Shown: positions 1 to 64,000 of the stretch, piece after piece | How positions within the stretch are numbered: position 1 is the stretch's first letter | Layout: the number at the start of each line of letters is the position of its first letter | NCBI GenBank assembly: GCA_041192805.1 | Contig: JBEEMF010000011.1 | Coordinates: 1,009-65,008 of the forward strand | Direction: 5' to 3' | From: Bacteroidota bacterium | GTDB taxonomy: Bacteria; Bacteroidota; Bacteroidia; NS11-12g; UBA955 | Length of the DNA: 64,000 bases | Notes under the pieces: generated by a model | The model's input: only the letters and a program-made list of their open reading frames with translations | Told to the model about the DNA's origin: nothing | Databases searched by the model: none | Position numbers and translations under genes: made by a program

Positions 1-1499
1 GTAAAGAAACTTACGTGATCGCCATAGAAAGGAATGGTGAATCCCAAATGCGGACCATCATACTGACTCAAATCGGTAGCCCACATAAATGCTTTCTGTC
101 TGAGCTCAAACGCATTCGGAAAGAACTGGAACATCGCAAACAATATTGGCATCTGCAACAAAACGGGTACGCAACCACTCATCGGACTCACGCCCGCTTT
201 GCGATACAACGCCATGTTTTCCTGTTGCATTTTCTGCATATCGCTGCCATGCTTTTCCTTAATGACATCAATCTCTGGCTTAAGGATACGCATTTTAGCT
301 GTGCTGATGTACGATTTATAAACCAATGGCAACAAGGCTGTTTTAATGATAACGGTAAGTAACAAAATGATAATACCCATACTGCCAATCACACCATCCA
401 ATGCATGAAAAACAGGAATTACAGCATAACGATTCACCCAGCCAAAAATGCCCCATCCCAACGGAATGATACTTTCTAGACCCGCATTGGGCATACCCAC
501 TTGCGCATCTTTCATCGTATAAAACTGATTTGGGCCAAAATAGTAGCTAAATCCGTATGATTTAAGGGGCTGACGTTCGAAATCGACGTATACTACAGCG
601 TTTAAATCTTTGATCCGGTTAGTATCTTTCGTTTCTTTCCAAGCAATTTTTGCATCGCTAGAGAAACCCGAATCGGCCACCATCATCACAGAAAAATATT
701 GCTGCTTAAAGCCAAACCAGTCCAAATTATTCTTCAATTCCTCGCTGGCCGGACTTGCCAAATCCAACTTGTCTGCATCCTCACCACGCAAACGATACAC
801 AACAGTTGTGTTCTGCGTTTCCCACTTCATGTCCTTCTCCTGCTTTTGTAGTTGAGCCCTCCAAGTAATTTTGATACCCGAATTGCGCGATTTTACTATT
901 TCGTCGATGCCCTTAAGCTTCAATTCATACTTTACAGTAAAACCATCTGCGGCCAAAGAATAAATCTGATCGATGTAACGGGCTGAATCACCCAAACGCA
1001 AAGTGACCTGATTTTCGGTTTGAGAAACAACATTCCAATAAAAATCAGCGCTATTCAAAGGACCATTGGCAGTGTATAATTCAAATGCCCATTGATTGTC
1101 GTTTACTTGATTCGACAACAATTCCAAAACACTTGAATCCGAACGACGATGATTATTAAGTACTACGCGACCAACATTGCCGCCTTTTGTGCGAATGTCG
1201 ATGCTCAACTCCTTACTTTTTAGCTGAACTAAGCCCGGTTTTCCTTGCAATTGCGATGCAAATCCTCCGATTGTGCTCAATAAGGCAGAATCTTTTGCAG
1301 GCGATGCCGTTTCAGAAATTGCTGCGCTACCTAATTTGGAAGGCGTTGGAGAAGTCACTTTCGCGGCCTCTACCCTTGCTACGCTATCGCGCTGACGTTG
1401 AAAAATTGCTTGTTCCTCCGCGCTGGGAGCCGTGTACCAATAGTATCCTATTAAGATTAGGAAAATGAGCGAAAAGCCGGTGATTGTATTGCGATCCAT
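1..1499 (-). CDS. yidC: Membrane protein insertase YidC, N-terminal ~499 aa (C-terminus runs off the left edge)
   Basis: Absent from the ORF track because it has no stop in the window. Hand translation of the minus strand from ATG 1499..1497 is open to base 1. It reads MDRNTITGFSLIFLILIGYYWYTAPS... and ends ...KAGVSPMSGCVPVLLQMPILFAMFQFFPNAFELRQKAFMWATDLSQYD, the YidC/Oxa1 core. The short track ORFs between 15 and 1596 are shadows of this frame. Confidence 0.85.
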   Translation of the reverse strand, partial: MDRNTITGFSLIFLILIGYYWYTAPSAEEQAIFQRQRDSVARVEAAKVTSPTPSKLGSAAISETASPAKDSALLSTIGGFASQLQGKPGLVQLKSKELSIDIRTKGGNVGRVVLNNHRRSDSSVLELLSNQVNDNQWAFELYTANGPLNSADFYWNVVSQTENQVTLRLGDSARYIDQIYSLAADGFTVKYELKLKGIDEIVKSRNSGIKITWRAQLQKQEKDMKWETQNTTVVYRLRGEDADKLDLASPASEELKNNLDWFGFKQQYFSVMMVADSGFSSDAKIAWKETKDTNRIKDLNAVVYVDFERQPLKSYGFSYYFGPNQFYTMKDAQVGMPNAGLESIIPLGWGIFGWVNRYAVIPVFHALDGVIGSMGIIILLLTVIIKTALLPLVYKSYISTAKMRILKPEIDVIKEKHGSDMQKMQQENMALYRKAGVSPMSGCVPVLLQMPILFAMFQFFPNAFELRQKAFMWATDLSQYDGPHLGFTIPFYGDHVSFF

Positions 1500-1592
1500 G
1501 AATAAAGGATGCGAAGTTACAAAAAAAGAAGGCGGGCAATCTATGAAAAAATTGAAGATCTAATAAATAATGATGAAAACCCCTTTGAATAG

Positions 1593-3140
<1,548 letters not shown>

Positions 3141-3148
3141 TAAAAGAT

Positions 3149-3379
3149 ATGTTTGTAGAAGTATTAACACCAGATAAGACCTTATTCAGCGGAGACGCCG
3201 AAGTAATTACATTGCCTGGTGTAAACGGAAGCTTTCAGATTCTCGATAACCACGCCCCGATGATTGCAAACTTAAAATCTGGAAACGTGGAAATCAAAAG
3301 CAGTACCCTAACCGAAATCTACGAAGTCAAAAGTGGATTGGTTGAAGTGCTGAAGAACAAAGTCGTTGTATTGGTTTAA
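3149..3379 (+). CDS. atpC: F0F1 ATP synthase subunit epsilon (short form, beta-sandwich only)
   Basis: 76-aa ORF 8 nt after atpD. The N-terminal epsilon fold is LTPDKTLFSGDAEVITLPGVNGSFQILDNHAPMI. A strong terminator follows. Confidence 0.85.
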   Translation: MFVEVLTPDKTLFSGDAEVITLPGVNGSFQILDNHAPMIANLKSGNVEIKSSTLTEIYEVKSGLVEVLKNKVVVLV

Positions 3380-3438
3380 TCGCCCTGTTCAAAACCACTC
3401 AGCATTTGAGTCGGCCTTAGATTAACAACATAATCCAT

Positions 3439-3477
3439 AAAAGAGAGAGGGCTCCCACTGGGAGCCCTCTCTCTTTT
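3439..3477 (+). terminator. Rho-independent terminator after atpDC
   Basis: Perfect 18-bp stem aaaagagagagggctccc / gggagccctctctctttt with a 3-nt loop (act). It starts 60 nt after the atpC stop, and the 3' arm ends in TTTT. Confidence 0.85.
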
Positions 3478-3480
3478 ATG

Positions 3481-3700
3481 GAAAAAAACCAAAACCACTC
3501 CCACAACAATAAAATTTTATCTGCAAGCAGATCACAACCCTAAACAAAACCGCAAATTCCTAAAGGAAATACTCCACAAATAAACTACATCACTAAACAA
3601 AACCATCAAATCTCCATCAATTACAAAACCCAAAAAAATACCCATTGTTCAACTTATCCACACAAGACATCAACAAAGAAAGAAGGAAGATCATACAAAC
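3481..3700. other. G-depleted A/C-rich non-coding tract
   Basis: Hand count: 8 G in 3481..3660 (180 nt) and none in 3571..3640. No ORF on either strand. It contains the direct repeat listed next. Confidence 0.6.
3540..3604. repeat. Direct repeat CTAAACAAAACC x2 (53-bp period) with similar 3' flanks
   Basis: ctaaacaaaacc-gcaaattcc at 3540 and ctaaacaaaacc-atcaaatctcc at 3593. Confidence 0.6.
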
Positions 3701-3833
3701 AATTGATATTGAATGTATTAGACAAATCGTTCAGCAATAACACGTTATTTTGTTTAACTTAATACCAACATTTCTTGTACAAGAAAATTTGATTGAAATT
3801 AAACAAAATACCATATTTGTATAAGATATACGC

Positions 3834-4367
3834 ATGAGAATTATACAAAATGATTTCGACAAGAAAATAGCAGGAGAATTACTTCCGCTAAGAAATTATG
3901 CATTGTCGTTAACCCACGACATGGACGATACCAAAGATCTAGTACAAGACACAATCCTTAAAGCTTACAGATATCAGAGTAAATTCCAAGAAGGCACAAA
4001 CCTCCGCGGTTGGCTCTACACCATTCTCAAAAATAGCTTCATCAATAACTACCGTCGTGATATGAAGCGCAATACATTCTTGGATAGCACAGACAATTCA
4101 TATTTTATTGATTTGCCGTCTCACAAAATCGATAACGATGCAGAGACGAAGTTTATCCGCCAAGATCTGGAAGCTGCAATTGATGAACTATCCTTTGATT
4201 TAAGAGTAACTTTTAAATTAAACACCGAAGGTTACAAATACCACGAAATTGCCGAAGAAATGCAAATCCCCATTGGCACCGTAAAAACTCGCATATTTGT
4301 TGCCCGCCGTATCCTTCGCGAGCGTCTCAAAGAATATGCTGTTGTTTACGGTTTACAAATGGCGTAA
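3834..4367 (+). CDS. ECF (group 4) RNA polymerase sigma-70 factor, no adjacent anti-sigma
   Basis: 177 aa. Region 2 is DLVQDTILKAYRYQSKFQEGTNLRGWLYTILKNSFINNYRR. The region 4 HTH is YHEIAEEMQIPIGTVKTRIFVARRIL. Confidence 0.85.
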   Translation: MRIIQNDFDKKIAGELLPLRNYALSLTHDMDDTKDLVQDTILKAYRYQSKFQEGTNLRGWLYTILKNSFINNYRRDMKRNTFLDSTDNSYFIDLPSHKIDNDAETKFIRQDLEAAIDELSFDLRVTFKLNTEGYKYHEIAEEMQIPIGTVKTRIFVARRILRERLKEYAVVYGLQMA

Positions 4368-4372
4368 ATTTG
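4342..4372 (+). promoter_or_regulatory. Bacteroidota-type promoter TTG-N20-TAAATTTG for the lycopene-cyclase-domain gene
   Basis: TAAATTTG at 4365..4372; its TAA is the stop codon of the sigma gene. TTG at 4342..4344. The ATG at 4384 lies 11 nt after the motif. Confidence 0.45.
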
Positions 4373-4383
4373 AGGTATTCTTT

Positions 4384-5085
4384 ATGATACCCGATCACTT
4401 AACATACTTATTCTTGAATCTCGTCACGATTGCTGGCCCTTTAGCGCTTTCATTCGATAAAAAAGTGGCATTCTACAAGAATTGGAAACCGTTCACTCTA
4501 TCTATGCTTGCAACGAGTACCTTATACATTGTATGGGACATCTGGTTCACCAAATCAAACGTATGGTTATTCAATCCGCAGTTCCTTTGCGGAAAATGGT
4601 TTGCCAATCTCCCCCTAGAAGAATATATCTTCTTCATTATCATCCCCTATGCATGCCTTTTCATATATGCCTGCCTCAAGGCCTATCTACCTAACTTCTC
4701 GTTCAACAAAGCACTCAAACCGATAGTAATTTCATTAATGGCTATAGGCCTCATCGCAATAGCAATTAACCCGAGTCACTTATATACGACAATAACGTTT
4801 GGATTCCTATTCATCACACTGTCGGCGTTACTCCTCACGCGCCACACAGCCCATTTATCGCACATCATTCTGGCATGGATCATCGCTTTGCTACCAATGG
4901 CATACGTCAACGGAGTATTAACCAGCAAACCCGTCTTGATTTATAACGATGCTCAAAACCTTGGCATTCGCATTGGAACGATACCTATAGAAGATTTTTT
5001 CTATAACATGGTTTACATGCTATGGATGATTACGGTTTACGAAATCCTAAGAAAGAAACATAAAACCACTCCAAGCAAATCCTAG
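4384..5085 (+). CDS. Lycopene cyclase domain-containing membrane protein (fused CrtYc/CrtYd type)
   Basis: The track start 4297 lies inside the sigma gene, so I start at ATG 4384 (MIPDHLTYLF...). 233 aa, about 7 hydrophobic helices. Two copies of the cyclase-domain motif: NLPLEEYIFFIIIPY and TIPIEDFFYNMVYM. Confidence 0.7.
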   Translation: MIPDHLTYLFLNLVTIAGPLALSFDKKVAFYKNWKPFTLSMLATSTLYIVWDIWFTKSNVWLFNPQFLCGKWFANLPLEEYIFFIIIPYACLFIYACLKAYLPNFSFNKALKPIVISLMAIGLIAIAINPSHLYTTITFGFLFITLSALLLTRHTAHLSHIILAWIIALLPMAYVNGVLTSKPVLIYNDAQNLGIRIGTIPIEDFFYNMVYMLWMITVYEILRKKHKTTPSKS

Positions 5086-6056
5086 TGCCAAATCGCAGTA
5101 TCAGCCAAACTCTTTTTCTTGGCCTTTTTGCGTTGACTTTTTGTTCCTGGTACTGGAATATACTTTTCAGGGTATTTCTTCAAATCCAACATCATACTCT
5201 GCAATTGCGCATTGCTATTCCTAATGTCAGCATATAGGGCTTCATCTTTAAGTAACTTACCCATACTTCCCTTCCCCTGATTCAAATCGTTCATCAATAA
5301 CGCCAACTTCTCACTGCTCGTAGACAAATTATTTAACAAATCTGCGATACGAACAGAATCCATCTGACGTCCAGCTTTATTAAAATGCTCCAAACCTTCA
5401 CGCAACTGTCTGTCATACTCCGGCAAATTACTCGAGAACGAACTCAAACTCCCTGACGTCTGTTTCAAGGCCGGTTCCAATGCCGCAATGGTTTTTCGAA
5501 TTTCAATAATCGTAGCCGTAAGTTCATGTAATACAACCGGCACACTATTCACCGCTTCATTCAACTCCTGTTTATGCAAGAAAGCATTTAAAGTACCGAA
5601 CAACGAATCAGCACTATTGGTAACATTCACGACTTTAGTGTTGATCATACCAAATACGTCCTTAGAATAGTCGGGCTCTAAAACATCGCCATCTTCAGCA
5701 AAATCTTTAGAGTTACCCTTCAATAATTTCAAAGTCACCCCACCAAGCAGTTGTGCCTCAATTTTAATTTTAGAATCCTCCGGAATTTTCATATCCGAAC
5801 TCACTTCCACAATTGCCACAATTTTCTGATTTTCATCCATCTTAAGACTCCGAACCATACCAATCTTGAAACCATTGTACATGAGTTTTGTACCAACCGA
5901 CAAACCTTGGGTATTATCGTAATACACTTTAAAACTCCTACCACGATCAAACAGATTATCTCTGCCCATCATAAAATTGTAGCCTAACAAGAGAATGCAG
6001 ATCGACACAATGGCGAGCACTCCAACTTTGAATTCGTTTGATAGTCCTTTAAACAC
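5082..6056 (-). CDS. MlaD/MCE family protein
   Basis: N-terminal anchor VGVLAIVSICILLLGY, then an mce-like domain (FKVYYDNTQGLSVGTKLMYNGFKIGMV). The track start ATG 6137 lies inside the upstream gene's terminator hairpin. GTG 6056 (MFKGLSNEFKVG...) lies 15 nt after a TATTTTTG box. Confidence 0.75.
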   Translation of the reverse strand: MFKGLSNEFKVGVLAIVSICILLLGYNFMMGRDNLFDRGRSFKVYYDNTQGLSVGTKLMYNGFKIGMVRSLKMDENQKIVAIVEVSSDMKIPEDSKIKIEAQLLGGVTLKLLKGNSKDFAEDGDVLEPDYSKDVFGMINTKVVNVTNSADSLFGTLNAFLHKQELNEAVNSVPVVLHELTATIIEIRKTIAALEPALKQTSGSLSSFSSNLPEYDRQLREGLEHFNKAGRQMDSVRIADLLNNLSTSSEKLALLMNDLNQGKGSMGKLLKDEALYADIRNSNAQLQSMMLDLKKYPEKYIPVPGTKSQRKKAKKKSLADTAIWH

Positions 6057-6071
6057 AGTAAATACGTTATT

Positions 6072-6079
6072 CAAAAATA
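6072..6079 (-). promoter_or_regulatory. -7 box TATTTTTG upstream of the MlaD-family gene
   Basis: Plus strand caaaaata at 6072..6079, between the terminator (6101..6135) and GTG 6056. Confidence 0.4.
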
Positions 6080-6100
6080 AGTAAAAAATACAAAGCTTAT

Positions 6101-6135
6101 AAAAAAAGAAAGGCCCCGCTTTCGCGAGGCCTTTC
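6101..6135 (-). terminator. Rho-independent terminator of the 1361-aa cargo gene
   Basis: The minus strand reads gaaaggcctcgcgaaagcggggcctttc followed by ttttttt. It begins 19 nt after the stop at 6154. Confidence 0.85.
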
Positions 6136-6153
6136 ACTATGAAATCTTAATGA

Positions 6154-9100
6154 TTAGTGTTTAACTACAACACGCTTAGTAACAGTTTCACCGTTGTTGG
6201 TCAAGTTCACGAAGTAGATACCTTCGCTTACGTTGCTCAAGTCGATTTGAGTGTTACCAAATCCACCTTGCAAGTTATCCAACTTAGATACAACTGCACC
6301 GAATGCATTCGTAACTACTACATTCAAAGGTTGGTTGTTGGTCAAGTTATAACCTACAGTCAACAATCCAGTAGTTGGGTTAGGATGAACAGAAACTGCA
6401 TCTTGCAATTTCGCGCTCTCAGTTCCCATGTAAGTATTGAAGCAATTTGGTGGGTAAGCAACATATACTGGACGAGAAACCGCAGTTGCTTCGTTTCCAC
6501 TAGGATCAACCAAAGAATAGTTGATATAGTAAACACCAGCTTCCATTACGTTCACGTTATGTCCCAATACTTTAACCAAAGGCATCAAATCACCAGAAGA
6601 ATAGTAGTTGTCACGTACAATCAAACCAGACATTGCCCAGAAAGGAGTAGCGATACATACAGAGATTGCAGGTGCAGTGATGGTAGGAGAAATCCTATCA
6701 ACAACTTTGATGAAACGCTGCTTAGTTGTAACGTTTCCACTACCATCAGTTGCAGTGAATGTTTCAACATAAGTACCCAAAGTATAAGCATCTACTTTAC
6801 CAATCTTAGTAACTGAAAGTTGAGACTTAGAGTAAAAATTATCCGTTACAGTTACTGAACGTGAATAGTAAGAGTTGTTTACATCATGCAAAACAGTATC
6901 ACTAGTATTCAATTCAATTTCTGGAGCGATATAATCGTCAACACGGTAGTTCAATACGAAACCATATTCAGTTGCTTTGTTACCAGAAGGATCAACTGCT
7001 TTGTAAGTCACAGGGTATGTCGCACGGATGTTAGTGTTAACAGGACCGTTGAAACCTGGATTCTTAGAAACAAAGATTGAACCGTTACAAGGATCCATTG
7101 AATAAACATCATCAACGAATACACCACCAATTTGAACATTGATAATTGTACCATCTACGATTGCATTAGATAATTTCAAGATGCTAGGAACTTTAGTGTC
7201 TTTTACAACAACTACACGCTTGATAGAGATAGCATTCTTTTGTGCATCAGATACTGAGTAAACCAAAGTGTAAACACCTACAGTTCCAGCATCAACTTTA
7301 CCAGCAATTTTGATTGCAGAAGTCAAGTTACCATCGTTAGCATCAATCGCTACAGCACCTGGCTCAGTGTAAGTATCACACTGCTCCAACACCATAGTGT
7401 CTTTGCCATTCAATGTCAACTTAGGAGCAGTTTTGTCCAAAGCAACAATTACAGTACGGAATCTAGAAACAGCATTGTTTCCAGATGCATCGCGTAAATC
7501 AAATTGGAAACTGTAAATACCAGGAGCTGAACAATCCAAGTCAGTTATAACAACTACACTAGAAGTCATATCACCTTGAGTTGCATCATTTGCCTTAAAA
7601 GTAGTTCCCGCGATTTCAGCATAACATGCAGTTTTAGTTGCAGTTTTTTCAACACGTACAGTGTCTCCACCTAACAATGTAATAACTGGAGCCTGACCAT
7701 CGTTAGCCAATGTCAACACATAGTCCTCAAATTCACCTACAGTGTTAATTCCACAGTATGTATTCGCGAAAGAACTGTAAGATACACCTACACGCATACG
7801 GGTGTTACCTTCAAATGAATTAGAGATATCAGGTACAGTAAATTTACCACTCGCAGATGCGCCAGCAATTGTTCCGCTGCTATAAACTTCTTCACCAGCA
7901 TCAGCAAAGTCACCATCGATATTCCAATCGACCCAAGCTTTGTAATTTACAGAGTTAGAAATTGTGTTACGTCCAACAGTCAAGTCATATGTACCGCCGT
8001 AAGTCAATTTAGCCGGAGCCACTTTATCAGCAAAATTGGTGTAGTAATCGATACCTGAAGTAGATGCATTGTTGATCAATTGAGTGCTACCAGATTTCAA
8101 GGTTACGTTATTGATTCCAACGTCAGCAGACATCAAATCAACCAAAGGAATGCAATAGTCCAAACAAACAACATATTTGTTTTTGATCAATTTTTTCTCT
8201 GTTGCAGTTTTTCCAGCTACAGAATTGTAACCACTCAAAGTGAAAGTGTAAGCACCACCCTTTTGGAATTTCAATTGTGGGTTTTGGCTATTCTTTGTTG
8301 TACCATTTTCATAAGTGAAAGACGTAGGGAAAATGCTCCACTCGAAAGTATTTGCATAGTCAGTCTTCGTAGTGATTGTAATTACATCACCAATGTTAGG
8401 ACGAACGTTGCTTGCAGTATAATCCAAATAGCCAGGAGCAGTTGGAGTATTGATTGTGATTGACTTGCAGAATGTATCAACACCTGTACATGTCAAAGCA
8501 ACCAAACATACTTGATAGCTACCATCTGTGAAGAAAGCACGGGTGTAATCCGTAGCACTAGACTCAGGATTGCCATCAATCTGCCACTCGAAAGTAGGAA
8601 GACCTTTCACGTTACTTGAAGCATTTACAAAATTCACATTCAAACCATTGGCAGCTGGGTTGTAGTCAGTTGTCCATTTGGCTGAAGGTTTAACCGCTGG
8701 AGCCAATACAGATACCCAGTTGATGATAAAACCATTCGCAGTTCCAGAACCATTAGATTCAAACGTAATGTATACCGCACCACTAGTGGTTACAATTTTA
8801 GCAGTATCATATTTAGAAACGTTAGTACCGTCGATAGTAGCAATCAACTTATTTGGAGTTGCTTCTTTCGCATCATAAATACGTAAGATGTCACCATTAT
8901 CATTCAATTTCAATTCACCAAATGACAAAGTGATTTTAGTTGCTCCGCAAGGGATGATTTTGAAATAGTCAATTGAAGTCTTACGACCGTTTCCATAAGG
9001 AGCCGTTGGACCACCGTTGTCATACAAACGGCCTGTCTTAGATTGAGCCTCTTTAGAAGGTCCCATGTAATACTCAGTTGGAGCAATACACTCAATGTAG

Positions 9101-10239
9101 CGATCTTTACATAATTTACTTGACGGACCGATATCGTTTGAAGCTGTCAAACAAACTTTATACCATCCCAATTCACTCAAAGTAAATTTAGGATTTTGAG
9201 CAGTAGAAGTTTGATCATCAACACCGGTAGGTGATGTCAATTCCCAACTGTAACTGTAAGCTCCGTTGTTACTCAAATCATACATGGTAACATCATAATA
9301 AATTTCAGATTCGTTTGTAGAAGCTACAAAATCTGCCTTAGGAACAGCAGTAGGTGCTACAATCTTAACCGTCTTGGAGGCAGAATCTGCAAGTCCACAA
9401 TAGTTAACAAGCATTTTAACATCATACGTACCGTCAGATGCCCATTTGGCCGCTCCTTTATCTGTTTTATCACTGTAACCAGTATATGGAGGCGCAACTG
9501 CCTGGTCAAAGGTCCACTTGTAAGCATAACCATTACTTGGATTAACTGCACTGAATTTCACATTCGTCTTTACATAGTTTGTACCTGTTGGAACGATAAA
9601 GTTTGCAGTAGGAGTTGCTCCCAATTTTAAATTCAATTCCAAATCAAATACGTTACCGTAAGTCTGTGCCTGTCCGCAACCATTCGATGCCGACATTGTG
9701 TAAACCTGAGCACCACCACGAATACGCATGTAACTTAATCCCGTAGAAGTCCAGCAAGGCATTTTGAGGGTGTAGGTTACCTTACCCGATGCGGTGTTTG
9801 AGCTAGGATCTACAACGCACTCCGATGATGAAAAACTACCATCACGGTTTGCGTCAATCCAAATACCGCAACGAGATCCCCATCCCTGAGAAGCCCATGT
9901 TCCACCGGTTACAGTAACGGTGATTGTCTCACTAGCAGTAACGTCAAATCCTTTGCCAGAGTTCAAGATACCCCTGTAAGCATTTGCACCCGATGAAGAA
10001 GTACATCCAAGACCCGTGTAAGAAGCCAAAGTTGTTCCTTTTGCGTTCTTAACCTCTACGTCTAGAATGTCACCAGGTGATTCGGTAGGGTTACCGGTAC
10101 CAAGAATGGACCCACCACATCCCCAGGAAGTAGTTCCCGAACATGGCGTTTGCGCTTTCAAAGTACTCGAAGTGAATAATCCACCCACGAGAACCCCTAA
10201 AAATGCAAGCTTTTTGAGTTGTGTAATTGTTGATTTCAT
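6154..10239 (-). CDS. Secreted multidomain protein with T9SS type-A C-terminal sorting domain (GEVED-like, PKD, CUB-like and Ig-like DUF5011/HYR-type repeats)
   Basis: 1361 aa. Signal peptide MKSTITQLKKLAFLGVLVGGLFTSSTLKAQ. GEVED signature WVDWNIDGDFADAGE...TRMRVGVS...GEFEDYVLTL. CUB-like block GRLYDNGGPTAPYGNG...ITLSFGELKLNDNGDILRIYDA...ITFESNGSGTANGFIINW. Several Ig-like repeats (APVITLLGGDTV..., APKLTLNGKDTMVLEQCDTYTEPGAVAIDANDGNLT...). The CTD is VHPNPTTGLLTVGYNL...GIYFVNLTNNGETVTKRVVVKH. Confidence 0.85.
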   Translation of the reverse strand: MKSTITQLKKLAFLGVLVGGLFTSSTLKAQTPCSGTTSWGCGGSILGTGNPTESPGDILDVEVKNAKGTTLASYTGLGCTSSSGANAYRGILNSGKGFDVTASETITVTVTGGTWASQGWGSRCGIWIDANRDGSFSSSECVVDPSSNTASGKVTYTLKMPCWTSTGLSYMRIRGGAQVYTMSASNGCGQAQTYGNVFDLELNLKLGATPTANFIVPTGTNYVKTNVKFSAVNPSNGYAYKWTFDQAVAPPYTGYSDKTDKGAAKWASDGTYDVKMLVNYCGLADSASKTVKIVAPTAVPKADFVASTNESEIYYDVTMYDLSNNGAYSYSWELTSPTGVDDQTSTAQNPKFTLSELGWYKVCLTASNDIGPSSKLCKDRYIECIAPTEYYMGPSKEAQSKTGRLYDNGGPTAPYGNGRKTSIDYFKIIPCGATKITLSFGELKLNDNGDILRIYDAKEATPNKLIATIDGTNVSKYDTAKIVTTSGAVYITFESNGSGTANGFIINWVSVLAPAVKPSAKWTTDYNPAANGLNVNFVNASSNVKGLPTFEWQIDGNPESSATDYTRAFFTDGSYQVCLVALTCTGVDTFCKSITINTPTAPGYLDYTASNVRPNIGDVITITTKTDYANTFEWSIFPTSFTYENGTTKNSQNPQLKFQKGGAYTFTLSGYNSVAGKTATEKKLIKNKYVVCLDYCIPLVDLMSADVGINNVTLKSGSTQLINNASTSGIDYYTNFADKVAPAKLTYGGTYDLTVGRNTISNSVNYKAWVDWNIDGDFADAGEEVYSSGTIAGASASGKFTVPDISNSFEGNTRMRVGVSYSSFANTYCGINTVGEFEDYVLTLANDGQAPVITLLGGDTVRVEKTATKTACYAEIAGTTFKANDATQGDMTSSVVVITDLDCSAPGIYSFQFDLRDASGNNAVSRFRTVIVALDKTAPKLTLNGKDTMVLEQCDTYTEPGAVAIDANDGNLTSAIKIAGKVDAGTVGVYTLVYSVSDAQKNAISIKRVVVVKDTKVPSILKLSNAIVDGTIINVQIGGVFVDDVYSMDPCNGSIFVSKNPGFNGPVNTNIRATYPVTYKAVDPSGNKATEYGFVLNYRVDDYIAPEIELNTSDTVLHDVNNSYYSRSVTVTDNFYSKSQLSVTKIGKVDAYTLGTYVETFTATDGSGNVTTKQRFIKVVDRISPTITAPAISVCIATPFWAMSGLIVRDNYYSSGDLMPLVKVLGHNVNVMEAGVYYINYSLVDPSGNEATAVSRPVYVAYPPNCFNTYMGTESAKLQDAVSVHPNPTTGLLTVGYNLTNNQPLNVVVTNAFGAVVSKLDNLQGGFGNTQIDLSNVSEGIYFVNLTNNGETVTKRVVVKH

Positions 10240-10266
10240 AGTTTTAGTTTAAGTATATTTTCACAA

Positions 10267-10294
10267 ATGACGCGAAAAAGTCAATTGGTTGCAA
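10267..10294 (-). promoter_or_regulatory. ECF-sigma-type promoter TTGCAACCAAT-N11-CGTCAT upstream of the 1361-aa cargo gene
   Basis: The minus strand reads TTGCAACCAATtgactttttcgCGTCAT, ending 27 nt before ATG 10239. It matches 51582..51609 in sequence and spacing. No TAnnTTTG box in this gap. Confidence 0.5.
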
Positions 10295-10353
10295 GAAAAT
10301 TGATAAAAAATTTAATTTTTTTTACTTCTAATCGATGGTATTCAGCCCGAACT

Positions 10354-11193
10354 TTATTTACCGTTCATGGAATTTAGCAATTCCAACGAATTTTTATACT
10401 CCCGCACCGCCCTGAAAATGCCTAACGCAATCTTTTGCTGACCATCATTTGATTTCAAACTAATACGGTCCGTAGAGTTGGTTAAAAAACCGGTTTCTAC
10501 CAAAACACTTGGCATTGAAGTTTGCCACAAAACCAAAAATCCTGCTTGCTTAACACCTCGCGTTTTTATGGGGCTTAATTTGCTTGTATGACTTTCAATT
10601 CCACTAGCCAATTTCAAGCTTTGTTTCATAAACGCATTCTGCACTAAGCTGAATATAATATGTCCTTCCGGCGAATCTGGATCAAACCCGCCATACCTGG
10701 TGTTTTCCTTGTAATCAGACTCATAGGTGATTACGGCATTTTCACGCTTAGCAACCTCTAAATTCCCTTCAGACTTGTGTAACCCCATAAAATATGTTTC
10801 ACTACCCGCGGCTGCCTTATTGGGATTGGCGTTGCAGTGAATTGAAATAAATAAATCCGCCTGTCTATCATTCGCCAAATTGGGTCTTTCCCACAGTTTT
10901 AAGGATTTGTCCGTGGTTCTAGTAAATAAGACTTTTATCGATGGTAAACTGTCTTTCAAGAGTTTTCCCAATTTTAAAGCCACACCCAATGTCACATCCT
11001 TTTCAAAAATCTCGTTGTTGCCATTGCAACCGGGATCCAATCCACCATGACCCGCATCAATCACCAATGTATTCACAGAATTGCTTACCCTCACTTTTTT
11101 GGCGGCGGGTAAACATATCAAAAGTCCCAACGATAAACAAAAATGCATCGTCTGTTGAAGGCCTTTCCGCATGAATTTTAACATTTGTTTCAT
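10354..11193 (-). CDS. N-acetylmuramoyl-L-alanine amidase (Amidase_3 family)
   Basis: LVIDAGHGGLDPG, DLFISIHCNA and GFLVLWQTSMPSVLVETGFLTN motifs. The start is uncertain: in-frame ATGs at 11193, 11172 and 11148 all precede the signal-like MHFCLSLGLLICLPAA. The track start 11271 would overlap the divergent gene. Confidence 0.85.
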   Translation of the reverse strand: MKQMLKFMRKGLQQTMHFCLSLGLLICLPAAKKVRVSNSVNTLVIDAGHGGLDPGCNGNNEIFEKDVTLGVALKLGKLLKDSLPSIKVLFTRTTDKSLKLWERPNLANDRQADLFISIHCNANPNKAAAGSETYFMGLHKSEGNLEVAKRENAVITYESDYKENTRYGGFDPDSPEGHIIFSLVQNAFMKQSLKLASGIESHTSKLSPIKTRGVKQAGFLVLWQTSMPSVLVETGFLTNSTDRISLKSNDGQQKIALGIFRAVREYKNSLELLNSMNGK

Positions 11194-11249
11194 TCTTTCC
11201 TGTTGCATAACGCAATCATGGCAAACTTTTTGCCGAAATTCGCTGAAAA

Positions 11250-13856
11250 TTGTCAAACCGCGAACATTCATATCACCATAGATGCCTACAACAATTGTTA
11301 ACAGTTGTATTCACGCTTTGCTTGGGAAACCTCAATCCTTTATCAGCACAAGGAATTACGACAGCGTCCACAAAAAAAGACAGCTTAAGCAATCCGTCTC
11401 CTGCCAAAAAGGCAATTAACAACCCCATCCATTACGAAGCCTCAGATTCCATTATTTTAAGAATGGAGAACGGAAAAGCCTTACTATATAATAAAGCAAA
11501 GGTGGATATGGATGAAACCGAATTAAACGCGAACTATATAGAGGTAGCCTTTGCCAACAAAATCCTTTTCGCAAAGGGCAATATCGACTCTACGGGCAAG
11601 TACATCAATCAACCGATCTTTAAAGATGGGAACGATGCCTATACTTCCGATAGCTTGCGATACAACAACGAATCAAAAAAAGGAATGGTGTATGGCTTGT
11701 CGCTGACCCAAGACGAGGCGCATGTTCAACTTAAACAGGTAATGAAACAACCCGATGGAAGTTTGATGGGCAATTCCGGAAAGATTAGCACCTGCTCCGA
11801 CCCCCACCCCCATTTTTACCTGAACGCATCAAAAATCAAAGTCATTCCCAACAATAAAGTACTTTTTGGCGCCGCAAACCTGGTCCTGGCCGATATCCCT
11901 ACGCCCCTAGCGCTTCCATTTGGGATTGCTCCCATGAAAAAAGGACAACGCAATGGCCTAATCATGCCAAATCCGGGGTTTAACAATAGCAACAATAGTT
12001 TTTTTCTGTCCAACTTGGGTTATTATCAAGGCTTGGGAAAATTTGCCGATGCGCAGGTGAATTCCGACCTTTATTTTAATGGCGATTTCCGTATGGGCGT
12101 TACAACCAATTTTATCAAACGATATAAATACAGCGGCGCCCTCGCCGTAAATATGAGTCGTTTCGGCAACGGAACAGATCGTGCCAGTCCATTTTTCTCC
12201 AAAACGAACGACTTTTCTATCAATTCTCGATTTGGGCTCGACCGCAAATTACTTCCCGGGGTCACACTCAACGGAAACATTAACATCGTTACCGGAAATT
12301 ACAACAAACGAAATTCAAAAGACATTCAAACACTGTCGAAAAACGAATTTGTCTCCAGCGTAAATTATGGACAGAGCTTCCTAAAAAACAAGGTCAATTT
12401 GTCGGCCTCGGCCCGCCACACCCAAAACGTTCAAACGCACGATTTTCGATTGGAATTACCCAACGTCAATGTTGGTGTATCGAGCTTAACACCCTTTGCA
12501 AAAAAGAACGGATCAAATACAAAATGGTTCGAACAACTTAGACTATCGTATAATATGAATTTCACCAATTCATTGAATACTAAAGATACGTTAATATTTA
12601 GCGACAAATATAAAGACGTTCTCGCCACTATACAATCGGCCGTGAAGCATTCAATACCCTTGAGCACAAATATAAAATTGTTCAAAGGTGTGCTAAACGT
12701 GACCCCATCGGCTAACTACCAAGAGAAATGGCTATTTAAAGCAAACACTAAATCCATTGATCCATTAACAAAGAAATTAGTTTTAAAAGATACTAGTGGA
12801 TTTTTTAGATTAAATAATTATAGTTTTTCCACGGGAATAAGCACCAATATTTACGGCACATTTACAAACTTAAAATTGGGAAAAATTCGTTCCATTAGAC
12901 ATACAATCACCCCCAATGTAAACTTCAATTATCGTCCAGAAATTGACGGCTATGAAAGGGGTTGGAATCGGACTTACATCGATACATCTGGCAAGAATAT
13001 TGGCTATAGTTTGTTCGAAAAATATGGCGGTTCTGATTATATGCAACGAAAAGGCGGAGCGATAGGATTTTCACTGAGCAACAACCTGCAGGCTAAAAAA
13101 GTAATCGGAAAAGACACCACAGGGAAAGAGAAGTTGGAGAAAGCGAATCTAATCGACCAATTAATGATTAGTGGGAACTACGATCTGGCCGCTGATAGTT
13201 TGCAATGGAGCGATATCAACCTTGGATTCAACACAGTAATTGCAAAGCAGATAAGAATTGGAATCAACTCTGGCCTTAGCCCTTACTCATATGTGAATGG
13301 GCGCAAAATCAATACATTTTCGGCAGCCAATGGCGGGCCAATCTTACGATATCGCGGGGTAGATTTAAGTATCAATTCACGCATCACACCGGAATTATTT
13401 GGCGGAAAAAAATCGACAGAAAGTGTATCGTCTAAACTCACGAATCCACTAAAAACAGATGAAGCCGAATTGAGAATGGTACAATCTCAACCGTGGAATT
13501 ATTTCGATTTCAGTATTCCCTGGTCGATGAATTTCACCTACAATGTTGGCTACAATAACGAAATCGCAATTGCCAATAACAAGCTAACGAATCACAGGAT
13601 TTCAATCAACGGCGACATTAGCATCACCCAGGAATGGAAGATTGCCTACAGTACGGGTTATGATTTAAAAAGAAACATGATGGCCGGAAGCGAATTTTCG
13701 GTAGTAAGAAACCTTCACTGCTGGCAATTGGAATTTAAGTGGATCCCGAGCGGATATGCCAAAATGTGGCTATTTACACTGAGACCCAAGAGCCCATTAT
13801 TACAAGATTTGAAGTTAAATAAAAAGGTATTTAGCAATCCCGTATTGTTTCAATAA
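11250..13856 (+). CDS. lptD: Putative LPS-assembly outer-membrane protein (Bacteroidota LptD-like)
   Basis: 868 aa with a TTG start. Signal-like LLTVVFTLCLGNLNPLSAQG. OstA-like N-terminus (IHYEASDSIILRMENGKALLYNKAKVDMDETELNANYIEV). STCSDPHPHFYLNASKIKVIP...PTPLALPFGIAP block. Long beta-rich C-terminus ending HCWQLEFKWIPSG. Family assignment is from memory of the Bacteroidota LptD-like family. Confidence 0.6.
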   Translation: MSNREHSYHHRCLQQLLTVVFTLCLGNLNPLSAQGITTASTKKDSLSNPSPAKKAINNPIHYEASDSIILRMENGKALLYNKAKVDMDETELNANYIEVAFANKILFAKGNIDSTGKYINQPIFKDGNDAYTSDSLRYNNESKKGMVYGLSLTQDEAHVQLKQVMKQPDGSLMGNSGKISTCSDPHPHFYLNASKIKVIPNNKVLFGAANLVLADIPTPLALPFGIAPMKKGQRNGLIMPNPGFNNSNNSFFLSNLGYYQGLGKFADAQVNSDLYFNGDFRMGVTTNFIKRYKYSGALAVNMSRFGNGTDRASPFFSKTNDFSINSRFGLDRKLLPGVTLNGNINIVTGNYNKRNSKDIQTLSKNEFVSSVNYGQSFLKNKVNLSASARHTQNVQTHDFRLELPNVNVGVSSLTPFAKKNGSNTKWFEQLRLSYNMNFTNSLNTKDTLIFSDKYKDVLATIQSAVKHSIPLSTNIKLFKGVLNVTPSANYQEKWLFKANTKSIDPLTKKLVLKDTSGFFRLNNYSFSTGISTNIYGTFTNLKLGKIRSIRHTITPNVNFNYRPEIDGYERGWNRTYIDTSGKNIGYSLFEKYGGSDYMQRKGGAIGFSLSNNLQAKKVIGKDTTGKEKLEKANLIDQLMISGNYDLAADSLQWSDINLGFNTVIAKQIRIGINSGLSPYSYVNGRKINTFSAANGGPILRYRGVDLSINSRITPELFGGKKSTESVSSKLTNPLKTDEAELRMVQSQPWNYFDFSIPWSMNFTYNVGYNNEIAIANNKLTNHRISINGDISITQEWKIAYSTGYDLKRNMMAGSEFSVVRNLHCWQLEFKWIPSGYAKMWLFTLRPKSPLLQDLKLNKKVFSNPVLFQ

Positions 13857-13878
13857 ACCTATTTTTACTTCCGATTGT

Positions 13879-13886
13879 TAACTTTG
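13879..13886 (+). promoter_or_regulatory. -7 box TAACTTTG, 6 nt upstream of the peroxiredoxin ATG
   Basis: ttaactttg-cacatt-ATG. The box covers the track's TTG 13875 extension, which argues for ATG 13893. Confidence 0.45.
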
Positions 13887-13892
13887 CACATT

Positions 13893-14360
13893 ATGAGCAT
13901 TCAAATAGGATCAATAGCCCCCGATTTCACATTATTCAACAGTGAAAAACAAGAAGTTACTTTGTCTCAGTACTTAGGTAAATCTGTAGTATTGTTGTTC
14001 TACCCCCAAGCATTTACTGGTGTTTGTACAACTGAACTTTGCGGAATTCGCGACAACATGAACGTATACAGTTCGTTGAATGCTGAGATTCTAGCCATTT
14101 CTGTAGATTCAGTTTTCACTTTAGAAAATTGGAAAGAGCAACAAGGATTTAACTTTCAAATGTTAAGCGATTTCAACAAAACGGTGAGTATTGCTTACGA
14201 AACCATTTACGAGACTTTTGCATTTGGTATGAAAGGTGTTTCTAAAAGATCTGCGTTTGTTGTTGACCCGAAAGGCGTTTTGCAATACGTTGAAATCTTA
14301 GACAACGCCGGTGAAATTCCAAACCTTGATAAAATCAAAGAGGTTTTAGCCACTTTGTAG
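13893..14360 (+). CDS. Peroxiredoxin (AhpC/TSA-redoxin family)
   Basis: 155 aa. IGSIAPDFTLFNSEKQEVTLSQYLGKSVVLLFYPQAFTGVCTTELC, with the peroxidatic Cys in the FTGVCTTE context. Confidence 0.85.
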   Translation: MSIQIGSIAPDFTLFNSEKQEVTLSQYLGKSVVLLFYPQAFTGVCTTELCGIRDNMNVYSSLNAEILAISVDSVFTLENWKEQQGFNFQMLSDFNKTVSIAYETIYETFAFGMKGVSKRSAFVVDPKGVLQYVEILDNAGEIPNLDKIKEVLATL

Positions 14361-14369
14361 ATTTAAAGT

Positions 14370-14377
14370 TAAATTTG
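14370..14377 (+). promoter_or_regulatory. -7 box TAAATTTG, 4 nt upstream of ATG 14382
   Basis: TAAATTTG-aaga-ATG, 10 nt after the peroxiredoxin stop. Confidence 0.5.
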
Positions 14378-14378
14378 A

Positions 14379-14398
14379 AGAATGCGAGCTCGCATTCT
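14379..14398. repeat. Perfect 20-bp palindrome spanning the start codon
   Basis: agaatgcgag|ctcgcattct, with all ten pairs complementary. ATG 14382..14384 lies in the left arm. Confidence 0.9.
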
Positions 14399-15662
14399 AT
14401 TATCCTTTTTCATTTTCCTCATTGGCGGCAATCTTTGGGCGCAACGTACCGCGCATCCAGAGTTTTTGATGAAATATTATTTCACCGCCAATGAGCCTAT
14501 TAAGCAAAGTGTAACGCCCAGCGCTGATGTTTGGGGTCATACTTCGATGCGTTCTTTTAATTTTCGATGCTTTCCGAGTCCAAAATTCACAATCAACGGA
14601 GTTGAAAATGCGATGCCCTATTTGGAGTATCAGTCCAGCCCGCAGTTGGGGTTCGACACCATTCTACCCATCGAGGAACGCCTAGCATGCGGCCCATTTA
14701 TGTCGGCCAGCACCGAAATTACCAACATCGAATACAAAGAATTTTTGATAGATTCCGAATGGATGAAATTGAACGGTTACACAATCGGCCAGCTGTATCC
14801 GGACACACTAGTTTGGAAAGACATCCCTGCCACCGCAGAACGCAGCAGTGTAAAAAACCCCTTCCGAAATTACTATTTCCAGTCTACCAACTTCAACAAT
14901 TACCCTGTGGTGGGTATCAGTCAAATTCAAGCCAAAGCATTCTGCAATTGGCTTAAAACTAAAATCGAACAGAATCAAAGCAAACCGTCTAAGGAATGGT
15001 TATCCGCATTAAATCAAGAAGGATTAATCTTCGAAATTGATTTGCCAACTACCGCAGAATGGATGTATTTATATAAACAAGCCATTGAGATGCCTTTTGA
15101 AATGCAACGGAATGGAAAAGCAACGAAGAAGAATAAGGAGGTACCTCAAAGATTCTCGGGCATCCTTTTTTCAAAACCCAATAAGGGGAATGCGCTGTTA
15201 GATTTCGTGTTAAACAGAAATACCACAACACAATCCGTTGTATATCAAGGGATTTTCACCAATCGTGGCTATCAAATTTCAGAAATCGAAAATGCCAATT
15301 TGAGTCGTCCGATGCCCGTAAATGCCTTACTCCCTAAATCCTACGGACAGATTTCACATTTATTAGGCAACGTATCGGAATGGACATCTACGTCGGCTTA
15401 TGGACACCTTTATAATAGCAACACAACCATTCTAAACACGAATGGCCAACTCATTCCAAACCCTTATCAGCAACCAAACGTATTCGACTTAAGAGGTTAT
15501 TTGGTTGATGAAACCGCATTACGATCCCACTTCGCGATCAAAGGTGGATCGTGGGCCCAAGAGTTTCATTATTTAGATCCATCCGCGTTGCAATTTATGC
15601 AGTCCAACCACAGTAGCAATTATGTAGGGTTTCGCCCTGTGATACGTTTTTACAAAAAATAG
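14382..15662 (+). CDS. Secreted FGE-sulfatase (SUMF1/EgtB/PvdO) domain protein, GldJ/GldK-like fold
   Basis: 426 aa. Signal peptide MRARILLSFFIFLIGGNLWAQ. YPVVGISQIQAKAFCNWL, LLGNVSEWTSTSAYG and IKGGSWAQEFHYLDPS...YVGFRPV motifs. Confidence 0.75.
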   Translation: MRARILLSFFIFLIGGNLWAQRTAHPEFLMKYYFTANEPIKQSVTPSADVWGHTSMRSFNFRCFPSPKFTINGVENAMPYLEYQSSPQLGFDTILPIEERLACGPFMSASTEITNIEYKEFLIDSEWMKLNGYTIGQLYPDTLVWKDIPATAERSSVKNPFRNYYFQSTNFNNYPVVGISQIQAKAFCNWLKTKIEQNQSKPSKEWLSALNQEGLIFEIDLPTTAEWMYLYKQAIEMPFEMQRNGKATKKNKEVPQRFSGILFSKPNKGNALLDFVLNRNTTTQSVVYQGIFTNRGYQISEIENANLSRPMPVNALLPKSYGQISHLLGNVSEWTSTSAYGHLYNSNTTILNTNGQLIPNPYQQPNVFDLRGYLVDETALRSHFAIKGGSWAQEFHYLDPSALQFMQSNHSSNYVGFRPVIRFYKK

Positions 15663-15690
15663 TTCACAAATCGTCAATTTGACACATTTC

Positions 15691-15722
15691 GTCATTGTAT
15701 AATTGACACTGATTTATTTTTT
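15691..15722 (+). terminator. Weak hairpin plus T-run after the FGE-domain gene
   Basis: gtcatt-gtat-aattgac (imperfect stem), then gatttatttttt. AT-rich and bulged. Confidence 0.25.
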
Positions 15723-15778
15723 AATTATACTTCCGACCTATTCCCAATAAATTCCCAGAACTGCGAGTAACAATTGCT

Positions 15779-17014
15779 CTAGAGTCCTTCGATTTCGATT
15801 TCGTTGCGGATCAAATCAGCCAACTCCTCGCGTTTGCGAATCAAATGAGCCACGCCATTCTTTACCAAAACTTCTGGTGGTCTAAGTCTAGCGTTATAAT
15901 TGTTGCTCATCGAAAAACCGTAGGCGCCAGCATTTCGAATCCTTAAAATATCGCCCTCTCTTACTTCATTCAATTTGCGATCATAACCCAACGTATCCGT
16001 TTCGCAGATATAGCCCACCACACTGTAGAGTCGCTGCGTGCCTTCTTCGTTTGAAATATTCTCGATGAAGTGATACGCATCGTAAAACATCGGTCGAATC
16101 AAATGGTTCTGGCCTGAATCCACACCCACAAAAACGGTAGATGTTGTTTGTTTGATTACGTTTGCTTTCACCAACAACGAACCCGATTCACTCACGATGA
16201 ATTTTCCAGGTTCAAACCACAGTTCCAGTTCTTTGCCATAATCCTGACAAAACAATTTAAAGGCAGCCGCAATTTTATCTCCAATCTCCTCAATTTCTGT
16301 TACGATATCATCGGGTTTATACCCCACTTTAAAGCCACTACCAAAATCCATAAACGCTAAATCTTTAAAATCCTTGGCTGCATCAAAAAGCAACTCCGCA
16401 CCGCGCAAGAAAACATCACCGTCCAAAATATCACTTCCCGTATGCATGTGCAATCCATTCACTTTGATTTTCAAGGACTCCACCACACGAAGAACATGTC
16501 TCAACTGATAAATTGAGATTCCAAACTTAGAATCAATATGTCCCACCGAGATATGACTATGTCCACCAGCCATGATATGCGGATTCAACCGAATACAACA
16601 CGGAACGGTATTTCCATATTCGCTGCCAAACTGCTCTAAAATGGAAATGTTATCGATGTTGATATGGACACCGAGTTCAACCGCCGCCTTGATTTCATCA
16701 AAGTGCACGCAGTTGGGCGTATACATGATTTCATGGGGAGCAAACCCTGCTCTCAAGCCCAATTGTACTTCCTCTATGGAAACGGCATCTAAACCGGCAC
16801 CTTGAGATTTTAACAATCGCAAAATATTGACATTATTTAGGGCTTTCAGTGCATAATGCAATTTCACTTTTACCCCTGGAAACGCGTTTAGTAATCGTTT
16901 GTACTGTAATTCGATTTTTTCGGCATGGTACACATAAACCGGAGTGCCAAATTCTTCAGCAACCTGTCTTAACATTTCATTCGGCAATCCAATTCCCATT
17001 TTTCTCTTGCTCAT
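15779..17014 (-). CDS. lysA: Diaminopimelate decarboxylase
   Basis: 411 aa. TPVYVYHAEKI, the PLP-lysine context HYALKALNN, and HMHTGS, DFGSGF, EPGKFIV and GYICETDTL motifs. Confidence 0.9.
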   Translation of the reverse strand: MSKRKMGIGLPNEMLRQVAEEFGTPVYVYHAEKIELQYKRLLNAFPGVKVKLHYALKALNNVNILRLLKSQGAGLDAVSIEEVQLGLRAGFAPHEIMYTPNCVHFDEIKAAVELGVHINIDNISILEQFGSEYGNTVPCCIRLNPHIMAGGHSHISVGHIDSKFGISIYQLRHVLRVVESLKIKVNGLHMHTGSDILDGDVFLRGAELLFDAAKDFKDLAFMDFGSGFKVGYKPDDIVTEIEEIGDKIAAAFKLFCQDYGKELELWFEPGKFIVSESGSLLVKANVIKQTTSTVFVGVDSGQNHLIRPMFYDAYHFIENISNEEGTQRLYSVVGYICETDTLGYDRKLNEVREGDILRIRNAGAYGFSMSNNYNARLRPPEVLVKNGVAHLIRKREELADLIRNEIEIEGL

Positions 17015-17087
17015 ATTATTTAGTTTTATTCTTTTTGATTTTAATTATTCTATTTTTTGATTTGATATTTGCTCACTGACCCTTAAC

Positions 17088-17120
17088 AAAAAAGGCGGGG
17101 TGAATATCACCCCGCCTTTT
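17088..17120 (-). terminator. Rho-independent terminator after secDF
   Basis: 13-bp stem aaaaggcggggtg / caccccgcctttt with a 5-nt loop, 18 nt after the secDF stop. A T-run follows on the minus strand. Confidence 0.8.
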
Positions 17121-17138
17121 CAAAAGTTCGAAGTGTTA

Positions 17139-20100
17139 TTATTGAATCTGTTTCTTCTTAGAAGAAAAGTCAACTACGATTGGTGTTGCAATACATATTG
17201 AAGAGTAGGTACCAACGACTACACCGATCAACAAAGCCAATGAGAAGCCTTTCAACGCGTCTCCACCAAATAGGAACAATATCAAAACAACTACAAATAC
17301 GGTAGCTGAAGTAATAATGGTACGACTCAATGTATCATTAATCGCAGTATTGATTAACGCTTCATCGTTGCGATCTACACGTTTAGACGTCAAGAATTCA
17401 CGAATACGGTCAAATACAATTACCGTATCGTTAATTGAGTATCCTAACAAGGTCAACAATGCAGCAATCAAATTCTGATCAAAGTCTGTTGGGAAAGGAA
17501 CCACACCATCCAAAATGGCGAAGAACGACAATACCACCAACACGTCGTGAATCAAAGCTACTGTTGCACCCATACCATAAGCTATGCTTCTGAATCGGAA
17601 TACAATGTATAAGAAAATACCTACTACCGTTAAGATTACCAAGAATGCACTCTTGTCACGCGTACTAGTCGCAATGGCAGCACCCACCTTAGAAGAACTT
17701 AGGATTGGGTCGCCATCGGCCAACTTAAAGCCTTTCAATGCCGTCAAAACAGCGGTACGAACTGAGTCGCGACCTTCCTGCCCTTGTGCATCAATCATAT
17801 AGGTAGTAACCAATCGGAACTGACCTTGATTACCAAAAGTTTTTACTTCGTTGCTAGATCCTTTCATGGCGTTATCCAATGCCACTTTAATATCTTCAGT
17901 TTGATATTTCTTACTTGCATCAAATTGAACAACATAAGAATAACCCCCTTTGAAGTCAATACCCGTATTGATACCTCCTTTAGAAATAAATGCAATTAAT
18001 CCAACCAAGATAACAAACCCTGAAGCCATATAGTATTTCTTACGGTTTGATACGAAATCAATATTAGAATTCTTTAAGAAGCTCTTGTTCCAAGGTGCGT
18101 CAAAACTAATTTCTAAGCCCTTATCTGCACGACGATCCAACAACAAACGAGTGATGAACAACGCCGTAAACATTGAACTAAAGATACCAATTACCAAGAT
18201 GATCGCAAATCCATAAGCAGGACCCGCACCAGCAAATGTCAAAATGAATCCCGCCAACAAAGTAGTAATGTTAGAATCCACAATGGCGCTCATCGCATGT
18301 TTAAATCCATCTGCAATGGCAGTCTTCATTCCTTTGCCCGCAGCTAATTCATCTTTAATACGCTCGTAAATCAACACGTTCGCATCTACCGCCATACCCA
18401 CAGTCAAGATGATACCGGCCATACCAGGCAATGTCAATGCTGCACCCATACTGGCCAATACTCCCATAATCAAGAATACGTTACCCAATACCGCAACAAT
18501 TGCCATCCAACCCGCACGGCTGTAATACAACACCATGAATAATATAGTAGTGATAAAACCGAACAACAATGAATTCAAGCCACGGTCGATAGAATCTTGA
18601 CCCAATGATGCACCCACTTGTTCGCTCGCTACAATTTTCGCTGGAGCAGGCAATTTACCCGCCTTCAATACGTTTGCCAAGTCATTGGCTTCACGGATAT
18701 CAAAGTTTCCAGTAATTTGACTGTTACCACCGCTAATTTTTTGATTTACTACTGGAGCAGAATAAACGCGCTCATCCAAAACAACCGCAATGTATTTGCC
18801 GATGTTTCTTCCTGTTACTTGCGCCCACTGTGTTCCTGCCTTAGAGGTCATTTCCATAGAAACTTCCAATTCACCTGTTGGTGAAGTATTTACACGCGCG
18901 TCAGAAATAATATTATCATCTTCAGCAGAAAGCGCAGCGTTTCCGTCGCGATCCAACTTCAAGAAATAAACAAAATACTCATCTGAATTCACTGCTTCTT
19001 TCCCATCCGCATTGAAATCACGAGGTTTTGCACTGTAAGCCACTTTTGCATTTTCTACACGCAATACTGAAGTGTAACGCTCATCTTCCAACATTTTGCC
19101 CAAAACTGCACGATCTGCCTTTTTTACAACTGCAATCGCCGAACCTGGACCATCGTTTCCAAATGACTTTAACACTTTAGCCAAAGGACTTCCGTTTGCT
19201 TCGTCCTTCTTTGCGTCTTTTTTCTTATTGTCTGCAACCTTAGGACTATCAGCAACTGCCGCCGTCGTTGTTGCCGCTGGGGTCGCCAAAGCTACCGGTG
19301 CCGCCGCCGCGTTCACTAAGCCAGAATCCATTGACGCTGAATCAGGAACTTCGGTAACAGGCGCAGCCGACATTTTGCTTGCTTTGTATAAGGCATTTAA
19401 GATACGAGTACCATCTCTACGCTGACCGTCGTTTCCGTATACTTCATAAAACTCCAATTTAGCACTCTTCTCAACCAATTCTTCCATTCTACGTGGGTTG
19501 TCGACACCAGGCAATTCTACACTGATACGACCTCCGTCGATTTTCTGAATGGTAGGCTGCGTAACGTTTGATTGGTTGATACGTTTTTCAACGACTTCGT
19601 ATACGCGATCAACCGCACTTTTGGTTTCAACATCCAAGTAATTCAAAACCTCGCCTTCAGAACTATTGCTCTGAATTACACCTTTGTTGCCTTTAGCAAA
19701 CAAATTAGCCATATTTCGGCTTGGGCTATTTTTCTTAAAACTGGCAACGAAAGCTTTTACGAAATCTGCACCATTGTCGCGAACTGCAACATTGGCTTCA
19801 TCAATGGCACGATTTAAATCGCGATCCTTTGAATCGTTGGAAAGCACCTTAACAACAGCGCCTTTATCCACTTCCAAGATTACGTTCATTCCACCGCGCA
19901 AATCCAAACCTAAGTTGATTTCACGCTGTTTACATTCAAAGTAGGTGAACCCTGCGATTCCCACACTGTAAATTTCTTGATTGCCTAAACTGTCGATGTA
20001 ACGGCGATAAGCTTCTTTGTTATCTCCACCTTTTTCAGCAGCTTTTGCGGCAAATGCTTTTGCCTCTTTTTCAAATCCTTGGGCTTTCCAAGTAAACGAC

Positions 20101-20165
20101 AACTGGAACAAACACGCGAGTGCCAGAACAATCGAAAATCCTACAATAGTTTTATTGGTTTTCAT
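17139..20165 (-). CDS. secDF: Protein translocase subunit SecDF (fused)
   Basis: About 1008 aa. The track starts at GTG 20168 and the next codon is ATG 20165 (MKTNKTIVGFSIVLALACLF). SecD and SecF membrane domains are both present (GMAGIILTVGMAVDANVLIYERI; LLGYSINDTVIVFDRIRE). There is an Ala/Thr/Lys-rich low-complexity insert in the periplasmic head. Confidence 0.93.
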   Translation of the reverse strand: MKTNKTIVGFSIVLALACLFQLSFTWKAQGFEKEAKAFAAKAAEKGGDNKEAYRRYIDSLGNQEIYSVGIAGFTYFECKQREINLGLDLRGGMNVILEVDKGAVVKVLSNDSKDRDLNRAIDEANVAVRDNGADFVKAFVASFKKNSPSRNMANLFAKGNKGVIQSNSSEGEVLNYLDVETKSAVDRVYEVVEKRINQSNVTQPTIQKIDGGRISVELPGVDNPRRMEELVEKSAKLEFYEVYGNDGQRRDGTRILNALYKASKMSAAPVTEVPDSASMDSGLVNAAAAPVALATPAATTTAAVADSPKVADNKKKDAKKDEANGSPLAKVLKSFGNDGPGSAIAVVKKADRAVLGKMLEDERYTSVLRVENAKVAYSAKPRDFNADGKEAVNSDEYFVYFLKLDRDGNAALSAEDDNIISDARVNTSPTGELEVSMEMTSKAGTQWAQVTGRNIGKYIAVVLDERVYSAPVVNQKISGGNSQITGNFDIREANDLANVLKAGKLPAPAKIVASEQVGASLGQDSIDRGLNSLLFGFITTILFMVLYYSRAGWMAIVAVLGNVFLIMGVLASMGAALTLPGMAGIILTVGMAVDANVLIYERIKDELAAGKGMKTAIADGFKHAMSAIVDSNITTLLAGFILTFAGAGPAYGFAIILVIGIFSSMFTALFITRLLLDRRADKGLEISFDAPWNKSFLKNSNIDFVSNRKKYYMASGFVILVGLIAFISKGGINTGIDFKGGYSYVVQFDASKKYQTEDIKVALDNAMKGSSNEVKTFGNQGQFRLVTTYMIDAQGQEGRDSVRTAVLTALKGFKLADGDPILSSSKVGAAIATSTRDKSAFLVILTVVGIFLYIVFRFRSIAYGMGATVALIHDVLVVLSFFAILDGVVPFPTDFDQNLIAALLTLLGYSINDTVIVFDRIREFLTSKRVDRNDEALINTAINDTLSRTIITSATVFVVVLILFLFGGDALKGFSLALLIGVVVGTYSSICIATPIVVDFSSKKKQIQ

Positions 20166-20220
20166 CACTATATAAAAGTATCCAAATTATGGAAGCGCGA
20201 AAATAAGGAAAAAAAACAAG

Positions 20221-21312
20221 TTAATGACCTCCCAACGAATTGGCTTGCAATTTTTGCAACAATAATTTTATTTCTTGAGCCGAATAATCCTTCATGCATC
20301 GAAAATGACCCTTTGGACAGGCATCAAAACCCAACTTAGAGCAGGGATGACAGGACAAATCCTTAGGTATAAGATGCAAGACATTATTATTATTAAACCC
20401 GGCAGCAAATCCCAGCCCTGGATCGGTACTGCCCCAAATTACGAGCAATGGTTTATTATATGTGGCCGCAACATGACTAAAACCCGTATCGCCACCTATC
20501 ACAAAATCGCTCAACGCAATACATCTTGAGGAAGTTTCTAAATCAAACACCCCAACCCAATCTACCAATCGATCACCAAACTCCGCCACCAACTCCAACG
20601 CCAGCCCTTTTTCGTTGGCACCACCAATCAAATACCAGTTATTATTGTCCTGACTAAAAATATCCTGCCACACCGATTTCGGTATCTTCTTGGTTTCATA
20701 GGTACCACCTAGAATTGCAACGCCATAACTACCAGGGAAATTCGCTTCACCAAAGGTTGAAAGATCAGCCGGAATAAACTTCTGAGAATCTCCTGAAAAT
20801 CCTGAATATTCAGGAAGTCCGACCGACCAATCCCTGATTTCGATACCCGCACAACCAAGACGTTTCATTAACTGATTGGCCGCATCCAAATAACGTTCCT
20901 GCACGTGAGATACTTTAAATTGAGGCGATTGGGTTTTCACATAAAGCCACCGCGTAAATCGTTTTTTATGATAACCCTTCACTCTCGGAACCAAAGCACC
21001 TCGACACAAATTCGAAACATAATTTAATAAGGATGTGAAGAATATCAGAAACCGAACCCAATACGAACGAAAATTGCAATGCAAATCCAATACCCCATCA
21101 TATTTCTCCGCTTTTAATTTCGCCATGAGGTCGGCTTCACCCCAAGTATAAAATTTATCGACCGCGGCTCCACCATGCAACAAATCTCCCATTTTAGGCT
21201 TGGTGAGCAAATGCACCTCAATCCCAGCAACCGTTCGCATAGCTGTCAAAATCGGCGCGGTAAGAACCACATCGCCCAAGCTGCTCAAACGGATGACTAA
21301 AATTTTCTTCAT
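20221..21312 (-). CDS. Glycosyltransferase family 9 (heptosyltransferase-like)
   Basis: I start at ATG 21312 (MKKILVIRLSSLGDVVLTAPIL), which removes the overlap with the upstream gene. C-terminal GGDTGFSHVAA and CHPCSKLGFDACPKGHFRCM motifs. Confidence 0.75.
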   Translation of the reverse strand: MKKILVIRLSSLGDVVLTAPILTAMRTVAGIEVHLLTKPKMGDLLHGGAAVDKFYTWGEADLMAKLKAEKYDGVLDLHCNFRSYWVRFLIFFTSLLNYVSNLCRGALVPRVKGYHKKRFTRWLYVKTQSPQFKVSHVQERYLDAANQLMKRLGCAGIEIRDWSVGLPEYSGFSGDSQKFIPADLSTFGEANFPGSYGVAILGGTYETKKIPKSVWQDIFSQDNNNWYLIGGANEKGLALELVAEFGDRLVDWVGVFDLETSSRCIALSDFVIGGDTGFSHVAATYNKPLLVIWGSTDPGLGFAAGFNNNNVLHLIPKDLSCHPCSKLGFDACPKGHFRCMKDYSAQEIKLLLQKLQANSLGGH

Positions 21313-21337
21313 GATGCGATTTACTTTATCAGCGATT

Positions 21338-23080
21338 TCACTTTTTACGCTTTGCAAGATACGCTTCAAATTCAACCAAATTCAATGCGTTGAGGGTCTG
21401 CGATGTCTGCAATCCGCCTTTTTGTCCGCTCAAAACCCCAAAATGCATATCTAAATATCCTCTTTTCTCATGGGCATCTGGGTTTACAGAAACCATCACG
21501 CCTTTTTCCATCGCATAATCAACATATCTCCAGTCGATGTCAAGTCGATACGGATGCGCATTCAACTCCAAAGCCACGCCATTCGCAGCACAAGCATCAA
21601 TCACCTTGTGATGATCTATCGGATAACCTTCTCGCATCAAAAGCAATCTCCCGGTGGGATGACCTAATATTGTTGTGTAAGGATTTTCGATGGCTCGCAG
21701 CAAACGGTCCATCGCCTTGTCTTGGGTCATGTTCAAGTTGCTATGTATCGATGCCACAACCATATCGAACCGACCTAAAATCTCTGGCTCGTAATCCAAA
21801 TCGCCATTGCCAAGAATATCGCTTTCTATGCCCTTAAAAATCTTGAAAGGCCAGAGCTGCTGATTCAATGTATCAATCTCTTCAAACTGCTGTAACACCC
21901 GTTCCACCTGCAATCCACGAGCATATCCCGCTGTTTTGGAGTGGTCGCAAATACCCAAATATTCCATCCCAATCTCCATGGCATACAGCGCCATTTCCTC
22001 CACAGAATTGAGTCCATCCGAATAAGTAGTGTGATTGTGAAGCACCCCTTTGATGTCTGAATACTTCAACAACGATGCTTCTTCTACCGGTCTTTCTAAT
22101 TCACGATGTCCTTCGCGGCGGCTAGGCACCACAAAATTGACGCCCTTTGCGGCATAGGTATCAAGGTCGCTGCCTTTCCAATCCGAGGAGGAATATCCAA
22201 GCAGTTCAAGGTGCCTGGCTGCCGCGCCCCCCTCAAACAAAATACGATCGAAATCAGAATGCATCACCACTTCCATTTCGATAACAAACCCTTGTTCATG
22301 CCTCAGGACACCGGCTTCTTCATCCATCGTCCATCCTTCAAAATGGTTCATTCCAGTTTGATTGCTAACGGTACTTGGATCTAAATCGCGACTACATTTA
22401 ACGTTATCGTCGCCGCCTGCGGCGGCAACCTCACACCATTCCGCCGAAGAAATCCCACTCATCTCCATCGCCGTAGTAAGCAGCACCAAATTCTCTATCA
22501 CATCGCTTTTGCGATAATAATCGCTCGTAAATTCATGTCGCTCATCCCCAAAAACCAATCGCATCCCCGCCAAAAACGACTCCGCATAGGGCATCACTCG
22601 GGCCAAATGGAACTTTCCTCTCGCGCCGTATGAAAACTCAATGGCAGCCATAATCGTTTGCTGCGTCTTGTAACCAAATCCACTGACTTCCACCAAGCGA
22701 TTCTGCCTGCAAGCATCAAACAAATCCTCCACATTTTCGATACCCAGTTCCTGCCAAATCATCCTCACTTTTTTTGGTCCAAGACCCTTAACCCCCAACA
22801 TCGCAATCAGCCCGGTGGGCGTAACCGCCAACAAATCCTCCAACGCTGGAAATCTCCTAGAAACACTATACTCCACAATCGCTCTGGCCACCGACTTACC
22901 AACCCCCGGAATCATCAACAGTTGCGATTCTTGCAAATCAGAAAGTGGATCTTTGATTTTTCGCAAATTGAAAGCGCCAGAAGCAAAGGCCTTGTACTTA
23001 AAAGGATTCTCTTCATGCAATTCAGCCAAACTCGCATATAACTGCAAGGCTTTTACGATTTCATGATTATCCACCGACAT
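21338..23080 (-). CDS. PolX-family protein: HhH N-terminus plus PHP phosphoesterase domain, polymerase catalytic motif apparently degenerate
   Basis: 580 aa. HhH motifs MIPGVGKSVARAIV and LGVKGLGPKKVRMIW. PHP motifs VLHNHTTYSDG, ICDHS, ASIHS, LGHPTGR, ELNAHP and SVNPDAH. See finding. Confidence 0.75.
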   Translation of the reverse strand: MSVDNHEIVKALQLYASLAELHEENPFKYKAFASGAFNLRKIKDPLSDLQESQLLMIPGVGKSVARAIVEYSVSRRFPALEDLLAVTPTGLIAMLGVKGLGPKKVRMIWQELGIENVEDLFDACRQNRLVEVSGFGYKTQQTIMAAIEFSYGARGKFHLARVMPYAESFLAGMRLVFGDERHEFTSDYYRKSDVIENLVLLTTAMEMSGISSAEWCEVAAAGGDDNVKCSRDLDPSTVSNQTGMNHFEGWTMDEEAGVLRHEQGFVIEMEVVMHSDFDRILFEGGAAARHLELLGYSSSDWKGSDLDTYAAKGVNFVVPSRREGHRELERPVEEASLLKYSDIKGVLHNHTTYSDGLNSVEEMALYAMEIGMEYLGICDHSKTAGYARGLQVERVLQQFEEIDTLNQQLWPFKIFKGIESDILGNGDLDYEPEILGRFDMVVASIHSNLNMTQDKAMDRLLRAIENPYTTILGHPTGRLLLMREGYPIDHHKVIDACAANGVALELNAHPYRLDIDWRYVDYAMEKGVMVSVNPDAHEKRGYLDMHFGVLSGQKGGLQTSQTLNALNLVEFEAYLAKRKK

Positions 23081-23106
23081 ATATCCTCAAATCAACCCAA
23101 AAGATA

Positions 23107-24246
23107 TCAAATGCCCAAATCCTTTTCAACAACACGCAGAACCTCGTCGGCAACCCAAGAACTCAACGCCACGCCCATTCCCCCCATTCTTACCGCCAAA
23201 CAAACCCTATCACTATGCCATCCAATAATTGGATTCCGATTCTCATTCATCCCCATCACCCCAGACCATTCATAATCAAACTCAACCGCTCGGCCCGGCA
23301 AAACCACCGTTTCTAGGTACGATTTCAAATACAATCGAAACTGATCAGTAACCGCCATATCCATTGTCTCCTCCCCTTCAAAATCCAAATTCCGACCTCC
23401 GCCAATCAATACCCGATCACCCCCCAATTCCCTAAAATAAATATATCCTTTGTCGGCATGAAAAATCCCCTCAAATGGCAACTTCCCCAACGATTTCGTC
23501 ACAAAAACCTGACCCCGCGCAGGCGAAACAGCCAATTCCGGAATCAATCGCTTGCTAAATCCATTGGTACAAATCAACAATCGAGAACACGAAATCTTCA
23601 ACCCACTAGCCAACTGCAATCTAACAAAATCCGTACTTTCCTCCCAATCCAATACCCGCATCCCCTCATAAATCTCAACCCCGGCCTGCAAAGCATCTTC
23701 CCTAACCGCCTTATATAACAGATGACTCTGAAGCCCCCCTTCCAGCGGCGAGAATACTCCCTCCTTCATCACATTCATCCCAGTAGAAATCGTATCGCAA
23801 ACCTCAAAAGAATCTTTACCATGAAACGAACGCAACATCCCATTGAGCCCAGTCAAATGATCAAAAACCCGAACCGCCTCCTCGGCATCGCCCGAGGAAA
23901 AAACTTCCGTCCCACCCGAAGCCTGAAAACCAATCCTTGCAGCACCGTAGCGACCTAACAATTTCTGAATCCCTAAAAACCGCTTTTCATATAACCCCAC
24001 TGCCTCTAACTCACTCGTGCGCGCGATTTCATCCAACATCTCCCCCGCACTGCCAAAACAAGCAAAACCGGCATTCCGCAAACTCGCTGCGTTACCCAAA
24101 GCATATTCATCCAGCACTACAACCCTAGCAGCAGGAAACGATTCCTTAATCCGACGTGCACTTTGAAGTCCCACCAATCCCGCACCAATCACCACCCAAT
24201 CAGCCTTGCCAAAGCCCTGTTGCTCCCAATAGCTGATCGTGTTCAT
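23107..24246 (-). CDS. FAD-dependent oxidoreductase (DAO family)
   Basis: 379 aa. N-terminal Rossmann motif DWVVIGAGLVGLQSA. Confidence 0.75.
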   Translation of the reverse strand: MNTISYWEQQGFGKADWVVIGAGLVGLQSARRIKESFPAARVVVLDEYALGNAASLRNAGFACFGSAGEMLDEIARTSELEAVGLYEKRFLGIQKLLGRYGAARIGFQASGGTEVFSSGDAEEAVRVFDHLTGLNGMLRSFHGKDSFEVCDTISTGMNVMKEGVFSPLEGGLQSHLLYKAVREDALQAGVEIYEGMRVLDWEESTDFVRLQLASGLKISCSRLLICTNGFSKRLIPELAVSPARGQVFVTKSLGKLPFEGIFHADKGYIYFRELGGDRVLIGGGRNLDFEGEETMDMAVTDQFRLYLKSYLETVVLPGRAVEFDYEWSGVMGMNENRNPIIGWHSDRVCLAVRMGGMGVALSSWVADEVLRVVEKDLGI

Positions 24247-24258
24247 CGCAGCGCTACA

Positions 24259-26484
24259 TTAGTTTAAATACGACGCAATCACCTGGTGGTAAGGCTTTGC
24301 AAAAGTCTCCATAGCACCCCAGTTCTCGCCGTTCACACAAATTACCTTATCCGCCAAAACCGTTCCTACATGCGTAGCAACAACACCAGCGTCCGAAGCC
24401 AATTTCATCAAGCGATCCAAACCATCCTGCGACACAGAAACTACAACCCGGCTTTGACTTTCGCCAAACAATCCCGCATCTATACGCAATCCTTTTTCGG
24501 TGCAAACATCAAATCCCTTGCCGCCAGCCATCGCACTCTCCATGCAAGCCACAAACAATCCGCCTTCGCTGATGTCGTGCGCCGATGCAACCGCCTGCTC
24601 CTTCGACAAAGTCTCCAACAACAAATGCAAAGCGTATTCTTCGTCCAAATCAAAGGACGGACATGGGCTATGACTCACGCCTTTTACCTTCGCGATATAC
24701 TGAGAACTGCCTAAATCGTTGCGGGTGGTTCCCAACAATACGATGGCATCGCCAGCACCAGCAAAAGGAATACTCATGCGATGCTCAGGCTGTTCGATGA
24801 TACCCACCATACCAATGGTTGGCGTTGGATACACGGCCTGACCGTTGGTGCTCTGGTTGTAAAAGCTCACGTTTCCTCCTGTTACCGGAGTATCAAATTT
24901 CCGACAAGCTTCGCTCATCCCTTCGATGGCGTTTTTAAATTGATAATAAACCTCCTCGTTATAAGGATTGCCAAAATTCAAACAGTTGGTAATGGCTGTT
25001 GGCACACCACCAGTGCATCGAATATTCCTAGCGGCCTCAGCCACAGCAATCTGCGTCCCCTTATTGGGATCAGCAAATACATATCTACTGTTGCAATCTA
25101 CCGTCAACGCCAAACTCTTTCCAGAACCAACGATTTTCACAACCGCCGCATCAGATGGCAAATTGGTCGATTCGTTAATCGTTCCAACCATCGAATCATA
25201 TTGCTCATAAATCCAACGCTTGCTGGCGATATTGGGCTCATTACACAACTTAATGGCCGCATCTTTTGCTTCTGCTAAACTCAAATCCGCAACCGAATTC
25301 AAATCAAACTTGGCGATTTCTTTCATATATTCGGGCTCAGTCCATGTCCGACGGTATACCGGAGCACCGCCACCCAAAACCAATGATTCCGCAGGAATAT
25401 CGGCTTCAAGCACATCACCCATAAAGTAACGGACATGCTTGGTATCTGTCACCATCCCAATATGCGAATAGGTCAAATCCCACTTCTCCAACACCTTTTC
25501 TACTTCCTTTTCTCTTCCCTTTTCGATGATCACCAACATTCGCTCTTGGCTTTCGCTGAGCAACAACTCCCAACCTTTCATATCGGGCTGACGCATGGGC
25601 ACTTTATCCAACCACACATCCATCCCCACATCGGTCTTTGCACTCATTTCGCTGGTAGAACAAGTAATACCGGCCGCTCCCATGTCTTGCATTCCAACCA
25701 CAGCACCCGTTTCGATAATTTCCATGCTCGCCTCCAAAATCAACTTCTCCCAGAAAGGATCACCCACCTGAACCGATGGCAAATCAGAGATACTGTCTTC
25801 ACTCATATCTTTCGATGCGAAAGCTGCGCCATGAATACCGTCTTTGCCTGTAGCTGAACCAAAGATATAAACTGGATTGCCAGCAGGACCTGCACCGGCA
25901 GAAATACTCTTACCAACACCCACAATACCAACACTCATGGCATTGACTAGGTTGTTTTGCTCATAGCAGTCATCAAAATACACCTCACCACCAACTGTTG
26001 GAATACCAAAAGCATTGCCATAATCGCCGATGCCTTTCACCACGCCTTTCACCAACCACTGCGTACGCGCGGTAGCAATATTTCCAAAACGCAAAGAATT
26101 CAATTGCGCAATAGGCCTTGCGCCCATCGAAAAAATATCTCTATTGATCCCACCCACACCGGTTGCCGCCCCCTGATAAGGCTCAATGGCACTCGGGTGA
26201 TTGTGACTTTCGATTTTGAAACAACAGGCCAACCCATCGCCAATATCTACTAAGCCCGCATTTTCCTCGCCCGCTTCTGCCAACATTTTAGAACCCGACT
26301 TGGGCAATGTCTTTAACCAAACGATGGAGTTTTTATAACTGCAATGCTCGCTCCACATAACAGAGTATATGGAGATTTCCGTAAAATTGGGATGGCGACC
26401 TAGTATGTCGCAAATCTTGTTGAATTCTTCTTCCAACAAACCCAACTGTTTGGCTTGTTCTAGTGTAGCGGGTTGATGTACCAT
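24259..26484 (-). CDS. purL: Phosphoribosylformylglycinamidine synthase subunit PurL
   Basis: 741 aa from ATG 26484; the track's TTG 26493 is 3 codons upstream. SVMWSEHCSYKNS, ESHNHPSAIEPYQGAATGVGGINRDI and LLLSESQERML motifs. Confidence 0.93.
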   Translation of the reverse strand: MVHQPATLEQAKQLGLLEEEFNKICDILGRHPNFTEISIYSVMWSEHCSYKNSIVWLKTLPKSGSKMLAEAGEENAGLVDIGDGLACCFKIESHNHPSAIEPYQGAATGVGGINRDIFSMGARPIAQLNSLRFGNIATARTQWLVKGVVKGIGDYGNAFGIPTVGGEVYFDDCYEQNNLVNAMSVGIVGVGKSISAGAGPAGNPVYIFGSATGKDGIHGAAFASKDMSEDSISDLPSVQVGDPFWEKLILEASMEIIETGAVVGMQDMGAAGITCSTSEMSAKTDVGMDVWLDKVPMRQPDMKGWELLLSESQERMLVIIEKGREKEVEKVLEKWDLTYSHIGMVTDTKHVRYFMGDVLEADIPAESLVLGGGAPVYRRTWTEPEYMKEIAKFDLNSVADLSLAEAKDAAIKLCNEPNIASKRWIYEQYDSMVGTINESTNLPSDAAVVKIVGSGKSLALTVDCNSRYVFADPNKGTQIAVAEAARNIRCTGGVPTAITNCLNFGNPYNEEVYYQFKNAIEGMSEACRKFDTPVTGGNVSFYNQSTNGQAVYPTPTIGMVGIIEQPEHRMSIPFAGAGDAIVLLGTTRNDLGSSQYIAKVKGVSHSPCPSFDLDEEYALHLLLETLSKEQAVASAHDISEGGLFVACMESAMAGGKGFDVCTEKGLRIDAGLFGESQSRVVVSVSQDGLDRLMKLASDAGVVATHVGTVLADKVICVNGENWGAMETFAKPYHQVIASYLN

Positions 26485-26560
26485 GCGCCACAAAATTACA
26501 ACACCGCAAGCGGAGGATGAAATTACTTTTAGATAGTTTTAACCACTACTTACCCACTTT

Positions 26561-28687
26561 CTAGCGCATCAACATGATGGTACCAGAAATGGTTTTGCGA
26601 CGAACGCGATCACCGGTTTTTAATTCATACCGATAAATGAATGTATAAATTCCTTCTTGACATATATCATTCATATAATAGCCATCCCATTCATAAACGT
26701 TCTTCTCGTGGCTATCAAAGACTTTATCACCCCAACGGTTGTATACTAAAAACAATATTGGAACAGCGCCACGACCGAAGATCTTGAAGCTCTCATTACG
26801 ATTATCTCCGTTTGGAGTAAATGCAGTAGGGATAAACAAATCACAATCCCCCATCATCAAATTCACAGTCACATCATCTGTTGCAGATCCGCAAGCATTT
26901 GTTACAGTGCAAGAATATGTACCTGCAGCACTTACATAAATAACAGTATCACTTGAACCTGTACTCCATTTTATCGTAGTATTTGGCAAGAACGGAGCTA
27001 CCAATTTCACCATTGAACCACTGCACAAAACAGTATCCATCGGCAATGAAATTGATGGTGAAACATTGACTTTGATATTGATTGAGTCTGATGCCTTACA
27101 TCCCGCATTATCTACTACGGCACCGTAAGTACCTGGCAATGAAACGGTCTTAATATTTGCTGTAGATCCGTCATTCCACAGAACTGTACCCGGAATCGAA
27201 ACAGTAATATCAGTACTTGCCCCATCACAAAGGGTAGTGTCCTTACCCAAATTCAAAATCGGCTTTGGAGTAATCGTGATATCTGCAGTTGAAGAATCTG
27301 GACAATGCTGATCTTGAACCACATATTTAATCGTCACCTTCCCCGTTTTGGTTGGATAGAAGCTGTTCCCCGTAAATGTCTCTCCCTTGAAAATACCTCC
27401 CGTTGTTTTTGGACTCAGCATAATGGCCGGACCACCTTGACATGCCGTTGCTGGCAAACCGGTAAATGCTGGATCTACATTGGGTTTCACTTTAACGATA
27501 ATTGTATCTTTTCCAGTACAGCCATCTACACTCGTGGCTTCGTGAATAATTGGATAATCTCCAACCGACGGAAACGATTTAGACACTGTTTTAGTAACTG
27601 CCGTTGAACCGCCGCCCAAATCCCACTTAAAACTCACCAATCCTGGAAACTTGTTATCAAAATCAAAAATATTACCAGCCAAACACTGAATAGAATCATT
27701 CACCCAAACACCGGAGGAAGGACTCGCCACTACCTTTACCCACATATTGGCGGTGTCGGTACAACCCGTCTGTTTGTTATCGTAAAGTGTTTCACTCTTA
27801 TAATGAATGCGATATCTACCTGGAGCCAAATAAGACTTGGTCGGATTTGGAATGGTAGCACTGTCTTGGTCATTAAAAAACCAGGTTCGGATGTATGCGC
27901 ACTTTGGAATTTTCGCCAACTGCGTATTGTCATCAAAACGAAAAACGTGTCCGTCAAAGCACTGAACTGTATCATTCGCCTTCTCAAACGGCTTACTCAC
28001 AGGCCGAGGAACAATAAAAATTGCCTTTGGCGTTGTGGCTATATCTAAACAATTTAATGCAGGAGAAGCAACCAAATTGACAGTGAAATTACCTCCTTTA
28101 ACATACGTGTGTGTTGCATTCAACCCAGTATCCTGAGAACCATCGCCATAAATCCAAGTATATTTAACCCAACCGAAATTGGCCGATTTGGTAGAAGTAT
28201 TGGAAAATGTAATTTTATTTGATTTCTCACAACTGTCATTTGTTCCTTTGTGAGTAAATGCAACAGTTAACTTGTGTGTAGTAAAACTAACGGTGGCCGT
28301 TTTTGATGTTAGATAATCTGGACCCGTACCGTCGTGCTCAAAAACAGTGACGTGATAAGTAGTATTTACTTTAAGATTTGTAACAATTACGCTGTTCGTG
28401 ATATTATTGAAAACAGCAAAATTTCCTGTACCCAACTGACCACCGCTTCCGAAATTTGCATTTGCCGAATATGAACTACCATCAGCTGGTGTAGCATCAA
28501 CTGCTGCCGCCTCTTTTACTAATACCAAACGCCATGCTCCATTTCCGCTCGTCCAAGTAAGCTGCGCCGAGTTACACGTAATGGTTCCGGGCTTTAAGTT
28601 AGTAGCCGCTTGCGTAGGTTCAGCCGCCTTCAATTGAATTGAAAGGGAGAATATAACGCAGAGAATCAAAAGTACTTTTTTTACCAT
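26561..28687 (-). CDS. Secreted FN3/PKD-repeat protein with T9SS type-B (gliding-motility-associated) C-terminal domain
   Basis: 708 aa with a signal peptide. FN3-like N-terminus (LTWTSGNGAWRLVLVKE...TTYHVTVFEH). PKD-like repeats. The CTD is FIPTAFTPNGDNRNESFKIFG...VYNRWGDKVFDS...EWDGYY...GIYTFIYRY...GTIMLMR. Confidence 0.85.
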   Translation of the reverse strand: MVKKVLLILCVIFSLSIQLKAAEPTQAATNLKPGTITCNSAQLTWTSGNGAWRLVLVKEAAAVDATPADGSSYSANANFGSGGQLGTGNFAVFNNITNSVIVTNLKVNTTYHVTVFEHDGTGPDYLTSKTATVSFTTHKLTVAFTHKGTNDSCEKSNKITFSNTSTKSANFGWVKYTWIYGDGSQDTGLNATHTYVKGGNFTVNLVASPALNCLDIATTPKAIFIVPRPVSKPFEKANDTVQCFDGHVFRFDDNTQLAKIPKCAYIRTWFFNDQDSATIPNPTKSYLAPGRYRIHYKSETLYDNKQTGCTDTANMWVKVVASPSSGVWVNDSIQCLAGNIFDFDNKFPGLVSFKWDLGGGSTAVTKTVSKSFPSVGDYPIIHEATSVDGCTGKDTIIVKVKPNVDPAFTGLPATACQGGPAIMLSPKTTGGIFKGETFTGNSFYPTKTGKVTIKYVVQDQHCPDSSTADITITPKPILNLGKDTTLCDGASTDITVSIPGTVLWNDGSTANIKTVSLPGTYGAVVDNAGCKASDSINIKVNVSPSISLPMDTVLCSGSMVKLVAPFLPNTTIKWSTGSSDTVIYVSAAGTYSCTVTNACGSATDDVTVNLMMGDCDLFIPTAFTPNGDNRNESFKIFGRGAVPILFLVYNRWGDKVFDSHEKNVYEWDGYYMNDICQEGIYTFIYRYELKTGDRVRRKTISGTIMLMR

Positions 28688-28703
28688 TATTGTAATTCTT
28701 CTT

Positions 28704-28735
28704 CAAAAATACAATGCAAAGACATTGTAAACAAA
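28704..28735 (-). promoter_or_regulatory. Bacteroidota-type promoter TTTG-N20-TATTTTTG for the 708-aa type-B cargo gene
   Basis: Minus strand: TTTG (28735..28732), 20 nt, TATTTTTG (28711..28704). ATG 28687 lies 16 nt downstream. Confidence 0.5.
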
Positions 28736-28910
28736 GTTTTTGTTGTCTGAGGCGTTGAATAATAGGCCTGAAAGTTGATTCTAAACATCTATTTCATTAT
28801 TGAATGAAAAACCACTTTCGTCGGGTGTCTAAATATCCACGCATGCGGATAACTTTCAACATCAAAATCATGCGGATTTTCGCATCTTCGCACCAAATCG
28901 AGCCCATCAT

Positions 28911-29783
28911 ATGTCGAATAAACGAAGAAAACCCAGCGCTTGGCCAAGTATCATTTCACTGTCCTCTGTGATGTTTATGCTAGGGCTATTGGGATTTTCC
29001 ATCGTTGGCTTTCAAGGATTAAGTCAGCATTTGATGGAAAGCAGCAGCATCGATCTCTATTTTGTGGATGGCAGCACCGAAGCACAAGTGAGGAAAATCG
29101 AACAATCGTTACTAAAGGAGCCTTGGATTAAAACAACGAAATTCATTAGTCCCAAAGACGGTGTGAAGGAAATGAGCGAGAAATACGACCCTGAATTTTT
29201 GTCTTATGCAGAGTCAATCGCATTGCCATTGAGTTTAGAAATTTACCCAAAGGCGGATTATGCCAACATTCAATTTATCGACCGTGAATCAAAACATTTG
29301 CGGACGTTCCCTTTGGTTGAAGATGTTATCTATCAACGGAATTGGGTAGAAAGCATGACCACAAATGTGCATCGCTTACAAATCGGCTTTACCGCCGCAG
29401 CCGTAATTTCATTGATCATTGCAATTGCCTTGATACAAAGTGCTACACGCTTAAGCATATTCGCAAATAGATTTTTGATCAAGAGTATGCAGTTGGTTGG
29501 CGCCACCAACAAATTCATTGTTAGACCTTACGTGATGGCATTTGTGCGACATTCATTGATTGCGATACCCATTGCGATGGGATTATTATTGATAATTTTT
29601 TACGGCTTACCCTATATTTTTCAGGATTTTGCTATCATCAACGACTTCACAAAACATATTGGTGTGATGGCATTGTTTGTAATTTGTATTTCTGTGTCGA
29701 TATTTGGACTGATTTTGGCAGTTTTTGGCAGTTGGTTGAGTACCCGACGTTATCTTCGCACCAAGATCGAAAATTTATATTAA
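28911..29783 (+). CDS. ftsX: Cell division protein FtsX-like permease
   Basis: 290 aa, FtsX topology: N-terminal TM, a periplasmic domain of about 100 aa, then 3 C-terminal TMs with MQLVGATNKFIVRPY. No ftsE adjacent. Confidence 0.8.
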   Translation: MSNKRRKPSAWPSIISLSSVMFMLGLLGFSIVGFQGLSQHLMESSSIDLYFVDGSTEAQVRKIEQSLLKEPWIKTTKFISPKDGVKEMSEKYDPEFLSYAESIALPLSLEIYPKADYANIQFIDRESKHLRTFPLVEDVIYQRNWVESMTTNVHRLQIGFTAAAVISLIIAIALIQSATRLSIFANRFLIKSMQLVGATNKFIVRPYVMAFVRHSLIAIPIAMGLLLIIFYGLPYIFQDFAIINDFTKHIGVMALFVICISVSIFGLILAVFGSWLSTRRYLRTKIENLY

Positions 29784-29787
29784 AGCC

Positions 29788-30030
29788 ATGAGTTCAATCA
29801 AAAAACCCGCCTCGAAAATCGAAAGCAAGCCTCAGCAACCGATGTTGTTTGACAAAGAAAACTACATATTAATCATCGCTTCATTGGTGATTCTTGTCAT
29901 TGGATTCATGTTGATGTCGGGCACAACCGATATTTACAACAGCACAAAGCTCACCGTTGCCCCGATTGTAGTTATTTTAGGGTTCATTTTGGGTATCGTT
30001 GCAATTTTTTACCGCAAGAAATCAGCATAA
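29788..30030 (+). CDS. Small two-TM membrane protein (DUF3098-like)
   Basis: 80 aa, 4 nt after ftsX and 3 nt before uppP. Two hydrophobic helices. The family name is from memory of the conserved ftsX-DUF3098-uppP arrangement. Confidence 0.6.
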   Translation: MSSIKKPASKIESKPQQPMLFDKENYILIIASLVILVIGFMLMSGTTDIYNSTKLTVAPIVVILGFILGIVAIFYRKKSA

Positions 30031-30033
30031 TCC

Positions 30034-30807
30034 ATGACCTGGATTGAGAATTTAATTCTCAGTGTGGTTGAGGGCCTCACCGAGTTTTTGCCTGTGAGCA
30101 GTACAGGCCATTTGATGATTACCAGAGAACTCATGGGGATGTCACCCAGCGAGCACGAAACCTACCTCATTGCGATTCAATTTGGTGCCATTGCCAGTGT
30201 CTTAACATTGTATTGGAAGCGTTTCTTTTCTAAGGACGCTTTATGGGTTTATCCGATCTTAATTATGGGTTTTATTCCAGCGGCTATTTTGGGGTTTTTG
30301 TTTGATGATCTTTTGGAGATGATGTTGAAAGCTCCGTGGATACCGGGGCTCACCTTGGTAATCTTTGGAATTGTGTTGTTATATATCGAAAAGATTTTCC
30401 CTCCTGGAGATAAAAAAATCTCCGATCTAAAGTTTGTAGATGCTATAAAAATTGGGCTATTCCAGTGCATGGCAATGATTCCTGGCGTAAGTCGTTCCGC
30501 AGCCACAATCGCCGGAGGTTTACAGGGCCGACTAACCCGTGCTGAAGCAACTGAATTCTCATTTCTATTGGCACTTCCCACCTTAGCGGCAGCGGGCGGA
30601 TACAAGTTATTAAAGCATTGGGAAGAGTTACAGCAGGGCAGCGAATTGGTCGACATAGCCATTGGCAATGTGATTAGTTTTATAACGGCTTATTTTGCGA
30701 TTAAGTACTTCATTGGATATATTCAGCGGAAGGGATTTGCCTTTTTTGGCTATTACCGAATTGTTGTTGGCTGTTTATTCTTGGCGTATTGGTTATTTTT
30801 GAAATAG
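30034..30807 (+). CDS. uppP: Undecaprenyl-diphosphate phosphatase
   Basis: 257 aa. VEGLTEFLPVSSTGHL and PGVSRSAATIAGG motifs. Confidence 0.92.
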   Translation: MTWIENLILSVVEGLTEFLPVSSTGHLMITRELMGMSPSEHETYLIAIQFGAIASVLTLYWKRFFSKDALWVYPILIMGFIPAAILGFLFDDLLEMMLKAPWIPGLTLVIFGIVLLYIEKIFPPGDKKISDLKFVDAIKIGLFQCMAMIPGVSRSAATIAGGLQGRLTRAEATEFSFLLALPTLAAAGGYKLLKHWEELQQGSELVDIAIGNVISFITAYFAIKYFIGYIQRKGFAFFGYYRIVVGCLFLAYWLFLK

Positions 30808-30814
30808 CGAGAGT

Positions 30815-30832
30815 TGATTGAATGATCAATCA
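30815..30832 (+). terminator. Weak AT-rich hairpin after uppP
   Basis: tgattga-atga-tcaatca followed by ttt. A second 5-bp hairpin, gttcg-aaaa-cgaac, follows. Confidence 0.25.
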
Positions 30833-30851
30833 TTTGTTCGAAAACGAACGA

Positions 30852-30859
30852 TATATTTG
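30852..30859 (+). promoter_or_regulatory. -7 box TATATTTG upstream of the DUF4159-like gene
   Basis: TATATTTG, then 10 nt, then ATG 30870. Confidence 0.4.
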
Positions 30860-30869
30860 ATAAAAGCAC

Positions 30870-31571
30870 ATGTTAAAAACTTCTAGTTCTTCCAGGATGA
30901 CTTCACGAATGTTAATTTTGGGATTATGGGTTGGATTTCAGTTGATTGGGTTGCCCCGCTGCGCGGGGCAACCCAATCAACTGAAGTTATGTCGACTCAA
31001 ATATAATGGCGGCGGGGATTGGTATAGTAGTAGAACAGCCCTGCCAAATTTGTCCCAATATGCGAATTCGCATATTGGGACAAATTTGGCGACCACCGAG
31101 GCGATAGCCGAGGTGGGATCCACAGACATATACCGTTACCCCTTTTGCTTCCTCACTGGCCATGGGAACGTCGTTTTTTCTGACCAAGAAGCCACCAACC
31201 TAAGGAACTATCTTTTAGCCGGAGGATTCCTGCACATCTGCGACAATTACGGCATCGATCCGTTTATTCGCAGAGAAATGAAAAAGGCCTTCCCAGAACT
31301 CACATTTCAGGCAGTACCATTCAATCACCCCATTTATCATGGGCCCTACTCATTCAATAATGGCCTACCCAAAATACATCAACACGATGGAAAATCGCCA
31401 ATAGGATATGGTTTGTTCTGGGAAGGCCGACTCGTATGTTTTTACGACTATGAATGCGACCTAGGCAATGGATGGGAAGACCCTGAGGTATACAAAGACC
31501 CCGTTGAAATCAGGGAAAAAGCACTAAAAATGGGATGTAATCTAATTTACCAAGCTTTTATTGCGCAATAA
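30870..31571 (+). CDS. DUF4159-like secreted protein
   Basis: 233 aa with a signal-like N-terminus. RLKYNGGGDWYSSRTALPNL block, recalled as the DUF4159 signature. Confidence 0.6.
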   Translation: MLKTSSSSRMTSRMLILGLWVGFQLIGLPRCAGQPNQLKLCRLKYNGGGDWYSSRTALPNLSQYANSHIGTNLATTEAIAEVGSTDIYRYPFCFLTGHGNVVFSDQEATNLRNYLLAGGFLHICDNYGIDPFIRREMKKAFPELTFQAVPFNHPIYHGPYSFNNGLPKIHQHDGKSPIGYGLFWEGRLVCFYDYECDLGNGWEDPEVYKDPVEIREKALKMGCNLIYQAFIAQ

Positions 31572-31691
31572 CTTACCCCCTGAATCTACAAAAATAAAAC
31601 CGTGACAAATGCAATTCTAGGGCCCAAAAATTGGCACAGAATTGATAAGTTCAATTTAGATCAATCCGTTACGGCAAAAAGTAACTTTAAA

Positions 31692-33047
31692 TTACTTCAC
31701 CTCACGGATCCAAACTTGTGGAACCGCAGATTCATAATAGAAAATACCCTTATTAGCATCCTTCTCTGATGGGAAGTCCTTCAAGAATACATAGTAACTC
31801 TTGTTACTTGGATCGTAGATCTTGTAGGCAAATATACCCTTCTTATACAAATCTTTGATTTGCTTGTTCGCCTTTGATTCAGCACTGTGTAAACCCGCAA
31901 CCAAATAGAACCCTGGCGATGGCTTAACCTTTTCGATAGGTGGCAATTTGATACCGGAAGTATCCTTACCTGCTCCAAAAGCAACCAAATCTTCTAAACT
32001 TGTAACCGTCACTTCCTTTTTCATTGAAGCACTATTCACATTAGCACCACCTTCTGATTCACCATTTTCATTTTCACCCGAGCTATTCAAATTTGCATCT
32101 CCTTCATCACCATTTGTGCTATTCAAATCAGACCCATTTCGAGACCCGCCGCCCAATGCTGAAAACCCGATATACGTATGAAATTCATGAGAATTACCCA
32201 AAGCAATTCGCTGAGCACCCGTAGGTGTGTTATACGAATACGACACTTTAATATCTGACTGAGGGGCAAATCCAATATTACCACCAATCTGACCAATATC
32301 GTTGCCACCAATACCCATCCAAAACTTATCTTGGTAGTTAAACGATGCGTTATATTGGACTCTATAATAATCAAAATTATATGCAGACACATAAATTGAA
32401 GGCTTCAACAAGATGTCGTTGCCCAAATCAATGTTATACCCAAACAACAAACTCGCTTGCGCTTGCATCTGGTAAGTAGATGTGTAATTGTAATAGATGT
32501 AATCAAATCGTGGCTTACTTAAACGAGAAATCGCAACCCCACCAAACCACTTTTCTCCATTTATAAATGCAGATGCGCGCAAATCAGCACGGGTTACCGG
32601 CGGTGTTAACATCAACGATTTGATAATAGGATCGTTGCCGCTAATGTAAACAGCCTTCGACATATCAAAGTTCTGTGACAACACACCTACACTCATTCCC
32701 AAATTCAAATTGGTAGTGCTCGCAATGGGCAAAGAATAGGCGTACGTTGCATAGGCATTGTGCATTTCAGAGAAACCCACCCTTTCGCGCATATAATACA
32801 AACCATACCCAGTGTTTTTTGACGGCACGGGCATCGCGATGTTCAATACGGTTGTTTGTGGGCTACCTGGAACAGCCGAGAACATTTTGTTATACAACAA
32901 CGTCACATGACCTTGCTCATGAGTATTCATGGCAGCAGGATTAATCATAGAATAATCCATGTAATACTGATCCAATTTCGCTCCCATTTGAGCGCTAACA
33001 CTTCCAATGCACAGAGCAATGGCAGAAATGATGCTAATTTTTTTCAT
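31692..33047 (-). CDS. PorP/SprF-family T9SS outer-membrane protein with low-complexity linker and C-terminal SPOR-like domain
   Basis: 451 aa; the start lies 5 nt after the stop of the type-B adhesin gene. Signal peptide, then the PorP/SprF N-terminal pattern QYYMDYSMINPAAMN...YGLYYMRERVGF. A G/N/S/E-rich linker. The C-terminus GFYLVAGLHSAESKANKQIKDLYKKGIFAYKIYDPSNKSYYVFLKDFPSEKDAN fits the SPOR pattern. Confidence 0.75.
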   Translation of the reverse strand: MKKISIISAIALCIGSVSAQMGAKLDQYYMDYSMINPAAMNTHEQGHVTLLYNKMFSAVPGSPQTTVLNIAMPVPSKNTGYGLYYMRERVGFSEMHNAYATYAYSLPIASTTNLNLGMSVGVLSQNFDMSKAVYISGNDPIIKSLMLTPPVTRADLRASAFINGEKWFGGVAISRLSKPRFDYIYYNYTSTYQMQAQASLLFGYNIDLGNDILLKPSIYVSAYNFDYYRVQYNASFNYQDKFWMGIGGNDIGQIGGNIGFAPQSDIKVSYSYNTPTGAQRIALGNSHEFHTYIGFSALGGGSRNGSDLNSTNGDEGDANLNSSGENENGESEGGANVNSASMKKEVTVTSLEDLVAFGAGKDTSGIKLPPIEKVKPSPGFYLVAGLHSAESKANKQIKDLYKKGIFAYKIYDPSNKSYYVFLKDFPSEKDANKGIFYYESAVPQVWIREVK

Positions 33048-33052
33048 CTGAA

Positions 33053-36000
33053 TTAACGAATTACTTGGATATAACCTCTAAACTCTTCGCCGTTAAAGCG
33101 ATTTTTCATGTAGTAAAAATAAATACCTGGTGGCAGGTCAGTTCCTGAATTATCAACCGCCTTCCAATCATTTAAATAATTGCCGGTATAATAAACCAAT
33201 TTACCCTGACGGTCACTGATGCGTAAGTCGAACAAATATAAATCCGCCAACTCGCTCAAATCCCAGAAATCATTCTGCAAATCACCATTTGGAGTAATCA
33301 AATTCGGAATTCTAACCAACGGAGGATCAACCACAGTAACAAGAACAGAATCATTGTCGTCACAGCCGTTTGAGTCAGTACCAGAAACATAATAGGTACG
33401 CGTAGTTAACGGACGGGCAATAACAGAATCACCATTACCCCTATTCAAAGTAGAACTATCAGTCCACCAATAATTGGTTGCACCAACCGCATGTAAATTC
33501 GCCTTTTTACCTCTGTAAATAGTGGTGTCACGATAAACAATAATATTCGCCATCGGGAAAGCTTTTACTTGTACTGAATCAACGGCAGTACATATACCAG
33601 ACGTCGCTGTTACTTTATACCAACCCTTGCCGTATAATTTCTGCGTACGATTTGTGTCCTTCGCCCCAACCCAACGAATCGTATCTCCCCCACTCGCAGT
33701 AATATCAATTGAGTCGCCCTTACACAACGGCATACTTCCAATAAATGAAAAAGAAACAACTGGCTTTAAGGTAAACGCAAAACTCTGTGTCATTGTATCA
33801 ATACAGCCCTGATCGTCTTCCACTATGTACGAAACTGCATGGGGACCCGCCGTAGAGAAGTACTGCTTCACTGGCGCTTTTCCAATCACAACAGACCCAT
33901 TGATATCCCAAGAATATTTCACCAAAGGACGAGCAGATTTTGAAGCTGTGTCTTTAAAAATAATGGTATCAGGCACGCAGATGCCCTGTTTATAGAAATT
34001 TGCTCTAGGGCTTGGTTTTACAACGAATTGCTGCAAAACACTATCTACACAATTATGGATTGAAACGCCATACAATTTAACTGTATAAACACCAGTGTCT
34101 TTGTAAGAGTGATTGTTCGATGTTGCAGGTGATTCAGTATTCCCATCGCCCCAACTCCATCCGGAATTCAATAACGTGTCATTGACATCAATTCCCACGT
34201 TGAAATTAAATTTGAAATTATTGTATTTGAAACATTGTATTGAATCATTAGGCAACATGGCCTTATCGAGTGAAAATGTCGGATTAGGAATGTAATGCGA
34301 CATTACGATACCCACTGCAGAATCCCTACAACCATGATTCGTTTGAGCGAGCATCACCACATTGTGAATACCCGGAGTAGCAAATAACACTTTTGGATTC
34401 TTTGTAAAAAAGTTAATCGTATTGTCGAATTTCCAACTATAAGTTGTCAATGGCTCTAGACTAAGCACAGTTTGGGTTTTGCGCAGAAATGCAGTAGAAT
34501 CCCCAAAACACTTTTCCGTTACGGTATATCCAGCCGAAGGTTTCGGTTGAACAAAAATCGAAAGTGTATCTGAGCTTATGCAACCAGCATTAGAAATTAC
34601 CGTCAATTTTGACTTGTAAATCCCCGGCAATAAATAGGTATGCTTGGCGCCGTACAATGTGGTATCGTTGCCACCATCACCAAATGTCCAAAAGTATGTA
34701 CCCGCATAATCAGGATTCATAATTTGGGTGTTATCTGTAAAAACGGTTTCTTCACCAATACAAGTAGCACTTTGCGTATAATCAACCAATGGCAGAGGAA
34801 AAGTCCGAACGGGCTTAATGATAGAATCCCTACAAGCACCTTTTTGACCTGCATAGTTTGAATATGAAATCAACTTTACAAAATACAGCCCTGGAGGATT
34901 GTATTTACGTGTAACTGTCTTTGATGTTGATGTTGGCGACCCGTCACCAAAATCCCATTTTCTTGTCGAAATCAAATCAGGCGCTGATACCGTGCTCTGA
35001 TCATCAAATACAACAGACTGACCAAAACAAACATCTTTAGGATCAAAAGCAGGTGCAGGTTTAGCATGAACCACATAATCGAAAGTATCAATCGCAAAAC
35101 AAGCGTTAACAGTTGTCACTCTTAGAATTACCTTGTATCCACCTGGGTTTGTATATGTATGATTAACAATTTTCGACGTTTTGATTGTTGGTGGCGGTCC
35201 ATCACCCAAATTCCAATTCCAACCCGAAATTGTCTCGCCGTTAGCATTAGAAAAGTCAGTAAAAACAGTCTGTTCACCGATACAAACATTGTTTACCGTT
35301 TTTAATATAAAAGGCGTTGTAAATACAGTAACCATCTGAACCCAAGAATCCAAATTCCCGTCGGCATTTAGGATAGTTAAACTAACTCTGTAAGTGCCCC
35401 CGTTTGCATATTTATGTACAGCATTTTTCGTCGTTACCGAGTTCCCTGACGACCCCGCATCACCAAAATTCCATGTATTTGTTAAAATCGCTGAAATACT
35501 CTTGCTGAGATTTGTAAACTTCAATGTGTCTCCAGAACACCTACCAGTCAATTTATAAGACGCAAATGGCTCTTTGCTTCCTAGTATATTTAATCCTGTT
35601 TTTCGTTCTGTGGCTGTAAGTACGATTGTATTTCCCAACGCAAACGTGCCCAAAGTCGACATACTTGTTGTGGCCGTGGTAATCTGACCCTTTCGAATCA
35701 CAGAACCTGTTCCACCATGGTCTTTCCATGTTGCAGTGGCTGTGTAACCCAAAATTCTTAATGTAGAGTTTTCATAGACTCCATCATCCGTTGATATAGA
35801 ATCATACTTGAGTGTAACTACAAAATTGGAACTATTTGAAGCATTAGTAGGCACTGTAGCACCCACGAAATAATTTACCGCCGAATAATTTCGAATACCC
35901 GTAGGTAAAGATCCGTTCCCAGTTGCTTTTCCTTTAAACATTTGAAACACGTAGTATGTCAAATTGCCATTTCCCTTGGAAAAACTCAAACCCACCGGAC

Positions 36001-36544
36001 GATAATCACTACCCGCACCCACTGGGAATGTCAAACTTGTAGAACCATTTGTTAGGCCAATATGCAGCGCCCCATCAATAAAACTCGTTGTACCACCCCC
36101 CGTAAACGTACAGCCACTCAAAGCCCTAAATGCAAGCAGATTAGAACCCACTTGTACAAGACCATCCGTTAGAGTAATTTTGGTCTTTACATTAAATGTC
36201 TTTGGCGCAGAATTCCCATCAACGGTTAAAGTGATACCAGATTTATTCATTGTCAATTGGTCCACCTGAACACTATCTACACTGAACGTCATCGTATAAC
36301 CCACCTGAACTGTTTCGGCATAATAACCGGTGGAAATCATAATAATGTCCGAACCCGACGTTGCAATATTAGCAGCAGCCGTGATTGTTAATTTTGCAGT
36401 TGCAGCACTCAGTCCGTTATTCGCGTCATTACCCGTTTTAGAAACGTAATATGTTGCCCCTGACAGAAACTGAATTGATGCAATCGTAAAAACCGATAAA
36501 ACCAATACCGATTTGAGAAAAGATTGTATAGTAGAAAACTTCAT
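33053..36544 (-). CDS. Large PKD-repeat adhesin-like protein with T9SS type-B C-terminal domain
   Basis: 1163 aa with a signal peptide. At least 7 PKD-like repeats (W.FGDG...H.Y..PG.Y.V.L). The CTD is IPNLITPNGDLQNDFWDL...PPGIYFYYMKN...RGYIQVIR. Confidence 0.85.
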   Translation of the reverse strand: MKFSTIQSFLKSVLVLSVFTIASIQFLSGATYYVSKTGNDANNGLSAATAKLTITAAANIATSGSDIIMISTGYYAETVQVGYTMTFSVDSVQVDQLTMNKSGITLTVDGNSAPKTFNVKTKITLTDGLVQVGSNLLAFRALSGCTFTGGGTTSFIDGALHIGLTNGSTSLTFPVGAGSDYRPVGLSFSKGNGNLTYYVFQMFKGKATGNGSLPTGIRNYSAVNYFVGATVPTNASNSSNFVVTLKYDSISTDDGVYENSTLRILGYTATATWKDHGGTGSVIRKGQITTATTSMSTLGTFALGNTIVLTATERKTGLNILGSKEPFASYKLTGRCSGDTLKFTNLSKSISAILTNTWNFGDAGSSGNSVTTKNAVHKYANGGTYRVSLTILNADGNLDSWVQMVTVFTTPFILKTVNNVCIGEQTVFTDFSNANGETISGWNWNLGDGPPPTIKTSKIVNHTYTNPGGYKVILRVTTVNACFAIDTFDYVVHAKPAPAFDPKDVCFGQSVVFDDQSTVSAPDLISTRKWDFGDGSPTSTSKTVTRKYNPPGLYFVKLISYSNYAGQKGACRDSIIKPVRTFPLPLVDYTQSATCIGEETVFTDNTQIMNPDYAGTYFWTFGDGGNDTTLYGAKHTYLLPGIYKSKLTVISNAGCISSDTLSIFVQPKPSAGYTVTEKCFGDSTAFLRKTQTVLSLEPLTTYSWKFDNTINFFTKNPKVLFATPGIHNVVMLAQTNHGCRDSAVGIVMSHYIPNPTFSLDKAMLPNDSIQCFKYNNFKFNFNVGIDVNDTLLNSGWSWGDGNTESPATSNNHSYKDTGVYTVKLYGVSIHNCVDSVLQQFVVKPSPRANFYKQGICVPDTIIFKDTASKSARPLVKYSWDINGSVVIGKAPVKQYFSTAGPHAVSYIVEDDQGCIDTMTQSFAFTLKPVVSFSFIGSMPLCKGDSIDITASGGDTIRWVGAKDTNRTQKLYGKGWYKVTATSGICTAVDSVQVKAFPMANIIVYRDTTIYRGKKANLHAVGATNYWWTDSSTLNRGNGDSVIARPLTTRTYYVSGTDSNGCDDNDSVLVTVVDPPLVRIPNLITPNGDLQNDFWDLSELADLYLFDLRISDRQGKLVYYTGNYLNDWKAVDNSGTDLPPGIYFYYMKNRFNGEEFRGYIQVIR

Positions 36545-36562
36545 GTGGATGTATGAATATTA

Positions 36563-36570
36563 CAAATTTA
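36563..36570 (-). promoter_or_regulatory. -7 box TAAATTTG upstream of the 1163-aa adhesin gene
   Basis: The minus strand reads cccTTAAATTTGtaatattcatacatccacATG, with 18 nt between the box and ATG 36544. Confidence 0.45.
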
Positions 36571-36576
36571 AGGGTT

Positions 36577-36605
36577 TAGACGCTATTTCTCAGAATTTCG
36601 TTTCC
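36577..36605 (-). promoter_or_regulatory. Possible ECF-like promoter GGAAAC-N17-CGTCTA just upstream of the -7 box
   Basis: The minus strand reads GGAAACgaaattctgagaaatagCGTCTA. It resembles the generic ECF consensus but differs from the TTGCAACCAAT motif. Confidence 0.2.
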
Positions 36606-36648
36606 CCATCCACCCACACTAAATTCAATTGCTGCCTATACCGTACAC

Positions 36649-37035
36649 TTAAAAAGGCAAATCATCATCCTCAAAAGGATTGTTGGCTGCGCTATTCGCA
36701 CCTTGATCGCCTGATGGCATTGCGTCAAAACTCGGAGCACTATTGGTTCCCCCAACGGCACTTCCCGCATTTTGTTTGGCAACATTCCATGCGCGAATAT
36801 CAGTGTACCAGCGGCCATTATACTCTCTACTCTCAACATCAACAGAAATTGTCAAATCCTGACCATCTTGAATATTAAACTTAGAAATTTTGTCGCCCCA
36901 TAGGTTAAAACAAACCTTTTTCGGATACTGGCCAGGGACCTCAATGATGAATTCCTGTTTCTCCCATGTGGTACCATTCTTGGCGTTTCCCGTCTGCTTC
37001 GGCAGAGTCTGAACAATTTTACCTGTAATTTCCAT
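36649..37035 (-). CDS. DUF3127-like small protein with disordered linker and SSB-type acidic C-terminal tip (DDDLPF)
   Basis: 128 aa. MEITGKIVQTLPKQTGNAKNGTTWEKQEFIIEVPGQYPKKVCFNLWGDK...ESREYNGRWYTDIRAWNV (recalled as DUF3127). Then a G/S/A/N-rich tail ending NNPFEDDDLPF. Confidence 0.7.
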   Translation of the reverse strand: MEITGKIVQTLPKQTGNAKNGTTWEKQEFIIEVPGQYPKKVCFNLWGDKISKFNIQDGQDLTISVDVESREYNGRWYTDIRAWNVAKQNAGSAVGGTNSAPSFDAMPSGDQGANSAANNPFEDDDLPF

Positions 37036-37039
37036 ATCG

Positions 37040-37047
37040 CAAATCTA
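37040..37047 (-). promoter_or_regulatory. -7 box TAGATTTG, 4 nt upstream of ATG 37035
   Basis: The minus strand reads TAGATTTG-cgat-ATG. A TTG lies 18 nt upstream of the TA. Confidence 0.5.
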
Positions 37048-37096
37048 TTTTTTTGTTTTCCAATTCAACCTTACTTACACCCGAATTAATCCACAA

Positions 37097-39382
37097 CTAC
37101 ATGCCTTCTTGTCCACCGGGTGGCTTTAAATCATCATTTTGTAATTTCCGATTCACTGGCTTGGGCTTTTCAATGGTGAGCGAACCAAACTTATAATCAA
37201 AATTTACCCGAACGCCCCACATGTTTAAGCGTTGAACGTTCTTGTAATCGAAATCTTGCCCCGAAGCTCGAGTAATGAAATCCATTTTGGGTATGAAGGG
37301 ATTATCTAATCCAAACCCCAAACCACCTTTGTCATTTTTAAACCTGCGCTTTACCCCCAACATATGAAAAAACCAATTGGTTGTAAAACCCTGCAAAGTG
37401 TAGGTTGGCGCGTTAAACCTACCCCATAATTCAACTTGCCACTCTTTCGTAATTTTTACGCTCAACTTTGTACCCGCGTTATAGGTCAATCCTTTATTTC
37501 TAGCACCTTTCAAATAACCTGTATCTATTCCACTGCGAATATCTACCCAACCCAATCCACCGTTAAATGTTAGTGTCCAATCATTCCCCCGCCACTTCCC
37601 TTTGTAATTCATATTGACATCGAATCCCGAAGTGTAATTGAGCCCGATATTACCATAGGTGGTCCTATAAACCTTATCCTCACCCACATATCGCATCGTT
37701 TCTATGGCATTTCCAATCCTACGGTGATATAAATTCAAACCCCAGCCACCAATTTGTCCGTAATTCCCTGTCGATATTTCAAAATTGTTCGACACCTCGG
37801 CATTTAAACGCGGATTACCCGAAGTAATATTCAGGGGGTCAATAAAATTGGTATACGGATTCAAATAAAATAAACTAGGTCGCTGAATTCTCTTAGTATA
37901 GGTAAAACGCAAAAACCCAGCCTTTCCAATCACTCGATTTAAATTGATATAGGGTATAAAGTTCTGATACGGACGACCTACATAAGACTCTTTTGCTGGC
38001 AGGTATATCACACCCCCAAACTGGGTCGACTCATGTCGAATTCCAGATTTGATAGAAAATTTACTCGACGCAATCCAAGTCAGTTGAGAATACAAAGCCA
38101 AAATATTTTGATAATAGTCAAACTGATTATTACGTGCCGTGATTGACTCATAATTGTTCCGTTGGAAATTAAAGCTATCGTAACTATAATTACTAATAAC
38201 GGACCTTAACGTAGTTTTCAATCCTGTTTCCCAAAGCAATTTGGCATGCAAAGGCTCGGTATAATCAATCTGCATTGAAATTTCATTGTTCTTTCCAATA
38301 TTCAAACTCTGCTCTTTACGGGTTTCCAAGTCCGCTTCTGTCAATCGTGTGAAATGATAATCCGTATTGTCTTGACTCCCACTGTATTGAGCCGAGATCC
38401 CCAATTCCCTACCTACTTTGTCGAAGTTTTTACGATAATCTAAATTCACATCCAAGCCATATCCATAGGTGAAATTGTTGGTGACTTGCTCCCACAAATA
38501 ATTCAAAGGCAAAGAGGAAATACCGCTGTAGGTAACGACATCATTGTCGGAATTTCTCATGCGGGTGCTTGTTGTTGCAGAAACCGACAGTCCACTTTTT
38601 TTGTTAAATTGATGATCCATAGAAAGCGTAAGCCTTGGACCGCCACCCCAATTCACCACATCATTGTTCTGCTTTAATCCGTAACCAATCCCATTGACAG
38701 TATTCGTCCTGTTTGTCCAACCCGAACCCCATGACCGCCAAAAATGACCTCCCAATTTTATACTAAAATTGGTGGCGCCATTCTGAATCGAAACATCCCC
38801 TCCAAAATTTGCACTTCGGGTCCCAAGCCCCATATTCATTGCACCCGTCTTACCCTTCAATCTAACTTGCTTTAGGATAATATTGATGATACCCGCAGTT
38901 CCCTCTGCATCATATTTCGACGAGGGATTTGTGATTACTTCCACTTTATCTATTCCATCCGCGGGAAAAGACCGCAGTGCATCGGCAACATTCCCAGCCA
39001 TCATACCACTGGGCCGACCATTAATCAGCACCTTTAAATTCCGACTTCCACGAATCGATACATTTCCATCCATATCCACCTCAACCATTGGGACTTTCGA
39101 CAACAAATCCGCAGCAGAACCACCCTTTGATGTGATATCTTGTGCGGCATTATATACCAAACGATCAACTTTGTTTTCAATCAATGGACCCGAAACTTTA
39201 ATGTCAACGCCCATCATCTTTTCCGACTTACCTAAAACGGAATCTTTGGCAACATCCAACGCTTTCATCAGCGAATCAGAAACCACATCCACACTGCCAA
39301 CTGAATCCAAAACTTGCGCACCTAAAAACTGCCCACACCCCAAAAATAAGAAAAATACCAAACCCAAACTGCGCAAATTCAT
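37097..39382 (-). CDS. Outer-membrane beta-barrel protein with TonB-dependent-receptor plug
   Basis: 761 aa with a signal peptide. Plug region LLSKVPMVEVDMDGNVSIRGSRNLKVLINGRPSG...IDKVEVITNPSSKYDAEGTAGIINIILK. Long beta-rich barrel ending VRVNFDYKFG plus a basic tail. Confidence 0.75.
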   Translation of the reverse strand: MNLRSLGLVFFLFLGCGQFLGAQVLDSVGSVDVVSDSLMKALDVAKDSVLGKSEKMMGVDIKVSGPLIENKVDRLVYNAAQDITSKGGSAADLLSKVPMVEVDMDGNVSIRGSRNLKVLINGRPSGMMAGNVADALRSFPADGIDKVEVITNPSSKYDAEGTAGIINIILKQVRLKGKTGAMNMGLGTRSANFGGDVSIQNGATNFSIKLGGHFWRSWGSGWTNRTNTVNGIGYGLKQNNDVVNWGGGPRLTLSMDHQFNKKSGLSVSATTSTRMRNSDNDVVTYSGISSLPLNYLWEQVTNNFTYGYGLDVNLDYRKNFDKVGRELGISAQYSGSQDNTDYHFTRLTEADLETRKEQSLNIGKNNEISMQIDYTEPLHAKLLWETGLKTTLRSVISNYSYDSFNFQRNNYESITARNNQFDYYQNILALYSQLTWIASSKFSIKSGIRHESTQFGGVIYLPAKESYVGRPYQNFIPYINLNRVIGKAGFLRFTYTKRIQRPSLFYLNPYTNFIDPLNITSGNPRLNAEVSNNFEISTGNYGQIGGWGLNLYHRRIGNAIETMRYVGEDKVYRTTYGNIGLNYTSGFDVNMNYKGKWRGNDWTLTFNGGLGWVDIRSGIDTGYLKGARNKGLTYNAGTKLSVKITKEWQVELWGRFNAPTYTLQGFTTNWFFHMLGVKRRFKNDKGGLGFGLDNPFIPKMDFITRASGQDFDYKNVQRLNMWGVRVNFDYKFGSLTIEKPKPVNRKLQNDDLKPPGGQEGM

Positions 39383-39455
39383 AATATGCTACAAAGAAAG
39401 AAAGGAATCTCCATATTCAGGGAGTTAGCCATCGAAATTGACATTAAATAATCGT

Positions 39456-40724
39456 TTATTTTGCACGCATCGCCTCAACCGGATTCAACCGCGCCGCCTG
39501 CCTGGCCGGAATAAAACCCGCCACAATTCCCACAATCGCAGAGACCCAAAGCCCCAACTGCGTATCCGAAGCACTTAACGCCAGCACAAACCCCTCACCC
39601 ATCGTCTCCTTTAATATGGCGTTCAACCCCAAAAATGTGAGCCACACAAAGAGCAATCCAATCAATCCGCCTATCAAACACAACCAAATCGCCTCCAATA
39701 AAAACTGAACCTGAATAAAAATATGAGGCGCGCCCAAAGCCTTCTGAATACCAATTTCCTTGGTCCGCTCCTTCACACTCACAAACATGATATTCGCCAC
39801 CCCAAAGCAGCCCACAATCATCGCAAATCCACCAATTACAATACCAATATTCTTAATCTGAGTAAACAACTGCGAAACCGCTTGCGTAATCATCGTCATC
39901 CGATTCACTGCAAAAGTATTTTCCTTCCCCGGCTTGATTTTTCGATACTGCCTCATCAACTGTCCTACCTCAACCGTTAAATCATCCAAGTCCACCCCAT
40001 TTGACGCCTTTACCATAATCTGCGCATCGTCGTTCTCGCGATACGAATACATCCCCATACCCATTTTAAGCGGAATAAAAACCCGATCGTCCTTTGAATT
40101 ATCGATAATACTAGACCCCTCCGCAGCACAAACACCCACAATCCTACAAACTCGATTTCCCACGCGAACAACATTTCCAATTGCGTTGGCACGACCAAAA
40201 AGCTGTAGAGCGATGTTATTCCCTAATATCACAACCGGCCTACCACCCCTGCTTTCTTCCAGCGTAAAAGTCCGACCATATTCTGCTGCGATGCGCTGAA
40301 TTTCTAAATATTGATGCGAAACACATCCAACCGAAACCCCCTCTAAGGTCACCCCCTCTGCCGCCAACTTCTCTGTTCTTCCGAAATTAAATCCCACACT
40401 CTCAACGCGATTCTTAGACAATTTCGACTCCAAAAACAAAGCTTCTTCGGGCGAGGAAACGGGCCTGCTCAAATACTTCCACCAAGGATAATTGCCTCCA
40501 AATTCATCCCAAGGCCATTTCTGAACAAACAAAACTTGGGTTCCATATTTGGTAAATTGATTGTTGATGTTGGTCTCAAGTGAATGAACCAGTGCATAAA
40601 CGGCAATGATGCAATAAATACCAATTGTAATACCCAAGACCGACAAAACACTTCTCAGCTTATTTTGCCTAATTGCGGAGACTGATACCCGCATCGTTTC
40701 ACTGAAAAAAATCTTGAGATTCAC
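39456..40724 (-). CDS. ABC transporter permease (MacB/FtsX family), no ATPase adjacent
   Basis: 422 aa with a GTG start. AIRQNKLRSVLSVLGITIG N-terminal TM, a periplasmic domain of about 230 aa, and the C-terminal FtsX domain (VSVKERTKEIGIQKALGA). Confidence 0.8.
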   Translation of the reverse strand: MNLKIFFSETMRVSVSAIRQNKLRSVLSVLGITIGIYCIIAVYALVHSLETNINNQFTKYGTQVLFVQKWPWDEFGGNYPWWKYLSRPVSSPEEALFLESKLSKNRVESVGFNFGRTEKLAAEGVTLEGVSVGCVSHQYLEIQRIAAEYGRTFTLEESRGGRPVVILGNNIALQLFGRANAIGNVVRVGNRVCRIVGVCAAEGSSIIDNSKDDRVFIPLKMGMGMYSYRENDDAQIMVKASNGVDLDDLTVEVGQLMRQYRKIKPGKENTFAVNRMTMITQAVSQLFTQIKNIGIVIGGFAMIVGCFGVANIMFVSVKERTKEIGIQKALGAPHIFIQVQFLLEAIWLCLIGGLIGLLFVWLTFLGLNAILKETMGEGFVLALSASDTQLGLWVSAIVGIVAGFIPARQAARLNPVEAMRAK

Positions 40725-40745
40725 AATTGCTTTTTCAAAAATAGA

Positions 40746-43700
40746 TTATTCAACAGGTTTCTCCTCTGTGGTGGCGGTAATTGGCGTTTTCTTTCGTCGG
40801 AAAGTCTCAAATTCACGACGATACAAAGCACCCCCGCCCAAAGTATTTCCCGACACACCATTGGTAATTGAACCACTTTGCTGTAGTAATAAATTATTGC
40901 TCCGAGAGAACATTTTTAATCTCCAATTCTCATTTCGAGTGGAATATTCGAGGTTGAAATTCAACGGCACCGCAGCACCATTCACCAACACAGCAACCGT
41001 AGGATCGTAATTCAAATTAAGCTTTAAACGATCGCTCAAATTCCATTCGCTGTTCACAAATACTTGGGTATTGCTACTTGTACCACTATTCCTCCTCACA
41101 TCATCGATATTCACCTGAATCTTTGTCTTGATGCCATACTTCTGAAAAATATCATTTACTACGTTGGATGCAATGTTCGATACGCTGTTCCCCGCTACCC
41201 CTGCTCCACTCACCACGTTGCCACTAGTTGGGTTACCACTGGAAAAAGAAGGGGGTAAAAAGTTGCCAAAAATCAACAGCGCAATGGCCTGTCGCATCGT
41301 TTCATCTTTGTCTTGCCGAATCCTCTGAATCACAGCATTTACATCACTATTACTTCCCGCGCTTAATGCCAATTCAGGGGCCTGTAAATCAAAGCCAATC
41401 TGTGGCCTCATCAAACTACCATTGATATTCAATACACTCACGATCAGTGTAGGCGGATAATTGGTACTAGATGCGTTACCACTTCCAACCATCAACTGTG
41501 CCGGAGAAATTCTCTTTTCGATTTTGCCCGATAGCGCAAGATTTGCATCGTAAGGATCACCAACCCAAGTAATTTTACCCCCTTCCGTAAGCGTAATTTT
41601 CTTTGTCAGCAAGTTGATTCCCGGCAACGAGAAAACATACAACCCAGATTTTATGGTATACTGACCATTTAAGAAGAAACGCTCGTTTTCATCATACAAA
41701 ATCCTGATATCGCCTGTTCCGCGTCCTTTGATCATATCCCCCAACCTCTTATCAATCAAAAATTCCGTTTCCAAGTCCGGGGTAGCTCGAATCATCAAAT
41801 CAATATTACCCATACCAGACGAGGATTTTTTGGACTTAGAATTCCCTACCACTTTGCCAAAATGATTTCTAAAAACAATGTTCCCAGCCACAGAATTTGT
41901 ATTAAGAGTGGGGTAAAGAATGCTCAACTTACTGTTTTCGGAAGGCGTCATATCCATCTTGATATTGATCTTATCCAAAGGACCCCAAACCCTGCAACTT
42001 CCATTGCCCCAAGCGGTGCCATAAAACAAATCATTATCGGCTTCCGTGGTCTCAATAATTCTAATTTTTTGGGCATCATACACATTCAAATCCAAAGCCA
42101 AATCCCTGAAATGATTATGGGTAAAAGCAAAGGTCGCCTTCGCCTTCCCCTTTTTGAACTTACCATAAATTTGAATCGGATAGCGAGTGAATATTCCATT
42201 CGATTTCACCAAAAAATCCGCATCATCAAATCGATATTTAGTTCCCAAGTAATCAACTTTCATCATCACGTCCCTGGCCTTCAAATCGCCTTGCATAATC
42301 AAATCGTTCATTGGCCCTTCAATTCGCACATTCCCACCAATGGTTCCGGATTCCGTAGTTGCAATGCCCGATAAAAATGGCGTCAAAATTCCAATAGTTG
42401 TCCCTTCCGGAATAAACAAATCCGCGTTTAAACCAGGATCATCGCCCCCAAATTTTAGCCGACCCCTAAACGATGTGTTTTTCAAAACGCCTCGGCGCGC
42501 CACAAGATCTAAATCAAGCACCTTGTCCGATGTCCGTTGGGCCACTTTTAAATCAAAACTCCCATATCGATAACCCAAGTAAACCAAATCGTTCAAATAA
42601 CTCTCTCCAACAATTTTTGCCTGTCCGAGAGCCGCAGCAATCCTCACCCTACCGCCCAAATGAAACTGCATACTATCAAAGGTGCCATGAGGAAAAAATG
42701 GCGAAAGCAACTCCGGGGTGATATTACCCACTTCCACCGTAAATGTATCACTCAACATCTCAGAAAGTACACCGTGCAATTCCACGAAATGTCGAGAATT
42801 ATTGACCATCAACTTTTTAACTTTCAATCTATTTCCGCCACCTAAACTCAATTGACTCTCTTGGTCCAACTGCCAAGGCTCTTTGTTGATGTAAAAATTG
42901 GCTGCGTGAATATTGGTAGGCAAAGAATCTAACTTCACATTAGACTGAGAACCTAGATTCACATTGTAACGATCTTGCCTGTCGTGCAAATCAAATCCAA
43001 CATCCAAAATCCCATCCCTCAATTTCCCTTCCAAAGCAAATCGATCGTACTTCGTCTCCCCATAATTCAAGTCTTTGGCGTTTAGCAAAAGCGATGCCGC
43101 TCCATCAGTATTTGCATTTACAGCCAATTTTAAACGATGCCATTCGGCGCCCTGCCACGACAAATCCATGGGGCCCAAAACCACATCCACATCACGGTGC
43201 TGCGAACCAAAATGACCAACCAGATTTATAGGTCCCGATTGTAATGTCCTGTCAACAAATGAAGATAGCCAATCGGTTTGAATCAACTGTAAATCAAAGC
43301 TAAAATCCCTAGGAGCAAATGACGTTGGGGCAGTAAAACGATTGGGCAACAATGTATATAAAAAATGCTCCCCAATATTCATCGCATCAGATGGATCAAA
43401 TCCAGAAGAGATACTTCCATTTAACCAGTCTCCAGAAAATTGTATCCCTTCCGAAGCCGACTGAACCAATTGCTGGCTATTGCAAAAATATCGGACAGAA
43501 CCGTGATCGGCCACAAGTTGCCTCACCTCAATTGTTGCATTGGTATTCTGCGCATCGCCGCCGCCATAAATTAAGGAAGCCGACCCCGACAAAATCAATG
43601 GTACCTTATCCAATCCAATATTCTCAAATTCTACATTGCTGGCAGACAAATCTGCATCCATAGACAAGTTCTTATCCCAATCAAAAACGGTTGCATCGGC

Positions 43701-45212
43701 CACAAAAGCAAACCTTGCATCATCCGATTCAACATTTAAGTGGAACTGACTCTTGTCAAATTCGCCCGTTAATTGAATATCGGTGAGATGCCTACCCAGC
43801 ACCGTATAATCGATCAAATGAATATCCGCTTCCGTGTTTAACAAATCCGCTGTAAGCCCTTCGCCGGTAATCAGAATATTCGCATCATTCACAAACGCAT
43901 CCAATCCATTGCCCGCAAACATGCCCAAATCCCACTGACCCAATTTGCCTTCAACATCGTAAGACATCGAATCGATACTCTCAGGAAAATCCAATGCCAA
44001 ATGACCCGAGAAATGACCAGGTCCAGCATCCAAATCGCCATCAAAACCAAAGGAAGTTAGACCGCCAGTAATTGTAGCTTCGATGTCAAGGGCTTCAAAC
44101 TTTTTAACAAAATCAATCGAGTCAAGCTCATAAACAACATCTTTTAAATCGGCCACAGCCAATCGCGAATCATCCAATTCCAGGCGATATTCAAAATTAT
44201 CCAAATCCTGCAAACTCGTCAAAATGCCACTACCCTTCAACAGGGTTTGATCTGTTAACGATTCAAAAGTGAATTTCTTCAGCACCAAGGAAGCCAATGG
44301 GCCTTCCGCATGCGCATTGACAAACAGCGGCAAATTCCGATCCTTGAACCAGGGGTGAAAAGCGATTAACTCCTCCAAGCAAAATTTGGACTTGCGCAAA
44401 CGAATATCAAAAGTAACCTTGTGGAAAATATCCCTGAAATCGCGCATCGAATTATAACGCATTTCAAAACGATCACCCAGAATGCTGCATGGCGTTTCCA
44501 ACAATAAATTGCTGGCCAGAATCTGCTTTTTATCAATCACAACCCGCGCAGCTCCTTTTACGATATTCAGACCGCTTCGCTCTTTAAACGTCATCGACTT
44601 TATATTCACCGTAAACCACGGATGCCCAAACGTGAGTGAGTCCATTTCCGCATCGATATTGGACAGAATCATATTGTCTGGATCGAAGTACGGGTCGCTA
44701 GAACGCTGACGAATGTTGAAAAACTGATAGTACCCATCCACAATCTTTACGTCGTTGATACCAAAATCCCACCCCTCACTATAGTCGTTTGGATCAGATG
44801 GCGGATCTAAAAAATCGGAGAAAAAATCAATATTTAAGGGCCCTTCTTCTGTGTGATAACCATTTTTCATGCGGGGCTTATAAATCACAACCGACGATAG
44901 TTCGATGCTATGCGACTTCCAATCCACCTTGGTTAATCGGGCCTCTATTTGACGTGCTTCAATCAGCGTATCTTTGCTCTGATCGTAGATTCTTAGGCGC
45001 TCAACGTGAATGTTCCGCAAAAAATCAATTTCAACATATCCAATTTCAACCTTGGTGTTTAACTCTTTCGATAGCTGCTGAGCGAGTTGTTGGGCGAAAT
45101 AATTCTGAACGATGTGATTGCGCGACAAAACAATTGCGGCTCCTGTAAGTAGCAGGAACGACAGCAACATCAGAAGCAAAAACTTCCGTAGTTTTGTACG
45201 CTTATTTTTCAA
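40746..45212 (-). CDS. tamB: Translocation/assembly module protein TamB-like
   Basis: About 1488 aa. Basic N-terminus plus TM (MKNKRTKLRKFLLLMLLSFLLLTGAAIVL), a long beta-rich body and a DUF490-like C-terminus. Start ambiguous: TTG 45212 (preferred), GTG 45251 or TTG 45254. Confidence 0.75.
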   Translation of the reverse strand: MKNKRTKLRKFLLLMLLSFLLLTGAAIVLSRNHIVQNYFAQQLAQQLSKELNTKVEIGYVEIDFLRNIHVERLRIYDQSKDTLIEARQIEARLTKVDWKSHSIELSSVVIYKPRMKNGYHTEEGPLNIDFFSDFLDPPSDPNDYSEGWDFGINDVKIVDGYYQFFNIRQRSSDPYFDPDNMILSNIDAEMDSLTFGHPWFTVNIKSMTFKERSGLNIVKGAARVVIDKKQILASNLLLETPCSILGDRFEMRYNSMRDFRDIFHKVTFDIRLRKSKFCLEELIAFHPWFKDRNLPLFVNAHAEGPLASLVLKKFTFESLTDQTLLKGSGILTSLQDLDNFEYRLELDDSRLAVADLKDVVYELDSIDFVKKFEALDIEATITGGLTSFGFDGDLDAGPGHFSGHLALDFPESIDSMSYDVEGKLGQWDLGMFAGNGLDAFVNDANILITGEGLTADLLNTEADIHLIDYTVLGRHLTDIQLTGEFDKSQFHLNVESDDARFAFVADATVFDWDKNLSMDADLSASNVEFENIGLDKVPLILSGSASLIYGGGDAQNTNATIEVRQLVADHGSVRYFCNSQQLVQSASEGIQFSGDWLNGSISSGFDPSDAMNIGEHFLYTLLPNRFTAPTSFAPRDFSFDLQLIQTDWLSSFVDRTLQSGPINLVGHFGSQHRDVDVVLGPMDLSWQGAEWHRLKLAVNANTDGAASLLLNAKDLNYGETKYDRFALEGKLRDGILDVGFDLHDRQDRYNVNLGSQSNVKLDSLPTNIHAANFYINKEPWQLDQESQLSLGGGNRLKVKKLMVNNSRHFVELHGVLSEMLSDTFTVEVGNITPELLSPFFPHGTFDSMQFHLGGRVRIAAALGQAKIVGESYLNDLVYLGYRYGSFDLKVAQRTSDKVLDLDLVARRGVLKNTSFRGRLKFGGDDPGLNADLFIPEGTTIGILTPFLSGIATTESGTIGGNVRIEGPMNDLIMQGDLKARDVMMKVDYLGTKYRFDDADFLVKSNGIFTRYPIQIYGKFKKGKAKATFAFTHNHFRDLALDLNVYDAQKIRIIETTEADNDLFYGTAWGNGSCRVWGPLDKINIKMDMTPSENSKLSILYPTLNTNSVAGNIVFRNHFGKVVGNSKSKKSSSGMGNIDLMIRATPDLETEFLIDKRLGDMIKGRGTGDIRILYDENERFFLNGQYTIKSGLYVFSLPGINLLTKKITLTEGGKITWVGDPYDANLALSGKIEKRISPAQLMVGSGNASSTNYPPTLIVSVLNINGSLMRPQIGFDLQAPELALSAGSNSDVNAVIQRIRQDKDETMRQAIALLIFGNFLPPSFSSGNPTSGNVVSGAGVAGNSVSNIASNVVNDIFQKYGIKTKIQVNIDDVRRNSGTSSNTQVFVNSEWNLSDRLKLNLNYDPTVAVLVNGAAVPLNFNLEYSTRNENWRLKMFSRSNNLLLQQSGSITNGVSGNTLGGGALYRREFETFRRKKTPITATTEEKPVE
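45189..45196 (+). promoter_or_regulatory. -7 box TAGTTTTG for tsaD, located inside the tamB 5' coding region
   Basis: cgTAGTTTTGtacg, 36 nt upstream of TTG 45233. Confidence 0.35.
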
Positions 45213-45217
45213 TCTCT

Positions 45218-45225
45218 CAAATATA
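45218..45225 (-). promoter_or_regulatory. -7 box TATATTTG, 5 nt upstream of tamB TTG 45212
   Basis: The minus strand reads aattTTATATTTGagagaTTGaaaaataag. Confidence 0.35.
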
Positions 45226-45232
45226 AAATTCG

Positions 45233-46261
45233 TTGTCTCTGCTGAATCCACCAAAACCCGCCCGCTCCATTATATTGGGCATCGAGAGCAGTTGCGATGA
45301 TACCGCAGCATCGTTACTCCGCGATGGCAAAATCCTTGCCAACGTAACGGCTAGTCAAAAAGTACACGAACAATACGGCGGAGTGGTACCTGAATTGGCC
45401 TCCCGTGCCCATCAAAGCAATATAATTCCAGTGATTCATTTGGCACTAGAAAAAGCCAAAATTTCCATCGATGAAGTCAACGCAGTGGCCGTCACACAAG
45501 GTCCCGGACTTATGGGATCACTGCTGGTTGGAACCAATATTGCCAAAGGCATTTGCATTGCCAACAACATCCCTCTGATCGGAATCAATCACCTAGAAGC
45601 CCATGTTGCGGCACTATTTATCGACCACCAGGTAAACTTGCCCATGCTCTGTCTTTTAGTGAGTGGCGGACATACACAAATCATCTTGGTGAACGGCATC
45701 GACGATATGAAAATAGTGGGAACTACGCAAGACGATGCGGCAGGCGAAGCATTCGACAAAGCAGCAAAGCTCCTTAATTTAGGCTATCCCGGAGGACCCT
45801 TAATTGATCAATATGCAAAGCAAGGCGATCCAAATAAATACAAATTTCCCGATAGTCAAACGCAAGGATTGGACTTTAGTTTTTCGGGCATAAAAACATC
45901 ATTATTGTATTTTCTTAAAAACAATTTAAAAAAAGACAACCAATTCATAAACAACGAGTTGCCTAATATTTGCGCATCGTATCAGCATCAAATCGTAATG
46001 AGCTTAACGAAGCGTTTTGCCAAGGCAATAGAAGTGTACAAACCCTGCAGTATTGGGCTTTGTGGCGGGGTTTCTGCCAATAGTGAATTGAGGGATGCCA
46101 TTGATACTTTGGGCACCGAAAAAGGCCTACAAGTGTGTATACCAGCTTTTGAATATTGCACCGACAATGCGGCGATGGTTGCCATGGCCGGATATGAAAA
46201 ATTCCAAAAAAATCAATTTACACCGCTCAATGCCACTCCGTTTGCAAGAGCACACAAATAA
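45233..46261 (+). CDS. tsaD: tRNA N6-adenosine threonylcarbamoyltransferase TsaD
   Basis: ILGIESSCDDTAAS, GINHLEAHV and SGGHTQ motifs. No in-frame ATG precedes GIESSCDD. TTG 45233 is the only canonical candidate with a reasonable N-terminus. Confidence 0.9.
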   Translation: MSLLNPPKPARSIILGIESSCDDTAASLLRDGKILANVTASQKVHEQYGGVVPELASRAHQSNIIPVIHLALEKAKISIDEVNAVAVTQGPGLMGSLLVGTNIAKGICIANNIPLIGINHLEAHVAALFIDHQVNLPMLCLLVSGGHTQIILVNGIDDMKIVGTTQDDAAGEAFDKAAKLLNLGYPGGPLIDQYAKQGDPNKYKFPDSQTQGLDFSFSGIKTSLLYFLKNNLKKDNQFINNELPNICASYQHQIVMSLTKRFAKAIEVYKPCSIGLCGGVSANSELRDAIDTLGTEKGLQVCIPAFEYCTDNAAMVAMAGYEKFQKNQFTPLNATPFARAHK

Positions 46262-46295
46262 ATGGTGTTTCAGCCAATTTTAATATCTTCGTGAC

Positions 46296-47201
46296 ATGCC
46301 AATCATCCCTACTCCAACATTAATCGCCGAGGGCAACGAAAGAGCCATCGCTAGGGCAATTAGTTGGGTAGAGAACCAACATCCGCAATCGATGGAATTG
46401 CTGGAACAACTCGAAGGTAACTGCCCGATTGTTGGCGTAACTGGCCCTCCCGGTGCCGGAAAAAGCAGCTTGGTGAACGCATTGGTGTTGCACTGGAGTT
46501 CAAAAGGATTAAAAACAGCCATTGTTGCCGTTGACCCATCCTCCCCATTCAACTTAGGCTCCCTATTGGGCGATCGTTTGCGCATGCCAGGCCTTTTCCT
46601 TGACCCCAAAGTCTTTATTCGAAGCTTATCCGCCCGAGGTTCGTTGGGTGGCCTTAGCGCGAGTATTATTGAAGTGTGCGATATCCTAAAACACGCCAAA
46701 TTCGATAGAATCATCATCGAAACCGTAGGTGTGGGTCAGAGCGAAATCGAAATTGCAGGCATCGCCGATACTACTTTGGTCGTAACCGTCCCAGAAAGCG
46801 GCGACGAGGTGCAAACGATGAAAAGTGGCGTGATGGAAATCGCAGACATTTTCGTGGTCAACAAGAGCGATAGAGACGGTGCAGAAGCATTTGCCAATCA
46901 TTTAAAAAAACTAGCCCATTACAAGTCGACCAGCGATGGTTGGGAAATTCCCGTAATCAACACAGTGGCAACCGATGGAAAAGGGATTCAAACATTGAGC
47001 GATGCGATTTCGGCTCATCTAGAAACGCAAAACAACATTCAAAATCTCAGCAATCTATTTGCAGAACGTGCCTTTCGATTGATTCAACGTCAAAAAATGA
47101 GAAGTATCCCGTTAAATCAATTGAAGGAAGAAATTGCCATTGAATTAGATAAAGGCCTGTTCAACCTCTATCGTTTCGCCAAAAAATACTATACTAATTA
47201 G
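46296..47201 (+). CDS. meaB: Methylmalonyl-CoA-mutase-associated GTPase MeaB/ArgK family
   Basis: 301 aa. P-loop VGVTGPPGAGKSSLVNAL, IIETVGVGQSE and VVNKSDR motifs. Confidence 0.85.
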   Translation: MPIIPTPTLIAEGNERAIARAISWVENQHPQSMELLEQLEGNCPIVGVTGPPGAGKSSLVNALVLHWSSKGLKTAIVAVDPSSPFNLGSLLGDRLRMPGLFLDPKVFIRSLSARGSLGGLSASIIEVCDILKHAKFDRIIIETVGVGQSEIEIAGIADTTLVVTVPESGDEVQTMKSGVMEIADIFVVNKSDRDGAEAFANHLKKLAHYKSTSDGWEIPVINTVATDGKGIQTLSDAISAHLETQNNIQNLSNLFAERAFRLIQRQKMRSIPLNQLKEEIAIELDKGLFNLYRFAKKYYTN

Positions 47202-49627
47202 TGTTGGATTTGAACCAATGCCGTGGAATTGCCAATGCGCAAGGTGTAAATTCCCGATGCGAGATCTTTTACTGAAATCGAAACAGTATCCGCTGTTACC
47301 TGTCCGTTTAACATCGTAACGCCAGTCATTGAAACCAATTGCCAAGTATTGTTTCTGTAAGCGCCCAATCCTGTAACATTGAATTGATTTGATGCTGGAT
47401 TTGGATACAAATTCAAGCCGCCTTTAATCACCTTCACTGATGCCGTTTTATCAACCAACGTCACAGTACAATTCTTAGAAGTAGCCTGCCATTTGCTATC
47501 GTAATCAACCATCGCGATGTTATTAATTACCGTTTTCAAAGGCAATGTTTGATAGGTCTCAACACGATACATCACATAACCAACACTTCCAATTGGATTG
47601 GCTTCAAATGAACTCAAATTTGCTTCAGGAAAATCTACGACTAACACTCTACCCTGTTCGATGCAATAGTTTGCTTTGTTTGGATAAAACGAGGTCAGAA
47701 CCAAGCGCGACAATGGCAAGTTAGCGTCCAATGTGTCCACCATAACAACGCGCTTCACTAGACTTCCACTTACGTTTCTGAAGTCCACGCGATACTCCCA
47801 CTGCTTTTGACGGTAATCTACGGTTCCCTCTTCGATATTCGATTTCTGTACGGTCACCATCCCACCTCTCCGACTCAAACTCAATTGCAAGGTATCATTG
47901 TTGTCTTTGGTATCGGCATCTTTCTGAGTCAGTCCGGTTCCGGATTTAACCATAAAGTTGAAGTTGTCTGCATTTTGCGCAGTCAATGGAATTGCCGTTG
48001 TAATCACGATGACTTGTTCTCCAAAAGCGGCCAAATTACTCAGTGAATAAATGGCTTCATTGTTGGCGTAATTGTCTGGCATCGGATTGGATTGGAATGC
48101 TGAAATATCCGACCCATGTTGAATATGTACAGTCCCGTTAGTAAGTGCTGTGCCTCCATGATTTGCGATTTTCACAATCACTTTCACTTCGTCGCCCGCT
48201 TTTGCCCCTGCCGGGATAATTGCATTCATTCCCAACTGAACATCTAAAATCGATGGCAATTGGTAGTAACCCAAACTCACATAACTATAAACGCCTTTTC
48301 TAATTCTTGCTGTGTTATTGCCTAAGCAAACACCATACAAATGCTTTCCGGGATTGGTTGATAGATCATAATCACCCGCAGGCATCGCCATTGTAAAGTG
48401 TCCGCTAGAATCGGTAACAGCAAAATAGACTGTACCTGAAACTTTATTTACCATCCTCACCAGTTGGTTCGATAGTCCAATTTCGGCATCGTCTTTTACG
48501 CAATTCGAATTGACATCATAAAATAGATCACCATACAAATTCCCAGATTCAGATTCGATTTTTGAGAAATATTGCAGATCGGTATTGAGTTCGGTAAAAT
48601 CGCCCCATATGAAGGCTCCATCGCCGCGCTGACCTAGGTTAAAAGACCCGTTGATGCGGTTGCCTGTAAATCTCAATGAAGCGCCATCATAGACTAGTAG
48701 TGACGTGCCGTTGCTATTTTTTACAAAAGAACCCCCAATCAAAAGATCGGTACCGGCGCCCATTAATGTTGTGGGTGAGCTAATGCTAAAAGAATCAAAT
48801 CCGATTGGACTCGCCCAAGTACCTTGGAAAATAGAAATTTGCTTATCGCCCGTTGCGTTTTTCCCTAATGCTGCAATTTTATTATTGAAAACTCCCAATT
48901 CTAACACTTCGCCTTTGAAAGGACTTCCTACACCACCCCAACCGCCATTGGCAGCCGTAAAGTAAGCGATATTTCCTGTGCTAGAACCTGCAAAAGTCTG
49001 AAAATCCCCACCAATATAAAGTCGATTCCCTACTACAGCCAAGGTGCGAATCACACCATCTGTACCTTGTGCGGTTCCACTATTTCCCAGGTAAGACCAA
49101 GATTTCCCGTTGTATGCAGCAATGTTTTGAACTGGATTTCCGTTCACCGTGTTATCAAACAACCCCGCAACAATTAGCTTATCGTCGAAAACGGTCATTG
49201 CGATAATTCCATTGTTTCTGGTATCCACAACACCAATTTCAGCGACCCATTTCGCACCATCCCATTTATACAAATGACTTACTGGAACATCGGCGTCGCG
49301 TTCTGCATTGGCAATATAAGCCGCAGCATACATCGTATCGTGATACAAAGCGATGGAATGGAAATTATATGTTCCTTTTACGGTTTTTACGGGTGATGGA
49401 GTTGTTAGCCCTGAATAGTAACTCCAGCTAACACCATTCCAGCGAGCCATTGTGAAATCATTGATTTCGGCTGTAGAGGTTTCTTCGAAAAGCGCCAGGT
49501 ACTCGTTCCCCGCAGCGTAAGATGCAACAACCCGGGCTGGCAAACCAGATCCCAATGGCTGCAACACCTGCGCCTGTGCGGAAACACACAGGATACATAG
49601 CACTGTCAACAAAGACTGAACTCTCAT
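47198..49627 (-). CDS. Secreted beta-propeller-like / SdrD-B-like / DUF11-like protein with T9SS type-A CTD
   Basis: I start at ATG 49627 (MRVQSLLTVLCILCVSAQAQ signal peptide); the track start 49735 would overlap the upstream gene by 68 nt. Repeats of about 50 aa with GG(D/S)F...NIA.(Y/F).G..W..(L/V)G. GDLFYDVNSNCVKDDAEIGLSNQLV...TDSSGHFTMAMPAGDYDL. The CTD is LNLYPNPASNQFNV...GIYTLRIGNSTALVQIQH. Confidence 0.8.
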   Translation of the reverse strand: MRVQSLLTVLCILCVSAQAQVLQPLGSGLPARVVASYAAGNEYLALFEETSTAEINDFTMARWNGVSWSYYSGLTTPSPVKTVKGTYNFHSIALYHDTMYAAAYIANAERDADVPVSHLYKWDGAKWVAEIGVVDTRNNGIIAMTVFDDKLIVAGLFDNTVNGNPVQNIAAYNGKSWSYLGNSGTAQGTDGVIRTLAVVGNRLYIGGDFQTFAGSSTGNIAYFTAANGGWGGVGSPFKGEVLELGVFNNKIAALGKNATGDKQISIFQGTWASPIGFDSFSISSPTTLMGAGTDLLIGGSFVKNSNGTSLLVYDGASLRFTGNRINGSFNLGQRGDGAFIWGDFTELNTDLQYFSKIESESGNLYGDLFYDVNSNCVKDDAEIGLSNQLVRMVNKVSGTVYFAVTDSSGHFTMAMPAGDYDLSTNPGKHLYGVCLGNNTARIRKGVYSYVSLGYYQLPSILDVQLGMNAIIPAGAKAGDEVKVIVKIANHGGTALTNGTVHIQHGSDISAFQSNPMPDNYANNEAIYSLSNLAAFGEQVIVITTAIPLTAQNADNFNFMVKSGTGLTQKDADTKDNNDTLQLSLSRRGGMVTVQKSNIEEGTVDYRQKQWEYRVDFRNVSGSLVKRVVMVDTLDANLPLSRLVLTSFYPNKANYCIEQGRVLVVDFPEANLSSFEANPIGSVGYVMYRVETYQTLPLKTVINNIAMVDYDSKWQATSKNCTVTLVDKTASVKVIKGGLNLYPNPASNQFNVTGLGAYRNNTWQLVSMTGVTMLNGQVTADTVSISVKDLASGIYTLRIGNSTALVQIQH

Positions 49628-49667
49628 CCCATGCAATTTATACCATATAAAACACTTTTTCTTCACT

Positions 49668-51050
49668 TTATTGAATTCTCCAAGAATAATGTGCGGACAA
49701 TCCCAACGACCAACCCCTTGGCTGCAAAGCAGCATTTGGGATATACATTGAGGTTAACATTGACTGTGCATTGAATCGCAATCCAATGGCATGGCTATAA
49801 TTGAGGCGTTTTTCAACTCCCACTGCAACACGAGCACCCCAAATCAGTTTTCTAAAGTTCGATGCCTGCTGCGCGGTTTGCAATAATGTTTGATAATCCA
49901 ATGTCTGCGCACCGGTTGATACCGACAATTTGTTGGCTTGCAACAACACCTCAGGCGTAATTGAATATTGTTTTGTTATTGGAAAATAACCCACATAACC
50001 AACGGGCACAGAAATCATCGAATAGGTGGTTTGAGAATTGAATTTCACTTGCGGTCCTAAGCCCAAATACCCAAAAATAGGATAGTAACCCAAGGCATCA
50101 GGATTGTTGCCTGGAATCACCGTTGCCGGCATACTATCTCTAAAGTCGAACCGCTGCTGCGTGCGATTCTCAGCATACGCAAACCCCAATTTAACAGCGT
50201 GATTCTTAGTAATTTGGTATACACTAGAAATATTGAAGCGACCTGCACTCAAGGTAAATTCGCCGTCTTTCATTTGGTTGAAATAATTCTTGTGGACGTA
50301 TTTCGATAAATCCGCCGTGCTGCGATACATAAAACCTGTTTGATTCGCGTCTACGCCAGCTTCAATCATCCAACGACCCAACAATTTATCTGATTTCTTG
50401 TCAACAGACCATGCCAACTGATCGGCAGAGGCACTAGACTCTGAACTTGGATTCACCGCGCCTTCAATTTCCACGAACTCGATTCCAAATGGATTTAAAT
50501 CCAATATTGCAGGTACTACATCGGCCGTATTTTCAATTATGAGTTGGACAGGACTTGGAGTGTTAAATTCTGGTGCTTGAATTGGGTCAGGGGTATTTTC
50601 AGGATTGATATAATTGCCAGAAGGATTATACTTCAAAGACTTTGACTTCGAGGTAGCTCCGTTTAATGGTGATTCTGGATTAGATTGAGATTCAGGATTC
50701 TGAATTGGAGCATTCAGATCGGAGAAATTAGAAGATTTCGTTTGATCCAATTCCGACTTCTCTGTAATTTTTACTGCGCCAGTTTGTGCAACCGTTTTTG
50801 GGGCAGCAACTGACTTATTCGATATCTTATTCCACTGAAACAGCGAGCCCGCAACCACTAATAACAGAACGCCAGCAACCAGCCAATACCATATGAATTT
50901 TTGCTGACGTTCTTTGCGGTCAAGGGAAGCATCTATCGACTGCCATAGCGCAGGTTCGGGATTCGGGGTAAAATCCTCGAACTGTTGGCTTAACCAATTG
51001 TCGATATGTTTGTTACTGTTTTCCAGTGTCCTTGTTTCTTTGTTTTTCAA
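49668..51050 (-). CDS. Single-pass membrane protein downstream of ECF sigma (anti-sigma-like N-terminus, P/S/N-rich linker, C-terminal beta-barrel-like domain)
   Basis: 460 aa. The only canonical start upstream of the conserved-looking HIDNWLSQQFEDFTPNPEPALWQSI is TTG 51050, which overlaps the sigma gene by 38 nt. TM FIWYWLVAGVLLLVVAGSLF. The last ~230 aa show alternating amphipathic strands (AVKLGFAYAE, YSMISVPVGYVGYF, IWGARVAVGVEKRL, HAIGLRFNAQS, WSLGLSAHYSW). Confidence 0.5.
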   Translation of the reverse strand: MKNKETRTLENSNKHIDNWLSQQFEDFTPNPEPALWQSIDASLDRKERQQKFIWYWLVAGVLLLVVAGSLFQWNKISNKSVAAPKTVAQTGAVKITEKSELDQTKSSNFSDLNAPIQNPESQSNPESPLNGATSKSKSLKYNPSGNYINPENTPDPIQAPEFNTPSPVQLIIENTADVVPAILDLNPFGIEFVEIEGAVNPSSESSASADQLAWSVDKKSDKLLGRWMIEAGVDANQTGFMYRSTADLSKYVHKNYFNQMKDGEFTLSAGRFNISSVYQITKNHAVKLGFAYAENRTQQRFDFRDSMPATVIPGNNPDALGYYPIFGYLGLGPQVKFNSQTTYSMISVPVGYVGYFPITKQYSITPEVLLQANKLSVSTGAQTLDYQTLLQTAQQASNFRKLIWGARVAVGVEKRLNYSHAIGLRFNAQSMLTSMYIPNAALQPRGWSLGLSAHYSWRIQ

Positions 51051-51567
51051 CTAAATCTTTGAGCATCACGCGGGCCCTAAATAAAAGGCTCTTACTGTTC
51101 GATACGCTGGTTCCCAACACTTCAGAAATTTCTTGGTGAGAGAGTTTATCAATTGCATACATGTTAATCACGATGCGATATTTCTCCGGGAGCTCCATCA
51201 AACAGGCGAGCACTTCATTGACTTCCATTGGTTCATCCACTGTTGTGGTTTCACCGGAAGTATCATCCAGAACATCAACCACTTCCACCATAACGGGGCC
51301 GCGAGCTGATTTTCTGAATCTCGACATGGCTAAGTTGATGATGATACGCGTCATCCAACCTTCCAATTGAGAAGTGTCATTCAGGGTAGCAATACTGTCA
51401 AAGACCTTAATGAAACCATCTTGTAACAAATCCTGAGCATCAGCGCGGCTGTTAGAGTATCGCAAGCAAAATCCAAACATTTTGGCAGCATATTTCTCGT
51501 AGAGAGTCTTTTGCGCCTGTCTGTCTTTTTTGATACATCCGGCTATGATATCATTGGTGTTTAGCAA
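51013..51567 (-). CDS. ECF (group 4) RNA polymerase sigma-70 factor
   Basis: 184 aa with a TTG start. Region 2 is DAQDLLQDGFIKVFDSIATLNDTSQLEGWMTRIIINLAMSRFR. Region 4 is SHQEISEVLGTSVSNSKSLLFRARVML. Confidence 0.85.
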   Translation of the reverse strand: MLNTNDIIAGCIKKDRQAQKTLYEKYAAKMFGFCLRYSNSRADAQDLLQDGFIKVFDSIATLNDTSQLEGWMTRIIINLAMSRFRKSARGPVMVEVVDVLDDTSGETTTVDEPMEVNEVLACLMELPEKYRIVINMYAIDKLSHQEISEVLGTSVSNSKSLLFRARVMLKDLVEKQRNKDTGKQ

Positions 51568-51581
51568 GTAGCTTCGAGGTT

Positions 51582-51609
51582 ATGACGCACAAATCGCGAT
51601 TGGTTGCAA
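51582..51609 (-). promoter_or_regulatory. ECF-sigma-type promoter TTGCAACCAAT-N11-CGTCAT upstream of the ECF sigma operon (probable autoregulation)
   Basis: The minus strand reads TTGCAACCAATcgcgatttgtgCGTCAT, ending 14 nt before TTG 51567. It matches 10267..10294 in sequence and spacing. Confidence 0.5.
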
Positions 51610-51682
51610 AGAAAAATGGAAAATTTTGTGTTTTATACGCATAGTATCGGGACCGACCGCATTTAAGGCCACTTTTGCGATG

Positions 51683-51690
51683 TATTTTTG
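51683..51690 (+). promoter_or_regulatory. -7 box TATTTTTG upstream of the E1 alpha/beta gene
   Basis: gatgTATTTTTGaaaaat, 28 nt before ATG 51719. Confidence 0.4.
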
Positions 51691-51718
51691 AAAAATAGAA
51701 CCTACTATTAATTAATGC

Positions 51719-53707
51719 ATGCTGTACGATCGAAAGAATTTATCTGATGCCGTATTACTGAGTTTATACCGTGGTTTATTAAAGCCGCGATTGATCGAAG
51801 ATCGAATGCTCGTGCTATTGCGTCAAGGCAAAGTGGGCAAATGGTTTAGCGGTATTGGTCAAGAGGCGATTTCGGTGGGCATTACGATGGCATTAGACCC
51901 AGACGAATACATCATGCCGCTACATAGGAATTTGGGGGTTTTCACTTCGCGAGGCATTCCATTTGGCAAGCTTTTCGCCCAATGGCAAGGAAAAAAATCT
52001 GGATTTAGCAAAGGCCGAGAGCGCAGTTTTCACTTTGGAACCAATGAATACGCCATCGTGGGGATGATTTCTCACTTGGGTGCGATGCTAGGTGTGGCCA
52101 ATGGCGTTTCCCTTTCCCACGTCTTAAATCATCGTAAAAAAATCTCTGTCGCATTTTCTGGCGATGGCGGTACCTCCGAAGGCGACTTTCACGAGGCACT
52201 TAACGTGGCTGCCGTTTGGCAATTGCCCGTGATCTTTTTAATCGAAAATAATGGCTATGGACTAAGTACGCCATCGAACGAACAGTTTAAGTGCAAGCAA
52301 TTCATCGACAAGGGAATCGGCTATGGCATGGAGACAGTGCAGGTGGATGGAAATAATATTTTAGAAGTTTATCATACCGCAACGCATTGGGCGGAAGAAC
52401 TCAGAAACAATCCCCGTCCGATTATTTTTGAAGCGCTTACCTTTAGAATGAGAGGCCATGAAGAGGCCAGCGGCGTGAAATATGTACCCGAACATTTATT
52501 TGAGGAATGGGGCAAAAAAGACCCTTTAAGCAATTACGAATCCTATTTAAAAGAATTGGGCATTTTGTCCGATGCGATCATCGATCAATATAAAAAAGAG
52601 TTTTTGGCAGAGATCGAAGTGGGCTTGGAAACCACATTTGCGGAAGAGGAAGTAGTTCCGGATTTGGCAGAGGAAATGAACGATATGTATGCGCCATTTG
52701 AATTTGCCAATGATTTTCAATGTGCAGATAGCGCTCCGGAGAGTGACCGAGACCTGCGATTGGTGGATGCGATTAAGGAGGGTTTGGAGCAGAGCATGGT
52801 ACGACATGATAATCTTGTGATTATGGGTCAGGACGTGGCCGAATATGGTGGCGTTTTCAAAATCACCGACGGATTTCTTGAGAAATTTGGCAAGGGCCGT
52901 GTGCGAAATACGCCCATCACCGAGAGTTCAATTTTGGGTGCGGGTTACGGTTTGAGCATCGCCAAACAAAAGGCCGTTGTTGAAATGCAATTTGCGGATT
53001 TTGTCACCTGCGGATACAATCAAATCGTAAACAATTTAGCCAAGAGCCATTACCGGTGGGGTCAGCCTGCCGATGTGGTAGTTCGCATGCCAACCGGCGC
53101 GGGCGTGCAAGCCGGCCCTTTTCACAGTCAGAGCACCGAGGCATGGTTTTACCACGTTCCGGGTTTAAAAATATATTATCCAAGCACGCCAGCCGATGCA
53201 AAGGGTTTATTGATGCGCGCCATCGAGGATCCAAATCCTGTGTTGTTTTTTGAGCACAAGTTGTTGTATCGATCGGTGAGCGGCGGCGTAGCCGCCGCCC
53301 CCTACCTCATTGAAGAAGGAAAAGCCACTGTCCATGATCATGGCGACGACTTTTGCATCGTCACTTACGGTTGGGGTGTCCACAAAGCCTTGGATTGCAT
53401 CAAAGAACATAATCTTAACGGCCGGGTCATCGACCTTAGAACCCTCATCCCTTGGGACAAAGAGGAAGTCGCCGCACAAGTGAAAGCCACAGGTAAAGTT
53501 CTCGTCCTCACCGAAGATACACTTACCGGAAGCATCGCATCAGACATCGCCGCTTGGATTTCGGAACACTGCTTCCAAGATCTCGATGCGCCGGTGCAAC
53601 GTTTGGGCAGTCTTGACACCCCCGTACCGCTAGCCAAAACCCTAGAAGACCATTTTCTTCCTTGGGAGCGCTTGCCATTGGCATTAAAATCACTCATCGA
53701 ATATTGA
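51719..53707 (+). CDS. 2-oxoacid dehydrogenase E1 component, fused alpha/beta subunits (TPP-dependent)
   Basis: 662 aa. The alpha part has GDGGTSEGDFHEALNVAAVWQLPVIFLIENNGYGLST (TPP motif). The beta part has MGQDVAEYGGVFKIT..., RVRNTPITESSILGAG and YPSTPADAKGLL. No E2 or E3 in the window. Confidence 0.85.
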   Translation: MLYDRKNLSDAVLLSLYRGLLKPRLIEDRMLVLLRQGKVGKWFSGIGQEAISVGITMALDPDEYIMPLHRNLGVFTSRGIPFGKLFAQWQGKKSGFSKGRERSFHFGTNEYAIVGMISHLGAMLGVANGVSLSHVLNHRKKISVAFSGDGGTSEGDFHEALNVAAVWQLPVIFLIENNGYGLSTPSNEQFKCKQFIDKGIGYGMETVQVDGNNILEVYHTATHWAEELRNNPRPIIFEALTFRMRGHEEASGVKYVPEHLFEEWGKKDPLSNYESYLKELGILSDAIIDQYKKEFLAEIEVGLETTFAEEEVVPDLAEEMNDMYAPFEFANDFQCADSAPESDRDLRLVDAIKEGLEQSMVRHDNLVIMGQDVAEYGGVFKITDGFLEKFGKGRVRNTPITESSILGAGYGLSIAKQKAVVEMQFADFVTCGYNQIVNNLAKSHYRWGQPADVVVRMPTGAGVQAGPFHSQSTEAWFYHVPGLKIYYPSTPADAKGLLMRAIEDPNPVLFFEHKLLYRSVSGGVAAAPYLIEEGKATVHDHGDDFCIVTYGWGVHKALDCIKEHNLNGRVIDLRTLIPWDKEEVAAQVKATGKVLVLTEDTLTGSIASDIAAWISEHCFQDLDAPVQRLGSLDTPVPLAKTLEDHFLPWERLPLALKSLIEY

Positions 53708-55650
53708 CAACTGAAAAAGGAAATATTAACCCAACACACACCCTCTCGATCGACACCAGTTCTGAGGCGTCCCTGGCATTTTCCTTCGTCAACGATACCC
53801 AACAACACATTTTTTTAACGGGAAAAGCAGGAACGGGAAAAACAACCTTCCTAAAAAACTTGCTGTCCCAGTCGCTGAAAAAAACCGTTGTCGTTGCCCC
53901 CACCGGTGTCGCCGCAATCAATGCCGGCGGAAGCACCATCCATAGCATGTTTGGGCTTCCCACCCGAGCTTATGTGCCCACCAACGAGCCGGTAGACCCA
54001 AACGTTGCCAACAATACGCCGATGATTCGGGAGCATTTTCATTATCCCAAGGTGAAGCGCGACCTATTTCAAGCGCTTGAATTACTGGTGATTGATGAAA
54101 TCTCCATGGTTCGGGCCGATCTATTTGATGCGATAGATACCGCACTTCGATTTGCTAGAAACAGCTCCAAACCCTTTGGTGGAGTTCAATTGCTTCTCAT
54201 TGGCGATTTATTGCAGCTGCCACCCGTAGTTACCGAACATGAACGCGGACTCATTTATCATTACTATGCCACCGAGTTTTTCTTTTCTTCCAAGATTTTC
54301 CCGAGTCTTCAGCTGATTACCATTGAGTTAAAAACCATTTATCGTCAAAGCGATAGGCAGTTCATCAACCTATTGAACCAAATTCGATCCAACCAAATGG
54401 AGAGTTGGGACTACGAAAATCTTGCAGAACGAATTCAAACCGATTTTCAACCCAAAGAGCCTGGATGGATCACACTTACCACCCACAACAAACAGGCCGA
54501 AGGGATCAATGAAAAGGAATTGGCAAAACTGGATGTCGCTGAAAAACAATACGTTGCCAAAGTATCTGGCGAATTCAACGAAGGCAGTTTCCCCACCGAA
54601 GGCATTTTACGACTCAAAGAAGGCGCTCAGGTGATGTTTGTCAAAAACGACACCTCCTACGAAAAACGATACTACAACGGTAAAATTGGTACCGTAACCC
54701 ATATTGGCGGCAATACGATTTTTATTCATTGCAACGACGGCAAGCCGGCCATGGAAATCGAAAGAGAAACATGGAAAAACCTGCGCTACAACTACAACCC
54801 AACTGGAGAAACTGTTGAACAGGAAGAAGTTGGCAGCTTTGAGCAGTTCCCCGTTCGTTTGGCATGGGCCATAACCGTGCACAAAAGTCAGGGTTTGACC
54901 TTTGAAAAAGCGATGATCGATGCAGGGAAGAGTTTCGCACCCGGCCAAGTTTATGTCGCACTAAGTAGATGCACCAACCTCGATTCAATGGTCTTATTGA
55001 CCGCCATTCGGGCGCAGAACATCATGACCGATCAGCGGATTTTGGAATTTCACGAATCCCAAGCCAAGACCCGCGACTTATTTGAAATTTTAGAAGAAAA
55101 ACGTCAGGCCTACCACAAGCAACAATTGATGGAAGTCTATGGCGTAAAGCATTTACATTACGAATTCAATGGGATGATGATTGCGATTTCCAAGGAAAAA
55201 AGCGCGAAAATAACGACCAAATTTGCAGAATTATCTCCCATACGATTGCAGTTTCAGGAGATGGATGCCACGGCGCAGAAATTCCAACGATCGATAGCGA
55301 AGATGTTTCATGAGCATGAGGCGCGATGGGAAAGTTTGGAGCGACTGCCAACGGCGGAAGAACAGGCACAGGCCCAGGAAGAGCTGACCCAATTATTGAT
55401 CGAGCGATGCACCAAGGCGGGCAATTATTTTGCCGATATGTTGAGTGAGCAGATCATCGAACCGGTTAGAAGATCTTTTAGCGAGGTCGCGCGCGGCGGA
55501 AAGCCTCTTGGTTCACAAAAAATTCGCGACCGTGTTGGTGATTTTCAATCGCATTGTTGGTCGTACATCAAAAAACTATACAAAGTAAAATACGGCGAGG
55601 TCCCACTCTTTGTGAGCGAAAACAAAATCAGTAATCCCGAAAATTTCTAA
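53704..55650 (+). CDS. Pif1/RecD-like SF1 helicase with ~190-aa helical C-terminal extension
   Basis: Walker A FLTGKAGTGKTTFL, LVIDEISMV, LLLIGDLLQLPPV and WAITVHKSQGLTFEKAMID...VYVALSRC motifs. Start is either TTG 53704 (ataTTGA, overlapping the E1 stop) or TTG 53662. Confidence 0.75.
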   Translation: MTTEKGNINPTHTLSIDTSSEASLAFSFVNDTQQHIFLTGKAGTGKTTFLKNLLSQSLKKTVVVAPTGVAAINAGGSTIHSMFGLPTRAYVPTNEPVDPNVANNTPMIREHFHYPKVKRDLFQALELLVIDEISMVRADLFDAIDTALRFARNSSKPFGGVQLLLIGDLLQLPPVVTEHERGLIYHYYATEFFFSSKIFPSLQLITIELKTIYRQSDRQFINLLNQIRSNQMESWDYENLAERIQTDFQPKEPGWITLTTHNKQAEGINEKELAKLDVAEKQYVAKVSGEFNEGSFPTEGILRLKEGAQVMFVKNDTSYEKRYYNGKIGTVTHIGGNTIFIHCNDGKPAMEIERETWKNLRYNYNPTGETVEQEEVGSFEQFPVRLAWAITVHKSQGLTFEKAMIDAGKSFAPGQVYVALSRCTNLDSMVLLTAIRAQNIMTDQRILEFHESQAKTRDLFEILEEKRQAYHKQQLMEVYGVKHLHYEFNGMMIAISKEKSAKITTKFAELSPIRLQFQEMDATAQKFQRSIAKMFHEHEARWESLERLPTAEEQAQAQEELTQLLIERCTKAGNYFADMLSEQIIEPVRRSFSEVARGGKPLGSQKIRDRVGDFQSHCWSYIKKLYKVKYGEVPLFVSENKISNPENF

Positions 55651-56748
55651 TTAAACGTTAAAGCGGAAGTGCATACAATCTCCGTCTTTCACGGTGTATT
55701 CTTTCCCTTCTACACGCAACTTCCCAACTTCCCGGCAGGCGGCTTCAGAACCATAGTGGATATAATCCTCGTAAGCGATAACCTCTGCGCGGATAAATCC
55801 TTTTTCAAAATCAGAGTGAATTTCTCCGGCTGCACCGGGGCCTTTCGTCCCTTCGGTGATGGTCCAAGCGCGAACTTCTTTCACTCCCACGGTGAAGTAA
55901 GTGATATAGTTCAACAACTTGTAAGCGGCATGAATCAACTTCTCTACCCCACTCTTTTCCAACCCCATTTCTAGGAGAAACATTTGCCTATCCTCAAAAC
56001 TTTCCAAATCAGCAATTTCTGCTTCGATGGCTGCTGAAATCAAAATCAAACCTGCATTCTCACCGGCGATGGCAGTTTTCACTGCTTCAACGTGGGCATT
56101 TCCATTATTCACACTTTCTGGATCCACATTGCACACATACAAAACGGGTTTGTCGGTTAGCAAATTCAATTCCTTAATAAACAATCTTTTTTCCGGCTCA
56201 ATTTCTAGTGTTCTTGCGTTTTGACCCTTCAACAAATGGGCCTGAAATGCTTCGCACACTTCCAACATTTTTGAGGCATCTTTATCGCCCGTTTTGGCTT
56301 GTTTGAACACCTTTGAAATATTCTTTTCGAGTGATTCCAAATCCTTCAACTGAAGTTCCGTATCGATAATTTCTTTGTCGCGCACAGGATTCACAGAACC
56401 ATCTACGTGAATGATATTATCGTCATCAAAGCAACGTAAAACATGTAAAATGGCATTTGTGTTTCGGATATTTCCCAAAAACTGATTGCCCAATCCATCG
56501 CCCTTACTTGCACCTTTCACCAAACCCGCGATATCCACGATTTCGATGTTGGTTGGAACCAAGCTCAACGGATTTACCAACGCAGCCAATTTGTTCATCC
56601 GAACATCGGGAACGGTGATTGTACCTACGTTAGGTTCAATTGTACAGAAAGGGAAATTTGCAGATTGCGCTTTTGCGCTTGAAACCGCATTAAAAAGGGT
56701 TGATTTCCCTACATTGGGAAGTCCCACGATACCACATTGCATTGCCAT
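55651..56748 (-). CDS. ychF: Redox-regulated ATPase YchF
   Basis: 365 aa. GIVGLPNVGKSTLFNA, DIAGLVKGAS and the C-terminal TGS/YchF block RAWTI..GTKGPGAAGEIHSDFEKGFIRAEV. Confidence 0.95.
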   Translation of the reverse strand: MAMQCGIVGLPNVGKSTLFNAVSSAKAQSANFPFCTIEPNVGTITVPDVRMNKLAALVNPLSLVPTNIEIVDIAGLVKGASKGDGLGNQFLGNIRNTNAILHVLRCFDDDNIIHVDGSVNPVRDKEIIDTELQLKDLESLEKNISKVFKQAKTGDKDASKMLEVCEAFQAHLLKGQNARTLEIEPEKRLFIKELNLLTDKPVLYVCNVDPESVNNGNAHVEAVKTAIAGENAGLILISAAIEAEIADLESFEDRQMFLLEMGLEKSGVEKLIHAAYKLLNYITYFTVGVKEVRAWTITEGTKGPGAAGEIHSDFEKGFIRAEVIAYEDYIHYGSEAACREVGKLRVEGKEYTVKDGDCMHFRFNV

Positions 56749-56760
56749 TGGGGCGCAAAT

Positions 56761-58140
56761 TTAGTTTAATAAATCACCAATATCCTGCAAAATCTTACGT
56801 GTAAGGTTTTCTGCAGTGTTAATACTATCGCTTTCGGCATAAATACGAATGATCGGCTCGGTATTGCTCTTGCGCAAATGCACCCAATCATTATCAAATT
56901 CTATCCTCACCCCATCAATCGTATTGATCGGTTGCTTTTTGTATTTCTTTTGGATTTTATCCAAAATACCGTCTACGTCGGTTCCGGCTTGTAACTCTGC
57001 CTTATTTTTCGACATACGATAATTTGGATAGGTCGCTCTAAGTGCTGATGCGCTCAGTCCAGTTTCAGCCAAATGACTCAATATCAATGCAATACCAGCC
57101 AAGGCATCTCGACCATAATGTAATTCCGGAACGATGATACCTCCATTTCCTTCTCCGCCAATGACAGCGCCGATTTCCTTCATCTTCTCAACGACGTTAA
57201 CCTCACCGACAGCACTTGCTTCGTATCGCTGACCTGCTTTTTCGGTAATATCGCGTAGGGCACGGGTACTGCTCAAATTACTCACTGTTGGCCCTGGGGT
57301 ATGTCGCAAATAATAATCGGCAACAGCCACCAAAGTATATTCTTCGCCAAACATCTCGGCATCATCACAAATCAAAGCCAAACGATCCACATCAGGATCT
57401 ACCACAATACCCAAATCGCATTTTGAAGATTTCACTTCTGAGGCGATCTGACCTAAATGTTCTGGCAATGGTTCTGGATTGTGTGCGAAATGACCAGTGG
57501 GTTCGCAATTGATTTCAAATATTTCTTCAACACCCAAAGCTTTTAAGAGCGCGGGCACTGCAATTCCACCGACACTGTTCACGGCGTCGATTGCGATTCT
57601 ATATTTCTGCGCAGCGATTAGTTCAGGCTTTACTAGTTCCAACGCCAATATCTTTTCGATATGCATCGGCAGATAATCTTTCTGAGTACGCTTACCCAAG
57701 TGATCAACTGTTGCGAATGAAATATCTGCAGATTCTGCGAGTTGCAAAACGATTTCACCGTCTTGTGCGCTAATAAATTCCCCTTTGTGGTTTAACAACT
57801 TTAAGGCATTCCACTGTTTTGGGTTATGGCTTGCTGTTAGAATGATTCCACCGGCGGCCTTTTCTTCCATCACAGCCATTTCAACTGTTGGCGTAGTACA
57901 TAGGCCTGCATCTAACACGTCTAAACCCAATGCCATCAGCGTATTTATCACCAATTCATGGACCAACGGACCGCTAATTCGAGCATCACGGCCAACCACA
58001 ACTCTTTTGCCTTTTTTGCGCTGCAACAGCATGCTTCCATAGGCAGAGGTGTATTTGACAACATCAATGGGCGTAAGGTTTTCACCGCTAACACCACCCA
58101 ACGTACCACGAATTCCAGAAATCGATTTGATGAGAGTCAT
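56761..58140 (-). CDS. glmM: Phosphoglucosamine mutase (alpha-D-phosphohexomutase family)
   Basis: 459 aa from ATG 58140 (MTLIKSISGIRGT); the track's TTG 58152 falls inside the promoter box. Active-site loop ILTASHNPKQWNALK. Metal loop VVDPDVDR. Confidence 0.8.
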   Translation of the reverse strand: MTLIKSISGIRGTLGGVSGENLTPIDVVKYTSAYGSMLLQRKKGKRVVVGRDARISGPLVHELVINTLMALGLDVLDAGLCTTPTVEMAVMEEKAAGGIILTASHNPKQWNALKLLNHKGEFISAQDGEIVLQLAESADISFATVDHLGKRTQKDYLPMHIEKILALELVKPELIAAQKYRIAIDAVNSVGGIAVPALLKALGVEEIFEINCEPTGHFAHNPEPLPEHLGQIASEVKSSKCDLGIVVDPDVDRLALICDDAEMFGEEYTLVAVADYYLRHTPGPTVSNLSSTRALRDITEKAGQRYEASAVGEVNVVEKMKEIGAVIGGEGNGGIIVPELHYGRDALAGIALILSHLAETGLSASALRATYPNYRMSKNKAELQAGTDVDGILDKIQKKYKKQPINTIDGVRIEFDNDWVHLRKSNTEPIIRIYAESDSINTAENLTRKILQDIGDLLN

Positions 58141-58149
58141 AAAGAACCG

Positions 58150-58157
58150 CAAAAATA
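58150..58157 (-). promoter_or_regulatory. -7 box TATTTTTG upstream of glmM-ychF
   Basis: The minus strand reads cgtTATTTTTGcggttctttATG. Confidence 0.45.
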
Positions 58158-58243
58158 ACGAAATTTGAGGTCATTTAGATAGTTTTCATGACTTATTCTT
58201 TACAAACAACCGAAATCCTTTAGGGGAAATCGCAACGAAATAA

Positions 58244-58266
58244 GCGTTAAACTTCGGGCGTTAAAC
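58244..58266. repeat. Direct repeat GCGTTAAAC x2 (14-bp period) abutting the ftcD -7 box
   Basis: aaGCGTTAAACttcggGCGTTAAACga. The second copy ends 2 nt before TAAATTTG. Confidence 0.7.
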
Positions 58267-58268
58267 GA

Positions 58269-58276
58269 TAAATTTG
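58269..58276 (+). promoter_or_regulatory. -7 box TAAATTTG, 4 nt upstream of ATG 58281
   Basis: TAAATTTG-caat-ATG. No TTG at the -33 position. Confidence 0.5.
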
Positions 58277-58280
58277 CAAT

Positions 58281-59969
58281 ATGCAACCGATTATCGAATG
58301 TGTACCCAATTTCAGCGAAGGACGTGATCTTCAGACCATCAAAGTCATTACAGACGCCATCGAAACGGTGGATGGAATTCGCTTATTAGATGTAGATCCG
58401 GGCAAAGCCACCAACCGCACTGTTGTTACCTTGGTTGGATCTCCCGACGATGTCATTGAGGCAGTTTTTCGCGGGATTCAGAAAGCGGCTGAGGTGATCG
58501 ACATGCGCAATCACACGGGAGAGCATCCCCGCATGGGCGCCACCGATGTTTGTCCGCTCATCCCCATTTCCGGCATCAGCATGGAAGAAACGGCGGTTTA
58601 TGCCCAGAAATTGGCTAAGCGCGTCGCCGAAGAATTACATATCCCCACTTATTTATATGAATCCGCGCAGGCCAATCCTGAGAGAAACAATCTCAGTGTG
58701 ATTCGCGCCGGGGAGTACGAAGGCTTTTTTGACAAAATCAAATTGCCAGAATGGGCGCCGGATTATGGCCCTGCAGTAATGAACCCCACGGCTGGCGCCA
58801 CCGTAATCGGTGCCCGGGATTTTCTAATTGCCTACAACGTTAATCTAAATACCAAAAGCACCCGCATCGCCAACCGCATCGCCTTTGATGTCCGCGAAGC
58901 AGGTCGTGTAAAACGCGAAGGCAACCCCTATTCCGGCAAAATAATGAACGATGAAAACGGAGAACCCATCCGTATTCCGGGCAAATTAAAGAGCGTCAAA
59001 GCCATTGGCTGGTATATCGAGGAGTACAACATGGCTCAGATCTCGATGAACCTAACCAATTACAAAATCAGTCCTTTGCATATTGCTTTTGAAGAAACTC
59101 GAATGTCGGCCGACGAGCGCGGAGTGCGCGTAACCGGTTCCGAATTGGTGGGATTGATTCCTTTGCAGCCTTTGTTGGATGCAGGTCGATATTTCCTTGA
59201 AAAGCAGGGTTTGAGCACGGGCGTGAGTGAGGCCGATCTGATTGATTGCGCCATTCGTAGCATGGGCTTGAATGAATTGGGTATATTTGATCCGAAGAAA
59301 AAAATAATTGAATATATGCTTAGCGATGAGAAGCAATCTCGACTGGTTAACATGACGGTTCGCGGCTTTGCCGACGAAACGGCGAGTGATAGTGCAGCGC
59401 CTGGAGGGGGCAGCATTTCCGCTTTGGCGGGGGCACTCGGCGCTGCGTTGGGCACCATGGTGGCCAACTTGAGCGCCGCCAAACGAGGATGGGAAGATCG
59501 CGTACACGAATTCTCTCCCTGGGCCGAACAAGGTCAGCTGCTAAAAGACAAACTCATCGCATTGGTAGATGAAGACACACGTGCCTTTGATGCTATCATG
59601 GATGCTTTTGGCTTACCCAAAGACACCCCAGAACAAGTATCAGCAAGAAAGCAAGCCATACAAGACGCATCAAAATACGCAACACAAGTTCCTTTCCGTA
59701 CGATGCAAACAGCGTTTGAATGCATCCCTCTTTTAAAACAGATGGCAGAGCATGGCAACCCCAATTCTTTGTCTGATGTGGGCGTAGGTGCACTTTGCAT
59801 AAAAACGGCTGTCCGCGGTGCTTGGCTCAACGTATTGATTAATGCGCAAGGCCTGAGCGACAGAACCTGGGCGGAGAATATCGTAGCAGAAGCAAGAGCC
59901 GTTCTGGCAAAAAATCATGCTGCATGTGATGAAATTATTTTAAAAATCGAAGCGCAAATTGGTGGCTGA
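58281..59969 (+). CDS. ftcD: Bifunctional glutamate formimidoyltransferase / formimidoyltetrahydrofolate cyclodeaminase
   Basis: 562 aa. The N-terminal IIECVPNFSEGRD and HPRMGATDVCP motifs mark the transferase. The C-terminal SDSAAPGGGSISALAGALGAALGTMV motif marks the cyclodeaminase. Confidence 0.9.
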   Translation: MQPIIECVPNFSEGRDLQTIKVITDAIETVDGIRLLDVDPGKATNRTVVTLVGSPDDVIEAVFRGIQKAAEVIDMRNHTGEHPRMGATDVCPLIPISGISMEETAVYAQKLAKRVAEELHIPTYLYESAQANPERNNLSVIRAGEYEGFFDKIKLPEWAPDYGPAVMNPTAGATVIGARDFLIAYNVNLNTKSTRIANRIAFDVREAGRVKREGNPYSGKIMNDENGEPIRIPGKLKSVKAIGWYIEEYNMAQISMNLTNYKISPLHIAFEETRMSADERGVRVTGSELVGLIPLQPLLDAGRYFLEKQGLSTGVSEADLIDCAIRSMGLNELGIFDPKKKIIEYMLSDEKQSRLVNMTVRGFADETASDSAAPGGGSISALAGALGAALGTMVANLSAAKRGWEDRVHEFSPWAEQGQLLKDKLIALVDEDTRAFDAIMDAFGLPKDTPEQVSARKQAIQDASKYATQVPFRTMQTAFECIPLLKQMAEHGNPNSLSDVGVGALCIKTAVRGAWLNVLINAQGLSDRTWAENIVAEARAVLAKNHAACDEIILKIEAQIGG

Positions 59970-59994
59970 TAAATACAGAACTGAAAGACAACGC

Positions 59995-61032
59995 ATGTCC
60001 AAACATACTAGAATCCCAAAAAATATCATCCGGAATCTATATGTCATTTTAATTATTGCCATGTCGTCCCAGCATGCCATTGCCCAGTTCGCCCCGGCTG
60101 CAGGGCAGCCGGGGTCGACGGCCCTTCGGGCCGACAGTTCCTGTTTCATTAATTGGGCCACACAATGCCATGTTCAGCGCGGACTGAAACAAATCAACCT
60201 ACCCGACTCCGGCTACGCCTCCGTGGGAACCGCCCAATCAGCCATCGGTCAAGCATCCACCAACGGCGTGGTATCACTAGGCGACGGTGGCATCGCAACC
60301 CTCACTTTTGATCCTCCAATCGCAGATGGAAATGGATTCGATTTTGCCATTTTTGAAAACACATTCCTCGATTCCTTCCTCGAATTGGCCTTCGTAGAAG
60401 TCAGCACCGATAGTCAATCCTGGGCTCGCTTCCCCAACGAAAGCCTTACACAAACCAAAGTCCAAACGGCGGCATTTGGATTTACCCAGCCGACAAATAT
60501 TCACAATCTCGCCGGGAAATACCGACATCCTTATGGAACGCCTTTCGATCTAAAGGATTTGGCCATGATGAGCAATATCAGGACCAATGAAATTAGATAT
60601 GTCAGAATTTTAGACGTGGTAGGAAGCATCGACACCCTCTATGCGCAGCGCGATAGCAAAAACAGAATCATCAACGACCCCTGGCCTACTCCGTTTGCTA
60701 GCTCCGGCTTCGATTTGGATGCGGTGGGTGTAATCAACCAAGCGGCATCAATGAGTAGCGAAAACCATTCGCACGAAATCAACCGCCCCCTCTATTTCAA
60801 TACCACTTCCAATACAATTCATGCTGTGGCAAACGCAAATACAATGAATCACCCGCAAAACAACGACTTAAACGTCTACAATTTGGCCGGGCAGTTGTGT
60901 TTCAAAACGTTGATTCCCGCGACCAAAACTATCGAACATAGCATTCAAATCCCTGCCAATCTAAGCGCCGGGACCTACATCGCTCAATACAAAAATTACT
61001 CGATCAAAATTATCTTGACCGACAATCGCTGA
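59995..61032 (+). CDS. Secreted hypothetical protein with T9SS type-A-like CTD
   Basis: I start at ATG 59995 (MSKHTRIPKNIIRNLYVILIIAMSSQHAIAQ signal). The central domain (GFDFAIFENTF...ELAFVEVSTDSQSWARF...GFDLDAVGVIN) has no family I can name. The CTD-like end is LNVYNLAGQLCFKTLIP...LSAGTYIAQYKNYSIKIILTDNR. Confidence 0.6.
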   Translation: MSKHTRIPKNIIRNLYVILIIAMSSQHAIAQFAPAAGQPGSTALRADSSCFINWATQCHVQRGLKQINLPDSGYASVGTAQSAIGQASTNGVVSLGDGGIATLTFDPPIADGNGFDFAIFENTFLDSFLELAFVEVSTDSQSWARFPNESLTQTKVQTAAFGFTQPTNIHNLAGKYRHPYGTPFDLKDLAMMSNIRTNEIRYVRILDVVGSIDTLYAQRDSKNRIINDPWPTPFASSGFDLDAVGVINQAASMSSENHSHEINRPLYFNTTSNTIHAVANANTMNHPQNNDLNVYNLAGQLCFKTLIPATKTIEHSIQIPANLSAGTYIAQYKNYSIKIILTDNR

Positions 61033-64000
61033 TCTCCCGATTCAATAGTTAACGGGTACACTCCGGCGGCAAGACCCAAACGTTTTAGGTCGATGGTCTC
61101 AAAATATGTCCCATCTTCTTGAACATCCCAATTTCGTTCATACAACACGCCTTGACCCAAAATCGTATGCAATTGAACCTTGATTTTTGCACCCGCAGCG
61201 GCTTCAAATTTATAACTCACCGATTTTGCCGTTGGATTAGGGAAAACATAAAAACTGAATGGGTTGTCCTGATTCTTCAACTTGGGACTCTCAATCGCAA
61301 TCCACTGAGAACTCGTATCCTTGCAACCCAAGCCATTTATCGCCGTTAATAGCACCCAATACTTACCATTGCTATTGAAAACATGGGTTATCCGATCTCC
61401 CTTGGCAGAAGTATCGCCCATACCAAAATCCCATTTAAACGTGCGATCCATTGGAATCAGATTGTTATCCAAGGCCTCAAACAAATAGGATTCGCGATTC
61501 TTTTCCAATGTGTTTTTTGAATAAATAAACGATGCATCTACCTCAGGCACAACCGTAATGGGGAGCAACGACGTAGAATCTGAGCAGCCACCACCCGAGA
61601 CAAACGGATTTATTGTGCGATACTTTACGATATACTTACCCGCCGTTTTATAGAGATGCGATGGCGACAACGCGGAAGACAAAATAGCATCGCCAAAATT
61701 CCAATTGTGTTGCAAACTTTTGCCATCGGCATTGGTGGATTGATTTGCAAAAATTGCAGTTTGCATATTTGCACAAAACGCAAATTGATTGACAGAAATC
61801 TTAGCCTTAGGCATTGAATAAACCGTCACCGACTTAAACATCGAATCGCTACAGCCCAAAATTGATGTCGTTGCCTTCAATTTCACCACGTAGTTCCCAA
61901 AAACCGAATACACAATATTGGTATCGCGGGTGGAAGCAGATTTCAACGCAAATTTCCCTTGATGCGCTCTTGCATCGCCCCAACTCCAAATGTATTTGGC
62001 TGTGGCCGATGGATCAGAATAAGCACTTTGCAAATCGGTGATCTTCAGTAAATCACCCTCACATATTTCATTTGCGCCGAGCATAAAATCAGCCTTGGGC
62101 GTATTCACCACCGTTGCCATTTGATAGGAAGTATCAGAGCATCCAACTGCATTTTTTACAATCAATTGGACATTATACTTGCCACTTAACGAGAAATTAT
62201 GACTTGCCGCAGCCACATCAGCACCCGAAACTCCATCCTTCCAATCGTAGATATACCACAAAGAACCGCCCCCACTGTTGGCAGGGTTCATACTTGCATT
62301 CACGACATCAAATCGGTTGTTTTTATCGCATTGAGCAGCCTTGGCAAATGTAAATTGTGATACGGGGTGACCTTTCACCTTAACCACCACCGTCTCTGTA
62401 TCCAAACAACCCTCAGCGGAGGCCACAATCAATTGCACGGCTTGATTTCCCACCGATGAAAAAACTTGACTAAACGAAGTCGTAACCGCAGTTTTAACCG
62501 GACTCACCGCCTTCCAAGACCTAGAAAAAATCGTACTATTGGCAACCGAAGATTGATCTGTAAACATAAATTTATTCCCTCGCAAGCAGGGCGAATAATT
62601 AGGATCGTAACCAATCTTAGCCAACGGCTTAGCCCAAACATTCAAAGGAAATTCGGTTGTAGTATCCAAGCACCCGCGGTGGTCTATAATGGCGACGTAT
62701 TTCCCCGTATCGGTCAAAGCGATTTTTGCGATGGTCAACAAACTATCCGAGGCCAACAAGCTCCATGGAGTCTCCAATTTATACCAATTGTATTTCATCG
62801 ACAGCGACTGATTATCAGACACGGCCAACACCAAACGATTTTCCTCACAAATGGGATTGCTACCCTCCTTCACTCGGACGATACCATTGGGCAATGCGAT
62901 GACTTCTACCATTGAGGACTTCACGATGCTATCTTCTCCATTGTTTAATCGGAGCTTTATCGTTTTGAAACCTGCAGAAGTATATTTGACAGTCCAAGGT
63001 CCTTTTCCGGACGCTTTCGCTGGCAATGCACCCGCGCCAAAATCCCATTCATACAGTCCAATCAAACCATCCGACAAATCTGTAAATCTGGCAGTATCGC
63101 CCGCACAAAACGCAGTTTTATCGACCTTGAAATTGGCCGTCGTTTTTTCATAAACTAAACTAAAATCCTCGGCTTGTCCATAAGAACAAGTTCCGCAACC
63201 CGTTGTATCAATATTGTTGTAATCGCTGATCACCCGCATTCTCAGACCTTGATTCTTCTTCAAATTGGCTGGGGTTTTGATTTTCATATCGGCGTACGAC
63301 GTTGGCGATGCTGAGACCTGGGCCGACACTTCACCCAAATACGACTGAAACTTGCCATCGTTATTATAGTCGATAAAAACCCTAACATTCTCAGCATTGT
63401 AAAGCCCCACTTTCACTTTCACAGAGTAACTCACATTGGGATTGACACGAAAAACTTTGTCCTTGGATTTGTCCAAATATTCTCCATCGTCGAAATACGT
63501 CCCCGACTCAAACTGATTGTCCGAAAGGATGACCTTAAATATTCCAATGCCATAATTCGATGTCTGATAATTGGTTTTACTCAAGCAACTCGGCGATGCA
63601 GGGCTCGGAAAAACGCGAAGCCACACCTTTTTGGTTTCAGTATTGGATGTCAAACAGCTTTTTGCTGTGAGAGAAACATTATAAATCCCCGGACTCGTAA
63701 ATTTCAATTCAGGATTGGCGGAATAGGCATTCCCTTTGGTCCAAGAATAACCCGTGGCCGGCGTGATCGACCATTCTATCGGCGTGGTATTGTTTACCGA
63801 TGCGATAATTCTTTCCTGCAATTTCAAATTTCCACCCACGGAGAAAATCGAATCATACGCAAACATCCTCGACTTATAAAGACCCGAACCATCATCAAAC
63901 AGAGGACTTTTCCAAACACCCCTGCCGTAAGTACTGATATAAATGAAGCTATAATCCCTACCCTTGGGTGAATGATAAATGTCGATATCGGTAATATCCA
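60996..64000 (-). CDS. Large PKD/GEVED-repeat protein with T9SS type-A CTD; N-terminus lies beyond the right edge
   Basis: The track starts at ATG 63866, but hand translation shows the frame stays open to 64000 (...DITDIDIYHSPKGRDYSFIYISTYGRGVWKSPLFDDGSGLYKSR-MFAYDS...). GEVED-like block VFIDYNNDGKF...LRMRVISDY...YGQAEDFSLVYE. Multiple PKD repeats. The CTD is FYVFPNPTAKSVSYKF...GVYPLTIESGDQRLSVKIILIE. Confidence 0.8.
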   Translation of the reverse strand, partial: DITDIDIYHSPKGRDYSFIYISTYGRGVWKSPLFDDGSGLYKSRMFAYDSIFSVGGNLKLQERIIASVNNTTPIEWSITPATGYSWTKGNAYSANPELKFTSPGIYNVSLTAKSCLTSNTETKKVWLRVFPSPASPSCLSKTNYQTSNYGIGIFKVILSDNQFESGTYFDDGEYLDKSKDKVFRVNPNVSYSVKVKVGLYNAENVRVFIDYNNDGKFQSYLGEVSAQVSASPTSYADMKIKTPANLKKNQGLRMRVISDYNNIDTTGCGTCSYGQAEDFSLVYEKTTANFKVDKTAFCAGDTARFTDLSDGLIGLYEWDFGAGALPAKASGKGPWTVKYTSAGFKTIKLRLNNGEDSIVKSSMVEVIALPNGIVRVKEGSNPICEENRLVLAVSDNQSLSMKYNWYKLETPWSLLASDSLLTIAKIALTDTGKYVAIIDHRGCLDTTTEFPLNVWAKPLAKIGYDPNYSPCLRGNKFMFTDQSSVANSTIFSRSWKAVSPVKTAVTTSFSQVFSSVGNQAVQLIVASAEGCLDTETVVVKVKGHPVSQFTFAKAAQCDKNNRFDVVNASMNPANSGGGSLWYIYDWKDGVSGADVAAASHNFSLSGKYNVQLIVKNAVGCSDTSYQMATVVNTPKADFMLGANEICEGDLLKITDLQSAYSDPSATAKYIWSWGDARAHQGKFALKSASTRDTNIVYSVFGNYVVKLKATTSILGCSDSMFKSVTVYSMPKAKISVNQFAFCANMQTAIFANQSTNADGKSLQHNWNFGDAILSSALSPSHLYKTAGKYIVKYRTINPFVSGGGCSDSTSLLPITVVPEVDASFIYSKNTLEKNRESYLFEALDNNLIPMDRTFKWDFGMGDTSAKGDRITHVFNSNGKYWVLLTAINGLGCKDTSSQWIAIESPKLKNQDNPFSFYVFPNPTAKSVSYKFEAAAGAKIKVQLHTILGQGVLYERNWDVQEDGTYFETIDLKRLGLAAGVYPLTIESGDQRLSVKIILIE

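Follow-up and report, generated by a model that had tools for sequence, protein, structure and literature searches.

Two identical 28-nt sites lie 41 kb apart on the minus strand of a 64,000-nt stretch of Bacteroidota DNA (the window, meaning the whole stretch analysed), and their conservation among related genomes argues that they are real, evolutionarily conserved promoters. [quoted passage not shown] Sequence comparison supports a specific motif that is conserved at both loci, an ECF21-like character of the sigma factor and a Dma-like architecture of its partner protein. Because the sigma is ECF21-like, the elements of the sites resemble those of the ECF21 test promoter Pecf21_up4014 and the partner is Dma-like, we propose that the locus encodes a Das/Dma-like module. 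The features are collected in Table 1; the remaining window is an ordinary Bacteroidota chromosome, including PorP/SprF, two CHU_C-type cargo genes and a second ECF sigma factor.

Table 1. Coordinates of the predicted genes and candidate promoter elements in the 64-kb window
Feature	Position	Strand	Remarks
Second ECF sigma factor	3834..4367	+	overlaps lycopene cyclase gene (pair 3834..5085); weak PhyR_sigma2-like match
T9SS cargo protein, 1361 aa, adhesin-like	6154..10239	-	Pfam and NCBIfam; signal peptide, type A C-terminal sorting domain
Predicted cargo promoter	10267..10294	-	-35 TGCAACC 10293..10287; -10 CGTC 10272..10269, 29 nt before ATG 10239
Motif copy 1, TTGCAACCAAT-tgactttttcg-CGTCAT	10294..10267	-	27 nt from ATG 10239
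DUF7619 T9SS cargo protein, third operon gene	47198..49627	-	Pfam; likely start ATG 49627, not 49735
Dma-like putative anti-sigma factor, 460 aa	49668..51050	-	overlaps sigma gene by 38 nt
ECF sigma factor, ECF21-like (Das-like)	51013..51567	-	Sigma70_r2 and Sigma70_r4_2; conserved TTG start
Predicted sigma-operon promoter	51582..51609	-	-35 TGCAACC 51608..51602; -10 CGTC 51587..51584, 16 nt before TTG 51567
Motif copy 2, TTGCAACCAAT-cgcgatttgtg-CGTCAT	51609..51582	-	14 nt from TTG 51567

The shared motif and its specificity in the window

The initial annotation had reported the two identical copies, and its positions, 17 specified bases and 11-nt spacer agree with the sequence, as do the distances that it gave to the two start codons. 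All 17 specified bases and the length of the spacer (11 nt) are the same in both copies, and the spacers themselves agree at 5 of 11 positions (nGnnnTTTnnG). No match to TTGCAACCAAT-N11-CGTCAT besides the two exact copies is found in the 64-kb window at up to 3 mismatches, and the shuffled window gives a mean of 0.42 matches at this threshold, which places the two exact copies far above chance. The claim that there is no third copy holds for the full motif, with none within 3 mismatches, but not for its first half, as GCAACCAAT recurs at 33473..33481 on the minus strand. This third GCAACCAAT lies within the coding sequence of a CHU_C cargo gene, and no CGTCAT half accompanies it; the chance expectation for the window is about 1.2 copies, with which the third copy is consistent. 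The shorter pattern TGCAAC-N15-CGTC with one mismatch has 4 matches in the window, all 4 of them within coding sequences.

A weight matrix built from 19 non-redundant sites (consensus TGCAACCnTT-N8-TTGCGTCnT) scores the sigma-operon site at 37.6 bits and the cargo site at 36.1 bits. The third-best match in the window scores 15.1 bits, compared to a maximum of 13.7 bits in shuffles, and the matrix finds no further regulon members within the window. The 15.1-bit match reads CCTTGATACC...GGGCGTCAAT (22135..22166, minus strand), lies within a PolX-like coding sequence and is probably due to chance.

A housekeeping-type TAnnTTTG box lies within 150 nt upstream of 12 of the 37 genes of the window, in line with the dozen or so reported initially. 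Within the same 150 nt, the box is absent for the cargo gene 6154..10239 and for all genes of the sigma operon, so that neither promoter has one, as had been claimed.

Conservation of the motif upstream of sigma and cargo orthologues

In all inspected orthologues of the sigma gene, from 98% to 58% identity, TGCAACC-N14-CGTC is found at a fixed upstream distance. Down to 69% identity, the upstream regions align over TTTG[C/T]AACC-N14-CGTC and over an invariant GAAGCTACTTG block that contains the TTG start, while the rest aligns poorly; the orthologues with 62% and 58% identity retain TGCAACC-N14-CGTC at the same distance from TTG. The sigma-promoter motif is conserved in nine related loci (L001-L006, L113, L194 and L196) and in 8 GTDB species genomes. 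Every one of the related loci derives from a metagenome-assembled genome (MAG) with a Bacteroidota or Flavobacteriales label.

The TTG at 51567 is the first possible start of the sigma gene after an in-frame TAA. In all orthologues, the TTG sits in the invariant GAAGCTACTTG block about 16 nt past the -10 element, which would leave a very short leader and may reflect a conserved signal for translation initiation. We also observed a 26-nt block, CAAAAGTGGCCTTAAATGCGGTCGGT (51652..51677, minus strand), in the interval that separates the sigma promoter from a divergent E1 dehydrogenase gene; L001-L004 and L113 share the block with the window, whereas L005 and L006 do not. This block may be an operator or a piece of a divergent promoter. 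A structured RNA was rejected for it, since it has no Rfam match and folds no better than shuffles; the Rfam search of the whole window likewise gave no matches.

On the cargo side, TG.AAC-N15-CGT stands 57-60 nt ahead of the ATG in about 45 of the 64 loci with usable upstream sequence, in a set to which a metagenome scan contributed 80 extra loci. The motif is retained from 98% to about 53% protein identity, and the flanking intergenic DNA is unalignable. Some clades carry near-variants (TTGCCACC, TGACACC, or CATC for CGTC), and the motif is absent upstream of the cargo gene in 9 distant loci (L147, L152, L167, L169, L170, L175, L177, L188 and L189). Promoter turnover is seen among the cargo orthologues, either as CATC for CGTC or as a mutated -35; CATC replaces CGTC in L149, L150, L154 and L178, and L120 and L133 also show turnover. 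L175 and L177 have a housekeeping-type TACATTTG box in place of the motif. The motif is found at both loci on a single contig in scaffold_89 (L113 and L007) and in SXGS01055885.1 (L006 and L129). Covariation between paired promoters is uninformative, as the core is invariant in all three pairs.

Across 853 kb of related loci, the weight matrix at a threshold of at least 18 bits finds 19 sites ahead of sigma genes and 56 ahead of cargo genes, and a single stray match (19.7 bits) lies outside both site classes. We also scanned the exact 17-base pattern in GTDB, with one genome per species (185,579 species). The scan gives 103 matches, and the 11 within the lineage are 8 sigma promoters and 3 cargo promoters, including two MAGs that each have one sigma-promoter match and one cargo-promoter match. 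The other 92 matches are in other lineages with unrelated flanks and are apparently chance intragenic matches; about 70 are expected by chance. No third promoter class for the exact motif is found in the 185,579 species genomes. Because the relatives have only two orthologous promoter classes and the remaining GTDB matches occur at roughly chance number, the motif is not a dispersed repeat, and this possibility, named in the initial annotation as one that would refute its reading, was rejected.

These results suggest that the regulon defined by the exact sequence consists of two promoters per genome. The regulon may be larger, for instance through degenerate sites, and other ECF21-type sigmas may read the motif elsewhere, the examined part of this genome being 64 kb. 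The ECF-controlled surface-protein regulon proposed initially stands as far as the two promoters are concerned, but the expected enrichment upstream of other T9SS cargo genes was not seen, and the word regulon is justified for two promoters only.

Classification of the sigma factor

The sigma factor at 51013..51567 (about 180 aa) contains Sigma70_r2 (56 bits) and Sigma70_r4_2 (59 bits) and no other domains, and it matches TIGR02937 at 86 bits (cut-off 42.9). The nearest solved structures are SigE, SigH, SigW and RpoE. Its best NCBIfam equivalog, sigma_PG0214/GFO_1088, reaches 92 bits, below the cut-off of 130 bits. The sigma scores 112-127 bits, with 34-36% identity, against ECF21_1280 (B. thetaiotaomicron) and ECF21_2825 (Flavobacteria BBFL7), close to the 117-129 bits of these two references against each other, and the controls (an ECF20 reference and the second sigma of the window) give 39-57 bits. 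From this comparison with two references, whose sequences are taken from the supplement of Rhodius et al., 2013 (PMC3817407), and with two controls, the sigma appears to belong to, or to lie next to, the ECF21 group. Other features of the locus concern the lineage and the neighbouring gene: the window has genes typical of Bacteroidota (T9SS PorP/SprF and CHU_C), and the gene adjacent to the ECF21-like sigma is Dma-like. Dma family members adjoin ECF21 sigmas and are found in Bacteroidota only (PMC10927553; bioRxiv 10.1101/2025.09.27.678952; PMC9308784).

The ECF21 test promoter Pecf21_up4014 reads AGGCAACC...CGTC (PMC3817407). It has the -35 GCAACC and the -10 CGTC that are also found here, but the spacing is GCAAC-N17-CGTC compared to GCAAC-N15-CGTC at the sites described in this study, in a comparison with a single reference from another organism.

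Architecture of the 460-aa partner protein

The gene that overlaps the sigma gene is present in every orthologous operon and encodes a 460-aa protein with an N-terminal region of about 50 aa, a transmembrane (TM) helix at about 52-72, a linker at about 77-222 and a C-terminal beta-barrel at 227-459. The N-terminal region of about 50 aa, ahead of the TM helix, is nearly invariant among orthologues, the single TM segment (FIWYWLVAGVLLLVVAGSLF) is invariant to conserved, and the C-terminal portion of about 235 residues is highly conserved. The linker of about 150 residues is of low complexity, varies in length and sequence, cannot be aligned, and is modelled at pLDDT below 50 with no secondary structure.

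Searches of Pfam, NCBIfam and PDB sequences with the 460-aa protein are uninformative, with no Pfam or NCBIfam match, and the protein was identified by structure model and fold search alone. The AlphaFold model, made with 22 sequences, has a mean pLDDT of 54 and good confidence in the barrel strands only; it shows N-terminal helices, with the TM segment within a helix at 33-76, the unstructured linker, and long antiparallel strands at 227-459 with pLDDT 70-90. The top Foldseek matches of the model in the PDB are OmpA, OmpW, OmpX, Ail and NspA, with E-values of 5e-8 to 1e-4, and orthologues of the protein give weak OMP_b-brl_2 matches. The model has about 8-12 barrel strands, compared to 8 in Dma1. 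At the sequence level, the family of the 460-aa protein is apparently restricted to one freshwater Bacteroidota clade.

The 460-aa protein appears to have a Dma-like architecture and is predicted to span both membranes. Dma proteins have a short N-terminal sigma-binding region, a TM helix, a disordered tether and a barrel (PMC10927553; bioRxiv 10.1101/2025.09.27.678952), and the first 40 residues of Dma1 suffice for binding Das1 (PMC10927553; bioRxiv 10.1101/2025.09.27.678952; PMC9308784). By analogy, the N-terminal region of the 460-aa protein is the predicted cytoplasmic sigma-binding part. The initial annotation had mentioned neither this Dma-type anti-sigma partner nor the Das1/Dma1 precedent in Bacteroides.

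The sigma operon and its third gene

At the orthologous sigma loci, a three-gene unit is kept everywhere, consisting of the sigma gene, the gene of a 420-500-aa protein and a DUF7619 cargo gene, and the neighbourhood is usually the same. No response regulator adjoins the sigma operon in the window or in the orthologous loci.

The DUF7619 protein contains beta-propeller-like repeats, CarboxypepD_reg/SdrD_B-like, DUF11 and DUF7619 domains, and a Por_Secre_tail. Its likely start, ATG 49627, is followed directly by a signal peptide, MRVQSLLTVLCILCVSAQAQ, and lies 40 nt past the stop of the anti-sigma gene, as in the orthologues. Since the gap is 40 nt, the third gene is probably co-transcribed with the rest of the sigma operon. 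In the program-made ORF list, this gene begins at 49735 and overlaps the anti-sigma gene. Just upstream of ATG 49627, the sequence TAAATTGC (TAnnTTGY, cf. the SM5 class of F. psychrophilum) is found at 49640..49633, and an internal promoter ahead of the DUF7619 cargo gene is possible.

The distal cargo gene and other cargo genes of the window

Domain matches bear out the initial gene calls, namely the ECF sigma, the 1361-aa GEVED/PKD/CUB cargo protein and an operon that ends in a Por_Secre_tail protein. The 1361-aa protein contains two GEVED domains, a PKD domain, a weak CUB match, four Bact_surface_Ig-like domains and a Por_Secre_tail. For Por_Secre_tail (cut-off 27), the sorting domain of the 1361-aa protein reaches 48 bits and that of the DUF7619 protein 36 bits; for TIGR04183 (cut-off 23), the values are 38.7 and 33.6 bits, respectively. 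Signal-peptide-like N-termini can be read directly in both cargo proteins, and both are predicted to be secreted. No homology between the 1361-aa and DUF7619 cargo proteins was found.

Full-length orthologues of the 1361-aa protein range from 97% to about 41% identity, and the synteny around the cargo gene is conserved (LptD, Amidase_3, cargo, MlaD, lycopene cyclase, second sigma).

The regions 26561..28687 and 31692..36544 of the minus strand also contain two type B (CHU_C) cargo genes, one of them immediately upstream of PorP/SprF. Both have TAnnTTTG about 25 nt ahead of the start codon, and these housekeeping boxes suggest that different cargo classes here use different promoter types. We considered the motif as a general cargo signal and rejected it, because the T9SS cargo genes at 26561..28687 and 33053..36544 have TAnnTTTG instead and the one at 60996..63866 has no such site.

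Alternative readings of the shared sites

The proposal in the initial annotation that the sigma drives both its own operon and the distal cargo gene gains its support from sequence comparison, in which the motif is fixed upstream of the orthologues. It is unlikely that the sites are genuine ECF promoters with another reader, either a paralogous ECF21-type sigma encoded elsewhere or the second sigma at 3834..4367, in which case the 51013..51567 sigma would be a mere target. ECF sigmas of the same group often overlap in specificity, as discussed for the SM6 motif of F. psychrophilum (PMC9723704), three Dma systems are known from B. thetaiotaomicron, and every orthologous locus has a second ECF sigma near the cargo gene, with 64 kb of the genome examined; however, all orthologues of the 51013..51567 sigma gene have an AAC-containing -35 and a CGT-containing -10 directly upstream, as is usual for autoregulation. 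The second sigma was rejected as the reader of the motif, because it has no motif upstream and is not ECF21-like, scoring only 39-45 bits against the ECF21 references. It lies about 1.8 kb from the cargo gene, and its position next to MlaD and the cargo gene is kept in all orthologous loci, including L007, L008 and L009. A conserved TTTGTATAAGATAT block is found just upstream of its start, and this second sigma may be light- or carotenoid-related.

We consider it very unlikely that the shared sequence is instead the operator of a DNA-binding transcription factor that co-regulates both loci, with the AAC and CGT elements being coincidental. Conservation alone does not separate a sigma site from an operator, and the TT and the G in the spacer just ahead of CGTC are also partly conserved. 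Yet the motif consists of two conserved blocks around a variable spacer of fixed length and has no dyad or direct-repeat symmetry; the blocks correspond to ECF -35 and -10 elements, those of the ECF21 test promoter among them, and the distances to the start codons suit a promoter, with no alternative housekeeping box at either gene. Two readings that leave the sites without a regulatory role, namely chance identity and a remnant of a dispersed repeat or mobile element, are effectively refuted. The window does have a third GCAACCAAT, and unrelated genomes contain some 90 copies of the exact 17-base motif, close to the chance expectation; but 64 kb should hardly ever contain two exact 17-base matches by chance, the sites and not their flanks are conserved at orthologous positions across deep divergence, the similarity stops at the motif edges, and any related genome has only the two site classes. 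The genome-wide search, with its 8 sigma promoters and 3 cargo promoters within the lineage among 185,579 genomes, likewise speaks for promoter sites rather than a dispersed repeat.

Proposed mechanism

Reading of the two sites by the 51013..51567 sigma remains our preferred interpretation; like this reading, the place where transcription starts, the way in which the sigma is released and the signal behind it are inferred. The promoter used by this sigma would have the form of a -35 TGCAACC, 14 more bases and a -10 CGTC. The sigma, of the envelope-stress type, would be kept at the inner membrane through the short N-terminus that the 460-aa anti-sigma factor exposes to the cytoplasm; this factor would cross the periplasm through its disordered tether and end in a Dma-type outer-membrane beta-barrel. 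A signal at the outer membrane or the cell surface would lead to loss of the anti-sigma factor and free the sigma. The freed sigma would transcribe its own operon (sigma, anti-sigma and DUF7619 T9SS cargo), giving positive feedback, and the gene of the 1361-aa GEVED/PKD/Ig-like T9SS cargo protein 41 kb away. Transcription would start about 6-8 nt past CGTC, so that the leader would measure about 10 nt at the sigma gene and about 22 nt at the cargo gene. The predicted outcome is the production of two T9SS-secreted adhesin-like surface proteins.

As a further and quite unlikely step, the Dma-like barrel might sense the T9SS cargo of its own operon (its presence, absence or anchoring) or general T9SS traffic, forming a surface-protein feedback circuit. 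If so, the production of the two adhesins would be adjusted by what has reached the surface, and a single polypeptide would link T9SS and transcription across the envelope, with a logic like that of PorA-PorXY-SigP but built differently.

Autoregulation of an ECF sigma together with a few distal targets is a textbook arrangement. This arrangement, the Das/Dma design and links between ECF sigmas and T9SS are already known, so that the locus is a new example of a known regulatory design and reveals no new mechanism. What is new is a lineage-wide module in uncultured freshwater Bacteroidota, with an explicit promoter consensus and with T9SS cargo proteins rather than NigD-type lipoproteins as its putative targets. 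The first description of Dma/Das systems dates from 2024, and little has been reported on their signals or promoter logic; the locus offers the deeply conserved consensus given above and a minimal two-promoter regulon, and it would tie a Dma-class envelope sensor to T9SS cargo in abundant uncultured freshwater Bacteroidota. It also provides a ready sigma/promoter pair for reporters and a testable hypothesis on when two large adhesin-like proteins are displayed.

Comparison with known systems

A link between ECF sigmas and T9SS is known in P. gingivalis (SigP) and has been proposed in F. psychrophilum (SM6; PMC9723704). The PorXY-SigP system (PMC4800418, PMC7712824) resembles the present one in that an ECF sigma is tied to T9SS and a sorting-domain cargo protein, PorA, is part of the circuit. 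SigP differs in being an ECF228 sigma that lacks an anti-sigma factor and instead depends on the response regulator PorX for its stability, and its targets are secretion machinery genes, compared to cargo genes here. The orphan-sigma hallmark of PorXY-SigP fails at this locus, where a conserved anti-sigma-like gene overlaps the sigma gene.

The SM6 promoters of F. psychrophilum, a member of Flavobacteriales, were mapped by 5'-end RNA-seq (PMC9723704). They share a CGT-containing -10 with the sites described here and are likewise found upstream of an ECF/anti-sigma pair and of T9SS-related genes; the likeness lies in the -10, and SM6 precedes the machinery genes gldN and porU and about a dozen others.

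The closest likeness in design is to Das1/Dma1 of B. thetaiotaomicron (BT_4720/BT_4721), which has the relatives EcfO/Reo in B. fragilis and M0N98_03761/03760 in Phocaeicola vulgatus (PMC10927553, PMC9308784). The Dma papers searched make no mention of a promoter motif. The Das1/Dma1 regulon comprises an operon-adjacent gene and two distal genes (PMC10927553), and its targets are NigD-like lipoproteins and BT_1287, whereas the predicted targets here are two large multidomain T9SS proteins. In addition, the anti-sigma factor here is without a Pfam match of its own and its barrel may exceed 8 strands, and the host is an uncultured freshwater Bacteroidota lineage; the two systems are likened by architecture. 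In both systems, the operon places behind the gene of an ECF21-type sigma that of a predicted or known anti-sigma factor with an N-terminal region, a TM helix, a tether and a barrel, a further gene lies in or next to the operon, and the regulon appears to be very small and to include distal genes.

Follow-up and report, generated by a model that had tools for sequence, protein, structure and literature searches.

A DUF3127 protein with a predicted OB fold and an SSB-type C-terminal tip, encoded in addition to the canonical SSB in Bacteroidota

The DUF3127 gene and its surroundings

The analysed window is a stretch of 64,000 nucleotides from a Bacteroidota bacterium (assembly GCA_041192805.1, contig JBEEMF010000011.1), and all coordinates given below are those of the window. 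On the minus strand, the ORF list and the sequence define a complete coding sequence for a DUF3127 protein of 128 aa (36649..37035), which starts with ATG and is closed by a TAA stop codon at 36649..36651. Three parts follow one another on this strand. Residues 1-88 (36772..37035) correspond to a predicted OB-fold core, for which AlphaFold2, Foldseek, the conserved residues and hhalign are the evidence. Residues 89-122 (36670..36771; QNAGSAVGGTNSAPSFDAMPSGDQGANSAANNPFE) form a linker which is predicted to be disordered (pLDDT below 50), contains an internal N-P-F motif and has no conserved column in the family. The last six residues, D-D-D-L-P-F (36652..36669), constitute a tip of the SSB-Ct type, i.e. 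the docking peptide found at the C-terminus of SSB. The protein ends in ...NNPFEDDDLPF-stop, which closes a Gly/Ser/Ala/Asn/Pro-rich tail of about 35 aa. The original prediction, made from the sequence of the window, had placed the DDDLPF codons at 36652..36669 of a 128-aa ORF, before the stop, and the sequence agrees exactly with this placement. The end coordinate given at that time, 37047, is the first base of the TAGATTTG box described below and lies outside the coding sequence, whose limit is 37035. A plus-strand ORF overlapping the DUF3127 gene (36513..36878) is without support and was taken as spurious.

Upstream of the gene, the minus-strand motif TAGATTTG (37040..37047) ends 4 nt before the ATG and fits TAnnTTTG, which we take to be the -7 promoter consensus of Bacteroidota (Bacteroides and Flavobacterium promoters). 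This candidate -7 box is preceded, 18 nt upstream on the same strand, by a TTG (37066..37068) that may act as a -33 element, an assignment read from the sequence only. Transcripts from such a promoter would be leaderless or nearly so, the argument being only a geometric one. The TAnnTTTG box is located at -12 here and in 5 of the 63 other loci, all of them close relatives; in the remaining orthologues, boxes resembling TAnnTTTG lie at -22 to -54. The SOS boxes published for Bacteroidetes (PMC8565304) were not enriched upstream of DUF3127 genes, the values for shuffled sequences being about 1 and 0.3.

The gene is surrounded by co-directional envelope genes. Upstream of it, the minus-strand segment 37097..45254 encodes a TamB-like protein of 1502 aa, a MacB/FtsX-like permease of 422 aa and an outer-membrane barrel of 761 aa resembling TonB-dependent receptors. 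On the other side (31692..36544, minus strand), a PorP/SprF-family gene of 451 aa comes directly after that of a 1163-aa protein, in which several PKD domains are combined with a CHU_C type IX secretion signal; a T9SS cargo protein and a PorP/SprF partner are a usual pairing. The early description of a stand-alone gene amid unrelated envelope functions is in agreement with this arrangement, in which TamB, the MacB/FtsX permease, the TonB-type outer-membrane protein, the PKD/CHU_C cargo and PorP/SprF adjoin. Neither phage nor integrase genes were found flanking the window gene.

The same layout is conserved in a small clade formed by the window and five other loci (L062, L063, L064, L066 and L069), down to about 50% protein identity. 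In this clade tamB-like, MacB/FtsX-like, TonB-type outer-membrane protein, DUF3127, PKD/CHU_C cargo and PorP/SprF genes are co-directional; the tamB and macB-like pair lies upstream of DUF3127 in all five relatives and the outer-membrane protein gene is absent from L069. We read this layout as an inherited gene order and not as a functional unit. When the ORFs around 73 loci were clustered, no conserved neighbour of DUF3127 emerged across the family, the best neighbour family being present at 11 of the 73 loci. The genes found there are unrelated housekeeping ones, for acetyl-CoA synthetase, a class II tRNA synthetase and a MutS-like protein, and no DNA-metabolism gene was conserved as a neighbour among these 73 loci. 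Since the best neighbour family reaches only 11 of 73 and gene order is kept only in the six-locus clade of the window, no function can be deduced from synteny.

Family, predicted fold and C-terminal tail

The Pfam family PF11325 (DUF3127) matches residues 2-85 of the protein over model positions 1-84 of 85, with a score of 116.6 bits (E 5.7e-34) for a curated gathering cut-off of 27 bits. The phage family PHROG 4932 covers the whole protein (residues 1-128 on profile positions 1-117 of 117; E 1.1e-18), and its name, 'single strand DNA binding protein', is an annotation and not a tested function. The SSB family PF00436 (cut-off 26 bits) gave no match to the window protein even at E<=1, whereas the canonical SSB of the same genome scores 114.8 bits on this model. 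No NCBIfam family and no cold-shock or S1 family of Pfam matched the window protein. A PC4/Whirly-type fold was considered and rejected: the Pfam PC4 match is below threshold (14.5 bits for a cut-off of 25) and the model described below is a clear OB fold. A word-indexed search returned 5162 DUF3127 homologues, and a full scan of 1.84 billion representatives with the HMM yielded 7128 clusters (50% identity, E<=1e-3); the family is very large, and nothing sets the window gene apart in it. In the literature we found no study of DUF3127/PF11325 or of its SSB-type tip and no experiment on any DUF3127 protein. The name appears in passing in one paper, in which an overlap between DUF3127 and SSB at the CDD level is mentioned for the SSB of a Pantoea phage (PMC8004638).

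An alignment of 61 homologous sequences was used for structure prediction. In the resulting AlphaFold2 model, residues 1-88 have a pLDDT of about 90 and residues 91-128 fall below 50 and are read as disordered. On the basis of this profile, the compact domain of about 85 aa followed by a disordered tail of about 40 aa, as originally proposed, proved right. The core model contains strands at residues 2-10, 14-17, 23-32 and 40-46, a helix at 48-53, and strands at 60-72 and 75-87. This confidently predicted core is a five-strand OB fold with one helix, in the classical order of strands 1-3, helix and strands 4-5. In the same alignment, the columns that are invariant, window protein included, are G5, G16, G21, W24, K26, P38, K40, W46, the E68-S-R-E71 stretch, Y77 and T78. 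The aromatic and basic residues that are invariant or nearly so in the family are W24, K26, Y37, K39, K40, W46, R70, Y72, W76, Y77 and W83.

Comparison of the model with the PDB by Foldseek answered the question of the fold raised with the original prediction: the nearest solved structures of this predicted OB domain are ssDNA-binding OB domains. All the top matches belong to this group and comprise archaeal RPA, many bacterial SSBs and PriB, with TM-scores of 0.58-0.60 (normalised by target) for RPA 2k5v and 3dm3 and E-values of about 2e-3 for PriB 4apv and 1woc. These RPA and PriB structures, the best structural matches, are small single ssDNA-binding OB domains, but they share only 10-19% sequence identity with the DUF3127 core. 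The OB domains of RPA are parts of multi-OB proteins. PriB is an SSB-derived OB dimer that works with PriA and DnaT in replication restart; to our knowledge it has no disordered tail and no SSB-type tip, whereas the DUF3127 protein has both. Against predicted viral structures, phage DUF3127 proteins ranked first, ahead of annotated phage SSBs. Searches of PDB sequences with the single protein and with the family profile found no relative.

At the sequence level, the link to SSB is a distant one. The DUF3127 alignment was compared by hhalign with an alignment of 23 SSBs drawn from the source genome and other Bacteroidota genomes; residues 43-87 were aligned on SSB positions 52-103 with a probability of 74% (E 2.9e-5), a weak match of 45 columns. 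This alignment pairs W46 and Y72 with the aromatic residues of SSB strands 3 and 4, respectively, which we take to be the equivalents of F60 and W88 of E. coli SSB, two of its four DNA-stacking residues. In addition, the PF00436 model gives a sub-threshold score (17.2 bits, E 1.9e-4) on the DUF3127 gene of Cellulophaga phage Nekkels_1. These matches form a weak link, suggesting that the OB core may be remotely related to the OB domain of SSB.

The likeness to the canonical SSB (PF00436; E. coli SSB and the SSB of the source genome) extends to the whole layout: it also comprises an OB core, which in DUF3127 is a predicted one, a low-complexity linker that is intrinsically disordered and, at the end, an acidic tip closed by hydrophobic-Pro-Phe. 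The profile-profile homology between the two is weak and covers strands 3-5, and the DUF3127 core of about 88 aa is about 20-25 aa shorter than the OB domain of the canonical SSB (about 105-115 aa). Three metagenome proteins (P0121, P0122 and P0126) are tandem relatives in which two OB domains are followed by one linker and one DDLPF-type tip. This layout resembles that of Deinococcus-Thermus SSB, which has two OB domains per chain and one tail, whereas the window protein has a single OB domain. By analogy with these tandem relatives, the single-domain form may work as an oligomer; bacterial SSBs as a class assemble so as to offer four OB folds, either in a homotetramer or in a dimer of tandem-OB chains. 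A single-sequence AlphaFold2 model of one tandem protein reached a pLDDT of 31 and was unusable.

The conservation of the tail was analysed on 199 distinct tails collected from database matches and genome loci. Pro-Phe closes 194 of the 199 tails, and at least two acidic residues are present at positions -7 to -4 in 194 of them; Leu is the usual residue at position -3 (162 tails), with Met (12) and Ile (9) after it. All 61 aligned homologues share P127 and F128. Such a regularity exceeds chance by far. The linkers are rich in A, S, G and P, hypervariable and without any conserved column, the median tail length being 37 aa. Because the tip is conserved while the linker is not, the tip is under selection. 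The survey of family tips suggested with the original prediction thus came out in favour of it, as did the other computational checks suggested there: nearly every DUF3127 protein finishes in acidic-[LIM]-P-F. An extra x-P-F motif is present upstream of the tip in 67 of 188 linkers (e.g. DPFA, NPFE, SDIPFDDDDSGLPF), including the N-P-F-E of the window protein (36670..36681, minus strand). From their sequence, these motifs could be degenerate additional docking sites.

Occurrence beside the canonical SSB and in phages

In the order to which the source organism belongs, DUF3127 was found in 170 of 191 genomes and in 117 of the 119 of high quality, almost always as a single copy. In the phylum survey, it is present in 49 of the 50 genomes labelled 'same class' and in 99 of the 201 genomes of the phylum-wide sample. 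Among 14 well-known control genomes, only that of B. thetaiotaomicron carries it. DUF3127 is a vertically inherited single-copy core gene of the order, and its range is centred on Bacteroidota, the other carriers being one clade in Proteobacteria, a single MAG of Gemmatimonadota, and phages.

The proteobacterial loci (L071, L078-L080, L091, L102, L111, L116, L131 and L141) belong to alpha- and gammaproteobacterial genomes, and their carriers include the isolates Lamprobacter modestohalophilus and Thiohalocapsa sp. ML1. These loci are of high GC content, and a Shine-Dalgarno sequence lies upstream of the gene in L116. Two further loci bear proteobacterial labels, L063 ('uncultured Rhizobium sp.') and L115 ('uncultured Limnohabitans sp.'). 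Their DUF3127 copies are nested tightly among those of Bacteroidota, with a GC content of 0.38-0.43 and Bacteroidota-type tips, and the contigs are probably mis-binned.

The source assembly (103 contigs, 1.83 Mb, 76% complete) encodes one canonical SSB of 151 aa, located on a different contig beside a mutY-like gene and ending in ...GGSDVQDEELPF. The comparison of the two C-termini that had been suggested with the original prediction was carried out: the SSB ends in ...DVQDEELPF and the DUF3127 protein in ...FEDDDLPF. PriA, RecQ and RecO are all encoded in the same genome. A canonical SSB was also present in all the DUF3127-bearing cellular genomes checked (40 of 40), i.e. in 29 of 29 Bacteroidota and 11 of 11 non-Bacteroidota. 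DUF3127 is never the sole SSB in these cellular genomes, so it comes in addition to the canonical SSB and not in its place. The genomes of L049-L051, L053, L055, L057, L060 and L061 also contain short SSB paralogues (107-114 aa), which have good PF00436 scores, lack the linker and the tip, and end in ...NEILLLSK or similar. With these short paralogues beside the full-length SSB and DUF3127, some Bacteroidota genomes have three SSB-type genes.

In most of the pairs compared, both DUF3127 and SSB end in LPF. One lineage has DUF3127 tips of the DGDAPF, DGDMPF or NDDCPF type against an SSB ending in KDDLPF. The proteobacterial DUF3127 tips are mostly DDDIPF, DDVIPF or DDNIPF and occur beside SSBs ending in DD[DE]IPF; three Chromatiaceae-type loci have EEPPF or DDLPPF instead. 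In the maximum-likelihood tree, the ten proteobacterial copies form one clade with 97/94 support. Since they form a single clade, the switch from Leu to Ile in the tip amounts to about one evolutionary event. The agreement between the tips and the SSB of the host (LPF with Bacteroidota, IPF with Proteobacteria) is only suggestive of an adaptation of the tip to the pockets of the host partners.

Homologues were detected in 39 phage records, all with Bacteroidota hosts or from gut or faecal samples. Their tips are of the same type: the proteins of Cellulophaga phage Nekkels_1, Flavobacterium phage 11b and Phocaeicola phage PV4-TP1 end in GDDVPF, GDDLPF and KDDLPF, respectively. In Nekkels_1 the gene neighbours an exonuclease, a NinG/Rap endonuclease and a primase-helicase, and in 11b it neighbours the Erf annealing protein; in both, i.e. 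in two of the three phages examined, it lies within a DNA recombination/replication module. In PV4-TP1 it is found among methyltransferase, MmcB repair and excisionase genes. No canonical SSB was found in any of these three phages. The phage SSBs of PHROG 4932 (11b gp57, Nekkels_1 gp85 and those of LoVEphage-like phages of Bacteroides/Phocaeicola) belong to the same family and share the core-linker-tip layout, but they are only 26-38% identical to the window protein over the full length, and the phage copies are on long, separate branches of the tree. The two settings also differ: the three phages examined are without canonical SSB, whereas the window gene is chromosomal, vertically inherited and accompanied by one. 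The position of the phage gene, and the role that it implies, are those expected of a phage SSB. This constitutes the best indirect evidence for a fold that works as an ssDNA binder and for a tip directed at proteins of the host.

Proposed role and competing explanations

In bacteria, SSB acts with its C-terminal tip as an organiser of replication, repair and recombination, the tip being the part that binds RecQ, PriA, RecO, ExoI, chi and other proteins. The DUF3127 protein is probably an accessory mini-SSB, in which the OB core binds ssDNA and the SSB-type tip engages the SSB partner network. In this presumably cytoplasmic protein, the OB domain of about 88 aa would bind ssDNA via its conserved aromatic and basic residues, and the flexible linker of about 35 aa would present the C-terminal acidic-Leu-Pro-Phe peptide. 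The same peptide is presumed to be the docking tip by which the canonical SSB of the lineage addresses enzymes of replication, repair and recombination. Because the docking peptide is the same and PriA, RecQ and RecO are encoded in the genome, the DUF3127 protein may bring such partners to the ssDNA that it coats, or it may compete with SSB for them. The gene would be a stand-alone housekeeping gene working alongside the canonical SSB. In the phages of the same hosts, the homologue would be the phage's own SSB, plugged into the partner network of the host. The analysis establishes the family, the predicted fold, the architecture and conservation of the tail, the distribution and the phage context; the ssDNA binding, the binding of partners by the tip, the oligomeric state and the physiological role are our inference. 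Against the mini-SSB reading speak the failure to match PF00436, the weakness of the hhalign link, the shorter core, the lack of conserved DNA-metabolism neighbours and of SOS-box enrichment, the lineages whose DUF3127 tip departs from that of the host SSB, and the fact that the Leu-to-Ile switch traces to a single clade.

The tip could also act on its own. According to this explanation, the core binds a ligand other than DNA, or nothing, and the protein occupies the SSB-Ct pockets of the partners as a decoy or a regulator, titrating or timing their access to SSB. The coexistence of a canonical SSB in every cellular genome checked is compatible with such a role, as are the rank of the tip as the most conserved short element and a core which is shorter than the OB domain of SSB and fails PF00436. 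However, the core is conserved more strongly than a mere scaffold would need, and it has aromatic and basic residues on the OB face that do not vary, two of them aligned to stacking residues of E. coli SSB. Its fold neighbours are exclusively ssDNA binders, and in the phages it is the only SSB-like protein, near annealing or nuclease genes in two of the three examined; we consider the decoy unlikely. An RNA-binding OB protein, such as a cold-shock or S1-like chaperone, whose PF motif would serve another purpose (e.g. a degradation tag or a motif for a partner unrelated to SSB), appears very improbable. Small OB folds often bind RNA, the gene stands alone with a promoter geometry that suggests a short or absent leader, and synteny with DNA metabolism is absent; yet no cold-shock or S1 family is matched, the fold neighbours are RPA, SSB and PriB and not CspA or S1, the architecture of the tail and the tip match those of the host SSB, and the Nekkels_1 and 11b copies sit in DNA recombination/replication modules.

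The presence of homologues in 39 records of phages of Bacteroidota hosts, and of the family in PHROGs, could alternatively mean that the window gene is a phage SSB gene, domesticated or a mere passenger, without any role in the host and left by a mobile element amid envelope genes. Within the order, however, 117 of the 119 high-quality genomes have the gene as a single copy, it is present in 49 of 50 of the 'same class' set, and the gene order tamB, macB-like, outer-membrane protein, DUF3127, PKD/CHU_C and PorP is kept in the window clade to about 50% identity. With flanks that contain neither phage nor integrase genes and phage copies on long separate branches, we give this explanation very little credence.

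The accessory mini-SSB remains the preferred reading, and it has a more far-reaching version that we hold as tentative and rather doubtful. In that version, DUF3127 would be more than a spare SSB and would serve Bacteroidota as a second, dedicated ssDNA hub with a separate, parallel recruitment channel set by its tip; it could, for example, be the PriB/DnaT-like adaptor that is missing between PriA (or RecO/RecQ) and ssDNA, or the sole remaining SSB in extremely reduced symbionts. We know of no PriB, PriC, DnaT or DnaD in Bacteroidota.

The labelling of phage members as 'SSB' by PHROGs is known already. What is new, and in our judgement likely, is a distinct miniature SSB-type family which the lineage retains throughout as a core gene in addition to the canonical SSB. 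The knowledge of SSB and its tip comes almost wholly from E. coli and a few Firmicutes, and DUF3127 is common across Bacteroidota, gut Bacteroides included. If the proposal is true, Bacteroidota and their phages run an uncharacterised two-SSB system. This would bear on the recruitment of replication restart and recombination mediators in these bacteria, on the access of phages to the host machinery and hence on the portability of recombineering tools, and on the way in which "missing" replication genes are scored in reduced genomes.

Follow-up and report, generated by a model that had tools for sequence, protein, structure and literature searches.

Anti-sigma factors that span both membranes as a single chain were shown in 2024 in gut Bacteroides, where they form the Dma family (PMC10927553). 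In experiments residues 1-40 of Dma1 pull down Das1; Dma1 is annotated OMP_b-brl_2, and outer membrane vesicles contain only its barrel fragments (PMC10927553). NigD2 (BT_4719), beside the Dma1 operon, is named as a member of the regulon. The systems closest to the one described here are Dma1/Das1 (BT_4721/BT_4720), Dma2/Das2 and Dma3 of B. thetaiotaomicron, Reo/EcfO of B. fragilis and M0N98_03760 of Phocaeicola vulgatus (PMC10927553, PMC13088901, PMC9308784).

Here, we describe a related locus in the window, a 64-kb stretch of Bacteroidota DNA that was analysed as a whole. An earlier reading of this sequence (the original prediction) proposed that one protein of the locus might merge FecR-like and FecA-like roles, and knew of no characterised example. 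The first point is shared by the authors of the Dma1/Das1 study, who draw the same comparison with FecR and FecA; the second no longer stands, since Dma1/Das1 of B. thetaiotaomicron has exactly such a layout (PMC10927553).

Results

A gene trio with a conserved order

Three genes are encoded at the locus:

51013-51567, minus strand: sigma gene (184 aa, TTG start)
49668-51050, minus strand: middle, Dma-like gene (460 aa, TTG start)
47198-49627, minus strand: T9SS cargo gene (809 aa, ATG at 49627)

The ORF coordinates bear out the predicted arrangement on one strand, with an overlap of exactly 38 nt between the sigma and middle genes (51013-51050) and exactly 40 nt (49628-49667) between the middle gene and the cargo ATG. 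Although the cargo ORF is listed from 49735, the gene truly begins with the ATG at 49627, which gives a signal-peptide-like N terminus (MRVQSLL...). The 184-aa protein is an ECF (group IV) sigma-70 factor (Sigma70_r2, 56 bits; Sigma70_r4_2, 59 bits; TIGR02937, 86 bits with a cut-off of 42.9); among specific models NF058625 (GFO_1088/PG0214 family) scores best, with 92 bits, which falls short of its 130-bit cut-off.

Conservation of the trio in relatives had been singled out as a point to check. In 37/37 informative metagenome loci, that is, loci with at least 900 nt of upstream sequence, the Dma-like gene is immediately followed by the cargo gene, which is retained also where other neighbours differ (L028, L029). 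The presence of the trio in every informative locus is new here; most loci are from one syntenic lineage, so the linkage is partly inherited. The sigma and anti-sigma genes overlap or abut in the loci examined, and the anti-sigma evolves faster (45-56% identity among relatives, versus 68-82% for the sigma).

Organisation of the middle protein

The 460-aa protein has four parts, the first of about 50 aa:

50901-51050, minus strand: cytoplasmic N-terminal module, residues 1-50 (conservation and family motif)
50835-50900, minus strand: single TM helix, residues about 51-72 (hydropathy and AlphaFold)
50379-50834, minus strand: disordered periplasmic linker, residues 73-224 (pLDDT and hypervariability)
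49671-50378, minus strand: C-terminal 8-stranded outer-membrane beta-barrel, residues 225-460 (AlphaFold2 and Foldseek)

The cytoplasmic sequence quoted in the original prediction, HIDNWLSQQFEDFTPNPEPALWQSI, does occur in the protein. The N-terminal module carries the family motif HID..L...F..F..P....W..I...LD followed by a basic run, has a majority-residue fraction of 0.89 among relatives that are 45-95% identical overall, and shares its motif with distant barrel-bearing proteins. We infer that it is the sigma-binding region. The module had no PDB or Pfam match, matched no solved anti-sigma domain and is of low confidence in the full-length AlphaFold model. In a Kyte-Doolittle scan with 19-residue windows, only the TM segment exceeds 1.6 (peak 2.2 at residues 52-53); AlphaFold models it as a helix, and its cytoplasmic flank is basic, in agreement with the single helix that had been claimed. 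The linker, described before as rich in P, S, N and E and about 150 aa long, has such a composition (S21, P15, N14, A13, K11, E11) and measures 149 aa. pLDDT is below 50 over residues 78-222 of the full-length model; among 23 relatives the majority-residue fraction of the linker is 0.35 and its length 116-207 aa. It contains one semi-conserved island, LDLNPFGIE (residues 183-191, 50478-50504). The middle protein has no cysteines and therefore lacks an HxxxCxxC zinc anti-sigma motif, as noted earlier.

That the last ~230 aa are amphipathic strands of a barrel agrees with structure prediction, in which the last ~235 aa are modelled as beta-strands of a confident 8-stranded barrel (AlphaFold2, 44 sequences; pLDDT 92.5, pTM 0.81) with a very long beta3-beta4 hairpin (residues 284-354, 49989-50201). 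With this barrel model as query, all 82 Foldseek matches at E<=1e-3 were outer-membrane barrels, the best ones 8-stranded, headed by the OmpA TM domain (E 1.3e-7, TMt 0.66), NspA (TMt 0.70), OmpW, Ail and OmpX. Conservation is 0.92 in the outward loop L2, 0.76-0.94 in the strands and 0.52-0.86 in the periplasmic turns. The outward loops are the best-conserved parts of the barrel, which is unusual among outer-membrane proteins; this distinct long-barrel subfamily is likewise new here.

The middle protein itself matched no model or sequence in Pfam, NCBIfam or the PDB. The proposed search against outer-membrane families was thus negative in Pfam for the window protein itself, but positive for full-length relatives of about 30% identity, which carry OMP_b-brl_2: P0126 (E 1.5e-76) matches it with 35.7 bits (cut-off 27), and it is also present in P0124. 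An exhaustive profile search gave 1322 matches, and 34 of 72 sampled matches carry OMP_b-brl_2 (PF13568). The N-terminal module is common to hundreds of Bacteroidota proteins with OMP_b-brl_2 barrels, which adjoin ECF sigma genes wherever examined. A Maribacter 'outer membrane beta-barrel protein' has the same N-terminal motif, and its gene comes immediately after that of an ECF sigma.

The cargo gene and its upstream element

The third gene and the gap before it contain the following features:

49628-49667, minus strand: conserved 40-nt intergenic element, probable internal promoter (alignment of 15 loci)
49568-49627, minus strand: signal peptide
about 48548-49555, minus strand: propeller-like repeats (repeat scan)
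47492-47833, minus strand: DUF7619 (Pfam)
47222-47410, minus strand: CTD (Pfam/NCBIfam)

Much of the make-up predicted for this protein was recovered: besides the signal-peptide-like N terminus, a type-A CTD scores above threshold (PF18962, 35.9 bits, cut-off 27; TIGR04183, 33.8 bits, cut-off 23), and so does DUF7619 (48.1 bits, cut-off 27). Repeats of the VAGLFD, IGGDFQ, IGGSFV and IWGDFT kind occur at residues 100, 153, 204, 297 and 340, and their spacing, mostly about 45-50 aa, would fit propeller blades. The SdrD_B and DUF11 modules did not reach significance; these and the propeller (Rax2, DUF5122) and CarboxypepD_reg matches are all below the Pfam cut-offs.

The genes were said to be separated by neither a -7 box nor a terminator. 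The latter holds, terminator-like matches being at the level of shuffles (5 found, 4.7 expected). A strict TAnnTTTG is indeed absent from the 40-nt gap, but the gap holds a -7-like box that is one T short, TAAATTGC (49633-49640, minus strand), with its end 5 nt from the cargo ATG. The box is embedded in a core, CATATGG-TATAAATTGCA, that is kept in loci whose proteins are just 25-50% identical, and in two divergent loci (L027, L063) the box is canonical, TACATTTG and TAACTTTG. At least nine other genes in the window have a canonical -7 box 4-18 nt ahead of the start codon. With this conserved box, which is also new here, the cargo gene probably has a housekeeping-type promoter of its own as well, and co-transcription of the trio, as originally proposed, is therefore only partly supported.

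An ECF-type promoter candidate

The region upstream of the sigma gene contains a conserved motif that has one further copy in the window:

51582-51609, minus strand: ECF-type promoter candidate TTGCAACC-N13-GCGTCAT (conservation upstream of sigma)
10267-10294, minus strand: second exact copy of the motif (window scan)
6154-10239, minus strand: second T9SS cargo gene, 1361 aa (Pfam and promoter context)

The motif consists of AAC, 15 nt and CGTC and begins 40 nt ahead of the TTG of sigma. The 15-nt spacing is one nucleotide less than the commonest ECF spacing. GCAACC-N14-CGTC or a one-base variant is found 40 nt upstream of sigma wherever the sequence covers it, with a spacer sequence that varies between loci; GCAACC-N14-CGTC itself is present once, and only once, in each of 21 loci. 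The two copies are the only perfect matches in the 64 kb, where shuffles gave about 0.25 chance matches (10 specified bases, three spacings allowed). In the second copy 29 nt separate the end of CGTC from the ATG of the gene that follows, which is located 41 kb from the sigma operon and encodes a protein with a type-A CTD, GEVED, four Bact_surface_Ig-like, PKD and Por_Secre_tail domains (Pfam). In syntenic orthologous loci this copy is kept in two of three (L031 with one mismatch, L032 exact) and degraded in L074. A conserved candidate ECF-type promoter before sigma, with an exact further copy in front of another T9SS cargo gene, is new here, and the gene at 6154-10239 is a predicted member of the regulon.

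Discussion

We consider it quite probable that the locus encodes an ECF sigma factor together with its cognate Dma (dual membrane-spanning)-type anti-sigma factor, and the middle protein most likely extends as one chain from the cytoplasm into the outer membrane. Modelling speaks for this idea of the original prediction: a confident barrel, a single TM helix, a disordered linker and an N-terminal module common to sigma-adjacent barrel proteins. Residues 1-50 would hold the sigma at the inner membrane, which is traversed by one helix, the linker of about 150 aa would traverse the periplasm, and the last ~235 aa, modelled with high confidence, would sit as an 8-stranded barrel in the outer membrane. 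By analogy with Dma1, cleavage of the tether and release of the sigma would be expected once a change at the cell surface or outer membrane is sensed. The free sigma would then read TTGCAACC-N13-GCGTCAT promoters, of which two are predicted: its own, giving autoregulation and read-through into the adjacent cargo gene, and that of the 1361-aa T9SS-secreted surface protein 41 kb away. Since the adjacent cargo gene apparently has its own promoter, a basal synthesis that is boosted when the sigma is active is likely. Such a system would tune the display of T9SS-secreted surface proteins to an envelope or surface signal. Coupling of T9SS status to transcription is speculation, but compatible both with a T9SS cargo gene being strictly linked to the module and with a second one lying behind the same motif.

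Could the adjacent T9SS propeller protein itself be part of the sensor? Once secreted, it would dock on the barrel at the conserved hairpin and loops that face outwards; whether it is there or not, and its ligand state, would set the stability of the anti-sigma, and the module would report T9SS export or surface occupancy. The invariant position of the cargo gene, including the differing neighbourhoods, and the unusual conservation of the outward loops would be in line with this, a promoter of its own would suit a constitutive co-receptor, and the generic Dma-like locus of Maribacter has neither the cargo gene nor a good long-barrel match. A CTD protein with a role in signalling also has a precedent in PorA, upstream of PorXY-SigP (PMC7712824). 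However, tight linkage is equally expected of a regulon member and is partly inherited in this lineage, and the conserved loops could instead bind a small ligand or LPS or fold into the barrel lumen. We regard a sensory role of the cargo as unlikely.

Less probable still is a true sigma/anti-sigma pair without trans-envelope signalling, in which the barrel is cut off after export to become an independent small outer-membrane protein and the N-terminal part is an ordinary membrane anti-sigma. B. thetaiotaomicron accumulates C-terminal fragments of ~17-20 kDa and loses full-length Dma1 in stationary phase, and a hypervariable linker is as expected for a disposable tether; but full-length Dma1 was detected with tags at both ends, the N-terminal module, linker and barrel stay fused in every relative seen, across wide divergence, and the linker has at least 116 aa in all 23 relatives, which fits the need to span the periplasm. 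That the middle protein is an anchored outer-membrane component in the regulon of the sigma, a T9SS accessory barrel like PorG or PorT, is very improbable: its neighbour is a T9SS cargo gene and there are weak matches to NCBIfam T9SS_PorG in 4/72 distant relatives (best E 3.2e-5), but the window protein matches neither PorG nor any other NCBIfam model, a conserved 50-aa cytoplasmic module with a TM helix would have no role there, the 38-nt overlap of its start with the sigma stop is the classic arrangement of a cognate anti-sigma, and in a few relatives the module and TM region give a weak match to an NCBIfam anti-sigma model.

Comparison with known systems

The OmpA TM domain, OmpX/Ail, NspA and OmpW share the barrel fold of the middle protein (Foldseek probability 1.0, TM-score 0.56-0.70 on target), and OmpX and Ail likewise extend strands beyond the membrane. 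Sequence identity is just 10-14%, however, and these proteins, whose signal peptide is cleaved, lack an N-terminal inner-membrane anchor. In FecI/FecR/FecA of Proteobacteria an outer-membrane barrel is also coupled to an inner-membrane anti-sigma and an ECF sigma, but by two separate proteins, a 22-strand TonB-dependent transducer and FecR, whereas the small 8-strand barrel described here is part of a single chain; FecR, Plug and TonB_dep_Rec domains were not found in the domain search. PorA-PorXY-SigP of Porphyromonas gingivalis also ties a surface T9SS CTD protein to an ECF sigma controlling T9SS-related genes, but the signal goes through a two-component system and not an anti-sigma factor (PMC7712824). 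PorA is a small FimH-like protein, and the likeness is claimed for the pathway, not the sequence.

The Dma and Reo systems share most with the locus: they are confined to Bacteroidota, the anti-sigma is encoded just after the ECF sigma gene and diverges faster than the sigma, as was also noted for Bacteroides, and in it a short cytoplasmic N terminus is followed by one TM helix, from which a long disordered tether leads through the periplasm to an 8-stranded outer-membrane barrel at the C terminus. The link to Dma1 and Reo runs via this shared architecture and intermediate relatives, not via direct sequence comparison. In contrast to the Dma systems, OMP_b-brl_2 is undetectable in the window protein, its ~235-aa barrel stands out by a very long beta3-beta4 hairpin and by outward loops that are strongly conserved, and a T9SS type-A CTD propeller protein is always next to it. 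The predicted targets are T9SS surface proteins in an uncultured freshwater Bacteroidota lineage, whereas the Bacteroides systems are connected to vesiculation, PUL or O-antigen phenotypes. The system of the window is thus an uncharacterised freshwater relative of the Dma family that is always found beside the gene of a secreted surface protein.

The three-gene cluster and its conservation

The genes of the ECF sigma factor, the 460-aa protein and the type IX secretion (T9SS) cargo protein lie in tandem on the minus strand:

51013-51567 (-): ECF sigma factor, 184 aa, TTG start
49668-51050 (-): 460-aa ORF, TTG start, overlapping the sigma gene by 38 nt
ATG at 49627 (-): actual start of the cargo gene, which is a long ORF; 809-aa product, after a gap of 40 nt

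Both the overlap and the gap agree exactly with the original prediction. The sigma factor consists of regions 2 and 4 only (Pfam PF04542 and PF08281) and thus belongs to the ECF (group IV) sigma-70 proteins, defined by sigma-2 and sigma-4 only and a length of about 180-200 aa; the ECF superfamily model TIGR02937 matched with 86 bits (cut-off 42.9). The best specific NCBIfam model was NF058625 (GFO_1088/PG0214 family) with 92 bits, under its cut-off of 130 bits, and, as to ECF21, the NCBIfam models do not separate the relatives either.

The cargo protein has a type-A T9SS sorting domain (PF18962, 35.9 bits, cut-off 27; TIGR04183, 33.8 bits, cut-off 23) and a DUF7619 match above threshold. Of the domains originally proposed for it, the type-A C-terminal domain (CTD) and a signal-peptide-like start were found, but the propeller, SdrD_B and DUF11 matches, like that of CarboxypepD_reg, fall below threshold. 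Between residues 100 and 340 a motif is repeated, mostly at intervals of 45-50 aa, a spacing that fits propeller blades. The combination that defines type-A CTD cargo, a signal peptide (judged by eye only) plus Por_Secre_tail/TIGR04183, is present in this protein and in a second, 1361-aa protein encoded in the window.

[quoted passage not shown] These comprise three loci with 45-56% identity in the Dma-like protein (68-82% in sigma, about 70% in the cargo) and four remoter ones with 21-30% identity in the Dma-like protein (tblastn); in two of the latter (L028, L029) the trio is present and the other neighbouring genes differ. A search from the cargo side gave 40 metagenome loci with cargo relatives 48-99% identical. 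The Dma-like gene was directly upstream of the cargo gene in 37 of the 37 that have 900 nt or more of sequence upstream, and the sigma gene precedes it wherever the contig is long enough to reach it. Most loci belong to one broadly syntenic clade. The flanking blocks, 40746-47201 with TamB-like, TsaD and MeaB-like GTPase genes and 51719-55650 with E1 dehydrogenase and PIF1-type helicase genes, are syntenic in most related genome bins, and the conservation of the trio is therefore in part inherited gene order.

Architecture of the 460-aa protein

The 460-aa protein had no Pfam or NCBIfam match even at E<=1, and a PDB sequence search with its family profile returned only noise from the low-complexity linker. 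It has one hydrophobic segment (residues 51-72), which is helical in the full-length AlphaFold model; the N-side flank of this segment is strongly basic across the family, and an N-terminal signal peptide is absent, as befits an inner-membrane helix with its N-terminus inside. In agreement with the original prediction there is no HxxxCxxC motif of zinc-binding anti-sigma factors, the protein being devoid of cysteine. Neither a FecR domain nor a Plug/TonB_dep_Rec transducer was found by Pfam in any of the three proteins.

In an alignment of 23 homologues, 45-95% identical overall, residues 1-50 (majority-residue fraction 0.89) and the last ~235 aa are conserved, and the linker between them (residues 76-224) is hypervariable, with a fraction of 0.35 and a length of 116-207 aa. 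One stretch of this linker, residues 183-191 (50478-50504, minus strand), is semi-conserved; its sequence LDLNPFGIE (D..PFG in the family) could serve as a recognition site for a protease or a partner. In the full-length model residues 78-222 have a pLDDT below 50 and are followed by eight main strands; the low overall pLDDT of 51.5 is due to the linker. A model of the barrel only (C-terminal 241 residues, 44 sequences) was used in its place and was confident, with a pLDDT of 92.5 and a pTM of 0.81. It has eight strands, with an unusually long hairpin between beta3 and beta4:

beta1: residues 227-244
beta2: residues 264-279
beta3: residues 284-310
beta4: residues 325-354
beta5: residues 367-377
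beta6: residues 402-415
beta7: residues 420-431
beta8: residues 442-459

A Foldseek search of the PDB returned 82 matches at E<=1e-3, every one an outer-membrane barrel, headed by the 8-stranded OmpA transmembrane domain (E 1.3e-7, TMt 0.66), NspA (0.70), OmpW, Ail and OmpX. In structure, the idea of one polypeptide spanning the envelope is supported by the models: one transmembrane segment, a disordered linker and an 8-stranded barrel.

The chain comes into the barrel on its periplasmic side, and the long loops that join the strands are thus expected to point outward. In the alignment these are at least as conserved as the strands (L2, residues 303-335, 0.92), whereas the short periplasmic turns T1 (0.52) and T2 (0.58) are the least conserved parts of the barrel. 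In usual outer-membrane proteins the pattern is the opposite.

Relatives in Bacteroidota

A word-indexed search yielded 183 relatives, all unnamed or 'hypothetical' and from uncultured Bacteroidota. Among the GTDB species genomes 22 loci were detected, each in a metagenome-assembled genome and many from lakes or rivers; their labels are almost all Flavobacteriales, Bacteroidota or Bacteroidia, with Bifidobacterium as one implausible exception, and the loci conform to the restriction to Bacteroidota known for Dma proteins. An exhaustive profile search returned 1322 proteins at E<=1e-3, about 35 of which are full-length relatives; many further matches start from the N-terminal module onward. Among 72 sampled matches, OMP_b-brl_2 was present in 34 and OMP_b-brl in 25.

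OMP_b-brl_2, the Pfam annotation of the barrel of Dma1 (BT_4721 of B. thetaiotaomicron), was undetected in the 460-aa protein even at E<=1. The link to this domain is indirect, through relatives: P0126, a full-length relative of about 30% identity (E 1.5e-76), matches OMP_b-brl_2 with 35.7 bits (cut-off 27) in the part aligned with the 460-aa barrel, and a second relative, P0124, scores 25 bits. An HMM of the barrel only matched over its full ~235 aa in about 55 of 148 representative profile matches (E 1e-17 to 1e-106) and only weakly in generic OMP_b-brl_2 proteins, which argues for a distinct long-barrel subfamily.

The N-terminal motif of the family, HID..L...F..F..P....W..I...LD followed by a basic run, lies in a module of about 45 aa that is conserved and common to distant barrel-bearing relatives. 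The motif is clearly shared, and neither the transmembrane helix nor low complexity produces the resemblance as an artefact. A profile of the 43-aa module had no meaningful match in PDB or Pfam; NF052375 (NCBIfam 'anti-sigma factor') matched two distant relatives weakly, with 17-24 bits against a cut-off of 100. The same motif occurs in an 'outer membrane beta-barrel protein' of Maribacter cobaltidurans whose gene directly follows an ECF sigma gene; this locus has the sigma and Dma-like genes and is devoid of the cargo gene.

A conserved ECF promoter motif and a second T9SS protein

ECF promoters have AAC at -35 and CGTC at -10. Upstream of the sigma gene we found a motif with the look expected, by its sequence, of an autoregulated ECF promoter. 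Its position and the T9SS cargo genes considered with it are:

51582-51609 (-): TTGCAACC-N13-GCGTCAT, upstream of the sigma gene
10267-10294 (-): second perfect copy, intergenic
6154-10239 (-): 1361-aa T9SS type-A cargo with GEVED, Ig-like and PKD domains (PF18962, 48.2 bits)
26561-28687 (-) and 33053-36544 (-): two type-B (CHU_C) T9SS cargo genes with PKD repeats

Wherever the loci have sequence at this place, the core, GCAACC-N14-CGTC or a one-base variant, begins 40 nt ahead of the start codon of sigma, also where the Dma-like protein is just 27-30% identical (tblastn); the spacer sequence drifts between loci, but the motif is kept. Upstream of the sigma promoter and short of the divergent E1 dehydrogenase gene, a 24-nt block (51655-51678, minus strand; GCAAAAGTGGCCTTAAATGCGGTC) is kept across loci with diverged flanks. 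It had no Rfam match, and neither the window nor the region upstream of sigma gave any Rfam family.

The full motif of 15 specified bases has one further perfect match in the 64-kb window, and its CGTC ends 29 nt ahead of the ATG of the 1361-aa protein. In three syntenic orthologous loci of this gene the motif is exact (L032, 55% identity), has one mismatch (L031, 78%) or is degraded (L074, 53%). The gene, 41 kb from the sigma gene, is a candidate member of the regulon by its promoter motif. A further locus, L033, was rejected as an orthologue; its protein is 47% identical, the locus is not syntenic and has no motif, and it is probably a paralogue. Upstream of the two type-B cargo genes in the window the motif is missing. 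Two promoter-like sites were taken as chance: 34580(+) differs in spacing and lies within an ORF in antisense orientation, and 5453(-) has three mismatches and lies inside a coding region.

The window encodes a second ECF sigma factor (3834-4367, plus strand). It shares only 21% identity with the first and has no such motif, and is therefore not the reader of the promoter at 10267-10294. Its gene overlaps a 262-aa ORF (4297-5085, plus strand) by 71 nt, and the two may be another unusual pair of sigma factor and partner; the gene at the equivalent position of this ORF in related loci matches Pfam Lycopene_cyc.

A promoter-like element before the cargo gene

The 40-nt gap before the cargo gene (49628-49667, minus strand) is conserved far above what is expected of an intergenic spacer, and its core CATATGG-TATAAATTGCA holds in loci at 25-50% protein identity. 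The spacing of the trio was correctly described in the original prediction, but not the lack of a -7 box between the genes: the gap contains the conserved -7-like TAAATTGC, one T short of consensus and 5 nt before the cargo ATG. This box fits the TAnnTTGY form reported as the 'SM5' class in F. psychrophilum, and in two divergent loci it is canonical. In the window at least nine other genes also have a canonical Bacteroidota box (TAnnTTTG) 4-18 nt ahead of their start codon. From the conservation of the gap, the canonical boxes in two loci and the boxes before other genes, an internal promoter is the simplest reading; it would probably give a very short leader or a near-leaderless mRNA. Several canonical boxes end just 4-11 nt ahead of a start codon (e.g. 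starts at 14382, 55651-56748, 58281), which suggests that in this organism mRNAs often have a very short 5' leader or none.

Discussion

The architecture, the barrel fold, the three-gene linkage and the conserved promoter motifs established here by computation can be joined with what is known of characterised relatives in the following scheme. By analogy with these, the N-terminal module would sequester the sigma factor, the barrel would sit in the outer membrane and the linker would act as a tether across the periplasm; a cue at the envelope or surface would lead to proteolysis and release of sigma. Going by the motifs, free sigma would then activate the gene of the 1361-aa surface protein as well as its own operon, transcription of which would read through into the cargo gene.

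It is tempting to speculate further that the long-barrel proteins are part of a three-part surface sensor: the T9SS-delivered propeller protein binds the outward hairpin of the barrel, and loss of this contact destabilises the tether and frees sigma, which raises T9SS surface proteins. The contact could be lost if the propeller protein fails to be secreted, is shed or is captured by an external ligand. We consider this reading unlikely to be correct as it stands; a direct contact of barrel and cargo is worth testing, as the outward hairpin is conserved and the cargo gene is constantly present and probably has a promoter of its own. If the reading is true, an input signal would be defined for a Dma-type regulator for the first time, and type IX secretion and transcription would be joined in a direct feedback loop.

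Dma-type regulators were first described in 2024, only in gut Bacteroides. The locus described here reveals a distinct, fairly broad environmental subfamily missed by current domain models and offers a clean predicted promoter, two predicted T9SS-secreted targets and a cargo gene that was its neighbour in every locus examined. Taken together, they lead to testable hypotheses on the output of the sensor, the surface display of T9SS proteins, and perhaps on its input. [quoted passage not shown]

The original prediction knew of no characterised example of its design, but this had already been published as the Dma family, defined in B. thetaiotaomicron by Pardue et al. (PNAS 2024, PMC10927553), who made the same contrast with FecA/FecR. 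Since the envelope-spanning design is established, no new principle is revealed. Dma proteins have an N-terminal anti-sigma region, one transmembrane helix, a long disordered region and an 8-stranded barrel annotated OMP_b-brl_2; they are encoded with an ECF21 sigma factor and confined to Bacteroidota (PMC10927553). Dma1(1-40) pulls down its sigma factor Das1, and full-length Dma1 bears both terminal tags, whereas outer membrane vesicles receive C-terminal fragments only (PMC10927553). Reo/EcfO of B. fragilis and M0N98_03760 of P. vulgatus are orthologues, and a characterisation of Dma2 followed in 2026.

The 460-aa gene likewise adjoins an ECF sigma gene on the same strand, an arrangement repeated in the related loci examined, and its product shares with the Dma family the single transmembrane helix, the disordered linker and, as modelled, the 8-stranded outer-membrane barrel. 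The two differ in that the Dma1 barrel is recognised as OMP_b-brl_2 and the 460-aa barrel is linked to it indirectly, via P0126, P0124 and the profile matches. By analogy with residues 1-40 of Dma1, which bind sigma, the module of about 45 aa may be the sigma-binding region of the 460-aa protein. By its architecture and its intermediate relatives, the 460-aa protein is most probably a divergent Dma-type protein.
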